The notes below the pieces were generated by a model. The model made no database searches. It was not told where the DNA came from and saw only the letters and a list, made by a program, of their open reading frames with translations. A stretch of DNA of 64,000 nt, from positions 1 to 64,000 of the forward strand of contig NIVC01002192.1 in the NCBI GenBank assembly GCA_002269645.1. Reading direction: 5' to 3'. Shown here piece by piece: positions 1 through 64,000 of this stretch. Every line of letters begins with the position of its first letter. Position 1 is the stretch's first letter. The stretch comes from Macrostomum lignano (taxonomy: Eukaryota). The position numbers and the translations under genes were made by a program.

Positions 1-148
1 ACTTTATGTTAACTTATATTTTCCAAGTCAGTAACATTTATTTCCAACACCTCATAGAAATAGTCTTTATCAGAACTTTTCGACTGTAGATTTGAAAATC
101 CATTTTCAAATATAAGGATTTTTTGGTCTCAAGTTGCAAGAGGGCAGC

Positions 149-1675
149 TTACGAACAGGACGGAAGAGTACATACATAGCTGGTCCGTGGTCCACTGGAA
201 GTGTAGCTAGAATAAGTGGGATAGCTGCTGGAATAGTATGAACTGCTTCCGCACGATGGCAGACTCCATACATAGCTGGTCCGTGGTCCACTGGAAGTGT
301 AGCTAGAATAAGTGGGATAGCTGCTGGAATAGTATGAACTGCTTCCGCACGATGGCAGACTCCATACGTAGCTGGTCCGTGTCCACTGGAAGTGTAGCTA
401 GAATAAGTGGGATAGCTGCTGGAATAGTATGAACTGCTTCCGCACGATGGCAGACTCCATACGTAGCTGGTCCGTGGTCCACTGGAAGTGTAGCTAGAAT
501 AAGTGGGATAGCTGCTGGAATAGTATGAACTGCTTCCGCACGATGGCAGGCTCCATACGTAGCTCGTCCGTGTCCACTGGAAGTGTAGCTAGAATAAGTG
601 GGATAGCTGCTGGAATAGTATGAACTGCTTCGCACGATGGCAGACTCCATACGTAGCTCGTCCGCGGTCCACTTGAATAGCTAGGGTAGTAGCTAGAATA
701 GCGAGAGTAGTAGCTAGAGTAGCTAGGGTAGTAGCTAGAATAGCGAGAGTAGTAGCTAGAATAGCGAGAATAGCTGGGGTAGTAGCTAGAATAGCGAGAA
801 TAGCTTGGGTAGTAGCTGGAATAGCGAGAGTAGTAGCTAGAATAGCGAGAATAGCTTGGGTAGTAGCTGGAATAGCGAGAATAGCTGGGGTAGTAGCTGG
901 AATAGCGAGAATAGCTGGGGTAGTAGCTAGAATAGCGAGAATAGCTGGGGTAGTAGCTGGAATAGCGAGAATAGCTGGGGTAGTAGCTAGAATAGCGAGA
1001 ATAGCTGGGGTAGTAGCTGGAATAGCGAGAATAGCTGGGGTAGTAGCTAGAATAGCGAGAATAGCTTGGGTAGTAGCTAGAATAGCGAGAATAGCTTGGG
1101 TAGTAGCTGGAATAGCGAGAATAGCTGGGGTAGTAGCTGGAATAGCGAGAATAGCTGGGGTAGTAGCTGGAATAGCGAGAATAGCTGGGGTAGTAGCTAG
1201 AATAGCGAGAATAGCTGGGGTAGTAGCTAGAATAGCGAGAATAGCTGGGGTAGTAGCTAGAATAGCGAGAATAGCTGGGGTAGTAGCTAGAATAGCGAGA
1301 ATAGCTTGGGTAGTAGCTGGAATAGCGAGAATAGCTGGGGTAGTAGCTGGAATAGCGAGAATAGCTGGGGTAGTAGCTGGAATAGCGAGAATAGCTGGGG
1401 TAGTAGCTGGAATAGCGAGAATAGCTGGGGTAGTAGCTGGAATAGCGAGAATAGCTGGGGTAGTAGCTGGAATAGCGAGAATAGCTGGGGTAGTAGCTAG
1501 AATAGCGAGAATAGCTGGGGTAGTATCCGCTTGAACCGTAGCGACCCGATCCATAGCTTCCGATTCCGCCTGATCCGTAGCCGGAGCCGATACTCCTGGC
1601 TTGTGTGAGACCCTGGCAGCTGCCAGTGACAGCGGCAAGCAGCAACAGCACTCCGAGACAAAGCTTGATGTCCAT
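149..1675 (-). CDS. Intronless secreted Tyr/Ser-rich tandem-repeat protein (signal peptide, Gly/Ser/Tyr linker, about 27 x YSRYSSYYPS, about 5 x 32-aa Cys/Trp-containing repeat); three 1-nt deletions break the frame in the C-terminal repeats
   Basis: ATG at 1675 starts a hydrophobic signal peptide (MDIKLCLGVLLLLAAVTGSCQG). A 30-bp coding repeat spans about 690-1522. A 96-bp repeat (TSSGPRTSYVWSLPSCGSSSYYSSSYPTYSSY) spans about 160-675. Comparing copies shows single-base losses at about 631, 571 and 381. Restoring them gives one frame ending SYVCTLPSCS-TAA (149-151). TATAAAA lies about 70 bp upstream. Confidence 0.8.
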
Positions 1676-1742
1676 GATTGCGACGTCAAGCAGGTAAGTT
1701 TAGTGATAAAGAAATTGTAAATTGGGTTGAGGTCGACGCTGG

Positions 1743-1749
1743 TTTTATA
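1743..1749 (-). promoter_or_regulatory. TATA box of the Tyr/Ser-rich gene
   Basis: TATAAAA on the minus strand, 68 bp upstream of the ATG at 1675. This spacing fits a start site near 1715-1720 and a short 5' UTR. Confidence 0.6.
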
Positions 1750-2929
1750 TGAATTTAAGGGGCCTAGCACCTGTCAGGTGCACCTGAGTGCCACGAAGCT
1801 TTCCTGTCGTCCGCTGCATGGAAGAAGAACTTAAAGACAAAGTTAGTGGCATAGCGGCAATCAGAAATCAGTTTTGAAGGAAATTTTCTTTTTAACCAAA
1901 GCTTTCGCCTTGACAAACAGAGGTCCCAGCCGCTTAATTGACTCTCTCGAAAGTAAATGCTGACGTGTTCATAACATTTGTGCGACGTGGCACAAGTCTG
2001 TTGGAACAGCCGCAGTATTCTTCCTAAAAGAAAAGTTCCAGCTGTATTTGTACAATTGACTGCGCAGACCAAAGCGCGGGAAAGGGGCTGCATAAATTAC
2101 GTCGTAATTGCAGTTTTTACCTGAATTTTCCACGACTGTGATTCGAAGTAGCCTTCTGCGACTCTGCCAAATGAGTTCCGGGTAGGCCACAGCTTAGGCC
2201 ACAGAAATCCGGTAGATGGTTGAAGTAGGAGAGAAGGAGATGTGGGGGCATCCGTAAATTCGTGTAGTAAAAGCAGTTTAGCCGAGCGCAGAGGGCGCAC
2301 TTCATTTCATCGAGCCGATTCGCATTTCACTGGGGAATGTTGCGCAAATGGCCGACTGTCTGAACTCTGAGGTTGCGCCGGTGGTAGGGCGTGCGAGGGC
2401 ACGGGGGAAATGAGGGGTTTGGCGGAAGACGAAGCCGGGGCTGCGGCCGGACTTACTTGGGCTGGGGGCACGCAAGTACAGCGGGGGTGGGTTGGATTCC
2501 TGCCCCCTCCCGATCCCATCATAACTTCGGAAGCACGCAAAGTGACGCTGAATTCACGGCCCCAAATGGTGCCTTCGAAAGCCGGTTAAGCTGCCACAGA
2601 AACGTTCTGCCCATTTGCCCCTTGATTTTGGCGTTCTCGTTCAGCATCGCAATCCGGACTACGATGAAGTCCACTACCCGCACCGTCGTGAGCAGGAGCT
2701 CAGCAGCGTTCTCCAGCACCAGGTATGAAGGGACAATGACCAGAAGTTACCCATCGCACACTATAGAGTTCTCCGATCCTTCCGTTGGGTCAAATTCAAA
2801 GTTATCGTCTGCCATCCCTCCTGTTTGACAAAGACTTTAAAAGCGATAGTTAAATGGCGTCTTCAGATTTATTGGTTTAACTTAACTTAAGCGTCCTGCC
2901 CTGACTCCAACCAAACCTGCTTCACCGCC

Positions 2930-3264
2930 CGAGCAGCAGCAGCTACTCGGCCTCGCTGGAGACCCGGAATGTCCGTACGGTTGAGTCCAGCTACAGCTGC
3001 CTCTCCAACGAGCAGTTCAGCGGCTTCACGAGGCCAGCCATCATGGCTACCCATGGCAAGGACGAGTCTTCGGCCAGTCTGCAAGCCGGAGAGGCGGCGG
3101 GCGAGACCGAGACTGCCTGGCACAGCTACGTCCGAAGCCTGGAACGGCGGCACAGAGAACGGAGCAGCAACAGCGGAGGCAGCCGGGACTGGCCAGCTCT
3201 GGCGGGCATTCGAGAGGCTCTGGTGAGGGCGGGGGTCTTGGAATCCACGCTTACTAAATATTAA
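2930..3264 (+). CDS. Putative terminal coding exon of an unidentified gene
   Basis: Open frame SSSYSASLETRNVRTVESSYSCLSNEQFSGFTRPAIMATHGKDE...LTKY-TAA with high G/C at third codon positions. A possible upstream exon ends at CAG|GTATGA (about 2722). No family recognised. Confidence 0.35.
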
Positions 3265-3943
3265 GTACAACTCTATAAAGCTCCTGAGCCTGCCAAGCTA
3301 TCAACTCTGTGATTTCGTCATTTGCATTTGAAGTAAAGATAAATGAATGATGATTCAAAACAGGTTTTAAGAGCTAATTAACAAGGTATAATTAACTAAA
3401 GTAATAAACAATTATCTGATTGTATGAAGCTGACAACATTGAAAAAAAGAATACAACCATTCAAGGAACTTCAGTGCCCAGAGCCTGTAAATATTTTGCT
3501 CAAATAGGAACAGACAAAATATGAAAATTGCAAGCGAGGACACAGAGTGCGAGCGACCGACAGGGATTCAACAACCAACGAAAATTTCAAAGGTAAAGCA
3601 TAAAAGTGGATAAATGTAACGCTAAATGATTGCCTATAGCAACAATCTAATAACAGAAATTTCAGACAAAATGTCTGGGACTAAAATATTAAAAATAGTT
3701 TAATCAAACAACCTTTTAGGCTCAGGTAAGCGGCAGAAAACGTATTAAATTCTAATTCGACAATCGGTCATTAGAAATCTTATGAAACTGAAAGGGTTGA
3801 TTTAATGAACTGCTGTGCCAGCGCTGGGGTCGTCCCTTAAACCATAAAAATTCTCCAAAACGAAGCCCTGTATGCGGAAGGAATATTTATGGGGGCGAGC
3901 CTCAAGGCTGTGCCAAAACGCCTGGGATACAAAATACAAAAGA

Positions 3944-5022
3944 GACAATGAGAGAGGGTCAGTTGTCCATGTTAGTGCCTGACAATGAGAGAAGGTCAGT
4001 TGTCCATGTGAGTGCCTGACAATGAGAAGGTCGGTTGTTCATGTGAGTGCCTGACAATGAGAGAAGGTCAGTTGTCCATGTGAGTGCCTGACAATGAGAA
4101 GGTCAGTTGTCCATGTTAGTGCCTGACAATGAGAGGGTCAGTTGTTCATGTTAGTGCCTGACAATGAGAGGGTCAGTTGTTCATGTGAGTGCCTGACAAT
4201 GAGAGGATCAGTTGTCCATGTGAGTGCCTGACAATGAGAGGGTCAGTTGTTCATGTTAGTGCCTGACAATGAGAGGGTCAGTTGTCCATGTGAGTGCCTG
4301 ACAATGAGAAGGTCAGTTGTTTATGTTAGTGCCTGACAATGAGGTCAGTTGTTCATCTTAGTGCCTGACAATGAGAAGGTCAGTTGTTCATGTTAGTGCC
4401 TGACAATGAGAGGGTCAGTTGTTCATGTGAGTGCCTGACAATGAGAGGGTCAGTTGTCCATGTTAGTGCCTGACAATGAGAGGGTCAGTTGTTCATGTGA
4501 GTGCCTGACAATGAGAAGGTCAGTTGTCCATGTTAGTGCCTGACAATGAGAGGGTCAGTTGTTCATGTGAGTGCCTGACAATGAGAAGGTCAGTTGTCCA
4601 TGTTAGTGCCTGACAATGAGAAGGTCAGTTGTCCATGTGAGTGCCTGACAATGAGAGGGTCAGTTGTTCATGTTAGTGCCTGACAATGAGAGGGTCAGTT
4701 GTCCATGTGAGTGCCTGACAATGAGAAGGTCAGTTGTTTATGTTAGTGCCTGACAATGAGGTCAGTTGTTCATCTTAGTGCCTGACAATGAGAAGGTCAG
4801 TTGTTCATGTTAGTGCCTGACAATGAGAGGGTCAGTTGTTCATGTGAGTGCCTGACAATGAGAGGGTCAGTTGTCCATGTTAGTGCCTGACAATGAGAGG
4901 GTCAGTTGTTCATGTGAGTGCCTGACAATGAGAAGGTCAGTTGTCCATGTTAGTGCCTGACAATGAGAAGGTCAGTTGTCCATGTTAGTGCCTGACAATA
5001 AGAAGGTCAGTTGTCCATGTTA
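3944..5022. repeat. 35-bp minisatellite (about 30 copies)
   Basis: Unit gcctgacaatgagagggtcagttgtccatgttagt. Rare variants recur about 417 bp apart (4321 and 4738), indicating a higher-order duplication. Confidence 0.95.
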
Positions 5023-5449
5023 GTGCGTCTTTGAGTTCAGCAAAATGGCCTTTGATTTGAAGCAGTTCACAAGCCCCCAGCGACTAAGTGCGAGCCCTGA
5101 TAACCATCTAAACTGACACGTACAGCTTTCGTGCTGGTCCTTGCACGGTTTACCCCAGTGTTGAATCTGGGAAAGTGAAGCAGAAGGAAGCCACACGCTG
5201 CAGAATTCAAACACTGATACGGGAAGCTTTCAGTTTATTAGCACTAAACTGGCAATATCCCACCTTCTGGACTTCCGAGTTGCAAAGGATTTTGTTTACC
5301 TGCATAATTAAAAAAATATTGCACGCCAGGAAAGCATAAAATACGGTTGCGTTCTTACTGTTTTCTTTTGAGATTAAATGGGATTTAACCATAGACAGTT
5401 GGGTCATTTGAAACTTCACATTAGCAACCTGGCCCGCTCAGGGTCTGTG

Positions 5450-5535
5450 TCTCTTCTCAGCTCTCTCTTCTCTCCTCTCTCATCGCCTCTCCCCTCTCCT
5501 CTCTCTCCTCCCAACTCTCCTCTCTTCTCTCTCTA
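5450..5535. repeat. Degenerate (CT)n microsatellite
   Basis: CT-rich tract read directly from the sequence. Confidence 0.85.
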
Positions 5536-5996
5536 GCCGCATCCACGCGCTAGGAGGCAGGAACAGCTGAAATTCATTTGGAACTTTGCCTGCCCGCGGG
5601 TCTCCAGTAGCATTTTCTAAACAATACAGCCTCAACCTCAGGTAAATCAACCTCGGTCAAAACGCATGCCTGCTTGTTTGCAACTCGGAGGACCAGAAGG
5701 AGAGACATCGGCAATTTGGTGCTAAAAAACGGAAAACTTGCAGCTTTGTTTTGCAACGAAATCGGCCTTGAAGTGTAAATGTATGGCGTCCTACTAGTTG
5801 CCTACGAGCAGATTTGCGGACAGACGACACCAGAAGACGCCCAGATTTATCCGGAGGCACCGATGGCACCTCCATGACGCGGCGTTGCTAACGATAATCT
5901 AAGCGAGGTCAACAATGAATAATTCGAATTCCGAGTTGGAGCCACAACACTGCCACTTGTCTTTGTGGTTCTTAAACCGCATAGCAACAAAGACCT

Positions 5997-6761
5997 TCAG
6001 AGGCCCAGCAGGCGCGGAACGTCAGCCAGGGAGCTCACAATGTGCGTGGCGCCGGCCTCTCGAAGCAGCTCGGCGTTGCCGACCCCGCTGAGGACGCCGA
6101 CGCAGGCGGCAAGTCCGGCGTTGCGGCCAAGTCGCATGTCGGTGCCGGTGTCTCCCACCATGACGGCGCGGGCGGGCGCGGTGCCGAGCCGGGAGCAGAC
6201 GGAAAGCGCCGCGCTGGCGTGCGGCTTCGGCTGGACGTCCGGGTCGTCACCGCAGGCCGCCGCACCCACGAGGGGCTGCAGGCCGCCGCGGTCGAGCGCC
6301 GCTTCCGTCTCGGCCCGGTCGTCCGAAGTGCAAAGGCCGATGAGGAGCCCCGCAGCGGTCAGTCGCTCGAACGTCTCTCTGGTGCCATCAATGAAGCGAA
6401 GGCGACCGCGGTCGAGCTCGCAGCCGAAGGTGACGCGGCGCACGGTGGCCTCGGCGAGCTCGGCGCTGACACCGCTCTCAACGGCCAGCTGCACGAGCGC
6501 ATCAGCAATGTCCTTCTTGGTGCCCTCTGCTAGCAGACCGGGGCCCGTGCGCCGGGTCTCGGGGTCCACACCGAGGCGCCGCAGGATGGGCAGTTGAAGG
6601 TCCTGACGGTCTAGAAGCCGGGTGATCTCGCTGGCCACCTCCTCGGCCCAGGGCGACCACATGGCATGGAAACAGACCACCGTGCCGTCCTTGTCAAACA
6701 GCACGCAGTTGATGTCGCTGAGAGGCTGCTCCAGCTCCAGCTGCGGGGACTCCACGGGCAT
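5997..6761 (-). CDS. HAD-superfamily hydrolase (phosphoglycolate phosphatase-like, class IA), intronless
   Basis: Motif I VLFDKDGT, motif II CTSD, motif III KP and motif IV MVGDTGTD are all present. First ATG at 6761 (MPVESPQ), preceded by an acceptor-like cctcag. Stop at 5997. Confidence 0.88.
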   Translation of the reverse strand: MPVESPQLELEQPLSDINCVLFDKDGTVVCFHAMWSPWAEEVASEITRLLDRQDLQLPILRRLGVDPETRRTGPGLLAEGTKKDIADALVQLAVESGVSAELAEATVRRVTFGCELDRGRLRFIDGTRETFERLTAAGLLIGLCTSDDRAETEAALDRGGLQPLVGAAACGDDPDVQPKPHASAALSVCSRLGTAPARAVMVGDTGTDMRLGRNAGLAACVGVLSGVGNAELLREAGATHIVSSLADVPRLLGL

Positions 6762-7375
6762 TTTTCTGAGGCTTATCAGGCGCACACTTTGAGAGGCCGA
6801 GACGGGAAGCTCAGCGCAGGCTGGGCGCTTCGTTTAAAGTTGCGGAGCTCCGCTGTCCAGCTAGGATTCTTGGTCACGTGATCCGAATGGAAGCCGAGAA
6901 ATCTGCAGCAAGTTGCTCAGGAGAACTTTTCCTTCCTCTCTGCACTCTGTCCCCTGAGTACACTGGTGCACTCTGAATCGGTCGGGCAGGCAGAGATGGA
7001 GAAAGCGCTGAGCTGCTCCTGTGCGGGAGGATCTGGATTGAACTGGCTGGGGAGGCTGTGATGAAGGATGAAGGCTGGGCTTTCAAGTGCTCTGCTTGCC
7101 TGCCTAAGAAGTGACAAGATGCACTTAGGAGTGGAAAAATGCTTTGAGTTCGTCAGCTTTCTCAAGTATTTCTCCCCCGCGCACAGTCTACTGCGGAAGA
7201 AGTGCTGCAAATGTATTTGAAAATCTCTGGAATCAACCTACTGATTTTTATATATTTAAATTTGTTTAAATTCACTAAATTTTACTATGGAAAACTATTT
7301 TTCATCGCGTTGATGCTCGAATTGTGACAGTAACCAATGAAAATAATTTAATGATATGTGAAGCAGTTGTAGAGT

Positions 7376-9600
7376 CTAAGAGCCGTCCGAAGTGCCGGCC
7401 TGGCCATTCTTAGGCGAAGAAGGCCGGCGCCACCTGAGGCCGCCGCCTCCGTCGGCGTCGGACCGGAAGCCGGCCGCAATGGCCTCGATGGGGCGGCCCT
7501 TGGTCTCGGGCAGGCAGCAGAACAGGAACAGCAGGAAGGCGGCCGTCAGGACGGAGAACGGCAGGAACAGCAGGCTACCCAGGTGCTTCACGAGCACCGG
7601 GAACACCAGGCCGACCGCGAAGTTGGCCAGCCAGTTCACCAGCACTCCGATGGCGTTGGCCGCCGACCGCGCCTCCTGCTGGAACATCTCCGAGATCATC
7701 AGCCAGGGAATGGAGCCCGGGCCCAGAGCGAAGAACACCACAATGAGCAGGGCAAAGCAGATGCTGGCGTAGGTGAGAGCGCCGGCCGGCGTGGCGGCTG
7801 CGCTGCGGCTGTGCAGGCTGAAGCAGATGGTGAAGCCCACGGAGCTGACGAGCACGCCGAGCAGGCCGGTCAGGTGCAGGCAGCGTCGGCCCACCCGGTC
7901 CATCAGCGGCACCGTCACGCCGGTCATCGCCACCATCACGCAGCCGACAGCCACCGTGGCAAACTTGGACGCCTGCGGACTGGCACCGGCCGCCTCGAAC
8001 AGGTCGCTGGAGTAATAGAAGATCACGTTGATGCCGGACAGCTGCTGGGACAGGTGCAGCACCAGGCCGATGAGCAGCGGCCGGCGGAGCTCCGGCTGGG
8101 AGCAGAGCTTTGCCGCCGTTGCTGACGATGAGGCCGACGACCCAGTGGACCGCTCGGCGTCGATCTCGGCCAGCTCCGCGTCCACGAAATCGTGACCCCG
8201 TAGAGTGGCCAGCGCGGACCGGGCTGCTGCCTCGGAGCGCCGGGTGAGCAGGAGGTGGCGCGGGCTCTCCGGGCAGCAGGGCAGCAACGCCAGCTGCAGG
8301 AGGCAGGGCGCGGCTGACAGGGCGAACAGCAGCGGCCAGAGGCCCGGCCGCCCCAGCAGCGAGTCGGTGCTGGCTACCTGGGACAGCAGAAGTCCGGACA
8401 CCACGCCGAGCTGGTTGAGCACGCCGAAGCCGCCGCGGAGTCGCCTGGGCGCGGTCTCGCTGATGTAGAGCGGCACAACGCTGGTGTACACGGCGCTGCA
8501 GAACCCGGTGGCGAGGCGACCCAGCACCAGCAGCTCTGGACTGGAGGCGACGCTCGACAGGCTGCAGGCGATGGCGGCCGCGATGCCGAAGCCGCTGTTT
8601 CCGAGCAGTGCGCGGGAGCGGCCGAGCCTGCAGGAGAATGGGGAAGCCAGGTGGTGCGCTGTAGCTGTGCAGCACGGACTTTTGTAACTAAAGGCAGGCA
8701 GTCACTGCCATCCAAAAAGCGAAAAGTGCTTCCTTAGGCCCAGTAGGACTTTGCACAGCGGGTTCAAATTCTACTACTTATCAGTAAAATACACTGCCCA
8801 CTTGTCTCTATGCAGATGTGCCAGTAGTGCGCTATAGTAGTACGCGAGACCAGGATTGTTTGTATTATTTTGTGCGCTGCATGAGCTCAGGAATGTTCTG
8901 CCGAGCCCGAGGAGATAAGTATTCTCATAATTAATACAATGTGCAGCCGGCTACTGCAGCGAGTGCGAACCAGATTGCGCCAGTGCAGGTCAGCACGTTG
9001 TTGGAAGCACGTGTTTCAAGTGAGTCACTGCTCTGACAAGCCTTATGAACATTTCCGACAATTTTGTGTGCGTAAGACAGTCAACAAGTTCTTGTTCCCC
9101 TGCCTGTCGATACCAAATACATGTAGGCTTTCGGTACTCAGGAAAGATTCAAAGCGATCATGCAGATCAACAAAATAATTACACATTAGAGACTCCCAGC
9201 GGAGACTCACTCAACCTCAAATCAGAACACAGAACTCGACCTGCCCACACCTGTCAGCGAGGCAGCCGCCAGTCAGGGCGCCGCCCATGCCTCCAATGGC
9301 GAAGATGGAGACCACGAGAGACCACAGCAGCTCCAGCTGGTAGTCGCTCAGCTGCCGGTCGAACCGGTCCGCCACAGACTGGTTGAGAAAGCTGACGATG
9401 CCGTCCTTGGGGTTGTTGATGACGCCGGTGTTCCAGCCGAAGTGGACGGCGCCCCAGAAGGCGGCCAGCACGGAGAGCGCCAGGCGCCAAGTGACTCGGT
9501 CGCGACTGTCCTGAACTGCGCTGACAGCCGCTTCGGGGGCGGCTTTGGGGGCCGCCTGAGAGGCGGAGAGCAGCTTCTGTTCGGAACGCTCGCTCTCCAT
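7376..9600 (-). CDS. SLC2A/GLUT-family facilitated sugar transporter (MFS), 2 exons, about 533 aa
   Basis: Exons 9600-9251 and 8627-7376. The intron is GT..AG and joins DR|LGRSRALL in phase 2. Motifs: GWNTGVINNP, GRLATG, PLYISETAP, PESPR, SQQLSGINVIFYY, GPGSIPW, PETKG. Confidence 0.93.
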
Positions 9601-10594
9601 CGGAAACTATGCCGGCTCTCTGACTAGTGCAGTACCTGCTGTAGTGAGTCTGGTTGCTCTCTGTGTTATCTTCTCTCTCCTCTTGCCCAGCTCTGTCTCG
9701 TTTGTCACCCAGCCCACTTTTATTGGCACGACTGACGCGTCTCGCCAGTGCGCCGGCGGCCACCCCTCCGCCAACACAAGAGCCACTCCGGAGCAGGCAG
9801 CGAGAAGAAGATGACCCACATTTAGCTCTGCAGGCCCTCTGGAGCCTCCTACCCAGCCGTTTCCCTCCTCGCCTTCCCTCCGCTGCTCTCAGACAGCAGC
9901 TCTCTTCCGGTTGAACGGCCGGAATGGTTTGCTTGCATCGAGCAGGCAGATGGATCAGCGTCAAACTACAGTTTCCTGTACCGCCTTGAGCTTAGGGATT
10001 AATGCCTGCCTTCCTGTCTGAACCGGTTCAAAGTCACTTCTCTGCAAGCCTCTGTGAGCAATGCCATGTGAAAGACCTACGTGAGAAATACGGTTGCCGA
10101 GAAAGTAGAGTAAATTTGCTTTTCAATCCCATAGAAATGCAAACAGACTGCAAGCAGAAGAGAAAGAGAAGCATCTTATCAAGTCCTTCAATTTCTGTTT
10201 ACAGACAACTCGGCAAGCTGCTGGGTCGGCCAGCTGCAGAGCCCCAGGGGGTCGAGCCAGAATCTTCTTTGTGAACGAATTATGCCCCCCTCACTAACCC
10301 GACACGACCTCCTCCAGGAGCCGCTTATTAACCCGAATTTCGAAGCCTGGGGGACACTCGTAAAAATTGTTTCAATTAAAACAAAACACGAACTCTCTTC
10401 GCACGATCCAGAGAGGAAAATGTTTCATTTGAGTATTTACGGTAACCAGAAAGGCTGCTTGAGTTCAACTCTTCTGTAACAGTAATATACAGCATAATTA
10501 AATAATAATAATGAAAACAGCAAGGCTTATTTATGTATCCGTTTAATGCGTGTGCTGCTTAAAAGTTCGTCAAAACAAACGATCGAAAGCCTAT

Positions 10595-10654
10595 CCATAG
10601 AATTCTAGATAAAGCCGCCTGTTAGTTATCTGTTAGTTATCTAGAATTCTATGG
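10595..10654. mobile_element. 60-bp MITE-like element with 18-bp perfect terminal inverted repeats and 5-bp target-site duplication
   Basis: ccatagaattctagataa (10595-10612) and ttatctagaattctatgg (10637-10654) are exact reverse complements. cctat flanks both ends (10590-10594 and 10655-10659). Confidence 0.6.
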
Positions 10655-11709
10655 CCTATCATAGGCTGACAAGCGACAAAGGTTAAAGCCATTCTCCGAT
10701 TGATCCTCTATGCTGGGATTTTCATCCTCTGTCACTTCATTCGGGTCCATGAGAATTGCCCGCAGACGAATTGCCCGCCGAGGTTTTCCCGCAATGCTTT
10801 TTTCTGCAGCGCATTTAGCAATGTTTAGTAGGTTTTAATAAAGAGATTAACGTTTCGATGGTAACTGCATATCAAATACTTATTTTTCTTGTTTTCATTT
10901 CTATATGCATACAGGACTACATCTGTGAGCTATCAATTCATGCATATGCCATGTCGATTTGTCTCCTAAATCTCTTTATTATTAAGACTTACTACGAGCT
11001 AAGTATGGGGGGGGGCAATTAAGACAAAAGCTGCCGCATTGCTGGCAAATCTCGTGCTCCCGTTTAAACGTCTTTAACGTTTCAGTAAATTAAAGCAGGC
11101 TTTAAGCGAATGGAATAAGATCGAGGCATAAGAACGAGTATAACTCATAACTAACGCCAATTTAATGCTACTGATGTATTGCACTCGTATTCCAGCTGAT
11201 ACATAGTTAGTTCGGAGACCCTCAAACGTTATGAATCAATAAAGTCATGCTGGTGCTCAGTCTTACCCTTGGTTCCCACCAGCCAGCGGAAGCGAGAATA
11301 GATGTTAAACTATCGCGTTATTAATAATACGAGCCAATTCCCCCACACACAAACCCTACAAAAGTTTTCAGCATCAGATGACGCGCCGTTCCCAGACTCG
11401 CAATTCCGGTTGTTTCCCACGGAACCCCTCGCTGGTGCGTCAGCTGAAGTAACATGGTATTAAATATAGCTGAATCCCCGCCCCACATAAAAGACATAAA
11501 GACACTTTAAAGTGGAAGCAGACTTTTAGGGCGGCCAGCATTCGCCCTTTACAATGCCGTCATCAAGCTTTTGTAAAAGTGCAGCTATCCACAACTGCCA
11601 CTCTCCACCACGCTCTGATAACACTGCACTTTTGCGAATTCCCTAATCTATTCTTAATAGTCTTTAAATTAGTCCCTAAATTATATTAGACTAGATTTGA
11701 TCCATATAG

Positions 11710-12031
11710 TCAGGTTCATCTGCCCTTCATGTCTGTGTTAACTCTGTCGAGCCTAATCTTTAGTACAACTCACTCAGGTTCATCTGCCCTTCATGTCTGT
11801 GTTAACTCTGTCGAGCCTAATCTTTAGTACAACTCACTCAGGTTCATCTGCCCTTCATGTCTGTGTTAACTCTGTCGAGCCTAATCTTTAGTACAACTCA
11901 CTCAGGTTCATCTGCCCTTCATGTCTGTGTTAACTCTGTCGAGCCTAATCTTTAGTACAACTCACTCAGGTTCATCTGCCCTTCATGTCTGTGTTAACTC
12001 TGTCGAGCCTAATCTTCAGTACAACTCACTT
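11710..12031. repeat. 64-bp tandem repeat, 5 near-identical copies
   Basis: caggttcatc recurs at 11711, 11775, 11839, 11903 and 11967 with no spacers. Confidence 0.95.
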
Positions 12032-12268
12032 CAGTCTTCCACTCGGCTGCCTTCTGATTGATTTATCACCTCGTCCCTCTTGGGTTATCACCTCTTCTCT
12101 AGTTAAGATGAAAACATCGAGAATAAACATGAAATACGAGAGCATGCCAAACGCAAAAGAAGTCAAATGCATTCTGCGGCCTCATATTGAAAGCCTTGCT
12201 CTCTTCTTCACCTAAAAGTGTCTTTTTCACCTTGCATTTCACCTCAACGACTCTTCTCATGCCCGCAG

Positions 12269-12556
12269 CTGGATGCCAGCGCGCTGGACTGCAAGCTGGC
12301 CAGGCAGCTGCATCAGCTGGCCAGCGGACTGGCGCAGCTTCGCCGGACAGCCGCCAGTCTCTCCAGCCAGCAACGGCAGCTGCTGCTCGGCGACTTCGAC
12401 GCGGAAGAAGACGGCAGCAGCCTCGAAGGGGACGATGCTGGAAACAGCAGCAGCATCGACGATGATCGAGAGGCCAGCGAGCCGGAGTCGAGCAAGGAGA
12501 GCTCGCCGAAGATGGCAGCCAATGCCAGCAGCTCAAGCAGCTCTGGTGGCAGCTAA
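12269..12556 (+). CDS. Putative terminal coding exon (coiled-coil-like, then acidic/Ser-rich tail) of an unidentified gene
   Basis: A pyrimidine tract and gcccgcag acceptor at 12268 precede the GC3-rich frame LDASALDCKLARQLHQLASGLAQLRR...SSGGS-TAA. Upstream exons not resolved. Confidence 0.5.
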   Translation: MDASALDCKLARQLHQLASGLAQLRRTAASLSSQQRQLLLGDFDAEEDGSSLEGDDAGNSSSIDDDREASEPESSKESSPKMAANASSSSSSGGS

Positions 12557-14501
12557 GATGAAACTCCTAAAAGGAACGAAAACCATAAGCAGCAAGCCTC
12601 CAGTACAATATTCCGGCGTCCACCAAGGTTTCCGACGTACCCCGCGACTCGTAGAGGTCTGTGGCAAATGGTGCACTTTTAAAATCACGCAGGTAACGCT
12701 GACGTACAAAAAACTTTTTTACTTTTACTGATGTCACAAACCATTTGTTTTTACCCCGTCTTAAGTAATTATTACCAACGCCTGCTGAGCGTCGTCCTAA
12801 TTTAAAAGTACACATTTACCATCGATGCCGGATTCCTGTACGGACCGGTTGCTTTTGTGCACCTGGATGGCTCTTATTTGCATATCGTAAACCTGTATAA
12901 TGTGTTAATTAGTTTAATTTTAGCGTAAAAACAACCCATTTTTCTTGACTATGTGGTTAAATGGCTTCAGCTAGTAAAAGTCCAATTTGCGCTATCGTGT
13001 TTGTCAGCCGCTCCAGCCTATTGCGCCTGAACTGCCTTTCATTTGCATGATTAAATGCACATTTGCGGAAATTTTGCGGGTCTCAAACTTGAGCAGTCGA
13101 TAGACTCGATACGAGCTTAGTTGTGCCTGTTCTTCTGTCGGTGTTTTACAGCATACGTGTAATTAATCACTTCTTTATACATGCCAGGAACAAAATGCGG
13201 CAAGAGGTTATCAGATCAGCATAAATTAGCATGCGTGAAATTGGCTGTGTCAAACAGGAAAGATACTGAAGTCTGCATTTACACCTATGATTCCACAACA
13301 ATTACCACATGCAAGTATAGACGTCGACTTGTAGGTTGTAGGCAAGTCTACAACTCTAGATAGATACAGCAAATAACAAATGCATGGGTTTGGCCTTCTA
13401 AAACCTTTGATCTGAGGCTTTCCGGGGCTGAGCGCTCTGGCCTCCAAACTCCTGTCAGATGGATTGCTACCAGTAGCTACATGTAAGAGAAGACAGCGAG
13501 AGACAAGCAGGGAGAATTATTAGAAACAGGTTGAAACCAGCTAATCCAGAGATTAAGCTAATCCGTTGCCACCAACCCATGCGAACTGGCTCCCCAAACC
13601 TCACTAAAAAAGCCTTTATGTACTTGCACGCTTTGGCTTGAAATGTTTCGACTCGTCCAGCAGATACGAGCGTAGCGCTGATGCAGAACTATCGGAGCCT
13701 TTAAGCGACTAACTCGATCTAATCCTACCGCTTCGCTAAAGTACATGCCTTCAATCCACTGCAATCTTCGCCTCAATATAGCCCGCCGCCCACCTCAGCT
13801 TTCCTCCTAAATTTACAATTTCTTCAAACTGAGTCGGGGAAAATACTCTGCAAAAGTGAAAACTTTCCAGCTACCTGAAAAAAGATTGTCGGACAAATTG
13901 TGCACCCGATTGAAAGTCTCTCGCTAACCAATCAGGGTGTCAAGCTGCCGCGGTGACCGGGAAGTCCACAATGACCGAGACAACCAGACAGGGTGCTGCT
14001 CTTATGTGACGACTGACGTGCATGTACATGTAGATTCTGGGAGTCTAGAGCCTGGAGCTATGGGGGCGTTTCGACCCAAGCGCTTCGTCCGGTGGGTCCG
14101 GTGGGTACCGGAGCCGATTAGCAGGAGCGTAACCCGAAGCGGAGACCAATATGCTATATTTATGGTTAAATAGAGGTTGCCGCTGTTGACTTTTAGTGCG
14201 TTTTTATTTAGTTGGAATGGTGAAAATAATGCCGTTAGTTGCGCTCTTTTGAATAGTCTCCCAGCGGCCGATTTGTTCTACCAAGCGTCGAATTTTTTCG
14301 GGGAAAGGGAAAGAGTCTTTTTGCGATTTGCTATATTGCCCATCTACCAGTTGCCATGCACGCAATTAAACACTAGGTGGATGGCTGCCATGCATATGAT
14401 TAAAATACTAGGTGGACGGCTGCCATATGTATGCAATTTAAACATTATGTGGATAGTAAGAAAATAAACGTCAACACAAACATAAAAAGTAAACTTTGTT
14501 T

Positions 14502-14551
14502 AATTCTAGCCAACGCGTTTCGTCAAACACTAGACGTCGTCAGGGCAAATT
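14502..14551 (-). ncRNA. Minimal type I hammerhead ribozyme motif in the 3' pseudo-LTR (element sense)
   Basis: Read on the minus strand: gcc-CTGACGA-c-gtc(tagtgttt)gac-GAAAC-gc-GTT-ggc. This gives the catalytic core, stem II, a palindromic stem III (aacgcgtt) and a short stem I, as is typical of Penelope pLTR hammerheads. Confidence 0.7.
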
Positions 14552-15460
14552 CACTCAACCTAAGATCATACCACCAATATATTTAAGCAAAAATCACTGT
14601 ACAATCCAGAGGCGGGTCAAGTCAGTCCGGTAGAATCAAGAAAGTGCCAAGTACACAACAAAGTGAGAGAGAAAAAAAAAATAAATAGGCACGGCTCTGC
14701 TCACAGTACTCTCAGCTCACTCTCCACCCCATTGCCAGCAAGCTGCACATTCAGGTTGGGTTTGTGCATTCTGATATACGAAGCTTCGATAATCTTAAGC
14801 TTATGGTCAAATTTGCACCCATCCAGCACTTTAAAGAGCTGAATCGGTTCACCATCACAGCATTTTTTACAAACAAGCAGATGGTTCATTAATCGCAGAG
14901 CTTTTTAGCCAATGTTCCCTAGCTCTAGTGTGCAGGTGTCGCTTCGTTTTTCCAATATAGGAAACGCTCTGATCCTCAGAGCAGCGAAATTGGTAAACAA
15001 CACCAGCCCTTAGAGCAAGTGGAACAGCTGACTTGAGCCTGCTAGCATAGCGACCGATCTTTTCGGTGCGAAACACAATCCTAACGGTGCACTTAAGCCA
15101 TTTGCTAAACGTTTTCTCAAGTTTTTTCCTGAAGTCAAGCGAAGCGTTGCCAAAAAAGGGAGAACCAACAGAGCGTCCCAAGAATCTATCTCCGGTTGCC
15201 TGGGTCTCGCATCGCTGGAAAATTTCTTGGTGACAAACGTATTGATAATACGGCTGACAAAACTGAGAGGGTAACCGTTAGATCTAAGGATTTGAGCTGA
15301 GAGTACTGTGAGCAGAGCCGTGCCTATTTATTATTTTTTTCTCTCTCACTTTGTTGTGTACTTGGCACTTTCTAAATTCTACCGGACTGATTTGACCCGC
15401 CTCTGGATTGTACAGTGATTTTTGCTTAAATATATTGGTGGTATGATCTTAGGTTGAGTG

Positions 15461-15510
15461 AATTTGCCCTGACGACGTCTAGTGTTTGACGAAACGCGTT
15501 GGCTAGAATT
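15461..15510 (+). ncRNA. Minimal type I hammerhead ribozyme motif in the inverted pseudo-LTR copy
   Basis: CTGACGA at 15469-15475, GAAA at 15491-15494, putative GUU cleavage triplet at 15498-15500. Identical to the minus-strand copy. Confidence 0.7.
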
Positions 15511-17135
15511 AAACAAAGTTTACTTTTTATGTTTGTGTTGACGTTTATTTTCTTACTATTTGTTCGACGAGCGACACTTCCACAATTATGTGGATAGCTG
15601 CCATACACACAATTTAAATACTGAGTAGATGGCTGTTGTGCATGCAAGCTCTCCAAAAAATATTGTAACTTACTTAGTCATATAAGTAGTTATATAGTTA
15701 ATAAGTTATATATAGATTTTGGCGCTATTTCAGAAGAATGCAAAAAATCGCTATTTTTGGAGTTTTTAGATTTAATGATAATTTTTCATATGATAAAGTT
15801 CTTTGAGAAATAAGCTTTTATTTGACACCAAAAAATGCATGCTAATTAGGTTAATTAATAATTAATGAAGGACCTTTTTTGTAATTTATGCAATTGGTTG
15901 GTGCCCAAAAATAAGTAGGGCCTAACTTAAAAAATTAAAATTCGCGTAAAATAATTTTTTCTGCTTTATAAAATACTTTAGGATTTTTATTCACCCTGCA
16001 TACTAAAAAAATTTTCTCCCACGTGCCAAAAATAAAGACAGCTAATTTAATTCTAGTAATTATACATTTTTTATAATATTTTATTTGATCAATGTTTTCT
16101 AAGAAACCAATGCTACTTAAATTTACGCTTATTTTTTTTTCATTTTTTTTTCACCCGTCTCTCTTTTCTTTGCATTGCCTAGAAATTAAGACAAAGAACT
16201 ATTTTCGCTAGATTTATTTTTTTGTATCAAAAACATTCTAGGCAATAAAATGTGCTTGTATGTAAAATTTTAGGCTTATATTTCCAATATGGACAAAATA
16301 ATGAATTTTTGCACTGTACTGAAATTAGACCTAGATTTCTAGGGGCTTATACAACTATATACAATAAAACATCTAGAACAAGTAAGTGCCCCAAATTAGT
16401 ATAGATTGAGAAAATAAGTATACAATATTGTCTATGACATTTTTACGATTTGAACTTATATTTATAACTGTCAATAGTAAGTAGGTTGTATTTTGGACTT
16501 TACATAATATATAGGTACACTGAAAATTCTGTTATATAGAGGGACCTAGAGTATACCTCACACTCTGGATCATGTAGTATATACCCAAAAATTTGGGCTT
16601 GCATTGGCCTTGCACCCCAAAAGTAGGTATGCACAGACACAGTTGGCATGCATCACTTCTAAGAAAATAATGTGCATGCACTTGGTGTGCACTTTGCAAA
16701 ATCATACAGAAGAGTTATTGTGAAGTAGAAAAAATATGAAAAAAGTTCATTTTTAAGTGTCTTGGATTTTTAAGCTTATAATAAAGCATTTAAACAAATC
16801 TTTGCATGTATAGATTTTCTGCTATAAATGTATTGTCAAAAAAGCAAAAAAAATCAATCAAATTATTTTCCAAATAGGGTCTACCATGCAATAAAAAAAT
16901 GGTCATTTTTTCTCACAGTGTAAAAAGGGTCATTTATTGTTGTAACTCTAGCAAAGTAATTGCCAGTAAAGTAAAAGATTATCCATAAATTGTAGACTGA
17001 TTAAAAGTTGATATGACAAATGCTACCAATTGATTCTATCTAAATATCTATTGAAATTATGCATTGTTTGACTAGCATATGACAAGAATTTTTAGTAACA
17101 AAAAATAAAATTCATCTCATTTTTGCAGCAACCAC

Positions 17136-20100
17136 ATGAGCAATAAAAAGTTTCAAGAATTCATAAAACAGCTGGATGGCCTCTGGGAGGTAAGCTAGAA
17201 CTACTCATTGTCTAAGTGCTGCATATTATATTAATTCTGGGATCAGCAGCCAACTGTAACTCCCCATCTGCTTGCAGATTAACAAAGTGAAGTTCAAAGA
17301 GGAGTTTGTCAGCACTGAGGCAAAGAGTGGCCTGCATCAATTTGAGTAAGTCGCTGCCTTGAGTAAGTCAGTGAGACACTGAAGTTAATCAATGTAGTTA
17401 TTAAGTGTTTTGCTATTATTTTTGCATCACTAATAAGATGATGAGGCATTTGCATTATCTGACGATGAGTATAGTTACTCTTGCCATTTACCCAAAGCAT
17501 TGGTAGCATACGAGCGTATTTTATAAGCAATTATCTGCACTATTGTGCACTGCTCAAAATTGGTGGTTTGGATCATTACTGCTATCTGTCTTTTTAACAC
17601 CATTCTTGCCTTTTAATAAGATTCAGAAAGAATTCCCATGCAGCCTTCGGTTGATCTTCTCATTAGCCTCCATCATCATGCCTCTATCATATAATCCTCA
17701 TCATATTTATGCCCATGTATCTCCATCATATCTATGCCCATGTATCCCTATCATATTTATGCCCATGTATCCCCATCATATCTATGCCCATGTATCCCCA
17801 TCATATCTATGCCCATGTATCTCCATCATATCTATGCCCATGTATCCCCATCATATTTATGCCCATGTATCCCCATCATATCTATGCCCATGTATCCCCA
17901 TCATATCTATGCCCATGTATCCCCATCATATCTATGCCCATGTATCCCCATCATATCTATGCCCATGTATCTCCATCATATCTATGCCCATGTATCCCCA
18001 TCATATTTATGCCCATGTATCCCCATCATATCTATGCCCATGTATCCCCATCATATCTATGCCCATGTATCCCCATCATATCTATGCCCATGTATCCCCA
18101 TCATATTTATGCCCATGTATCCCCATCATATCTATGCCCATGTATCCCCATCATATCTATGCCCATGTATCTCCATCATATTTATGCCCATGTATCCCCA
18201 TCATATCTATGCCCATGTATCCCCATCATATCTATGCCCATGTATCCCAATCATATCTATGCCCATGTATCTCCATCATATCTATGCCCATGTATCCCCA
18301 TCATATTTATGCCCATGTATCCCCATCATATCTATGCCCATGTATCCCCATCATATCTATGCCCATGTATCTCCATCATATCTATGCCCATGTATCCCCA
18401 TCATATTTATGCCCATGTATCCCCATCATATCTATGCCCATGTATCCCAATCATATCTATGCCCATGTATCCCAATCATATCTATGCCCATGTATCTCCA
18501 TCATATCTATGCCCATGTATCTCCATCATATCTATGCCCATGTATCTCCATCATATCTATGCCCATGTATCCCCACCATATCTATGCCCATGTATCTCCA
18601 TCATATCTATGCCCATGTATCTCCATCATATCTATGCCCATGTATCCCCACCATATCTTTCCCCATTTATCCCCATCATATATCCCTATCATGATTTATC
18701 CCCATCATATACCTCCATCACATATATCCAATCACATATCCCCACATCATCATGTATCTCCCCCTCTCATCGCAGGCACCTGAAGGACCCCGACTGGCGC
18801 GTGAGTTTCCGCGAGACTCCGTCGGGCTGGTCGGTGCAGTGGTTCCCGCCGGACGGCGACTCCGACGAGGCCCGGGGCGCGCCGCCGACGGGCTCGGAGC
18901 TGTGCCGCCTGTTCGAGCTCACCCAGCTCGACCTGGAGGAGGCCGGCCCCGAGGTGGTCCGCGGCCGGGCCAAATTCGCGGCCGTCTTTTCCAGCGCCGA
19001 CCGCGAGGTGTCCGCGCCGGCCAAGTTCATCTGCGAGAAGAAGACCGGCCGGCAGCTGCCTAAGAAGCTGCGGTTCCAGTTCGGCTCGCTGCAGATCACC
19101 AAGGTGAGCAACCTGTGCACCACGTCTCCGCCTCACTGGGTTGCTGGGACCCAGCCTCATGGGTCACATAGTGGGATTTCCCCAGCCTCTATGAGTCACG
19201 GAGGGGTATTTCCCCAGCCTCTATGAGTCACGGGGTGGTATTTCCCCAGCCTCTGAGTCACGGAGGGGTATTTCCCCAGCCTCTATGAGTCACGGGGTGG
19301 TATTTCCCCAGCCTCTGAGTCACGGAGTGGTATTTCCCCAGCCTCTGAGTCACGGAGTGGTATTTCCCCAGCCTCTATGAGTCACGGAGTGGTATTTCCC
19401 CAGCCTCTATGAGTCACGGAGTAAGGATTTCCCCAGCATGGCTATGAGTTACGGAGTAAGGATTTCCCCAGCCTCTATGAGTCACGGAGTGGTATTTCCC
19501 AGCCTCTATGAGTCACGTAGTGGGATTTCCCAGCCTCTATGAGTCACGTAGTGGGATTTCCCAGCCTCTATGAGTCACGTAGTGGGATTTCCCAGCCTCT
19601 ATGAGTCACGTAGTGGGATTTCCCAGCCTCTATGAGTCACGGCGTGGGATTTCCCCAGCCTCTAGGGAAATACGGAGTGGGATTTCCCCAGCATGGCTAT
19701 GAGTCACGGAGTGGGATTTTCCCAGCCTCTATGAGTCACGGAGCCTTCCATACCCAAGCCACCGTCAGTAATCAGAGTTTTTCACCGCTACTCGTGAGTA
19801 GCCTGTTGCGAACTTGTACTTTAAACCTTACAAATTTCGATTCTTTCGCCCACCCCGCCTGCCCTTAGCTGAGCCGCTGCCTTCCCGCCTACAGCGACTG
19901 TGCGGTGTCGCTTCTGCCGCTGCTGGAGGAGCGGTTCCGCTGCGACCTCACCCTGCGCGGCTCAGACGGCAGCGAGTTCAGTTGCCATGGCGACGTGATC
20001 CGCCTCGTTGCCGGGGACGCCGCCCTGGCTTGGCTGCAGCAGCCGCCCGGCCGCGACCCGCAGCTGCTGCGCGTCTTCCTGCATTTCTGCTACGCCGCCG

Positions 20101-23100
20101 CTCTGCCGCAGGGCCTCGGCGCCGAGGAGTCTCGCGAGCTGATGGAGCTGGCCCAGCCTCTTGCCTGCCCTGCCTTCCGAGCGGCTCTAAAGCGGCACCT
20201 GCGGCGGGCCGGAAGCAGCGCCCGCGTGGCCAGGGAGCTGCAGGCTACTGAGACTGCGCTGGCCCGCCACATCGATGTGAGAGGGCTGCCGTTGATACCC
20301 CTGCTTGTCTGTTTTGGTCACTGGATCCCCCCTTGAGCCAGTTAGTCACTGGATCCGCCCCCCCTGAGCCAGTTAGTCACTGGAATCCGCCCCCCTGAGC
20401 CAGTCACTGGATTCGCCCCCTGAGCCAGTCACTGGATCCGCCCCCTGAGCCAGTCACTGGATCCGCCCCCTGAGCCAGTTAGTCACTGGGATCCGCTCCC
20501 CTGAGCCAGTTAGTCACTGGGATCCGCCCCCCTGAGCCAGTCACTGGATCCGCCCCCTGAGCCAGTTAGTCACTGGATCCGCCCGCTGAGCCAGTTAGTC
20601 ACTGGATCCGCCCCCTGAGCCAGTTAGTCACTGGATCCGCCCCCTGAGCCAGTTAGTCACTGGGATCCGCCCCCCTGAGCCAGTCACTGGATCCGCCCCC
20701 TGAGCCAGTCACTGGATCCGCCCCCTGAGCCAGTTAGTCACTGGGATCCGCCCCCCTGAGCCAGTTAGTCACTGGGATCCGCCCCCTGAGCCAGTTAGTC
20801 ACTGGGATCCGCCCCCTGAGCCAGTTAGTCACTGGATCCGCCCCCTGAGCCAGTTAGTCACTGAATCCGCCCCCTGAGCCAGTTAGTCACTGAATCCGCC
20901 CCCTGAGCCAGTTAGTCACTGAATCCGCCCCCTGAGCCAGTTAGTCACTGAATCCGCCCCCTGAGCCAGTTAGTCACTGAATCCGCCCCCTGAGCCAGTT
21001 AGTCACTGAATCCGCCCCCTGAGCCAGTTAGTCACTGAATCCGCCCCCTGAGCCAGTTAGTCACTGAATCCGCCCCCTGAGCCAGTTAGTCACTAAATCC
21101 GCCCCCTGAGCCAGTTAGTCACTGAATCCGCCCCCTGAGCCAGTTAGTCACTGGATCCGCCCCCTGAGCCAGTTAGTCACTGAATCCGCCCCCTGAGCCA
21201 GTTAGTCACTGAATCCGCCCCCTGAGCCAGTTAGTCACTAAATCCACCCCCTGAGCCAGTTAGTCACTGAATCCGCCCCCTGAGCCAGTTAGTCACTGAA
21301 TCCGCCCCTTGAGCCAGTTAGTCACCGGATCTGCCCCCCATCCGCCCCAGGACCTGCGGGACCCGTTCTCGCTGGCAGCAGAGCCGGGCCGCCTGGCCGG
21401 CCAGCTGGAGACCTTCCTGCGCGACTGCCTGGCCGCGGCCGCCCGCCTGCTGCTGTGCGCGGCCCTGTACGAGTCCATGCCTGGCGCTGAGCGGTCGCGG
21501 GTGCAGCAGCTGTTCCGGGACCGGGCCGGCCGTCTGGCCGAGTCGCAGGCGCAGCTGCTCCACCGGCTGCACTCGGCGATGCGGGCGGTACCGGCCGAGC
21601 GGCGGGCCGAGCTGAGCCAGCTGTGCCTGGACCGGATGGAGCCGCTGGTCTCCGGGCTGCCGGAGTGCGCGCTGCAGCTTGCGGACCTGCTGAGCTCCGG
21701 CTGCCGGCAGGGCCTCCTGAGCGGCGGCGGGGTGCTGCTGTTCAAGGACTGGCGGGCGCTGCTGTCCGCGCCTAAAAAGTGAGCACCTTTTGCAGTCAGG
21801 AGTTGGCTTGAATACCGTTAGCTGCAGTACCTTTATGGGGCTCAAGGGAGTTTTGAAATTATTGTAAAGAATCTGCTCTCAATAGAATTTCAGTAGCGTC
21901 TCGCTACTACTATTAGTAGTTTCCTGCCTGGCATTTTAACCCCCTCTCAAACCCGCCGGCTGCAGGTGCTCCACCCTCCGCACCCAGCTGGAGGCCATGC
22001 GCTCCGAGTACCGCCAGGCCGGGCCCGAGCGCCTGTCCGAGCTGTTCGACCACCTGCTGGCCGAGCTGGCCGGCCTGGACAACCGGCAGCGGCCGTCAGG
22101 TGGCGGCGCCAGCGGCGGTTTTCGCGTCTCCGCCCGCTGGGAAAAGCGGGCCAAGAAGGCGGCCAGGCGGGCCGGCCTGGCGGTGCGGCTGCTCCGCTCC
22201 GTGCGCGGCGAGCCGGCGGCTGCGGAGTTTTGGCGCCGTCTGGCCGCCTGCCTGCCGCGTGGCTGCCACGAGGCGCTCGGCCTGCTGCGCGAGCTCGCCC
22301 TGCTGCCGCCCGACTTCGCCGCTCCCGACGCCGCCGACTCTGCCGCGGTGGCCGCTTCTGATATGGACGCCGCGGCGGCCTCCGTCTCCGCCGTGTCTCT
22401 GGAGGAGGCCGAGGACGCGTCTGGCGCCTCCGCTTCCGCCACTGCGACTGCCGCTCCTGCCGCTGTTATGCCCAACGAGCTGCAGGTTCGTTTTGATGAC
22501 CCTGCCTTGTTGCTAGGGCCTCTGGATATGAGATTTTTGCTAGGGTCTCTGGATGTGAGAGTGTTGCTAGGGTCTCTGAAAATGAGATTGTTTCCAAGGC
22601 CTCTGGATATTGGATTGTTGCTAGGGACTCTGGATGTGAGATTGTTGCTAGGGTCTCTGGATGTGAGATTGTTGCTAGGGTCTCTGAAAATGGGATTGTT
22701 GCCAAGGCCTCTGAATATTGGATTGTTGCTAGGGTCTCTAGATGTGAGATTGTTGCTAGGGTCTCTGAAAATGGGATTGTTGCCAAGGCCTCTGGATATT
22801 GGATTTTTGCTAGGGCCTCTGGATGTGAGATTGTTGCTAGGGGCTCTAAATGTGAGATTGTTGCTAGGGTCTCTGAAAATGGGATTGTTGCCAAGGCCTC
22901 TGGATATTTGATTGTTGCTAGGGCCTCTGGATGTGAGATTGTTGCTAGGGGCTCTAAATGTGAGATTGTTGCTAGGGGCTCTGGATGTGAGATTGTTGCT
23001 AGGTTCTCTGAAAATGGGATTGTTGCCAAGGCCTCTGGATATTGGATTGTTGCTAGGGCCTCTGGATGTGAGATTGTTGCTATGGGCTCTAAATGTGAGA

Positions 23101-24804
23101 TTGTTGCTAGGGTCTCTATATATGGGATTGTTGCCAAGGCCTCTGAATATTGGATTGTTGCTAGGGTCTCTAGATGTGAGATTGTTGCTAGGGTCTCTGA
23201 AAATGGGATTGTTGCCAAGGCCTCTGGATATTGGATTTTTGCTAGGGCCTCTGGATGTGAGATTGTTGCTAGGGCCTCTAAATGTGAGATTGTTGCTAGG
23301 GTCTCTGAAAATGGGATTGTTGCCAAGGCCTCTGGATATTTGATTGTTGCTAGGGCCTCTGGATGTGAGATTGTTGCTAGGGGCTCTAAATGTGAGATTG
23401 TTGCTAGGGGCTCTGGATGTGAGATTGTTGCTAGGTTCTCTGAAAATGGGATTGTTGCCAAGGCCTCTGGATATTGGATTGTTGCTAGGGCCTCTGGATG
23501 TGAGATTGTTGCTATGGGCTCTAAATGTGAGATTGTTGCTAGGGTCTCTATATATGGGATTGTTGCTAAGGCCTCTGGAAATGGGGTTTCAGCTAAGGAA
23601 CTCTTTAAGTGCCAGGGCATTGTCATTAGGGACATTCGAAAGAGGATCACTATATGGTACTAGAGTGAGGGTTATGAAAGCTGTAGAGGACAATGTTGAT
23701 TTTGAAGCACTAAAAAGAATTGTTTCTAGACAAATTGAATATTACGCTCGTATATCCCGTTCCTCACTCCTCAGCTGTGCCTGACCCGACTGTGGCGCGG
23801 CGAGCTGTCCCAGCCAGCTCCCGACCTGCTGGTGACGACCTGCGACGAGCGCAGCTTCCGCGTGCACTCGCTGGTGCTGGCGGGCCGCTGCCCCTGGATT
23901 CGGCGGGTGCTGCAGTCCGGCATGTGCGAAGCGCTGGAGCGGCACCTGCGGCTGCCGGACTGCGAGGGGCCGCTGGTTGAGCGGCTGCTGGAGTTTCTGT
24001 ACACTGGCGTGCTGCCGGTGGGGGAGGACGCCTCCACGGACTGGCTGGTGCGGCTGGGGATGCCAGGGCTGGACTGGGGAGTTTTCAGCCTCTGGCAGGC
24101 TGCAATAGTGTAACCACTAATAGGATAGTCATACTTGAGCACATTTGGTTGCTAAGGAAGTTTCTAATAGGTTCAAGGGAACCATCCTTGGTTGCTAGGG
24201 ACGACAACCCCTGGTTTCATACAGAGGCGCCGTCCGTGAGTGCTAGAGGTGCCACACTGGTTGCTAGGGACGCACACTGGTTGCTAGGATCGCACTGGTT
24301 GCTAGGGGCGCACACTGGTTGCTAGGGGCGCACACTGGCACACTGGGTCACCACTCTGAGTTCCAGTGCTCTTCAATTAATTGGGGCACACTGAATTGGT
24401 TGCTAGGGCCGCCCCTTGGTTGCTAGGGTCGCCACTCTGTTTAAGATTGCTTGATGCAATGATGGTTGATTTTTGCTGTCCTCAACCGCAGGTGGACATG
24501 CTGCTGCTGGCCGACCGGTTCGAGCTGGAGCGCCTGTCGAAGATCTGCGCCAGCGCCCTGGTGGCCCGGGTCGGCTTCGAGACCGCCGTGCCGCTGCTGG
24601 CGCTGGGCGAGCGGACCGGCCAGGCAGCGCTGATGGATGCCGCCTTCGACTTCCTTCAGCGGAACATCAACGCCGTGTCCGTTGACGATGTGAGTCTGGG
24701 TGCGAGCTGATGGCCGAGTGACAGGCTGATGACCGAGTGACAGGCTGATGGTCGAGTGACAAGTTGATATATAGGAGTGACAGGCTGATGGTCGAGTGAC
24801 GGAT

Positions 24805-24837
<33 letters not shown>

Positions 24838-25267
24838 AGTGTCGGGCTGATACAAGAGTGACAGGCTGATACGAGTATAAGAATGAAAAGCTGATATAGA
24901 GGAGTAACAGGCTGATATAGGAGTGACAGGCTGATATAAAGGAGTGACAGGCTGATATATAGGAGTGACAGGCTGACATCAGGGTGACAGATACCAGCGT
25001 GCCAATGTGTCCCGCACCCCGCAGCTCGGCCAGCTCAGCCAGGCCCTCCGAGACCGCCTGACGCAGACCGAGTCGGCCGGCAGCCAAGACGGCAGCAGCG
25101 CGGACTCAGAGCAGCTCTGGTCGACCCTGCCACGCGACAACTTCGAAGAGAAGTTGGGCGAATTCCGCGCCATCGTTGGTCCGGAGCCGTCGGACAGCGT
25201 GCTGCTGGACTTGCTGGTCACGGCCGACGGAGACCTGAACCGGGCCCTGAACTACTACCTGTCTTGA
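17136..25267 (+). CDS. Double BTB/POZ-domain protein with BACK-like segment and C-terminal UBA/CUE-like domain, 9 exons, about 839 aa
   Basis: Phase-consistent GT-AG exons: 17136-17189, 17278-17345, 18776-19103, 19869-20276, 21351-21778, 21966-22485, 23775-24047, 24492-24689, 25025-25267 (2520 nt in total). BTB1 is CDLTLRGSDG..FSCHGDV...FLHFCY. BTB2 is PDLLVTTCDERSFRVHSLVLAGRC...LLEFLYTG. The C-terminus is FRAIVG...LLVTADGDLNRALNYYLS. Confidence 0.82.
17690..18700. repeat. 25-bp intronic minisatellite (BTB gene intron 2)
   Basis: Unit gcccatgtatccccatcatatctat; it produces the spurious MPMYPHHIYAH ORFs. Confidence 0.95.
19155..19740. repeat. 30-32-bp intronic minisatellite (BTB gene intron 3)
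   Basis: Unit gtcacggagtggtatttccccagcctctatga. Confidence 0.92.
20318..21335. repeat. About 29-bp intronic minisatellite (BTB gene intron 4)
   Basis: Unit gagccagttagtcactgaatccgccccct. Confidence 0.95.
22505..23585. repeat. 24-bp intronic minisatellite with 432-bp higher-order repeat (BTB gene intron 6)
   Basis: Unit gattgttgctagggcctctggatgtga-like. Identical ORF translations start at 22912 and 23344 (432 bp = 18 units). Confidence 0.93.
24710..24985. repeat. Degenerate gtgacaggctgat repeat plus (AT)n (BTB gene intron 8)
   Basis: Repeated gagtgacaggctgat motifs and an (AT)n tract at about 24806-24835. Confidence 0.8.
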
Positions 25268-26160
25268 ACCACTTCCTGTCCTGAACTACTTACTACCTGA
25301 CCTGAACTATTACCTGTCCTGAACTATTACCTGTCCTGAACTATTACCTGTCCTGAACTATTACCTGTCCTGAACTACTTACTACCTGACCTGAACTATT
25401 ACCTGTCCTGAACTATTACCTGTCCTGAACTATTACCTGTCCTGAACTACTACCTGTCCTGAACTACTACCTGTCCTGATCTATTACCTGTCCTGATCTA
25501 TTACCTGTCCTGATCTATTACCTGTCCTGAACTACTACCTGTCCTGAACTATTACCTGTCCTGATCTATTACCTGTCCTGAACTATTACCTGTCCTGATC
25601 TATTACCTGTCCTGATCTATTACCTGTCCTGATCTATTACCTGTCCTGATCTATTACCTGTCCTGAACTATTACCTGTCCTGAACTACTACCTGTCCTGA
25701 ACTATTACCTGTCCTGAACTACTACCTGTCCTGATCTATTACCTGTCCTAATCTATTACCTGTCCTGATCTATTACCTGTCCTGATCTATTACCTGTCCT
25801 GATCTATTACCTGTCCTGATCTATTACCTGTCCTGAACTATTACCTGTCCTGATCTATTACCTGTCCTGAACTATTACCTGTCCTGATCTATTACCTGTC
25901 CTGAACTATTACCTGTCCTGATCTATTACCTGTCCTGATCTATTACCTGTCCTGATCTATTACCTGTCCTGAACCACTTCCTGTCCTGATCTATTACCTG
26001 TCCTGATCTATTACCTGTCCTGAACCACTTCCTGTCCTGATCTATTACCTGTCCTGAACCACTTCCTGTCCTGATCTATTACCTGTCCTGAACCACTTTC
26101 TGTCCTGATCTATTACCTGTCCTGAACCAGTTCCTGTCCTGATCCGGGTCCTGGACTACT
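25268..26160. repeat. 17-bp minisatellite immediately after the BTB gene stop codon
   Basis: The unit ctgaactattacctgtc matches the last codons of the CDS (ctgaactactacctgtc-ttga). Confidence 0.95.
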
Positions 26161-27465
26161 TCTACCTGTCCTGAGACCGCCTCCTGTTTCTCATCGCCTT
26201 TTCATAGAATTGATTGCTGTTTGGAATATTTCCCACGTGGCTTCGCCAAGCTATCTTTTGTGCGCGCCTGTTGTACTTTCATAATTATGTGTACTTTTAT
26301 AGACATATTCTGAGGCATAATGAGCGCAGCTGTCTGCGCGACAATGAAGCTCTTTCCAATAGAAGCTGCGCGATCCATTGCTGGTTTTATTGGTGATTAA
26401 AGCAAGCCCCACGCCTACCGGTGCGCAACTTGGTGACGGGTGAGAAAATTTGGCCTGTCATTTGCTATTTATGCTACTTGTAAGTAACAGATGCTGCAAA
26501 TTGTTTTGTTGCTGCGGGCGGTTTGGCTTCTTAAGCACTGGCCAGTTCTCGGGCTTCTGCCGTGCAAATCAATTCTATTTTTGTGATATGGGAAATCTTG
26601 TTTTCTGATCTGTCTGGCAAAGAATTGCTTATATTCTGGAGTCCACATCGAGTAATGCGTTCTGATTCTGATGTACTTTCTGATTAATCCCTGGCTAGTA
26701 TTTTCGCAGTTGCTTGAGCCTTTTTCTGTAGAATCTCGTCAGTCGGATCTCTAGGTGATGCTTGATATGATGCCTAATATCTACCTGAGTTTGCCAGTAC
26801 CAATGCGGACCCAAATCTCTATACACTTATTTTTGCTGCTATCCAGTGCGTCTGTAAGCATGCTTTGTAACTGCTGCAATATTATAATATAATGCTTATT
26901 GTGTCAGATACTGTATAGCTCTGCTCTCAACAACACAGACCTTACTACCGATTTTGTTTTATTCTTATTTTATTTTACCCGTGTTAAGTGGCTGCCAGTT
27001 TCTCGATTGATAGAAGTCATTCTCCCAGCAATGTTAAGGGCTATTTTCATTGACGTATTTTGAAGTAATACGAATTAAACATTTGAACTTCTCGAGTAAA
27101 GAAGTTCTTATGGCAAACTGCTGCAAATAGAAGTGGCCTTAAAACCCTAACAGAATTAGGCTAAAAATAGAATGGTAGAAGATCGTTAAGGTACTTTTCT
27201 CGGGCCCAATATTATACGAGGCAGTACGGGGCAAATATTTCCTAGTCAAGCTCTCAGCGAAAATAATTTTGAGCAAAAAAAATTCTGAAGGTCATTCATG
27301 GAGTAGAAAGAAATAAGGGATAAAAAAATCTGGATTGATTCTGGTTCTAGTATCGATAAGTACTAGCAATCTACGCCCCCGTTGGGGAGCCAAAGAAATG
27401 CAATACACGTTTTTTAATAAGCTACATGTAGCCTTGAAATCTTAAAAAATCTCCTGTCAAACTTT

Positions 27466-27730
27466 TAACCCTAACCCTAACCCTAACCATAACCCTAAAT
27501 TTAATATTTTGTTCATGATTTTTTGCATGACGCTTCCATTATTTTTTGCATGACGCTTGCATGATTTTTCACATGACGCTTCCATTATTTTTGCATGACG
27601 CTTCTATGATAAACATTTTTAATAAGCTACATGAGCTAATAAGCTACCCTAACCCAAATCTTAACGCTATAACCCTAAACCTAACGCTAAACCTAAACCC
27701 TAACACCAACTCTAACACTAACCCTACAGC
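27466..27730. repeat. Short interstitial (TAACCC)n telomere-like tracts with local degenerate duplications
   Basis: taaccctaaccctaaccctaaccataaccc at 27466-27498 and degenerate copies at about 27646-27727. A ttttgcatgacgctt motif is repeated between them. Confidence 0.7.
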
Positions 27731-29275
27731 CTGACATCTACATAAGTTTGTGAAGCGCTAGTAGTATTTTTTAGCTTAGTATCTTAGCGTTGGGGAGCCA
27801 AAAATGCAGTACAAGTTTTGTAATAAACTAGTAGTTTTAAAAGTAAAAAGTAAAATAAAAGTAGATTTTAAGTACGAAAGTCCTTATTGTGTAAGGTAAT
27901 TATAATATTTTGTTTATACACACTAGAAAGATTGTACATTTTTAACTTATACAGTTTCTTCGAAACGCATAATTGAGCAGCAATTAAAATAATTAGTCAA
28001 CTACCCGACGAGGAATAATTGGCTAGCTAGTTACTCATGAGTCATATCCAACTAAAACTGGCCATTTTAACTGGAAAAGCTAGATAGGCAACTCACTTCA
28101 TCCAGTTGATACTACCTATTCTTTCTTCATTTAACTCGTATTGAAGGACTTATTTATCTAGCTCCAGTTTCTAAACTGAATAGAAACCTGGCAGATAAAT
28201 TACTTCTTGTTATACATAAAAATGATTTTCGGATGAAATTTTATTGATGCATTACTAAACTATTTTACCCTCATACTCTACAATTGCTCAGATTTGTTGA
28301 GTAGGTATAACATATTTTATAACAACTTGCTTAACTTTTGCACTCCATGTCTTTTTATTGCACTTTCATTTATTTTGTTAGCTTAATATTTTTTGCTTTG
28401 CAATCTTATAATGTACCTTTATTGTTAAATTTTGCTATAATGCTTAAACCTTCATATAATATAAGACCAAATTTCATTATATAGCCATAGGCAATAGTTA
28501 GATAGAGTTTAATATTTTAATATTGTTATTTTTTCTAGAATTTATGTTAGCATTAGTATAGGATAGGCCCTAGGATTTTTCATAGTTACCAAATATGTAG
28601 CATATGTATCATTATAATACTATTGATTTCAAAATATATATAGTTACATTTATATTTTATCCAGTAATTTACTTTATGATCTCTTATGTAGAAAATATAC
28701 TTAGCAACATAGAAAAGTTGCCATCATAGAAGATTTTATCTGTGGTTGCAACTTAGCAACACCATATTATGAATATGGTAGACTTGAGTTAAGAGATAAA
28801 GTGGAGTGGTGTGCAAGGGTTAGATGGATTAAAGCTACCCCAATCAGTTTTCTTGTATCTTTTTTAGAATAGTCTAAGAGAAATTGTTTATTTGTACATA
28901 GTGTGGCAAATTTTCGATGTTGCTAAGTATACTTTTATATCAAAAAGGAAATGCTTGTAGAAAAGTTTTGGATTATTTAAAGCCTGCTTGTTATTATTTT
29001 ATTGCATAAAAATATCATATTTAATTATTTAGGCCTAGAAAGTGTATATAATAAAAATTATTATAATCATTTAATATTTGATAGTATAGTGGTCAATAGT
29101 ATGTAGCTTTTTATTTTAGAATATTTTATAATAATAATAGTTTTTAACCTAGCCATCAATCACATTTTAATCTGTCATGGATTTGACATTTTCTAGCTTT
29201 TATTTTATTTTGAATTACTTTTATGAAATAAATCTTAACATCCTCAATATCCCTCAGACAGCAGCATCCCAAGAG

Positions 29276-37321
<8,046 letters not shown>

Positions 37322-37323
<2 letters not shown>

Positions 37324-38782
37324 CTGTTGTGACTGGGTCATGGCCCTCCCACACTGTTGTGACTGGGTCATGGCCTCCCACACTGTTTTGACTGGGTCAT
37401 GGCCCTCCCACACTGTTGTGACTGGGTCATGGCCTCCCACACTGTTTTGAATGGGTCATGGCCCTCCCACACTGTTGTGACTGGGTCATGGCCCTCCCAC
37501 ACTGTTGTGACTGGGTCATGGCCTCCCACACTGTTTTGAATGGGTCATGGCCCTCCCACACTGTTGTGACTGGGTCATGGCCCTCCCACACTGTTTTGAC
37601 TGGGTCATGGCCTCCCACACTGTTGTGACTGGGTCATGGCCCTCCCACACTGTTGTGACTGGGTCATGGCCTCCCACACTGTTGTGACTGGGTCATGGCC
37701 CTCCCACACTGTTGTGACTGGGTCATGGCCCTCCCACACTGTTGTGACTGGGTCATGGCCTCCCACACTGTTTTGAATGGGTCATGGCCCTCCCACACTG
37801 TTGTGACTGGGTCATGGCCCTCCCACACTGTTGTGACTGGGTCATGGCCTCCCACACTGTTTTGAATGGGTCATGGCCCTCCCACACTGTTGTGACTGGG
37901 TCATGGCCCTCCCACACTGTTTTGACTGGGTCATGGCCTCCCACACTGTTGTGACTGGGTCATGGCCCTCCCACACTGTTGTGACTGGGTCATGGCCCTC
38001 CCACACTGTTGTGACTGGGTCATGGCCTCCCACACTGTTGTGACTGGGTCATGGCCTCCCACACTGTTGTGACTGGGTCATGGCCTCCCACACTGTTTTG
38101 ACTGGGTCATGGCCTCCCACAATGTTTTGAGCGGTTCATGGCCTCCCACACTGTTGTGACTGGGTCATGGCCTCCCACACTGTTTTGACTGGGTCATGGC
38201 CCTCCCACACTGTTGTGACTGGGTCATGGCCCTCCCACACTGTTGTGACTGGGTCATGGCCTCCCACACTGTTTTGACTGGGTCATGGCCTCCCACACTG
38301 TTTTGAGTGGGTCATGGCCTCCCACACTGTTGTGACTGGGTCATGGCCTCCCACACTGTTTTGACTGGGTCATGGCCTCCCACAATGTTTTGAGCGGTTC
38401 ATGGCCTCCCACACTGTTGTGACGGGGTCATGGCCTCCCACACTGTTTTGACTGGGTCATGGCCCTCCCACACTGTTGTGACTGGGTCATGGCCCTCCCA
38501 CACTGTTGTGACTGGGTCATGGCCTCCCACACTGTTTTGACTGGGTCATGGCCTCCCACACTGTTTTGAGTGGGTCATGGCCTCCCACACTGTTGTGACG
38601 GGGTCATGGCCTCCCACACTGTTGTGACGGGGTCATGGCCTCCCACACTGTTTTGACTGGGTCATGGCCCTCCCACACTGTTGTGACTGGGTCATGGCCT
38701 CCCACACTGTTTTGACTGGGTCATGGCCCTCCCATACTGTTTTGACTGGGTCATGGCCTCCCACACTGTTTTGACTGTGTCA
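37322..38782. repeat. 29/30-bp minisatellite beginning at the ATP2C1 stop codon
   Basis: Unit ctgttgtgactgggtcatggc(c)ctcccaca, with local 89-bp (30+30+29) periodicity. Confidence 0.95.
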
Positions 38783-39584
38783 TGGAGATATTTTGGCGAG
38801 TTCGTGGCCTTAGTTGGCCCCTTGGTTCGGGCCATGACCCAGTTTTTGCTATATTAAATATTATTAAATGTGCTGTTTTCAAAATATTTTAATTCTCCAT
38901 AATTTCACTCAGCCCCTGCCCTGCTATGCAGCCAGGAATTGCATCGATTTTCGCACGTTTTTTTCGAATCAAAATTTTCAGTACATCTGCACTTTTATTC
39001 CACAGCCAGTCTTCCATGTTTATTGCCTGTCCTGCATAATAAAACTGCTGCTGCTTTTACAGCAAATATTTACAGCTATTTACAGCTGTCCTGCATGCCT
39101 GTCTATTTATACCATTGTTGCTATGCTCAACTCTTTGTCTCGGTGGCTGCTTTCTGCTTGCCAATAAATAACACGCTGAGTAGTTCTTTGAGTCGGGTCC
39201 GGGACAGCTCTGTCAGGTCGGAGCAATCGATCGACCGTGTACTTTATAGATGTAGTGCGCCCAGGCTCCGGCCGTGCTAGTCACCTGTACTTTTATTTTT
39301 CTACACAGGGCATGATGCATTTTTTATATTCAATTGTTTATTAATGATTATGGAAAGTTCTCACTGTACTTTGTTGGTGTCTGTGCATGCCGGGCTGCGC
39401 GCCGTGTTTGGCCGCAAAATTTCTGCTATTCTCATAATATACAGTGGATATTGAGCATGCTTTGATGCTGCACTGGGACTTCATCTGATTTCAAGTTGTT
39501 TGAGTCATTTCTCATGGGGTTTGAGACCACGGGCTCTTAGCGATTGTTCATTTACTTTCTGGGGGAATAGTATAGTGAGCTTCT

Positions 39585-39900
39585 GTTGCAGTTTCTATGC
39601 GGTTTTTATGCAATTGCTGTGTAGTTTCTATGCAATTGCTGTGTAGTTTCTATGCAGTTGCTGTGTAGTTTCTATGCAGTTGTTGTGTAGTTTCTATGCA
39701 GTTGTTGTGTAGTTTCTATGCAGTTGCTATGAAGTTTCTATGCAATTGCTGTGTAGTTTCTATGCATTTGCTTTGTTCTCGTATTTTATATGCAGTTCGT
39801 TGCCAAGCCGCTTTTGAGATTACTATGCAAATGCTAAACCGTTTTTATGAGGTTACTATGCAGTTGCTAAGCAGTTTCTACGAGGTTACTATGCAGTTGC
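39585..39900. repeat. Degenerate 22-bp repeat upstream of RABGGTB
   Basis: Unit gtgtagtttctatgcagttgct, decaying towards 39900. Confidence 0.8.
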
Positions 39901-39944
39901 TTACACAAGCGTTGCCATCCGAACGCGCCCGCAAATTTCCGCAG

Positions 39945-41971
39945 CATCGCCCAGCCACCGACATTTCCCTGCCGGCGGACGCGCCGAAGCAGCTGCTGCC
40001 GGAGAAGCACGCCGACTTCCTGTTGCAGTACTGCAGCAGCCAGGACAACTACGAGTACGTCATGACCGAGTACCTGCGCATGTCCGGCCTCTACTGGACC
40101 GCCAGCGCCCTGGACCTCCTTGGCCGCCTGCCCGACCTGCGACAGCGGATGGACGCCGCCGCCTTCTTGCGGGACTGCGCCAGGCCGATGGCGGCTACGG
40201 GCCGGCGCCCGGACACGACAGCCACCTGCTGTACACCCTGAGCGCCGTGCAGGTGAGCAGGTGAGGGTGCGGCGGAATGGGTGCGGCTGGGGTGTCAGGT
40301 TAGGACTGGGGTGTCAGGTTAGGACTGGGGTGTCAGGTTGGGACTGGGGTGTCAGGTTGGGACTGGGGTGTCAGGTTGTGACTGGAGTGTCAGGTTAGGA
40401 CTGGGGTGTCAGGTTGGGACTGGGGTGTCAGGTTGTGACTGGAGTGTCAGGTTAGGACTGGGAAGTCAGGCTAGGACTGGGGTGTCAGCCTGGGACTGGG
40501 TGTCAGGTTGGGACTGGGGTGTCAGGTTGGGACTGGGGTTTTCGTTGTGTCAGGATGGGACTGGGGTGTCAGGTTGGGACTGGGGTTTCGGGGTGTCAGG
40601 ATGGGACAGGGGTGTCAGGTTGGGACTGGGGTACGAGTATAAGGTTGGGACTGGGGTGTCAGCCTGGGACTGGGGTGTCAGGCTAGGACTGGGGTGTCAG
40701 CCTGGGACTGGGGTGTCAGCCTGGGACTGGGGTGTCAGCCTGGGACTGGGGTGTCAGCCTGGGACTGGGGTGTCAGCCTGGGACTGGGGTGTCAGGTTGG
40801 GACTGGGGTGTCAGGCTGGGACTGGGGTGTCAGGACGAAATTTGGGATGTCAGGATTGGGATCTTGTCTCACACAATTGTCAGCTCCAGCCCTCCGCCTA
40901 CCCCAGGTGGCTCTGCTGTTCGACCTGCGGGACTCCCTGGACGCCGGGGCCATCGCGGGCTTCGTCCGCGGCCTGCAGCGGCCTGACGGCAGCTTCCAGG
41001 GCGACCGGTGGGGCGAGGTGGACACCCGCTTCAGCTTCTGCGCGCTGGCCGCGCTGTTCCTGCTGGGGCTGGGCGACCGCCTCGACGACCTTGTCGACGC
41101 TCGCGCCGCAGGCGACTTCGTGCTGACCTGCGCCAACTGGGACGGCGGCTTCGGCACCCGGCCGGGCAGCGAGTCGCATTCCGGACAGGTGCGGATCTTG
41201 CCTGGCTACTCACAGTAGGCAGTGCAGTGTCCCAGCTACTCACAGTAGGCAGTGCAGTGTCCCAGCTACTCACAGTAGGCAGTGCAGTGTCCCAGCTACT
41301 CACATTAGGCAGTGCAGTGTCCCAGCTACTCACAGTAGGCAGTGCAGTGTCCCAGCTACTCACAGTAGGCAGTGCAGTGTCCCAGCTACTCACAGTAGGC
41401 AGTGCAGTGTCCCATCCCAGCTACTCACAGTAGGCAGTGCAGTGTCCCATCTCAGCTACTCACAGTAGGCAGTGCAGTGTTCCAGCTACTCACAGTAGGC
41501 AGTGCAGTGTCCCAGCTACTCACCGCAGGCGCCCGCCCGCAGGTGTACTGCTGCATCGGCGCGCTGTCCATCCTGGGCCGCCTGCACGAGCTGGACGTGG
41601 ACCGCACGGCGCTGTGGCTGGCGGAGCGGCAGCTGGCAAGCGGAGGGCTGAACGGCCGGCCGGAGAAGCTCCCGGATGTGTGCTACTCCTGGTGGGTGCT
41701 GGCCTCCCTGGCCATGCTCGGCCGGCTGTCCTGGATCTCCGGCGAGCGGCTGCTGCGCTTCGTGTGCGCGGCGCAGGACCCGGAGGCTGGCGGCATCGCC
41801 GACCGGCCCGGCGACCTCTGCGACCCCTTCCACACCCTGTTCGGCCTGGCCGGCGCTTCCCTCCTGCGGCTGGGCGGTGACTCGCTGAAGGCCATCAACC
41901 CGACTTTCTGCCTGCCAGTTGACTGTCTGGACAGGCACGGACTGCGGCTGCCGCTCTGGACTGGCGACTGA
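39945..41971 (+). CDS. RABGGTB: Rab geranylgeranyltransferase (GGTase-II) beta subunit; initiator Met not adjacent in the genome; 1-nt frameshift in the first exon
   Basis: Exons 39945-40252, 40907-41188 and 41543-41971. Motifs: [86 protein letters not shown]. The first exon is 308 nt where 309 are needed; the missing base is at about 40185-40186 (agg cc gat ggc). Confidence 0.93.
40285..40860. repeat. 19-bp G-rich intronic minisatellite (RABGGTB)
   Basis: Unit ggactggggtgtcaggttg. Confidence 0.93.
41205..41525. repeat. 30-bp intronic minisatellite (RABGGTB)
   Basis: Unit ctactcacagtaggcagtgcagtgtcccag. Confidence 0.95.
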
Positions 41972-41972
41972 C

Positions 41973-42205
41973 CGTGTGGGACTGGCGTATAGGGACTGGC
42001 GTGTGGGACTAGCGTGTGGGACTGGCGTGTGGGACTGGCGTGTGGGGACTGGCATGTGGGGACTGGCGTGTGGGACTGGCATGTGGGGACTGGCGTGTGG
42101 GACTGGCGTGTGGGGACTGGAGTGTGGGACTGGCGTGTGGGACTGGCGTGTGGGGACTGGAGTGTGGGACTGGAGTGTGGGACTGGCGTGTGGGACTGGC
42201 GTTGT
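41973..42205. repeat. 13/14-bp G-rich repeat directly after the RABGGTB stop
   Basis: Unit gtgtgggactggc resembles the last codons tggactggcgactga. Confidence 0.9.
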
Positions 42206-42729
42206 GGCATTATGGATGAGTGTGGGACGATGCATACGAGGGTGTGGGATGATGGCCTTAAAGTCTGGGAATCGGGGATGATGATTGTGCGGCTATAAGC
42301 ACTATACATAGGGTCAGTGTGGTCGCACCGGAAGTGACCTTCATAACAAATAATTATTTTGCATTCCGCTGCTTAAATACGCTGTCCTCCGCTTGTCCCT
42401 GCATGCTGTGCCCGATTTGCTAAACAATTTCTACTGCTAGTAATGATAAATATATGAACAAATAGCAAGCATAACTACTGTGTAAGTAAGTAGTCTGTGC
42501 AATCATATGACTCTTGGTTGTCTCGCATTATCGATTTTGTTTTTAAGTGCTGCAACTTGCAACTTTTTCGTACATCCGTAATCTGGAGAAGTCTGCCAGA
42601 TGCTGTTTTTTCAGGAACTTCCTAAGCTTCCCAAATCAAATGCGAGTGAAGTTGCCATATTTACAATTTTGCCAGTTCAAATCTTCCAATCCTACTCGCA
42701 CTTCTTAAGGCCTACTTGATAACACGGCT

Positions 42730-43269
42730 GGTGCTCCGCTCGCTTCAGGTATTCAGTGCTGAGCCTTCAGTGACAGGTGCTCCGCTCGCTTCAGGTATTC
42801 AGTGCTGAGCCTTCAGTGACAGGTGCTCCGCTCGCCTCAGGTATTCAGTGCTGAGCCTTCAGTGACAGGTGCTCCGCTCGCTTCAGGTATTCAGTGCTGA
42901 GCCTTCAGTGACAGGTGCTCCGCTCGCTTCAGGTATTCAGTGCTGAGCCTTCAGTGACAGGTGCTCCGCTCGCTTCAGGTATTCAGTGCTGAGCCTTCAG
43001 TGACAGGTGCTCCGCTCGCTTCAGGTATTCAGTGCTGAGCCTTCAGTGACAGGTGCTCCGCTCGCTTCAGGTATTCAGTGCTGAGCCTTCAGTGACAGGT
43101 GCTCCGCTCGCCTCAGGTATTCAGTGCTGAGCCTTCAGTGACAGGTGCTCCGCTCGCTTCAGGTATTCAGTGCTGAGCCTTCAGTGACAGGTGCTCCGCT
43201 CGCCTCAGGTATTCAGTGCTGAGCCTTCAGTGACAAGTGCTCCACTCGCCTCAGGTATTCAGTGCTGAG
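42730..43269. repeat. 46-bp tandem repeat, about 11-12 near-identical copies
   Basis: Unit ggtgctccgctcgcttcaggtattcagtgctgagccttcagtgaca. Confidence 0.95.
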
Positions 43270-44432
43270 TGTCGCCTGTGTGCGCGCATAGCATTGCCCT
43301 GGCAACCCGAGACCTGGCAGTGACAGCAGTTAACAGCAACACACAGATAGGCAAATTCAAATGTGCCCGCTTTTAAATAAAAGTAGCGCCACGCTCCTGC
43401 CCCAAAGCTGCTTCTTTACAGTGACCTGCCTATCTGCCTTCCTACTTGTCTGCCAACCTTACCTGCCCGCCAGCTTACCTGTCTGCTCAGACTAACCGAG
43501 TCAAAGGTAATCCCAACATTCTTTATTCTATTGCAACTTTAGCTTTTGACCAAACGGGCTGAGATGATAACTTGCCGGTCGAGTCGGTCAGAAACATCGA
43601 AACATCCCATCCAGGTCCCCTTGGACTTCTTTGGAATAAACGGGGATAAAATGGGGATTTCACGAGAACTCACCGCTTAAGCTCCACGGCCAAGGTAGCA
43701 AACTTTCACTGAGTATTGAAGATGTGCTAAAAGTACATTATGCAACGCCAGCCAATTGGATAGACGACGCAAATACAAACATAGCATTTGCTCCAATTGT
43801 TCCAATGCGATGGGCCATGACTGAGGAATTCTTATAGCAGGCCAGCTTCCCATAGCAGTGCCAGCTTCCCATAGCAGTGCCAGCTTCTTATAGCAGTTCC
43901 AGCTTCTAGCAGTGCCAGCTAATTCCCATAGCAACAACGGCATCCATTAGCAGTGCCGCCACTCACTCTGCTCCGGTTTCTACTCAATGCTTAATGCGCG
44001 CGCACCTCTGACTCTCGGGGAAAAAACCCGGGTTAGATTTATTTTTTGACCGCACTGATTCGGTGGTTGTGCGCAAGATTTCACCTGGGGCTCGAGCGAT
44101 TCTCACACATGATTGCCAAACCCCACGGCACCGTGGTGCAGCTTGACAATGAAAAAGTCAGGACCGCTGTGCACCCTTTGTGACTTTGAGTTTGTGTGCG
44201 AGCTCAGGGGTCAGCAGAATGTACATGACTGCTGGCTTTCTTGCCGGCCTCTGATCGACTGCAGCCTTGATTAGTGTCAGTTCTAAAGCCACTTTTGATG
44301 CATTTCCAAATCTCACTGCTTTTTCCTCTATGTCAAAGTAAATTCAATGAAAAGCCCCTTCTCAAACATCACAAACCCAAACACGGACGAATTTCAGGTG
44401 TGTTCAACTCGACTGACGCTCAATTCTTTCCG

Positions 44433-46118
44433 ATGGCCGCTGCGGAGCAAATGCGAACTGCGCTGGAGGCCGACGACTGCGAGCAGCTGCTAAAGCTGTG
44501 TCGGCAGCTGGACTCCAACCTGACAGTTTCGGCCGGCTACTTTGAAGGTCCGCCTCACGTGAGAGAAATTTCGGCGGCTCACCACGTCGCTAGCAAGCCG
44601 TACGGACTCGACTGTCTGGAGGTGCTGATCGACCGGTTCGGAGCTGCATGTTTGACATGCAGAGACGAGTTCAACTACACACCTGTGCACTTGGCCGCCA
44701 TTAAGCAGAGCCAGGACAGTCTGAAGCTCATTCACACGACTCTTGGCAGCGACTGTTTTTATGAAAAAGGAAGATTTGGTCGCTCAGTGATTCACTGCGC
44801 TGCCATGAATAAGCATAGCAACAAGGCACTCAAGTGGCTGATCGGTGAGTTCGGGTCAGACAATCTAATGGCGAAGGATGACAATGGTTCGACAGTCGTT
44901 CATCTATCAGCTGAGTTTCAGAGCTCAGATTCGATGGAATTCATTAAATCAATGCTCGGTTCCGACTGCTTCCGTCAGAACGGGTGGCTTGGTCGCACCG
45001 CAGTTCACTGTGCTGCTTGTAACAAGGTCTCAAACTCGTCGCTCAAGTGGCTGATCGATGAGCTCGGCTCAGACTCTCTCATGGCTGCCCAGTTTCAGAG
45101 TTCAGATTCAATGGAATTCATTAAATCGAAGCTCGGTTCCGACTGCTTCCGGCAGCACGGACCCAAAGGACGCACCGCAGTTCACTGTGCTGCTTGTAAC
45201 AAGGTTTCAAACTCGTCGCTCAAATATCTAGTCGATGAGATCGGTTCAGACTCTCTCATGGAGAAGGATGACAATGGATCGACAGTCGTTCATCTGGCCG
45301 CTGTGTTTCAGAGCTCAGATTCGATGCAGTTTATAAAATTAAAGATCGGTTCCGACTGCTTCCGTCAGCACGGACGGCTTGGACGCACTGCAGTTCACTA
45401 TGCTGCTTATAACGAGGTCTCAGACTCGTCGCTCAAGTGGTTGATCGGTGAGCTCGGCTCAGACTCTCTCGTGGAGAAAGATTACATCGGATTGATGGCT
45501 TGTCACCTTGTCGCAGCTCATCAGGGTGAAAACTCCATGGACTTGATGAAGAGCCTGCTCGGAGTTAAAAGGTTCCCTTTGCGTCATCGTTTTGGCCAAA
45601 CTGCAGCTCATTTTGCTGCACTAAATACAAGGAGCAATGCAACACTGGCCTGGTGTGTCAGAGAACTGGGCTCCCAGTGCCTGACTCACGTAGATAAAGA
45701 CGGCAACAATCCACTACACAATGCTGCTCAGCATCAAGATGAGAAGTCGATGCAGCTGGCGGTGAGCTCACTCGGACCGGACTGTCTCAAGCTGCCAGGT
45801 GAGAAGCAGCGAACTGCAGTTCACTTCGCGGCCATCAACACCAACAGCGTCTCTGCGCTAAGGTGGATTGTCGGTCAGCTGGGACCCGACTGTCTGAAGC
45901 TGAGGGACGACGAGGGCATCACGGCTGCGCACCTGGCAGCTCAGCACCAAAGCGAGGACTCGCTGCGGCTCATCAGGGACTCGCTGGGCGTCGCCGCTTT
46001 CGACTTGCAGGACCAGCAGGGACAGTCGGTGGCGGACTATACGAAGAAGAACAACCGGTCGGAGCGGATGCTGGGCTGCATCGCCGAGCTGCGGGAGGAG
46101 GAGAGGCTAAATAGGTGA
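44433..46118 (+). CDS. Ankyrin-repeat exon of ANK-kinase paralogue A (561 aa if the intron is retained; if spliced, stops 15 codons into exon 2)
   Basis: ATG 44433 (MAAAEQMRTAL) follows an atttcag acceptor. Many TPVHLAA/TAVHCAA-type ankyrin repeats. The ORF is open, with only in-frame indels relative to paralogue B. Donor AG|GTGAGC at 46114/46115 overlaps the TGA. Confidence 0.85.
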   Translation: MAAAEQMRTALEADDCEQLLKLCRQLDSNLTVSAGYFEGPPHVREISAAHHVASKPYGLDCLEVLIDRFGAACLTCRDEFNYTPVHLAAIKQSQDSLKLIHTTLGSDCFYEKGRFGRSVIHCAAMNKHSNKALKWLIGEFGSDNLMAKDDNGSTVVHLSAEFQSSDSMEFIKSMLGSDCFRQNGWLGRTAVHCAACNKVSNSSLKWLIDELGSDSLMAAQFQSSDSMEFIKSKLGSDCFRQHGPKGRTAVHCAACNKVSNSSLKYLVDEIGSDSLMEKDDNGSTVVHLAAVFQSSDSMQFIKLKIGSDCFRQHGRLGRTAVHYAAYNEVSDSSLKWLIGELGSDSLVEKDYIGLMACHLVAAHQGENSMDLMKSLLGVKRFPLRHRFGQTAAHFAALNTRSNATLAWCVRELGSQCLTHVDKDGNNPLHNAAQHQDEKSMQLAVSSLGPDCLKLPGEKQRTAVHFAAINTNSVSALRWIVGQLGPDCLKLRDDEGITAAHLAAQHQSEDSLRLIRDSLGVAAFDLQDQQGQSVADYTKKNNRSERMLGCIAELREEERLNR

Positions 46119-46944
46119 GCTGCCTGCTGCTTAAAAAACCCCATTGCGTTGAGGCCATTTAGTATATTTGGATATTACGTACTGTATAATACACAGCAGA
46201 GCAAACCTTAGTCAAGCTTATTTTAACTTGTATAGCGAGTCCCGTTATCGATTGCTTTTTCGTTAGCGGGATTATCGTTCCCGTTTACCTGCCGTTAGCC
46301 CGAACAACAACGACAACAACAACAAAGAAAACAATGTCAACAAAGCAATAATAACAGTAACAACAAAAACAACAGAAAAGCACTGACAGACGCAATGCAT
46401 ATGCCAAAGTTTTTACATAAAATTTGCTTCATACAAAGTCAAATTAATGATGGACACTTCAGGTTCTTGATTTATTAAGCTATGGTAAAAATTACGAAGG
46501 TCAAATTCCTACTTCTATTCGATTCGATTTAACCTCGGGAAGAAGCAGAAACAGGATGAAGTCTGGCTTCGTTGGTTTTGCTCAAATCAATCGAGTCTTC
46601 TCAATTTTCAGGACGTGGCAAACAAGTTGACATTCGCAGTGGTTTTCAGACTGTAGTTTAACTTTGACAATGAGCATCAATATTCATTTGTATGTCAGCT
46701 TTCTGGTTTGGTTTAGGATTTGACTTACTCAATATACCTGTGAATGATAATTCGTTTTCAACGTATGCAAAGTGTGATTTTATTTGAAATTATGATTGTA
46801 CATACTTTGTCAACAACAATGATTTTGGAAGTTCCAATACATGTACATTGGGGACCGCGGGTCCACACCTGATACAGCGGTAAGAAAGACCAGCAGTCTC
46901 AAAACTGCATTGCAATCAAAGCAGTCACGTTTTTCTGCTTCCAG

Positions 46945-47840
46945 AGCTCCGGCTTCCTTGGACCCGAGCTTCAGCAGTTGGACCTTCTAGCCTGACGATC
47001 GGAGAGGGCGGGTTCGGCAAGGTGTATAAGGCCTTCACCGATAGGCAGCAGACAGTCGCTGTCAAAATCGTCGAGCCCGTTCGCTGCAGCGATCCGTCGA
47101 AGCTGGAAACGGCGGTGGAGAATGAGAGGCGGGCTTCGAGATCCTCGTGCGCATCCGGCACCGGAACATCGTGCAGTTTTTCAAGACCGAGCGCTCAGCG
47201 GAGCACGGGTTCTGCATCTTCACGGAGCTCATCGCAGGGTGCAGCCTCCTCGATCTGATGAACCGGCTGAACAAGCCGTTCGATGAGCCAGCAGTGAGGC
47301 GTTTCCCGCATCAAGTGAGCTGTCACTCCTGCTTCTGCCACAGTGTGAATACTGAGCGAACAGCTGACTCTTCGACCCCCGAAACCCCTTTGCAGATCTG
47401 CAGGGCGCTCAACTTCCTGCACTGTGAGCACATCGTCCACCGGGACATCAAGTGCTCCAATATCATGCTCACCCACGAGAGCGTCATCAAGCTGATCGAC
47501 TTCGGACTTGCAAAGGAAATCGTCTCAGCAGCACAGGGAGCCGCGACCTACACCCTCGGAACTGTTCACTTCATGGCCGCAGAGCTGCTTCTTGGTGACG
47601 AGAATGACCGGCTGGTGTACACTCCGAAGACAGACGTGTGGGCGTTCGGCTGCACCGTGTTCGAGATGCTGGAGAGGAGGCCACCAAAAGGTCAGAGTGA
47701 CTTCAAAGGGCATGCCGCAGCTGCCAGACGGGACCTCCGACACTCTGAGAGATTTCTACCGGCGCTGCGTGATGAAGGAGCCTGGAGAGCGGGCGGATAC
47801 TGCGGAGCTGCTGCGACACAGCTTCCTGCAGAGCGGGTAA
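46945..47840 (+). pseudogene. Disrupted Ser/Thr kinase exons of paralogue A
   Basis: Exons 46945-47314 and 47396-47840 align to the paralogue B kinase. They carry TTG>TAG (46988-46990), a 20-nt deletion at about 46997, a 1-nt deletion at about 47131 and a net 26-nt deletion at about 47686. Confidence 0.88.
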
Positions 47841-48587
47841 GCGTGCGGACTCGAGCTTTGCACTGCACAGTTTGAATCACAGAATATTTGCGGTAAATTC
47901 TGTAAACTTTCACTATTCTACTATTTTGTTTTTTACTGTTTTATTGTTTAACTGTTTTGCTGTTTTAGTGCTATTGACCGACTGAATGTCGGATTTTGAT
48001 TCATTCTCGACTCACCTTGTTGCTCTTATTATTCAACTTTAAGCTGCTGCATTGTTCTGCTGTATGCTGCTAAAGTCGTTGTCTGCTGCACTTGACCATG
48101 TTTTTCTGTTCCACGAGCGTCTACTGTGATGCCTTTATATTGTTCTGCCGTTTCGCTGTTTGCAAGTAAAATTCAGAATGCAGCAGTTTTCAAGTCAATA
48201 CGCTCGTAAAAAGTGATTTAATTTTTGCTTTGCACTTTTATTTGAAAATAATGAGTTCTGTGACTTGCCCGGTATCTCTCGGGACGCAGATTTGATTCAG
48301 ATTCGCTTTTGATGCCACTCAACGATTCCACAGCGACTCCAGCACGCCTCAGATACAACTCTACGACGCCCCAGAGTCGTCGCAGATAATAAAAACGCCT
48401 CAAATTGACTCTTACGAGTATGCGACTCGTTTGACAACTTTTTGGCGACTTGCATTGTGACGTCTTGTCACGGCTAGAGTTACTTCTTTTCTATTTTATG
48501 TGCTAGCTGCAACGACTCTCTGAAACTATTCTGTTGCTGCGCAAGTGACTCTGGGACGCTTCTTGGCATGGGTACCGTTTTCATCGG

Positions 48588-48980
48588 GAGTCTGCAGCTC
48601 ATTCGCATGACTCTGCGCAGAGATTGTTTTTATTAAAAAAGATTTGGTCGCTCTGCAGTGTTTCATTATACTGCCATGAATAAACAAAGCAGCTGATCGG
48701 TGAGCTCGGCTCAGACTCCAATGGAGGAGGAAAATGGCCCCCAGAAGTCTCCGCAGTGACTCTTTTTTAAAGGAAAATTCTGTAGCTCCAGGTTTTAATG
48801 CTCTGCCATGAATAAGCATAGCAACAAGGCACTCAAGTGGCTCGTCGGTGAGCTAGGCTCAGACTCTCCCATGAAGGATTAGCAATGAATCTCGGAACTC
48901 GCGGCAGCGACTTTTTATGAAAAGGGAAAATTTGGCTCAGAGTTTTAATGCGCTGCCATGAATAGGTAAAGCAACAAATC
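48588..48980 (+). pseudogene. Decayed fragments of a further ankyrin-repeat paralogue
   Basis: Three degenerate matches to the ankyrin exon, for example gctgccatgaataagcatagcaacaaggcactcaagtggct and ggtgagctcggctcagactc, with stops and indels. Confidence 0.75.
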
Positions 48981-49121
48981 CGCCTGCACTCTCAGAAAGC
49001 AAAGATAAGTCCCATTGTTCTCACTGACCTGAATCCGAAAGCACTGGTTGAGCCATCCGCTCATTTATAACTGTACATGTATAGGTCCCCTGCCCTACCT
49101 GTCTTCAGGCTCCTCAGTCAC

Positions 49122-49135
49122 GTTGCCATGGCAAC
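49122..49135. promoter_or_regulatory. Perfect palindromic RFX X-box motif
   Basis: GTTGCCATGGCAAC, about 750 bp upstream of the ATG at 49884. Confidence 0.5.
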
Positions 49136-49883
49136 AGACTGGCTTAAAGTTAAAGTTCCCAGTCGAGAACCGGGATTAAATTTGGGTTCAGGTCAAACGC
49201 TCAATTTCACATAGCTGGTACAAGGGTTGTTTGTCTTCGGTCAGTTTCCACTTTGGTCAGTGTCAGTTCTAAATGACTTTTAATTCAAGAAAAAAGGTGG
49301 AGCTGACGCTGCTCATACAAATGTTTTTAAACAAACTTGATTACTCACAAATCCGTAACCTTAATCTCTTCATGATCCCAAGCTCAGTTCAAATCAGCCT
49401 TCGCTTCTTGTGCACACAGGGGCAGAGCAGCTCAGCGGTAGCGCATCTGCCTCGTGCACAGAACTGACTCTAAGCTTGTACGATTCTGACATAGTTTGAA
49501 AGCGGTTCGGATAGCACCTGAATGCTAGGACTAGGATCGACCCCAAATGACAGCTGGAACTTCTGACTATCAGAGGATTGGCAACGCATCTCAGTTTGCG
49601 AGAATTCTGGACAGAAAAGCCAAAACTCTTTCTAATGCTGGAATAAACAAATCTGCTCGATCAAGAGAACCGGCTCTAACTAGCCAATGAAGATGGCCCA
49701 GCCATTCTCAGCCAACCATCGGTCTCAAGGGAAACAAAACACTATCAAATAAATAAATCCCAGTCTTAACCTGAAAGCTTAACTCCCAGACCAGACTGAG
49801 TTTTCGAAAGTTCAAGAAGAACACCCGAAGCAGCTGAGGATTTCAGTGGTGAAGACAAACGGAGATACTCGAAACATTTGGAA

Positions 49884-51577
49884 ATGCCAGCTGGAATTCT
49901 AGCGCTGCTGTTCGGCTGCATGGCTGCTGTGACAGGTGAGGCTTCTCATGCACGTTGCAGAAGCATTGTCGGTCAAATGCACTGAGTGCCTGCGAATGCG
50001 TCAAGTAGATTTCTAAACCTACAAAACATCGAGAATTGAAAAGTCTTAGAGTTGTCATCCACATTTGTTAACTGTTGTGATGGCGCAGCCGCAGTTTGCA
50101 ATACACAGAATCTCCTCAAACCAACAGGCGCCCACCAATCCAGCCTCTTCACCGCTGTCACCGGACCCGTCCTGATCGGCAACGCCTCCAGCAGCGAACT
50201 CGTCAACCTGACCGGCGTCCAGACCCGGCTGGAGTGTCTGGCAGCGTGCCAGCGGAACGGCTGCCTGCTGGCTTCGCTCATCCCCAGCTCGCGCGTCTGC
50301 CAGCTGCTGCTGCTCAACGACGCGTCTCAGGCGCCGGGACCGGCCGGGACTCACGTGCAGAGACTCGTGGGCTCCGAGCCCGGCGCCAGGCTGTGGACGG
50401 CCGAGAACTTCACGGAGCTGATGAGGAAGAGGATGCTGAATGTCACCATTGAGCTCAGAAGTGAGGAAAAGCCAATGTTTGCAAATTTTTCTGTGCTTCG
50501 AGCATTTGCTGCACCTTGACATCTGATCTGCAGCGCCCTCTTTCACTGCAGACAGCAGCACGGGCAGGGCCGGCTCCATCCAGTCCGTGACGATCCCCTC
50601 GACCGGCTGCTACCGGATCGAAGTGTCGGGCGCCAGAGGCGGCACCAACTCCTTCTCAGGCAAGGCTGGCGGCAGCGGCGCCTTCGTGTCCGGCGCCTTC
50701 AACCTGACGGCCGGCACCCAGCTGAGCGTCGTGGTCGGACAGGCTGGCGGTCCGCCCAGCAACTTGTACGCTGGTGGCGGCGGAGGCGGCGGCAGCTTCG
50801 TGTACCGGACGGCAGACGAGCTGCTGCTGGCTGCAGCCGGAGGCGGCGGTGCCGGGACCTACAGCTCAGCTGGTGAGTAAAAATGGCTTCAGGACAACTG
50901 GTTAAAATATATTCTCCAAATGCGCTCTGATGTTTAAGTGCTTAGGGTATTCCTGTGTCTGGTTTTCAATTGATGTCGGTTTTTGAGAGACTTACTTTAG
51001 TAAAATCAGCTCCAAACACAAAACAACTAACCAAATAGGGCACTCATACTATTGAATATGTTGAAAGTAAGCCACGAGCACCGAATTCGCAGGCCTGCCC
51101 GGAGAGGCCGGCGTCAACGGCTCCGTCGCGAATCCGAGCGAAAACAGCCACGGCGGCAGCAACGGACAGCCGGGCTTCCACGACTCCAGCGCCATGACCG
51201 GCAACCAGAACCTCGCTGGCTGCGGCGCCGGCTGGCTGGGGAAGCCGGTGTGCACCAGGCGGGGACCGGACGACGGTGACGGAGGCGGCAGTCGGGCCGA
51301 AGGCTGGCTGGGCGGCGACGCCGGCGGCTCCAACACCGGCGACGGCGGGTTCGGCGGTGGCGGAGGCGGCGGCACGGCGAACCCCAACTATGGCGTTGCC
51401 GGGGCCGGCGGCGGCTTCAGCGGAGGCGCCACCAGCTTCTCGGGGAGCCCTCCAGGAGGTGGCGGCGGCTCCTTCTGCTCCGGCAGCGGCTGCAGCGGCA
51501 CCACTGGCGGCAACGCCGGCCAGCACGGCCTGGTGGTCATCCGGCTGGTCGATCCGCTGAGCAACTCTTGCGAGTGA
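49884..51577 (+). CDS. Secreted protein: signal peptide + PAN/apple-like Cys module + ALK/LTK-type glycine-rich domain, 4 exons, about 396 aa, no TM or kinase
   Basis: Exons 49884-49935, 50128-50460, 50552-50872 and 51093-51577, all phase 1 (1191 nt). Signal peptide MPAGILALLFGCMAAVT; Cys module LECLAACQRNGCL...VCQLL; Gly-rich domain IQSVTIPSTGCYRIEVSGARGG...LSVVVGQAGG...GGGGGGSFV...GGFGGGGGG...GGGGGS...HGLVVIR. Confidence 0.85.
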
Positions 51578-54569
51578 CGATTTCATGGAAACTGGACATT
51601 GTCCAACGGAACTGAGACTGCGTTGTTTTAGGAGTGGAATGCTGTGGCAGTTTTTTGGGAAATTTTCAAGTGTTTACTTTTTTATTGGCGACCGTTTCCG
51701 CTACAAGCCGAACACTATCAAGTCCAGGTGAAACTTTCACGGTGGAGTGACTTTGGGACCTGCTTTTATGCCTAATACGCTTGACTCTGCAGTGGGCGAG
51801 ACCAGCAAAGTAGCAATACTCTTTGCCTTAAATTAATCTCGTGTTGTATTCTTGCACTTTTGTTGCAGTGCAAGGGCATCCCATTCTTTAGTCGTTGTGG
51901 TGACTCAGTTAGTCCGCCTTGCTTCATGCGTTATGCACTAGACTGTGATTTTTTGTTTGGTTTAAGCCTTAGCCTCCCCCCCGCAGTTCTCCTTGTTGTC
52001 ACTATTCTCGTGCCTTGCGTGTACTTTTTGTTGTTTACTGCATTCTGATTGGCTGGGCCGGCAGCGGGCTGGTGTTTAATTTTTTGCAGGGGGTGGTGGG
52101 CTGGAGGGCTTGCGGACCCCCTTCCTCGGGCCGTGGCGCGGGGTGTCGTTTTCGTTGTCTTGGGATTCGGAGCTAGACTAGAGGGGTACATTGGCACGGC
52201 ACTGGCTTCATTGTATGCCAGCCTGCACCACCGCAGACATCACGGGTCTGTGCATCAACACTTGTATGTAGCCTGTGGGCTTTGGGATCCAGGGATACAC
52301 TACTCTCTTGATATCTCAAATACTTTAGCTTGCTAGTACGAGCGAGTTCGGATGAGGGGGGGGTTTAAAGTTGCATTTGTTACTTCGTCAATAATCCTAT
52401 TAAATCTATATTATCCCAAAAAATCGCCATAAAGGGGTCGACTTAGTTCGAAAATGTTTGAACATAATACTTTTACCTGCTGCTTGCTTAATCCTGAGTC
52501 AATCACTTTCAGTGCAAAAAATTTCGCTGCCTCCATAATCCCAATGACTCATCTCTAAAACTTCTCAACTTACAAAATGCAACCCACTGCTACAATTCTC
52601 GCCTCAGCCGGACAAGGGTGAAGGTCAAATTCTTTAGTCAACTGGCCTCGGGTACACAAGACTCTACTGAGCTGATGAGAGAGAAAAGACATGTTTATGT
52701 GCTCACACCTACTTTCTCGTGCTCAAGATCCAAGTCTCCCGATGCTGCCTGCCTGCCTGAGTACACCGCGTTTACTCCTCCCGTCCCATCCTCGACTCGT
52801 CTTGCCATGGAAAGAGTGATTAAAACTAGATAAAAGGACACCCGCTACTTCCAATATGTTCAGAGTTCCCGAGCTCGCCAGTTTGATCCACTGCACTAAA
52901 ATTAATAACTTCAATGGCTGATGCTGAGCTGTCTTATTTTCAGCAGGAGTCTGGTGAATTAGACTACATCAAAAAATGGATTTAACAGTCCAGAATTTGT
53001 TTCGTAGAAAGTGACCGGAATGCCAACCGAGCCAAAAGATGATGAGAGACGAACAAGCGGTAAAAAAATCGGCCAACAGCTTCGCGATTGGACCGATCGA
53101 GCTGACCAGCATCGAAGAGTTGAAAGCCGTCGGTTATCGGATCTAAGGCTTCATCAAGGAATCTGAACGCTATCAAGGAGATTATTCACGACAGCCAGAG
53201 CCAAGGTTTGTCACTGTGTATAAGCGCGAGAGGAATTCTCCAGTGCATGAAGATGGTGCTAAAAATACCAATATCGAATCTTTTTAAAGCAGGTTGGCTT
53301 TACACCGGCTTGGGTTAATTTCCTAGTCCGGGTCTCCAGTTCTCCAGCGCAGCCGAATTTCCCTTTTTACATCTAGGAGCAATGAATAGGCATCTGACAA
53401 AGGCTGCTGATTGCTGCTGATGGAGAATGAGGAGCTGGCTGAGGCCGATTTCCGATCCTTGGCTTCTATTGAACGCTTAGGGTGTTTTTTGATTGCTTGA
53501 ACTCGGGAGCAAATTTTATGGCGAACCAGATGCTGCAGTATCCGTTTTTATACGTTGAAGTAGGGGTCGCAAATTTTTAGGGGGGAGCAAGCTATACCAA
53601 GCTATTCAACCCAATATTAGAAACCTCTACATGCATTGTTACAGGACAAAGAGTATGGCTCATTTTTTACCACGGCAACAAGAAGTTTCTGCTGGCGGAG
53701 CCGCCATTGAAACCGCGATTGGCATCTCGTGACCAGGCCTGGATCCCGGCTTCCATAGCGAGAACACCAGCCAGGGAGCAGTGAGTGATCCGCCTTGCAG
53801 CTCAGACCGAGGAGCTCAGAATTCAGGGACTCCCAGGCACAGGTGCTCGGGATTTCGGATTCCCGGAAAGGCCCAGAAAATGACTGACTTTGACTCTGAT
53901 CCAACTCTGCCGGACCCGATCACCGGACCTGATCTTCGAGCAGCATAACTGATACATGAGTCCGGTCCATCAGCAGCAGTTAGATTGACTCAATCTAGAT
54001 TGACCCATCTGTGCAGCAGCCAGTGCTCAAGTTCGCCTCTCTGCAAGCATCTTCATCGCCAGCCTCCGGCTCTGTGAGCCCCACCCTCCCAGCCAATTGA
54101 GCAGCTCTAATAGCTCTATAGCGCCGAAATTCTGTGCTCAAACCTGCTCGCCTCATCATCAAGGCTCTCCGTCCCTCTGCAATCGTCCCTCTCAAAATGC
54201 AAAACGAGCGGCATTTTGGGCCAAGTTTTGCACCTGCTCGACACCCCTGAGTACTTTATTGTTTGCTGCCGTGGCCCTGCGGCTCCACCAATGCAGAGCT
54301 CGAAGGCCCGCAGCCGCCTCTCCGCCTTCGGCCCCATCTCAGCCTCCAGCCTCCGACTCACCCATTGTGCTGCAGCTTCTCTCTGTCCCCATGCCTGCCC
54401 CGAGTTCAGAAGCCTCTCAGCTGAGTACGCGCTTGCGGGGCAACGGCTGTGTGCAGAAGCTCTAAGAATCGATGAGGCGGTTTAAGGAGCAGCCCAGCAA
54501 CCGCTCGGCCTGAGACCGGCCACACTGCTCAGCTGGAGGCGCTGCCAATTTTGCTACTCGAATTCGGCT

Positions 54570-55885
54570 GTGTTGCCTGTGCTGAAGGTGAGTCTCTGTG
54601 GTTTCTGTGTGCTGCCTGTGCTGAAGGTGAGTCTGTGTGGTTTCTGTGTGCTGCCTGTGCTGAAGGTGAGTCTGTGTGGTTTCTGTGTGCTTCCTGTGCT
54701 GAAGGTGAGTCTCTGCGATTTCTGTATGCTGCCTGTGCTGAAGGTGATGCTGCCTGTGCTGAAGGTGAGTCTGTGTGGTTTCTGTGTGCTGCCACTGATC
54801 CACTGTGCTGAAGGTGAGTCTCTGTGGTTTCTGTGTGCTGCCTGTGCTGAAGGTGAGTCTGTGTGGTTTCTGTGTGCTGCCTGTGCTGAAGGTGAGTCTG
54901 TGTGGTTTCTGTGTGCTGCCTGTGCTGAAGGTGAGTCTCTGCGGTTTCTGTGTGCTTCCTGTGCTGAAGGTGAGTCTCTGCGGTTTCTGTGTGCTGCCTG
55001 TGCTGAAGGTGAGTCTCTGCGGTTTCTGTGTGCTGCCTGTGCTGAAGGTGAGTCTCTGCGGTTTCTGTGTGCTGTCTGTGCTGAAGGTGAGTCTCTGCGG
55101 TTTCTGTGTGCTGCCTGTGCTGAAGGTGAGTCTCTGCGGTTTCTGTGTGCTGTCTGTGCTGAAGGTGAGTCTCTGCGGTTTCTGTGTGCTGTCTGTGCTG
55201 AAGGTGAGTCTGTGTGGTTTCTGTGTGCTGCCTGTGCTGAAGGTGAGTCTCTGCGGTTTCTGTGTGCTGCCTGTGCTGAAGGTAAGTCTCTGCGGTTTCT
55301 GTGTGCTGCCTGTGCTGAAGGTAAGTCTCTGCGGTTTCTGTGTGCTGTCTGTGCTGAAGGTGAGTCTCTGCGGTTTCTGTGTGCTGTCTGTGCTGAAGGT
55401 GAGTCTCTGCGGTTTCTGTGTGCTGTCTGTGCTGAAGGTGAGTCTGTGTGGTTTCTGTGTGCTGTCTGTGCTGAAGGTGAGTCTCTGCGGTTTCTGTGTG
55501 CTGCCTGAGCTGAAGGTGAGTCTGTGTGGTTTCTGTGTGCTGTCTGTGCTGAAGGTGAGTCTCTGCGGTTTCTGTGTGCTGCCTGAGCTGAAGGTGAGTC
55601 TGTGTGGTTTCTGTGTGCTGCCTGTGCTGAAGGTGAGTCTCTGCGGTTTCTGTGTGCTGCCTGAGCTGAAGGTGAGTCTGTGTGGTTTCTGTGTGCTGCC
55701 TGAGCTGAAGGTGAGTCTGTGTGGTTTCTGTGTGCTGCCTGTGCTGAAGGTGATGCTGCCTGTGCTGAAGGTGAGTCTCTGCGGTTTCTGTGTGCTGCCT
55801 GTGCTGAAGGTGAGTCTGTGTGGTTTCTGTGTGCTGCCTGAGCTGAAGGTGAGTCTGTGTGGTTTCTGTGTGCTGCCTGTGCCTG
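54570..55885. repeat. 39-bp minisatellite (about 33 copies)
   Basis: Unit ctgtgctgaaggtgagtctctgcggtttctgtgtgctgc. Each unit contains AAG|GTGAGT on the + strand. Confidence 0.95.
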
Positions 55886-56255
55886 TGCATTGCGAGACAA
55901 CTGTCGTTGGCAGATGACTATTTGCATAAAATGCAACGTCTTAAAAAATTTAAGACTGATTGTAGACGAAAAAGCTGTGAAAATTAGAGAAAATCGACTA
56001 AATCTCAGTAAATCTTGGTAAATTTCAGAACCCTAATAGTAGGTTTTTGCCAAGACGGAACAAGTAATAGTCGAATTTGTCCTTTTGCTTTCATATAAAG
56101 GGGCCTATCTTGAGTACGAGCTAAATATGATCTGTAGCTTAAATTGCTGTCATTTCAGCTGAGCTCTGGGTACTGACTGACTGATATTGCTGGCCCCCAA
56201 TGCAGGTGCGCGCACTGTTCTCCCCTCTCCGTCCAGCTGTCTGATTCCTCATGTA

Positions 56256-56267
56256 GGTCACGTGACC
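56256..56267. promoter_or_regulatory. Palindromic E-box/CLEAR-like motif GGTCACGTGACC
   Basis: 12-bp perfect palindrome about 1 kb upstream of ANK-kinase paralogue B. A similar ggtcacgtga lies upstream of the HAD gene (about 6872-6881). Confidence 0.35.
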
Positions 56268-56982
56268 CAATTTTTTTATCCAATGTGCCCCCTGCTCATG
56301 TCTTCAATATAAAAGATCTGCGCAATATGAACCAGGAACCAGTTTGAATTTCCTTGATTGATCTGCTGTTGTCTTCTGCAGGCACGGGTGCCCGATTCTC
56401 GTCCGAGAATTCGGCTCAGTTCGTTCCCGTAAGTTCATGCTGCTTGAGCACAGCATTTGGTTCCGCTGTCCCCGCTGTCCGCTGTCCTAGGGATCCGGGG
56501 ATCAACCAGAAACTGCAGAGACATATGGGCGATTTTCTTTGGGTGCCAGAAACTGGGTGTGGCCTGGATGACTTGCCGGTCGAGTCGATCAGAAACTTCG
56601 GGACATCTCATCCAGGTCTCTTTGCTGCTCCTGAGGATAAAGGGAGAAATTTTAATTTCACGAGAACTCACGAGAGCTCCGGAATGCCTGTACCGGTTAA
56701 TCTGGCTGCTGTCGCACTGGAGGCGGACAAGCCGACAAGTCACCGATTTCATTCGGTTCGGTCAGCGTCCCGCATCTTGAGCTCCATCTCGGTTGCTTAA
56801 GCTCTCAGCTGCTTTATTGTTTCTAATTTGTTGGTTTGCCTCCAGCTTCAGCTTTAAATTCCATTAAATCTACAGTATTAAGCTCCACAGCAGTGCCAGC
56901 TTCTCATATCAGCAGCACCTTCACAAAGCAGTGCCTCCGCTCCCTCCGCTCCGGTCTCTGCTGCCCCGCCACATCTCTGCAG

Positions 56983-57045
56983 TGGTCAAAGCGGTTAACA
57001 CGCGCCTGACTCTCGTGGCGAAGTACCCGGGTTCGATTCCGTGTT
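56983..57045 (+). mobile_element. tRNA-derived SINE-like head (Pol III A and B boxes)
   Basis: A-box-like tggtcaaagcgg (56983-56994) and B-box ggttcgattcc (57030-57040) at tRNA-like spacing. No clean acceptor stem. The homologous site in copy A (about 44000-44045) is decayed. Confidence 0.5.
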
Positions 57046-57255
57046 TAGCCGCACTAATTCGGTAGTCTGGAGATTTGTGAGTTTGTGCCTGCGTGCGAGC
57101 CACCCTGATACATTCCGAAATTTTGCAGATTACATTGTCAATCTCATGGCAATCAAGGGACATTCGATGCAAAGCCCCTCAAATCTCAAATCTCAAACAC
57201 AAACACGGACGAATTGCAGGTCGTGTTCAACTCGACTGACGCTCAATTCTTTCCG

Positions 57256-60200
57256 ATGGCCGCTGCGGATCAACTGCGAGCTGCGCTGGAGGCCAACGAC
57301 TGCGAGCAGCTGCTGAAGCTGTGCCGGCAGCTGGACTCCAACCTGAAAGTGTCGTCTGGCAAATTTAAAAACCCGCCTCACACGAGAGAAATGTCGGTGA
57401 CTCACCACGTCGCTAGCAAGCCGTACGGACTCGACTGTCTGGAGGTGCTGATCGACCGGTTCGGAGCTGCATGTTTGACATGCAGAGACGAGTTCAACTA
57501 CACACCTGTGCACTGGGCCGCCATGGAGCAGAGCCAGGAGACCCTGCAGCTCATCCACGTAAACCTGAGCAGCGACTGTTTTTATGAAAAAGGAAGATTT
57601 GGTCGCTCAGTGTTTCACTGTGCTGCCGTGAATGAGCATAGCAACAAAGCTCTTGAGTGGCTGATCGGTGAGCTCGGCTCAGACTCTCTCATGGAGAAGG
57701 ATGACAATGGCTCGACAGTCGTTCATCTGGCCGCCGAGTTTCAGAGCTCAGATTCGATGGACTTCATTAAATCGAAGCTCGGTTCCGACTGCTTCCGTCA
57801 ACGCGGGTGGCTTGGTCGCACCGCAGTTCACTGTGCTGCTTTTAACACTGTCTCAAACTCGTCGCTCAAGTGGCTGATCAATGAGCTCGGCTCAGACTCT
57901 CTCATGGAGAAGGATGACAATGGATCGACAGTCGTTCATCTGGCCGCCCAGTTTCAGAGCTCAGATTCGATGGAATTCATTAAATCGAAGCTCGGTTCCG
58001 ACTGCTTCCGTCAGTGCGGGTGGCAAGGTCGCACCGCAGTTCACTGGGCTGCTTGTAACAAGGTCTCAGACTCGTCGCTCAAGTGGCTGATCAATGAGCT
58101 CGGCTCAGACTCTCTCATGGAGAAGGATGACAATGGATCGACAGTCGTTCATCTGGCCGCCGTGTTTCAGAGCTCAGATTCGATGGAATTCATTAAATCG
58201 AAGCTCGGTTCCGACTGCTTCCGTCAGCGCGGGTGGCTTGGTCGCACCGCAGTTCACTGTGCTGCTTTTAACACTGTCTCAAACTCGTCGCTCAAGTGGC
58301 TGATCGATGAGCTCGGCTCAGACTCTCTCATGGAGAAGGATGACAATGGCTCGACAGTCGTTCATCTGGCCGCCCAGTTTCAGAGCTCAGATTCGATGGA
58401 CTTCATTAAATCGAAGCTCGGTTCCGACTGCTTCCGTCAGAAGGGGTGGCAAGGTCGCACCGCAGTTCACTGGGCTGCTTGTAACAAGGTCTCAAACTCG
58501 TCGCTCAAGTGGCTGATCGATGAGCTCGGCTCAGACTCTCTCATGGAGAAGGATGACAATGGCTCGACAGTCGTTCATCTGGCCGCCCAGTTTCAGAGCT
58601 CAGATTCGATGGACTTCATTAAATCGAAGCTCGGTTCCGACTGCTTCCGTCAGAAGGGGTGGCTTGGTCGCACCGCAGTTCACTGGGCTGCTTGTAACAA
58701 GGTCTCAAACTCGTCGCTCAAGTGGCTGATCAATGAGCTCGGTTTGGAGGCTCTCATGAAGAAGGATGACATCAGATTGACGGTCTGTCACTTGGTGGCA
58801 GTTTACCAGGGTGAATACTCAATGGACTTGATGAAGGGCCTGCTCGGAATCGAAATTTTCCATTTGCGCGATCGCTTTGACCAAACTGCAGCTCATTTTG
58901 CTGCACAAAATACAGGCAGCAATGCGACACTGGCCTGGTGTGTCAGAGAACTGAGCTCTCAGTGCCTGACTCAAGTAGACAGAGATGGTGACACTCCAGT
59001 TCACTGTGCCGCTCAGCATCAAGATGAGAAGTCGATGCAGCTGGTGGTGAGCTCACTCGGACCGGACTGTCTCAAGCTGCCAGGTGACAAGCAGCGAACA
59101 GCAGTTCACTTCGCGGCCATCAACACCAACAGCGTCTCTGCGCTAAGGTGGATTGTCGGTCAGCTGGGAGCCGACTGTCTGAAGCTGAGGGACGACGAGG
59201 GCGTCACGAGTGCGCACCTGGCAGCTCAGCACCAAGGCGAGGACTCGCTGCGGCTCATCAGGGACTCGCTGGGCGTCGCCGCCTTCGACTTGCAGGATCG
59301 GCAGGGACAGTCGGTGGCGGACTACGCGAAGAAGAACAGCCGGTCGGAGCGTATGCTGGGCTGCATCGCCGAGCTGCGGGAGGAGGAGAGGCTACGAGAG
59401 GCGATGGAGGACAGCCTTCTGCAGCGGAGTTCTCCCGAGGGACAACAGGATGAGTGAGCTGCCTGCTGCATAAAGGCACAATTGGTGTTGCGTTTAGGGC
59501 TCTAGCTGGTATAGCGGCGGACTCGTTGATAATGTGCTCGTCCATAGTCCATAGTGCAGAGCAGACTGAAAGCCTTAGGCCATTGATTAACTGGCTTGCC
59601 AATTAACTGAGGCAAGCGTAATTGAAGTTGTACAGCAATAACAGTTTCCGTTGAGCATCCCTAGGTACGAACAGCAACAAAAGCAAAAACGAAAATATCA
59701 ACATCAACAATAATAGAAAAATTAACAACAAAACGAGCGACTACGACAATAATTATAACAATAACGAAAAAAGCACAACAGAAAAAGCAGAAACAACAAC
59801 ACTGACAAAACGCAGTGCATTTACCAAAGTTTTAAATTTAAACTTGCTTCATACAAAATTAAATCACTGATAGGGCAAGTTAAGTTCTAGCTTTATCAAG
59901 GTATGATGAATTTTATATTGGTTAAATTCCTAATTCTATTCGATTCGATTCGACCACTGGAGGGGGAGTAAAACGTTTCGTTGGTTTTGCTTAAATCACT
60001 AGGATCTAATCAATTTTCAGGACGAAGCAAACAGGTTGACATTGACGGTGGTTTTCACAGTTTTGTTCAAATTTGGCAATGAGAGCATCAGCATCAATAT
60101 TCATTTCTGAGTCAGCCTTATGTTAGATTTTACTCAATACACTTGTGAATGATAATTCGTTTTCGACCTATGCGTACATCGATTTCATTTACCAGTATAA

Positions 60201-61353
60201 ATATTATTATCTACAAATTTTAATCTTTAAATAAATTTGTGAAACCCAACAAGACTTACTTTATTAACAATTGACCATTTTGCAAATCAAAAAGCTTGTA
60301 GTGCGATCCCAACGCTTGAGGACCGCCAGTCTATCATGATGCAGCGGCGATAGAAACCAGAAAGTCCCAAAACTGCATCGCAATCAAAGCAGTCTCGCTT
60401 TTCTGCTTCCAGAGCTCCGGCTTCCTTGGACCCGAGCTTCAGCAGCTGGACCTTCTTGCCCGACGCCGCAGGCTACAGGCAGCTTATCGGAGAGGGCGGG
60501 TTCGGCAAGGTGTACAAGGCCTTCACCGATAGGCAGCAGACGGTTGCTGTCAAAATCGTCGAGCCCATTCGCTGCAGCGATCCATCGAAGCTGGAAACGG
60601 CAGTGGAGCAGGAGAGGCGGGGCTTCGAGATCCTCGTGCGCATCCGGCACCGGAACATCGTGCAGTTTCTCAAGACCGAGCGCTCAGCGGAGCACGGGTT
60701 CTGCATCTTCACGGAGCTCATCGCAGGGTGCAGCCTCCTCGATCTGATGAACCGGCTGAACAAGCCGTTCGATGAGCCAGCAGTGAGGCGTTTCTCGCAT
60801 CAAGTGAGCTGTCACTCCTGCCTCTGCCACAGTGTGAATACTGAGCGAACAGCTGAATCTTCGACCCCGAACCCCTTTGCAGATCTGCAGGGCGCTCAAC
60901 TTCCTGCACTGTGAGCACATCGTCCACCGGGACATCAAGTGCTCCAATATCATGCTCACCCACGAGGGCGTCATCAAGCTGATCGACTTCGGACTCGCAA
61001 AGGAAATCGTCTCAGCAGCGCAGGGAGCCGCGACCTACACCCTCGGAACTGTTCACTTCATGGCCGCAGAGCTGCTTCTTGATGACGAGAATGACCGGCT
61101 GGTGTACACTCCGAAGACAGACGTGTGGGCGTTCGGCTGCACCGTGTTCGAGATGCTGGAGAGTAGGCCACCGAACAGTGACGTCAATCCAATGCGGATT
61201 CCTCACAGAGTGACTTCAAGAGACATGCCGCAGCTGCCAGACAGGACCTCCGACACTCTGAGAGATTTCTACCGGCTCTGTGTGATGAAGGAGCCTGGAG
61301 AGCGGGCGGATACTGCGGAGCTGCTGCGACACAGCTTCCTGCAGAGCTGGTAA
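57256..61353 (+). CDS. Ankyrin-repeat + STE/MAP3K-like Ser/Thr protein kinase, paralogue B (intact, 3 exons, about 1019 aa)
   Basis: Exons 57256-59453 (donor GA|GTGAGC, phase 2), 60413-60803 (acceptor ttccag|A, phase 2 in, phase 0 out) and 60883-61353. The kinase motifs GEGGFG, VAVK, HRDIKCSN, DFG, GTVHFMAAE and DVWAFG are intact. Exon 1 contains five 213-nt double-ankyrin units. Confidence 0.9.
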
Positions 61354-61479
61354 GCGTGCGGACTCCAGCTTTGCACTGCGCAGTTTGAATCACAGAATAT
61401 TTGTGAATTTTCACTATTCCACTGTTGCACTGTTCTATTGTTCTGCTGTTTTTTTAGTTTTATTGATCTGCTTTTTTAC

Positions 61480-62200
61480 TGTTTTGCTGTTCTACTGTTC
61501 ACCTGTTTCACTGTACTACTGTTCCACTGTTTTGCTTTTCCACTGATTTGCTGTTCCACTGTTTTGCTGTTCCACTGTTTTGCTGTTCCACTGTTTTGCT
61601 TTTCCACTGATTTGCTGTTCCACTGTTTTGCTGTTCCACTGTTTTGCTTTTCCACTGTTTTGCTGTTCCACTGTTTTGCTGTTCCACTGTTTTGCTTTTC
61701 CACTGATTTGCTGTTCCACTGTTTTGTTGTTCCACTGTTTTGCTTTTCCACTGATTTGCTGTTCCACTGTTTTGTTGTTCCACTGTTTTGCTGTTCCACT
61801 GTTTTGCTGTTCCACTGTTTTGCTGTTCCACTGTTTTGCTGTTCCACTGTTTTGCTGTTCCACTGTTTTGCTGTTCCACTGTTTTGCTGTTCCACTGTTT
61901 TGCTGTTCCACTGTTTTGCTGTTCCACTGTTTTGCTGTTCCACTGTTTTGGTTTTCCACTGATTTGCTGTTCCACTGTTTTGTTGTTCCACTGATTTGCT
62001 GTTTCACTGTTTTGTTGTTCCACTGATTTGCTGTTCCACTGTTTTGCTGTTCCACTGTTTTGCTGTTCCACTGTTTTGCTGTTCCACTGTTTTGCTGTTC
62101 CACTGTTTTGCTGTTCCACTGTTTTGCTGTTCCACTGATTTGCTGTTCCACTGTTTTACTGTTCTACTGTTCAACTGCTCTACTGTTCTACTGTTCACCT
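61480..62200. repeat. 16-bp minisatellite in the 3' flank of paralogue B
   Basis: Unit ctgttccactgttttg; absent as an array from the homologous position in copy A. Confidence 0.95.
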
Positions 62201-62556
62201 GTTTTACCGATTTACTGTACTACTGTTCACTGTTTTGCTATTCTGTTTTAGTTTTCTGTTTCACTGTTTTAGATTTGTTTAACTGTCCCAGCCTATTCAC
62301 GGACTGACTGTCAGATTTTTATTCCTGCTCACCTTGCTGCTCCACTATGCTGGGACAAGAGTTCATCCCACTGGATCTGTGCGCGCATCCGTGAGCTGTA
62401 ACTCCTGCCCTGCGCCAAAGTTAAAATATCGTTTATGAAAATTTGTCTACAGTATTTATTGATTTAATTGCATCATCCTTCTTTTCTTTGTAAACCTTTA
62501 TTTATTAGCTAATCTGACTAAAACACCTTTTAACGACAGCGCATCGCTCTGTCCTA

Positions 62557-64000
62557 CTGTTGTATTGTTGAGCTATATGCTGATGTATTGTTCAACTGTA
62601 TGCTGTTGTATTGTTCAACTGTATGCTGATGTATTGTTCAACTGTATGCTGTTGTATTGTTCAAATGTATGCTGATGTATTGTTCAAATGTATGCTGTTG
62701 TATTGTTCAAATGTATGCTGATGTATTGTTCAACTGTATGCTGATGTATTGTTCAACTGTATGCTGTTGTATTGTTCAACTGTATGCTGTTGTATTGTTG
62801 AGCTATATGCTGATGTATTGTTCAAATGTATGCTGTTGTATTGTTCAACTGTATGCTGTTGTATTGTTCAACTGTATGCTGTTGTATTGTTCAACTGTAT
62901 GCTGTTGTATTGTTGAGCTATATGCTGATGTATTGTTCAAATGTATGCTGTTGTATTGTTCAACTGTATGCTGTTGTATTGTTCAACTGTATGCTGATGT
63001 ATTGTTCAACTGTATGCTGTTGTATTGTTCAACTGTATGCTGTTGTATTGTTGAGCTATATGCTGATGTATTGTTCAAATGTATGCTGTTGTATTGTTCA
63101 ACTGTATGCTGTTGTACTGTTCAACTGTATGCTGTTGCATTGTTGAGCTATATGCTGATGTATTGTTCAAATGTATGCTGTTGTATTGTTCAACTGTATG
63201 CTGTTGTATTGTTGAGCTATATGCTGATGTATTGTTCAACTGTATGCTGTTGTATTGTTCAACTGTATGCTGTTGTACTGTTCAACTGTATGCTGATGTA
63301 TTGTTCAAATGTATGCTGATGTATTGTTCAACTGTATGCTGTTGTATTGTTCAACTGTATGCTGTTGTATTGTTCAACTGTATGCTGATGTATTGTTCAA
63401 CTGTATGCTGTTGTATTGTTCAACTGTATGCTGTTGTATTGTTCAACTGTATGCTGTTGTATTGTTGAGCTATATGCTGATGTATTGTTCAAATGTATGC
63501 TGTTGTATTGTTCAACTGTATGCTGTTGTATTGTTCAACTGTATGCTGTTGTATTGTTCAACTGTATGCTGATGTATTGTTCAAATGTATGCTGATGTAT
63601 TGTTCAACTGTATGCTGTTGTATTGTTCAACTGTATGCTGTTGTATTGTTGAGCTATATGCTGATGTATTGTTCAAATGTATGCTGTTGTATTGTTCAAC
63701 TGTATGCTGATGTATTGTTCAAATGTATGCTGTTGTATTGTTCAACTGTATGCTGTTGTATTGTTCAACTGTATGCTGATGTATTGTTCAAATGTATGCT
63801 GATGTATTGTTCAACTGTATGCTGTTGTATTGTTCAACTGTATGCTGTTGTATTGTTGAGCTATATGCTGTTGTATTGTTCAACTGTATGCTGTTGTATT
63901 GTTCAACTGTATGCTGTTGTATTGTTGAGCTATATGCTGATGTATTGTTCAAATGTATGCTGTTGTATTGTTCAACTGTATGCTGTTGTATTGTTCAACT
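62557..64000. repeat. 23-bp minisatellite running off the window end
   Basis: Unit ctgttgtattgttcaactgtatg. Confidence 0.95.

Follow-up and report, generated by a model that had tools for sequence, protein, structure and literature searches.

The minus strand of positions 149-1675, at the very start of contig NIVC01002192.1 of the Macrostomum lignano assembly Mlig_3_7, carries a putative gene for a secreted protein built almost entirely of Tyr/Ser-rich repeats. The whole stretch of DNA that was analysed, hereafter the window, comprises 64,000 nucleotides (contig positions 1-64000). An in-frame stop lies 9 codons 5' of the ATG at 1673-1675, and the TATAAA, this upstream stop, the ATG in Kozak context, the stop and the AATAAA follow one another in the order and with the spacing right for a gene (Table 1). 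Transcription would be expected to start ~30 nt downstream of the TATAAA, so that the 5' UTR would be ~40 nt long. The first-pass annotation had described a TATA-driven, intronless gene, which the sequence supports: the TATAAA lies ahead of the ATG, and the gene is compact and appears to have a single exon.

Table 1. Features of the repeat-protein locus, in the direction of the putative transcript
Feature	Position	Strand	Remarks
TATAAA box	1744..1749	-	74 nt upstream of ATG; position observed, promoter function putative
Start codon	1673..1675	-	context AATCATGG: A at -3, G at +4 (Kozak)
Signal-peptide-like segment MDIKLCLGVLLLLAAVTGSCQG, 22 aa	1610..1675	-	hydrophobicity profile and AlphaFold2 helix
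Non-repeat G/S/Y-rich linker LTQARSIGSGYGSGGIGSYGSGRYGSSGYYPS	1514..1609	-	between signal segment and decapeptide array
Decapeptide array, 25 full YSRYSSYYPS and 3 partial units of 7, 7 and 4 aa	680..1513	-	sequence parse
Junction YSSGPRT	659..679	-	joins both arrays in a common frame
Five units of the 96-nt / 32-aa repeat SYVWSLPSCGSSSYYSSSYPTYSSYTSSGPRT	182..658	-	assembled lengths 94, 96, 95, 96 and 96 nt
Frameshift 1, GG to G versus sibling units (TGCGGAAGC to TGCGAAGC)	631	-	unit comparison
Frameshift 2, CC to C versus sibling units (GGACCACGG to GGACACGG)	572	-	unit comparison
Stop of the literal 393-aa ORF	494..496	-	reached in shifted frame
Frameshift 3, CC to C at a unit position identical to that of frameshift 2	381	-	unit comparison
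Diverged terminal partial unit SYVCTLPSCS and TAA	149..181	-	
TAA stop of the conceptual 509-aa protein	149..151	-	after SYVCTLPSCS
AATAAA polyadenylation signal	37..42	-	109 nt past the conceptual stop

The N-terminus is a convincing predicted signal peptide, which would make the product a classically secreted protein. The n-region of MDIKLCLGVLLLLAAVTGSCQG has one Lys (K4), the hydrophobic core LCLGVLLLLAAV spans 12 residues with a Kyte-Doolittle peak of 3.09, and C-Q-G stands just before the predicted cut, with small residues at -3 and -1. AlphaFold2 placed a helix at residues 3-25 with pLDDT 81-85, and the chain after it dropped to a pLDDT of ~28. An earlier call of a signal peptide is thus borne out by the hydrophobicity profile and by the modelled helix.

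Two tandem arrays follow the linker. TRF reported a 30-nt array at 675-1525 (28.6 copies) and a 96-nt array at 171-677 (5.3 copies, 97% matches). Each full unit of the first encodes 4 Tyr, 4 Ser, 1 Pro and 1 Arg, with Tyr written as 2 TAT and 2 TAC and Ser as 2 TCY and 2 AGC; the previous estimate of about 27 copies of this decapeptide agrees with our parse. The consensus of the second array, SYVWSLPSCGSSSYYSSSYPTYSSYTSSGPRT, has one Trp and one Cys per 32-aa unit. Here the earlier description, about five copies of a Trp/Cys unit ending in CTLPSCS, holds for the units, their composition and the ending, but the block is not one open frame as assembled.

An open frame across a repeat means little in this window, because several of its arrays (51 TRF rows in all) are stop-free in more than one frame. 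Within the 30-nt array, variation is confined to codon position 3. None of the four variant types changes an amino acid in the Y/S frame (0.20 expected synonymous for each), whereas all are non-synonymous in both other frames; the alternative frame (TTPAILAI...) was rejected on this ground. No such restriction holds for three control arrays of the window (periods 27, 24 and 42 nt), in which every phase varies. The 96-nt units behave in the same way, with 3 of 3 substitutions synonymous in the corrected frame (0.226 expected for each) and non-synonymous in the others, and the junction codons CCG and ACG are synonymous with the CCA and ACC of later units. In the terminal partial unit before the stop, 5 codon differences are synonymous versus 3 that are non-synonymous. 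Moreover, the unit-length indels of the 30-nt array (9, 9 and 18 nt) are all multiples of 3, and the linker and the two arrays, distinct as DNA, are Ser/Tyr/Pro-rich in one common frame. Because its repeat variants are restricted to synonymous sites of a single frame and the indels of the 30-nt array preserve that frame, the sequence pattern indicates that 149-1675 is coding sequence, unlike the many stop-free minisatellites of the window. Such minisatellites are abundant in the M. lignano genome, and false repeat proteins are to be expected in its annotation.

The conceptual, frame-corrected protein has 509 aa, and its mature form has 487 aa, 57 kDa and a pI of ~9.4 (9.5 for the decapeptide array). 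Ser (39%) and Tyr (31%) make up ~70% of the mature protein, followed by Pro (9%), Arg (7.4%) and Thr (3.7%); Ser, Thr and Pro together reach ~52%. Lys, His, Asp, Glu, Asn, Phe and Met are absent, Arg is the sole charged residue type, and Cys and Trp (7 and 5 residues, respectively) are limited to the C-terminal array. If expressed, it would be among the most tyrosine-rich natural proteins, with 31% Tyr overall and 40% in the repeat. AlphaFold2 single-sequence models, which are weak evidence as they were built with no alignment, gave no fold beyond the signal helix (pLDDT ~28 and 38), and the mature protein is predicted to be basic and possibly intrinsically disordered.

The first-pass annotation had not recognised the repeat motif from any named family, and homology searches were consistent with this. 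Neither the conceptual nor the literal protein matched a Pfam family at E<=10, no PDB sequence matched at E<=10, and when a shortened form of the conceptual protein was run in a word-indexed search, none of the 3253 candidates reached E<=0.01. The segment from the signal peptide through the linker to the decapeptide array was compared exhaustively by phmmer with 1.84 billion representative sequences, which gave 257 matches at E<=1e-3. We inspected 12 of these, five taken from the 11 best E-values and seven at 48-59% identity, and rejected them as homologues: they are unrelated low-complexity proteins with a 10-residue periodicity, and none among the matches listed exceeded 59% identity. Metagenome scans by DNA pattern and with back-translated peptides gave no match or no relative, a full-text literature search for the repeat peptides and for Macrostomum with tyrosine-rich returned nothing relevant, and no paralogue was found within the window. 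Since no homologue was found, no function can be transferred by homology, which counts against the explanation that we prefer.

The earlier reading had passed unremarked through three 1-nt contractions (631, 572 and 381) that break the assembled frame. No uninterrupted frame runs from the ATG to the conceptual stop in the assembled sequence. The literal ORF (494-1675) encodes 393 aa, of which the last 45 are an out-of-frame tail, and its product lacks the Cys/Trp domain; this, and the absence of any record for it in an exact look-up in the protein collection, count against our best explanation. As the three shifts sum to -3, the last 2.3 units alone regain the frame of the ATG.

We find it plausible that the breaks are consensus errors at the contig end. 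The Mlig_3_7 consensus was built by Canu from PacBio CLR reads, and short reads alone were used to polish it with Pilon (PMC5730564). Short reads cannot be placed uniquely among 96-nt units that are 97% identical. All three shifts are contractions of two-base runs by one nucleotide, as is typical of long-read consensus error, and all lie at most 631 nt from the contig end, with none across the next 1044 nt of the CDS. Two other explanations were set aside: no conventional splice sites for an intron spanning the shifts were seen on reading the sequence by eye, and no feature supports programmed frameshifting.

The main competing view, to which we assign a substantial but minor share of the probability, is that the frameshifts are real. 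The locus would then be either a truncated allele or a duplicate in decay within the DV1 genome, which is partly duplicated. Its product could not exceed 393 aa, with a nonsense tail after the signal peptide and the decapeptide array, or there might be no useful product at all. The stops are present in the assembled sequence, and 180 Mb of Mlig_3_7 lie in blocks duplicated at >=95% identity (PMC5730564). The CC to C change recurs at the matching position of units 1 and 3, within a 191-nt higher-order period with 0% indels, a pattern more easily explained by a single mutation that block duplication spread than by two errors arising independently; moreover, the 834-nt decapeptide array, with ~20 CCCC runs, has zero frameshifts. 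Against real decay, however, every substitution in the out-of-frame units remains synonymous once the frame is corrected, and the codon differences of the terminal unit also lean towards synonymous. If repeat-rich contig ends of M. lignano hold uncorrected indels, falsely truncated versions of real proteins are to be expected.

The genes that adjoin the locus are housekeeping genes, and no tyrosinase or peroxidase gene is among the neighbours, which counts against a tanned material. The GC3 of the repeat-protein gene is 0.63, with heavy use of TCT and TAT, and that of neighbouring genes is 0.66-0.96; a codon usage unlike that of its neighbours counts against a genuine gene for a material protein. 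A scan of the whole window against Rfam gave no match. The NCBI annotation of the contig is sparse in any case: it has no gene at 44.5-54.5 kb, where ankyrin and kinase ORFs are clear. Exact look-ups of an ankyrin ORF and a HAD ORF from the window also returned no record.

Our best explanation joins two statements: that minus-strand 149-1675 is a genuine, lineage-restricted M. lignano gene for a secreted Tyr/Ser material precursor, and that its product is a disordered Arg/Tyr/Ser protein hardened by tyrosine oxidation, most likely in the eggshell or the shell/cement-gland secretion. Taken jointly, we give them an even chance of being right. The protein would be packed into secretory granules as the precursor of an extracellular material. 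The decapeptide array may behave as a dense sticker-spacer polymer, in which Tyr and Arg would be the stickers, making pi-pi and cation-pi contacts, and Ser and Pro the spacers, and which would condense at high concentration; FUS-family condensates follow a comparable grammar of Tyr/Arg stickers and Ser/Gly spacers. After release, oxidation of tyrosine would make the material insoluble, either by tyrosinase through DOPA and quinones or by peroxidase through dityrosine. Provided that the C-terminal frame is intact, further cross-links, disulfide or thiol-quinone, could come from the 7 Cys and 5 Trp of its repeats. The candidate reading of a tyrosine-cross-linked material fits the 31% Tyr, the 7.4% Arg, the lack of acidic residues and the confinement of Cys to the C-terminal repeats. 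Lys and His are the usual nucleophiles in quinone tanning, and their absence from the predicted mature protein argues against such a material.

Among possible destinations, analogy favours a tanned eggshell formed from oocyte shell granules, or the shell/cement-gland secretion, as the likeliest; rhabdites or the products of other glands come next. Vitellaria are lacking in M. lignano, where eggshell granules accumulate inside the oocyte itself (PMC4490696); shell and cement glands lie in the tail region (PMC7336406). Its eggshell is tough enough that injection needs a piezo drill (PMC5730564). Flatworm shells and capsules are tanned via tyrosinase acting on Tyr-rich proteins (PMC5544531, PMC11727788), and tanning of the planarian capsule is tyrosinase-dependent (PMC5544531).

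The closest resemblance, one of architecture only, is to mussel mfp-1. In both, a signal peptide (here a predicted one) is followed by dozens of near-identical decapeptides (25 full basic units in our case) with Tyr, Pro, Ser/Thr and one basic residue; both proteins are basic overall, both intersperse shorter variant units, and coacervation with curing by tyrosine oxidation would be expected of the repeat protein by analogy. The 10-residue consensus of mfp-1, AKPSYPPTYK, has only 2 Tyr, whereas the unit described here is 40% Tyr and uses Arg instead of Lys. In addition, the repeat protein has a separate Cys/Trp repeat domain and shares no sequence similarity with mfp-1 (word-indexed search at E<=0.01 and exhaustive phmmer); DOPA and hydroxyproline in it are hypothetical. 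The mussel protein itself consists of 72 decapeptide and 14 hexapeptide tandem repeats with 10-15 mol% DOPA, and basic Tyr-rich tandem-decapeptide proteins of this kind coacervate and cure through DOPA (PMC12817120).

The eggshell precursors of trematodes, which form the vitelline protein B family with its TES (trematode eggshell synthesis) domain (IPR012615; PMC11727788), are likewise Tyr-rich flatworm proteins of secretory granules, hardened by tyrosinase or DOPA chemistry as we propose here. Membership in this family was rejected, however, as no TES domain was found with Pfam at E<=10. Further differences are a Tyr content of 31% versus 12-15%, the absence of Lys and His, almost no Gly in the repeat, the tandem organization and the presence of Cys. 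On the side of likeness, one Calicophoron member of the trematode family has a Cys/Pro/Tyr-rich extension (PMC11727788). Tubeworm cements comprise the basic, Gly/Tyr-rich, DOPA-containing Pc/Sa-1 and the phosphoserine-rich Pc/Sa-3 (PMC12817120). These too are low-complexity, secreted and dominated by Tyr and/or Ser, and their storage form is a condensate within gland granules, which we also propose for the repeat protein. The latter differs in that a single basic chain is rich in both Ser and Tyr; its repeat has hardly any Gly, poly-Ser runs and S-x-E sites are absent, and it shows no homology to the tubeworm proteins.

Two further likenesses concern composition. The [G/S]Y[G/S] domains of the FUS family share Ser-spaced Tyr, Arg as partner sticker, predicted disorder and the motifs YSSY and SYS, whereas the repeat protein is predicted to be extracellular from its signal peptide, lacks Gln, has almost no Gly in the repeat, and repeats in perfect tandem at about twice the Tyr density. 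The hypothetical protein KJZ79594.1 of Hirsutella minnesotensis has a C-terminal array SYSSYYP[EQ][VA], with YSSYYP and a period of ~10 residues in common with ours. It is fungal, its repeats carry acidic Glu and Asp, and it has a large unrelated non-repeat N-terminal region; judged from the sequences, the likeness is one of convergent composition, not homology.

Other roles for a secreted protein of this composition have to be weighed. A heavily O-glycosylated mucin-like product (mucus, rhabdite matrix or lubricant), with glycans on Ser/Thr/Pro repeats and tyrosine cross-linking only incidental, would suit the high share of Ser, Thr and Pro, the tandem repeats behind a signal peptide, and Cys at the C-terminal end only, as in oligomerising mucins. 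We consider it rather unlikely: a Tyr content of 31% lies far beyond the mucin range, there is little Thr, and the VWD, C8, TIL and cystine-knot domains of gel-forming mucins were not found, no Pfam domain being present at E<=10. A secreted non-structural product, such as a prostate or seminal-fluid protein, would share the signal peptide and the lack of homologues, and the prostate and seminal-fluid proteins of M. lignano are numerous, fast-evolving and often without homologues; the species has many orphan secreted reproductive proteins (PMC5977470; PMC7336406). This too we rate as quite improbable, as the size, the perfection of the repeats and the 70% Ser and Tyr seem to resemble a bulk material, not a signalling protein.

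The first-pass annotation also offered phosphorylated Ser. The product would then be a cement or mineral-binding protein, turned into a polyanion as in tubeworm Pc-3/Sa-3. With 39% Ser and interspersed Tyr, the protein superficially resembles Ser/Tyr cement proteins (PMC12817120), but it has no S-x-E site, its Ser runs do not exceed 3 residues, secretory-pathway kinases would find no acidic residue to prime them, and Arg returns every 10 residues. In tubeworms the acidic proteins pair with basic ones that are separate chains; here the chain itself is basic. We regard the option, which finds little support, as highly improbable. Least probable of all is a non-coding minisatellite pair open in one frame by chance: the window is crowded with stop-free minisatellites, one third of which have periods divisible by 3, a second same-strand frame is likewise open for 393 aa and the literal ORF has no annotated product on record, but the synonymous-only variation in one frame against control arrays free of phase bias, the correctly placed signal peptide, Kozak ATG, TATA box and AATAAA, and the single Ser/Tyr-rich composition that two unrelated repeat units and a unique linker give in one frame speak strongly against it.

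A bolder version of the preferred reading, which as a whole we deem unlikely, would see in the protein the first molecular building block of a tanned eggshell, or of what the shell and cement glands secrete, from a free-living flatworm without vitellaria; it would be unrelated to the TES-domain vitelline proteins that parasitic flatworms have. Its Arg/Tyr stickers and Ser spacers would form an extracellular counterpart of FUS-like domains, passing from a liquid granule to covalent fixation by tyrosine oxidation, with the Cys/Trp tail as a second cross-linking module. If expressed, the gene is a testable candidate for a structural protein of the M. lignano eggshell, cement or rhabdites, in a model animal open to RNAi, in situ hybridisation and transgenesis. 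Its Tyr/Ser/Pro/Arg repeat offers a minimal natural test of sticker-spacer condensation and oxidative curing, of interest for bio-inspired materials. The calculated mass of its tryptic peptide YSSYYPSYSR is 1271.546 Da, with 24 copies per molecule.

The minus-strand repeat gene at positions 149-1675 is very probably a genuine coding gene, now or until very recently, for a secreted Ser/Tyr repeat protein. The first-pass annotation, made from sequence alone, had its features and coordinates right, and every element that it listed was located on the minus strand. The 30-nt array contains 25 complete YSRYSSYYPS units along with three shorter ones (7, 7 and 4 residues).

Features of the repeat gene and of neighbouring genes in the window
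Feature	Position	Strand	Remarks
TATAAA	1749-1744	minus	74 nt 5' of the ATG
ATG of the repeat gene	1675-1673	minus	context AATCATGG; in-frame stop 9 codons upstream
Signal-peptide-like N-terminus, MDIKLCLGVLLLLAAVTGSCQG		minus	charged n-region, 12-residue hydrophobic core, small -3/-1 residues
G/S/Y-rich linker	between signal peptide and 30-nt array	minus	unique sequence
30-nt tandem array	675-1525	minus	28.6 copies (TRF)
YSSGPRT junction	between 30-nt and 96-nt arrays	minus	
96-nt tandem array	171-677	minus	5.3 copies, 97% matches (TRF); unit SYVWSLPSCGSSSYYSSSYPTYSSYTSSGPRT
Last partial 96-nt unit, then TAA	TAA 151-149	minus	diverged, SYVCTLPSCS
AATAAA	42-37	minus	109 nt past the conceptual stop
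HAD-superfamily hydrolase ORF	5997-6785	minus	just upstream of the repeat gene
MFS sugar transporter, large exon	7376-8527	minus	just upstream of the repeat gene
SPCA-type secretory-pathway Ca/Mn ATPase gene	29177-36285	plus	at least 4 exons
Prenyltransferase (alpha-alpha toroid) exons	39696-41971	plus	
Two tandem paralogous ankyrin-repeat genes	44274-47875 and 57214-61403	plus	internal 213-nt (71-aa) repeats

An ORF through a repeat, taken alone, means nothing in this window, because stop-free arrays are common and the repeat gene is itself open in a second frame (393 aa). TRF returned 51 rows; for about one third of the arrays the period is a multiple of three, and several have no stop in two or three frames. 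Among the 30-nt units, variable sites fall only at codon position 3 (TCT/TCC, CCC/CCA/CCT, TAT/TAC), and length changes are of 9, 9 and 18 nt. In the ATG frame that gives YSRYSSYYPS (the Y/S frame) each of the four variant types is synonymous, with 0.20 expected for random substitution, and in both remaining frames each is non-synonymous; control arrays of 27, 24 and 42 nt from the window vary in all three phases. The three substitutions among the 96-nt units are likewise all synonymous once the frame is corrected (0.226 expected each). Before its stop, the terminal unit departs from the consensus at 5 synonymous and 3 non-synonymous codons, and the YSSGPRT junction holds 2 further synonymous differences. 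Linker, 30-nt unit and 96-nt unit are unrelated as DNA, yet read as Ser/Tyr/Pro-rich protein in one shared frame. Because the variation fits a single frame and three unrelated segments share their composition there, we conclude from these patterns that the entire 149-1675 evolved as coding sequence in the Y/S frame; the codon-phase evidence leads us to reject a non-coding minisatellite.

The 96-nt array is broken as assembled: it had been read as a single open frame, and three frameshifts had gone unnoticed. At position 631, unit 1 carries TGCGAAGC where every other unit carries TGCGGAAGC; at positions 572 and 381, units 1 and 3 carry GGACACGG and the remaining units GGACCACGG. Taken literally, the ORF spans 494-1675 and yields 393 aa, the final 45 out of frame, and stop codons occur between the first frameshift and the return to the ATG frame. 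The shifts total -3, which returns both the final 2.3 units and the stop (149-151) to the ATG frame.

Consensus error is a fairly probable origin of these shifts. For Mlig_3_7, PacBio CLR reads were assembled with Canu and polished by Pilon with short reads only; simple and tandem repeats make up 15% of the genome, and near-identical duplicated blocks 180 Mb (PMC5730564). All three shifts are one-base contractions of two-base runs and fall no farther than 631 nt from the contig end, and the next 1044 nt of the CDS contain no such event; short reads are not placeable in 97%-identical 96-nt units, and the shifted units still show the synonymous pattern. More tentatively, the shifts may be real and the gene a truncated or decaying copy, whose ancestral function could be unchanged. 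The identical contraction at the same position of units 1 and 3 creates a clean 191-nt higher-order period, and the decapeptide array, with about 20 CCCC runs, has no indel errors.

The window corresponds to positions 1-64000 of contig NIVC01002192.1 (172,951 nt; assembly GCA_002269645.1): the contig segment 44501-71353 matches window 44501-64000 at 100.000% identity across 19,500 nt. The stop codon lies 148 nt from the end of this contig, where the gene adjoins tandem arrays that may be the reason the assembler halted. A perfect 9-nt inverted repeat, TTTGAAAAT-CC-ATTTTCAAA, lies at 91-110 in the presumed 3' UTR, about 40-60 nt past the conceptual stop.

The mature form of the frame-corrected 509-aa protein has 487 aa (57 kDa, pI 9.4, GRAVY -1.08) and an unusually pure composition. 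Serine supplies 39% of the residues, Tyr 31%, Pro 9%, Arg 7.4%, Gly 4% and Thr 4%; Lys, His, Asp, Glu, Asn, Phe and Met are all absent. Its 7 Cys and 5 Trp all lie within the C-terminal array. AlphaFold2 models give a confident helix for the N-terminal segment (pLDDT 81-85) and no structure past it (pLDDT about 28), the latter being weak evidence because the models are single-sequence. Each decapeptide uses 2 TAT and 2 TAC for Tyr, and 2 TCY and 2 AGC for Ser, splitting the Ser load across both codon boxes; this mixed usage fits a bulk product, although it is only suggestive. GC3 is 0.63, compared with 0.83-0.90 in the HAD hydrolase ORF and sugar transporter exon.

No relatives were found in the databases searched. 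A word-indexed protein search with a shortened conceptual protein gave no match at E<=0.01, nor did Pfam, PDB or Rfam; metagenome scans and a full-text literature search for the repeat peptides found nothing, and the 64-kb window holds no paralogue. Exhaustive phmmer returned 257 matches, of which the 12 inspected were rejected as homologues, sharing only a 10-residue period (DRALSEDHSL, SRHSEAIPGS, AKHYPDVTEG). The sole motif-level analogue found, the fungal hypothetical protein P0190 of Hirsutella minnesotensis (KJZ79594.1), has a long SYSSYYP[EQ][VA] array that includes the YSSYYP motif. Because its repeats contain acidic residues and stand C-terminal to a large unrelated non-repeat region, we judge the likeness to be convergent.

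Tyrosine and arginine spaced by serine and proline, a FUS-type grammar, have the look of a self-condensing sticker-spacer polymer. A basic chain behind a signal peptide, with four Tyr and one Arg in ten residues and Ser/Pro spacing, could behave as such a polymer. The product would then be a material precursor kept in granules and hardened as its tyrosines are oxidised, and the Cys/Trp repeats would add a further cross-linking module. Cross-links would be limited to Tyr-Tyr, DOPA-Cys, DOPA-metal or bonds to other proteins, because Lys and His are absent. Coacervation and curing through DOPA are known from basic, Tyr-rich proteins built of decapeptides, mfp-1 among them (PMC12817120), and in flatworms tyrosinase tans shells and capsules through its action on Tyr-rich proteins (PMC5544531, PMC11727788). 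We favour the material-precursor reading because of this composition, the mfp-1 precedent and flatworm tanning biology, and put it at about an even chance. In M. lignano, eggshell granules fill the oocytes (PMC4490696), the female opening has shell and cement glands beside it (PMC7336406), and eggshells are tough (PMC5730564). Our first guess at a destination is eggshell or shell/cement secretion, with a low probability for the eggshell specifically.

A non-structural secreted reproductive protein is a rival to the material precursor. We argue against a phosphoserine cement, since the protein has no S-x-E motif, no Ser run longer than 3 and no acidic residues, and against a mucin-like glycoprotein, to which the Tyr content is contrary. 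In architecture and composition the protein resembles mfp-1 and the precursors of eggshell, but it has no sequence relatedness to mfp-1, no TES domain as in trematode eggshell precursors and no mucin domains, and so falls outside each of these families. The best place for it is among secreted Tyr-rich tandem-repeat material proteins, a broad kind to which it would be a new, lineage-restricted addition. Such a gene will be little surprise to specialists; what it offers is a candidate that can be tested in a tractable model, together with an annotation caveat.

The neighbours are housekeeping genes (HAD hydrolase, sugar transporter, SPCA Ca-ATPase, prenyltransferase subunit, ankyrin genes and kinase), with no tyrosinase or peroxidase gene among them in the window. 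SPCA introns are packed with minisatellites (24-nt, 29859-31028; (CTGT)n, 31952-32377; 14/42-nt, 35098-35506), and two measured exons have GC3 of 0.92 and 0.96. The prenyltransferase exons, which probably encode a Rab geranylgeranyltransferase beta subunit, are split by 19/46-nt and 30-nt minisatellites (40287-40834 and 41205-41530). A kinase-domain exon follows each ankyrin-repeat gene; NCBI calls a gene at 54501-61353 and none at 44.5-54.5 kb. An ankyrin ORF from the window has 34 best database matches, every one from M. lignano, a pattern suggestive of lineage-specific expansion of the family.

Minisatellites with periods of 4-273 nt are very dense across 3944-64000 (for example 3944-5026, 17694-18681, 20317-21338, 37323-38785 and 62557-64000). 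Many lack stops in two or three frames and create pseudo-ORFs of 200-500 aa, as in the 25-nt array at 17694-18681, a general trap when calling repeat proteins in the M. lignano genome.

Follow-up and report, generated by a model that had tools for sequence, protein, structure and literature searches.

A homogenised array of ankyrin repeat pairs with variable candidate groove positions, joined to a STE20-like kinase, in Macrostomum lignano

The window analysed comprises 64,000 nucleotides of Macrostomum lignano contig NIVC01002192.1, and its coordinates are used throughout. The contig stretch that was fetched is 100% identical to window positions 55901-62000, and all the best protein matches of the window genes were M. 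lignano sequences. Two tandem paralogues, genes A and B, are present on the forward strand. Gene B (57256-61353) has three exons and codes for a protein in which a STE20-like kinase follows about 20 ankyrin repeats. Exon 1 (57256-59453) contains an N-terminal helical cap and the ankyrin repeats, as recognised from the open reading frame, Pfam and AlphaFold2. The reading frame at 57214-59457 holds the array in frame and closes with a TGA at 59455-59457, which is bypassed by a donor site (GA|GT at 59453/59454) joining exon 1 to the kinase exons. Intron 1 (59454-60412) is of the GT...AG type and its junction, ...QQDE|APASLDPSF, was matched to the annotated proteins P0002 and P0064. Exon 2 (60413-60803) comprises the kinase N-lobe with the motifs GEGGFGKV and VAVK, identified by Pfam Pkinase and tblastn of P0002, and exon 3 (60883-61353) comprises the C-lobe with HRDIKCSN and DFG, a Pkinase match of E=3.3e-35 and the stop codon TAA at 61351-61353. 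The spliced translation has 1019 amino acids plus the stop and matches the last 1019 residues of UniRef A0A1I8H2C8 without a difference.

Pfam identified the ankyrin part of gene B as Ank_2 (E=2.7e-56) and Ank (E=4.5e-36). The solved structures nearest to the kinase were SLK, STK10, MST3/4 and MAP4K4, with E values from about 1e-39 to 1e-32 (best E=1.6e-39); judged from its sequence, the domain is STE20-like and carries the catalytic motifs listed above. Pfam scans of the two genes, and the precomputed Pfam lists for P0001-P0034, their relatives in M. lignano, showed no NACHT or NB-ARC domain. The product of gene B would be a cytosolic protein formed by a long ankyrin solenoid and the C-terminal kinase.

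Five units of the gene B array, B1-B5, are nearly identical, as the earlier note had claimed. They occupy 57658-58722 and start at 57658, 57871, 58084, 58297 and 58510, each having 213 nt, or 71 codons, for a pair of ankyrin repeats, one 35 and the other 36 residues long. With the units numbered k=0-4, codon c begins at 57658 + 213k + 3(c-1), codon 1 being the W of WLI. The units were delimited with Tandem Repeats Finder (57656-58771, period 213, 5.2 copies, 94% matches), a codon table and a distance matrix. Amino-acid differences are found at nine codons (4, 27, 35, 49, 52, 59, 62, 64 and 67) and only synonymous ones at codons 18 and 48. Any two units differ at 1-9 of 71 residues (87-99% identity, 355 residues in all), which by the threshold of Dyrka et al. 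2014 (85% identity or more across a minimum of 100 residues) gives the array high internal conservation. The differences fall in the motifs pointed out previously, RQ[R/C/K]G-W-[L/Q]G, H[C/W]AA[F/C]N[T/K] and AA[E/Q/V]F; the further states listed there (N/H, P/R, K, Y and E) stem from gene A.

Among B1-B5 the mean pS is 0.038 and the mean pN 0.047. Between the units of genes A and B pS is 0.21, and outside the array the two genes differ by a pS of 0.15-0.165 with dN/dS of 0.5-0.6. B1-B5 are therefore homogenised, given a pS of 0.04 within the array against 0.15-0.21 to the paralogue. The next three units, B6-B8 (58723-59361), keep the 71-codon, two-repeat period when their translations are read in register, and they are diverged and not homogenised; they are orthologous to A4-A6 (pS 0.165, dN/dS 0.51). 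Signatures shared by units 1 and 3 and by units 2 and 4 are real, with 6 nucleotide differences for B1-B3 and 7 for B2-B4 against 14 for both B1-B2 and B3-B4. The clean 426-nt duplication read from them is not, since three first-half sites (nt 10, 54 and 105) pair B2 with B3 and all four site combinations are present, so that the array is a mosaic. B5 differs from B4 by 2 nt and is the same save for codon 52, which is CTT as in B1 and B3.

The ankyrin reading frame of gene A (44433-46118) has 84% amino-acid identity to gene B and a Pfam Ank_2 match of E=4e-40. Its units, A1 (44835-45047), A2 (45048-45224) and A3 (45225-45437), had been described as three near-identical copies. They are diverged, with 26-32 differences per 213 nt and a pS of 0.25-0.39 (mean 0.33), and at the DNA level these differences leave them outside the high-internal-conservation class; A2 has only 177 nt after a 36-nt in-frame deletion in which EKDDNGSTVVHL was lost. 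The kinase exons of gene A (46910-47840) are pseudogenised relative to gene B, as seen in the pairwise DNA alignment and in tblastn frame switches. The lesions are an in-frame TAG at about 46988-46990, a 20-nt deletion at about 46997/46998, right before the GxGxxG motif, a 1-nt deletion at about 47131 and a 26-nt deletion at about 47693. Gene A is a decaying, partly pseudogenised copy. Divergence among its units and the decay of the copy are why it was handled apart from gene B; the use of its units as further homogenised copies was rejected on the same grounds, and adding them erased the selection signal.

Alignment to solved ankyrin proteins sets the register G-x-T-[PVA]-[VL]-H-x-A-A-x-x, and in residue-level alignments to NOMPC and espin the gene B motif G-[SR]-T-[VA]-V-H-x-A-A falls on it. 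By this register the variable codons correspond to ankyrin positions a13, b33/0, b2, b3, b10, b13 and b15. The AlphaFold2 model of exon 1 (pLDDT 91.4, pTM 0.74) is an all-helical solenoid of paired helices with a 35/36-residue period. Its best Foldseek matches were NOMPC, ankyrin-1/AnkB, TRPA1, espin and DARPins, with probability 1.00 to NOMPC, AnkB, ankyrin-1 and DARPins and a TM-score of 0.71 to espin. The model puts the variable codons in the loop before helix 1 or within or at the end of helix 1. Codons 27, 49, 52, 59, 62 and 64 are predicted on the groove side; the other three (4, 35 and 67) would lie at the outer helix or beside it, exchanging similar side chains (G/N/D, D/E and N/D). 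Variable sites on buried or convex faces would have spoken against the earlier note; as predicted from sequence and model, six of the nine lie on the groove side and three on the outer-helix side. The placement on the concave face derives from the register, the secondary structure of the model and published ankyrin geometry rather than from a computed surface. The randomised face of DARPins is the concave one, used for binding (PMC3602593).

Gene B belongs to a large Macrostomum-specific family, of which it is a modest, recently expanded member, and at least eight arrays show the same pattern. The literature and gene-identifier searches returned no description of this family. In the paralogues the same units are fused either to a STE20-like kinase or to a caspase-3-like protease; P0001, P0012 and P0067 carry a caspase domain with QACRG behind their ankyrin repeats, and the paralogue caspases keep both the QACRG and the H-G motifs intact. 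This caspase domain is nearest to M. lignano caspase-3-like proteins (46-48%) and then to caspase-3/7 of other animals, the Schistosoma matches in the same search being CARD caspase-2. Units of P0001 and P0003 are as alike as B1-B5 or more so.

Of the copy-number change and unit shuffling proposed earlier, the first is seen as a difference between paralogues, which have from 3 to 11 or more units. Shuffling is supported by the four-combination mosaic of gene B, by the duplicated cassettes of P0001 and by the replacement of hot codons (those of the hot columns given below) between nearly identical copies of one locus. This ANK-caspase locus has two copies with 99.2% identity, compared through a single best BLAST alignment. 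Across 2.4 kb of array they differ by eight substitutions, seven of which rewrite three hot codons and a single one of which lies elsewhere; one pair of hot codons was changed to TGG AAG, as in sister units. All sequences come from the assembly of one inbred line, in which at least one repeat array has gaps and frame-breaking single-base indels. P0002, a protein with one unit, was considered as a copy-number allele and rejected, for its own locus is the window (100%) and a separate annotation has all five units; it is a collapsed gene model with four units missing. P0017 has GDRTAF where the L005 genomic reading frame carries one more unit.

Selection was evaluated on a set of 12 unit codons fixed in advance from the positions varied in DARPins, 2, 3, 5, 13, 14 and 33. 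In gene B alone, 4 of these 12 codons are variable against 5 of the other 59 (Fisher p=0.039), and pN at the set relative to pS is 3.7 (p=0.044). The sample is small (five units, 12 non-synonymous and 2 synonymous events), the excess over the whole unit is not significant (pN/pS 1.24, p=0.37) and the evidence for selection inside the window is marginal. The 18 units of the P0001 and P0003 arrays have 8 of 12 set codons variable against 6 of 59 (p=1e-4) and a ratio of 4.2 (p=3e-4), and the 9 units of P0016 and P0017 give a ratio of 4.05 (p=0.005); the combined p is 1e-5. Eight arrays with 45 units, from kinase- and caspase-fused paralogues, were pooled, P0001, P0003, P0067 and L006 being partly dependent since they share cassettes by descent. 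In this pool 94 non-synonymous events fall in the set and 50 in the other 59 codons, with 32 synonymous events, and the omega-like ratio is 4.66 inside the set (p=2.7e-16) and 0.54 outside (p=0.006). When the set was shifted by 1-6 columns it captured 6-56 events against 94, and none of 200,000 random 12-column sets matched the observed count. On the other side, NG86 path-averaging assigns some synonymous steps to the hot codons, and in-set pN is only about 1.6 times in-set pS.

When 112 pairs of near-identical units, drawn from 16 proteins, were surveyed for amino-acid differences, the hot columns were 16, 17, 19, 27, 28, 51, 52, 54, 59 and 62. Nine of the ten are within the pre-defined set; the remaining one, ankyrin position 10, belongs to the groove as well by the register. 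Position 10 is randomised, among others, in the ANK-N5C library, whose authors call its positions one continuous binding surface (PMC4308713). The homogenised framework with DARPin-like variation at hairpin-tip and first-helix positions thus holds as first described, and much more strongly outside the window. Sequence and model together point to positive selection at concave-face positions, with three subfamilies each significant and gene B marginal among them; the evidence for diversifying selection is strong for the family, marginal for the set in gene B and not significant for the whole gene B unit.

The same non-synonymous excess could also be produced by static specialisation, in which old groove residues, for instance those contacting different parts of one conserved elongated partner, are kept by purifying selection as gene conversion removes neutral variation from the framework. 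On this view the excess would be a record of old differences under protection and not of continuing diversification. Consistent with this, codon 27 runs through GAG, CAG and GTG in A1-A3 and again, in that order, in B1-B3, though the framework of gene B was homogenised after the two genes split. Synonymous steps are also raised in the hot codons, with an in-set pS of 0.17-0.23 against 0.04-0.06 outside. Against it, paralogous arrays hold wholly different residue combinations at the same positions, as well as duplicated or re-ordered cassettes, and the two 99.2%-identical copies already differ by three replaced hot codons with one other substitution. Conversion tracts would moreover have to end repeatedly at single codons. 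We consider this explanation unlikely.

Somewhat less likely still is a neutral origin, with young tandem duplications arising in a minisatellite-prone genome and the least constrained ankyrin positions, variable in every ankyrin protein, drifting while purifying selection acts on the rest. Array formation is common locally, tandem repeats making up about 32% of the window, and positions 2, 3, 5, 13 and 14 have the highest entropy in ankyrin repeats generally (PMC4308713); the whole-unit ratio of gene B, 1.24 and not significant, also fits this view. However, drift cannot outrun the synonymous rate, and the set ratio is about 4-4.7 in three subfamilies (p=0.044, 3e-4 and 0.005; pooled p=3e-16). 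Many hot codons have two or three bases changed next to four-fold sites that are identical. Finally, that reads from paralogues or haplotypes were mixed into chimeric units with false variants, when long reads of a partly polyploid genome full of repeats were assembled, is very improbable: a sister array does have single-base frame-breaking indels and an N gap, and the gene models of P0002 and P0017 are visibly collapsed, but the variants are frame-keeping substitutions in specific codons, unlike long-read indel errors, and UniRef A0A1I8H2C8, a separate annotation though perhaps not a separate assembly, has the same five units with identical variants in the same order.

The explanation that we regard as probable, taken as a whole, is that of a solenoid built in part from a coding minisatellite, diversified at its groove and serving a receptor repertoire. 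The 213-nt unit supplies two ankyrin repeats at a time, and unequal exchange and gene conversion between units keep the framework near-identical and shift the number and order of units. Across the family, non-synonymous changes outpace synonymous ones at the positions lining the groove, namely the loop before helix 1 (33/0, 2, 3 and 5) and the groove-facing turn of helix 1 (10, 13 and 14). The groove may serve to bind ligands, with selection diversifying its specificity. Binding would govern the fused effector and lead to phosphorylation signalling or to proteolysis and cell death. The family would then be a repertoire of intracellular recognition receptors, analogous to the fungal NLRs with conserved repeats and lacking the NOD module. 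An immune or non-self role is suggested by analogy only. We offer more tentatively the idea that these are germline-encoded, NOD-less receptors directed against pathogens or non-self, with a recombination-diversified groove mounted on a kinase or a death protease, as an animal counterpart of the fungal NLRs; it is possible, with the balance somewhat against it. Programmed or somatic diversification of the VLR or DGR kind was considered, and no feature of the data requires such a process.

Homogenised arrays with hypervariable contact residues are a hallmark of recognition systems that evolve fast, among them fungal NLRs, PRDM9 and lamprey VLRs. Our literature searches found no ankyrin-based recognition system of that kind in any animal. 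That one variable module is joined here to a STE20-like kinase and there to a caspase suggests sensors of modular design, in which binding is converted directly to signalling or to the death of the cell. How flatworms mount innate immunity and tell self from non-self is poorly understood, and M. lignano is a laboratory model with established RNAi and transgenesis, so the receptor idea is directly testable. Long-read curation is needed for the existing gene models of the family, which are collapsed in the arrays. From the natural variants one can also read which framework and contact positions are tolerated by a 35/36-residue ankyrin pair, a matter of possible interest for protein engineering.

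In the animal proteins ILK, TNNI3K, RIPK4/ANKK1 and DAPK, too, one polypeptide combines ankyrin repeats with a kinase domain. These proteins have few, diverged and conserved repeats and kinases of other groups, whereas in gene B the kinase belongs with the STE20-like ones and the array is homogenised, its groove being hypervariable. Ankyrin-prodomain caspases of platyhelminths share the ankyrin plus caspase layout with P0001, P0012 and P0067, gene B having a kinase instead; a paper on them regards such caspases as exclusive to parasitic flatworms and mentions for M. lignano just a caspase whose prodomain is kinase-like (PMC11463336).

The PRDM9 and KRAB zinc-finger arrays (PMC8925151) are, as here, animal coding minisatellites homogenised by recombination, with few hypervariable and positively selected contact residues. 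Zinc fingers bind DNA and are functionally characterised, whereas the Macrostomum arrays are formed by ankyrin repeats, presumably with a protein ligand, and are fused to enzymes. The designed libraries (DARPins, PMC3602593; ANK-N5C, PMC4308713) share a constant consensus framework with few varied positions, which in ANK-N5C are 2, 3, 5, 10, 13 and 33, and all ten family-wide hot columns are inside the union of the two libraries. In contrast to these, the Macrostomum arrays are natural, have repeats of 35 and 36 residues that alternate between types a and b, and contain Cys, Gly and Pro, residues excluded from the libraries, at hot positions.

The closest precedent is found in the fungal NLRs with conserved ANK, TPR or WD repeats, such as HNWD/het-e/het-d of Podospora. 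Their repeats have more than 85% mutual identity with signs of concerted evolution, unit shuffling and differences in unit number, and diversifying selection acts at few positions, in the inner helices and hairpin/loop of the concave ankyrin face (PMC4986451; PMC12222747). Among metazoan ANK, TPR and WD repeats only 0.8% are highly conserved ones (Dyrka et al. 2014, PMC4986451). The Macrostomum family differs in lacking NACHT or NB-ARC, in belonging to an animal, in using as its unit a repeat pair (35 + 36 = 71 residues) in place of single repeats of 33-34 residues, and in the C-terminal location of its effector, a STE20-like kinase or a caspase. What both systems have in common is a repeat sensor joined to varied effectors, kinases included.

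The ankyrin part of gene B is encoded by an ORF at 57214-59457 (+), with a family-conserved start codon at 57256 and a Pfam Ank_2 match of E=2.7e-56. This ORF is an incomplete gene; matching to annotated proteins placed a splice donor between 59453 and 59454 (GA/GT) and downstream exons at 60413-60803 and 60883-61353 (+). The spliced product has 1019 residues and matches, without a difference, the C-terminal stretch of that length in UniRef A0A1I8H2C8 (P0064), a protein from a separate annotation source, and the nearest solved relatives of its kinase are the STE20-like kinases SLK, STK10 and MST. Tandem Repeats Finder identified an array at 57656-58771 (213-nt period, 5.2 copies, 94% matches), where five in-frame units of 71 codons (B1-B5) span 57658-58722, followed by three more with this period, which are diverged. 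Each unit comprises two ankyrin repeats, a (35 residues) and b (36 residues). The near identity of these units, as the earlier note described it, was recovered, and its variable motifs are the nine codons with amino acid changes: 4, 27, 35, 49, 52, 59, 62, 64 and 67. Only synonymous variation was identified in two more, 18 and 48. The signatures said to be shared by units 1 and 3 and by units 2 and 4 are confirmed by the nucleotide distances (B1-B3 6 and B2-B4 7, against 14 for both B1-B2 and B3-B4), but they do not amount to a clean 426-nt repeat: in the unit's first half, B2 groups with B3 instead and all four combinations are present, therefore the array is a recombinant mosaic. B5 differs from B4 by 2 nucleotides, being equal to it except in codon 52, where it has the codon of B1 and B3.

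The ankyrin register, G4-x5-T6-[PVA]7-[VL]8-H9-x10-A11-A12-x13-x14, was set by alignment to solved ankyrin proteins and places codon 27 at a13, 49 at b33/0, 52 at b3, 59 at b10, 62 at b13 and 64 at b15; gene A adds b2 (codon 51) as a variable position. An AlphaFold2 model of the ankyrin part, built with a 23-sequence family alignment (pLDDT 91.4, pTM 0.74), is an unbroken solenoid of paired helices, and its Foldseek matches were NOMPC, ankyrin-B, ankyrin-1, TRPA1, espin and DARPins. With model residues numbered as 134 + unit codon for B1, helix 1 of repeat a (155-162) has codon 27 in its last turn. The loop 182-189, ahead of helix 1 of repeat b, carries codons 49-52, and that helix (190-195) contains codon 59, with codon 62 at its end and codon 64 in the next turn. 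The other three carry G/N/D (codon 4), D/E (codon 35) and N/D (codon 67), the first two in outer helices and the last capping one. In DARPins, it is the concave, binding face that is randomised (PMC3602593). The ANK-N5C library randomised positions 2, 3, 5, 10 and 13 and optimised 33, described by its authors as a continuous binding surface formed by beta-turn 1 and helix 1 (PMC4308713).

The region 55901-62000 is 100% identical to M. lignano contig NIVC01002192.1 (GCA_002269645.1), window and record coordinates being the same. The window is rich in minisatellites, with tandem arrays covering about 32% of its 64 kb (sum of merged Tandem Repeats Finder intervals) and periods of 8-273 bp; examples are 675-1525, 3944-5026, 17694-18681, 37323-38785, 54569-55882, 61413-62286 and 62557-64000. 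This abundance suggests a genome where tandem arrays, coding ones included, arise readily. Two such arrays flank gene B, on either side. Long minisatellites (29859-31028 and 31952-33198) also lie between the exons of a P-type cation ATPase (Cation_ATPase_N, E1-E2_ATPase and Cation_ATPase_C; 29177-36285, +), upstream of which are a HAD-like hydrolase ORF (5997-6785, -) and a sugar-transporter ORF (7376-8527, -). Short, degenerate telomere-like (TAACCC)n tracts are internal to the contig at 27466-27498 and 27646-27726, distant from both window ends. An ORF at 494-1675 (-) contains about 30 copies of the Tyr/Ser-rich decapeptide YSSYYPSYSR and, judged by eye, a putative N-terminal signal peptide, MDIKLCLGVLLLLAAVTGSCQG; Pfam gave no match for it, and it may encode a secreted structural or adhesive protein or be merely an in-frame minisatellite. 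Just past the window end, genes A and B are followed, in the same orientation, by a third, ankyrin-only paralogue (locus L001, 21387-22685, equal to record 65887-67185), thus three or more members of the family form a tandem cluster here.

Gene A is a degenerating duplicate of gene B. Its ankyrin ORF (44433-46118, +) is still open, with a 36-nt in-frame deletion in unit A2 (45048-45224), whereas its kinase exons (46910-47840, +) are interrupted by an in-frame TAG and, compared with B, lack 20, 1 and 26 nt at three places. The homogeneity reported by the earlier note, real in gene B, was overstated here, the three units differing from each other at 26-32 of 213 nt (pS 0.25-0.39). By mean pS, B units are closest to each other (0.038), A units most distant from each other (0.33) and A-B unit pairs intermediate (0.21), against 0.15-0.165 between A and B outside the arrays; therefore the B array was homogenised, or expanded anew, later than the duplication that gave A and B.

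By homology search, the 70/71-residue unit was identified in at least 30 M. lignano paralogues, some joined to the kinase of gene B, some to a caspase and some to neither, and all the close protein relatives of gene B belong to this species. The framework is invariant in P0001, an ankyrin-caspase (QACRG) of 11 units, and in P0003, an ankyrin-kinase of 7, where changes occur only at a3, a5, a13, a14, b2, b3, b5, b10, b13 and b15. Ankyrin-caspase genes with intact QACRG and H-G were located at L002 3-3728, L006 9890-12562 and 21014-22562, and L007 2947-6691. The main rival explanation is static specialisation of the units with homogenisation of the framework, a reading favoured by the E/Q/V order at codon 27, common to A and B. 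Against it is the cassette turnover in paralogue arrays (in P0001, for example, one cassette recurs as units 2, 7 and 10 and another as units 4 and 8), as well as the comparison of L002 and L006, two copies of one ankyrin-caspase locus with 99.2% overall identity. Their aligned array (about 2.4 kb) has eight substitutions, seven of them within three hot codons of one unit (L002 1540-1544 and 1644-1645; L006 10191-10195 and 10295-10296), where TTC TGT is replaced by TGG AAG, the codons of most sister units, and AGG by GTG (FC to WK, R to V). From the sequences, this looks like a short templated exchange at specificity residues. The recurring cassettes and this locus pair are also evidence that exchange between units is still under way.

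Assembly error is an unlikely source of the unit variants, since the same five units and variants recur in the separately sourced P0064 and, as substitutions confined to specific codons, the variants leave the reading frame intact. The one-unit protein P0002 (PAA60108.1) was considered as a copy-number allele and rejected: its model was built on the window's own DNA, therefore it is an array collapse, its single unit being a chimera of the B1 start and the B5 end with 284 residues omitted (57658-58722). The P0017 model is likewise collapsed, part of the array in L005 9932-11782 being missing. Public models of this family collapse arrays, and long-read curation is needed.

DARPin randomisation by Binz and colleagues in 2003 is said to have used positions 2, 3, 5, 13, 14 and 33. 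Twelve codons per unit, the DARPin positions of both repeats, were fixed beforehand (14, 16, 17, 19, 27, 28, 49, 51, 52, 54, 62 and 63) and compared with synonymous change across the whole unit, with events counted as the minimum number per column and pN/pS as pooled pairwise NG86. In gene B (5 units) 4/12 codons of the set and 5/59 outside were variable (p=0.039), with pN(in)/pS 3.7 (binomial p 0.044); whole-unit pN/pS was 1.24, not significant (p=0.37). In P0001 and P0003 (18 units) the values were 8/12 and 6/59 (p=1e-4), with pN(in)/pS 4.2 (binomial p 3e-4) and, from genomic DNA, an outside-set pN/pS of 0.27. The pattern was replicated in a third subfamily, P0016 and P0017 (9 units), with 9/12 and 15/58 (p=0.002) and pN(in)/pS 4.05 (binomial p 0.005); the Fisher-combined p for the three was 1e-5. 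Across eight pooled arrays (45 units), non-synonymous events numbered 94 at the 12 pre-defined codons and 50 at the remaining 59, b10 accounting for 13 of the latter, compared with 32 synonymous events; the omega-like ratio was 4.66 for the set (p=2.7e-16) and 0.54 for the other codons (p=0.006). Shifting the set by 1-6 columns left 6-56 events, and 0 of 200,000 random sets reached 94. In protein alignments, 112 near-identical unit pairs of 16 proteins had ten hot columns, nine pre-defined and the tenth b10. Pure drift is excluded because the non-synonymous rates at the pre-defined sites exceed the synonymous rate. The non-synonymous excess expected by the earlier note is therefore clear in the family and only narrowly escapes refutation in the window; its interpretation, diversifying selection on binding specificity, was right in kind, with weak support from the window alone and strong support from the family.

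The array is thus a coding minisatellite whose units are pairs of ankyrin repeats and whose framework is homogenised by recombination. It belongs to a lineage-specific family in which kinase and caspase are interchangeable as effectors and residues predicted to line the groove outpace synonymous sites. The groove would bind ligands, selection favouring new or diverse specificities; binding may control the fused effector, and the family could be a receptor repertoire, possibly recognising non-self or pathogens. This functional reading is testable and potentially important. Literature searches identified nothing describing this ankyrin kinase/caspase family or naming its genes. A 2024 survey (PMC11463336) stated that only parasitic flatworms have ankyrin-prodomain caspases and does not mention those of M. 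lignano, whose caspase domain most resembles caspase-3-like proteins. By mode of evolution the nearest animal analogue is the PRDM9 zinc-finger array. The closest known system is that of fungal NLRs whose ANK, TPR or WD repeats are highly conserved; in these, repeat number is polymorphic, repeats are shuffled and the concave face is under positive selection (PMC4986451). The M. lignano family differs from them in its animal host, its two-repeat unit, its C-terminal kinase or caspase and the absence of a NOD domain from Pfam scans of genes A and B and from the Pfam lists of their M. lignano relatives.
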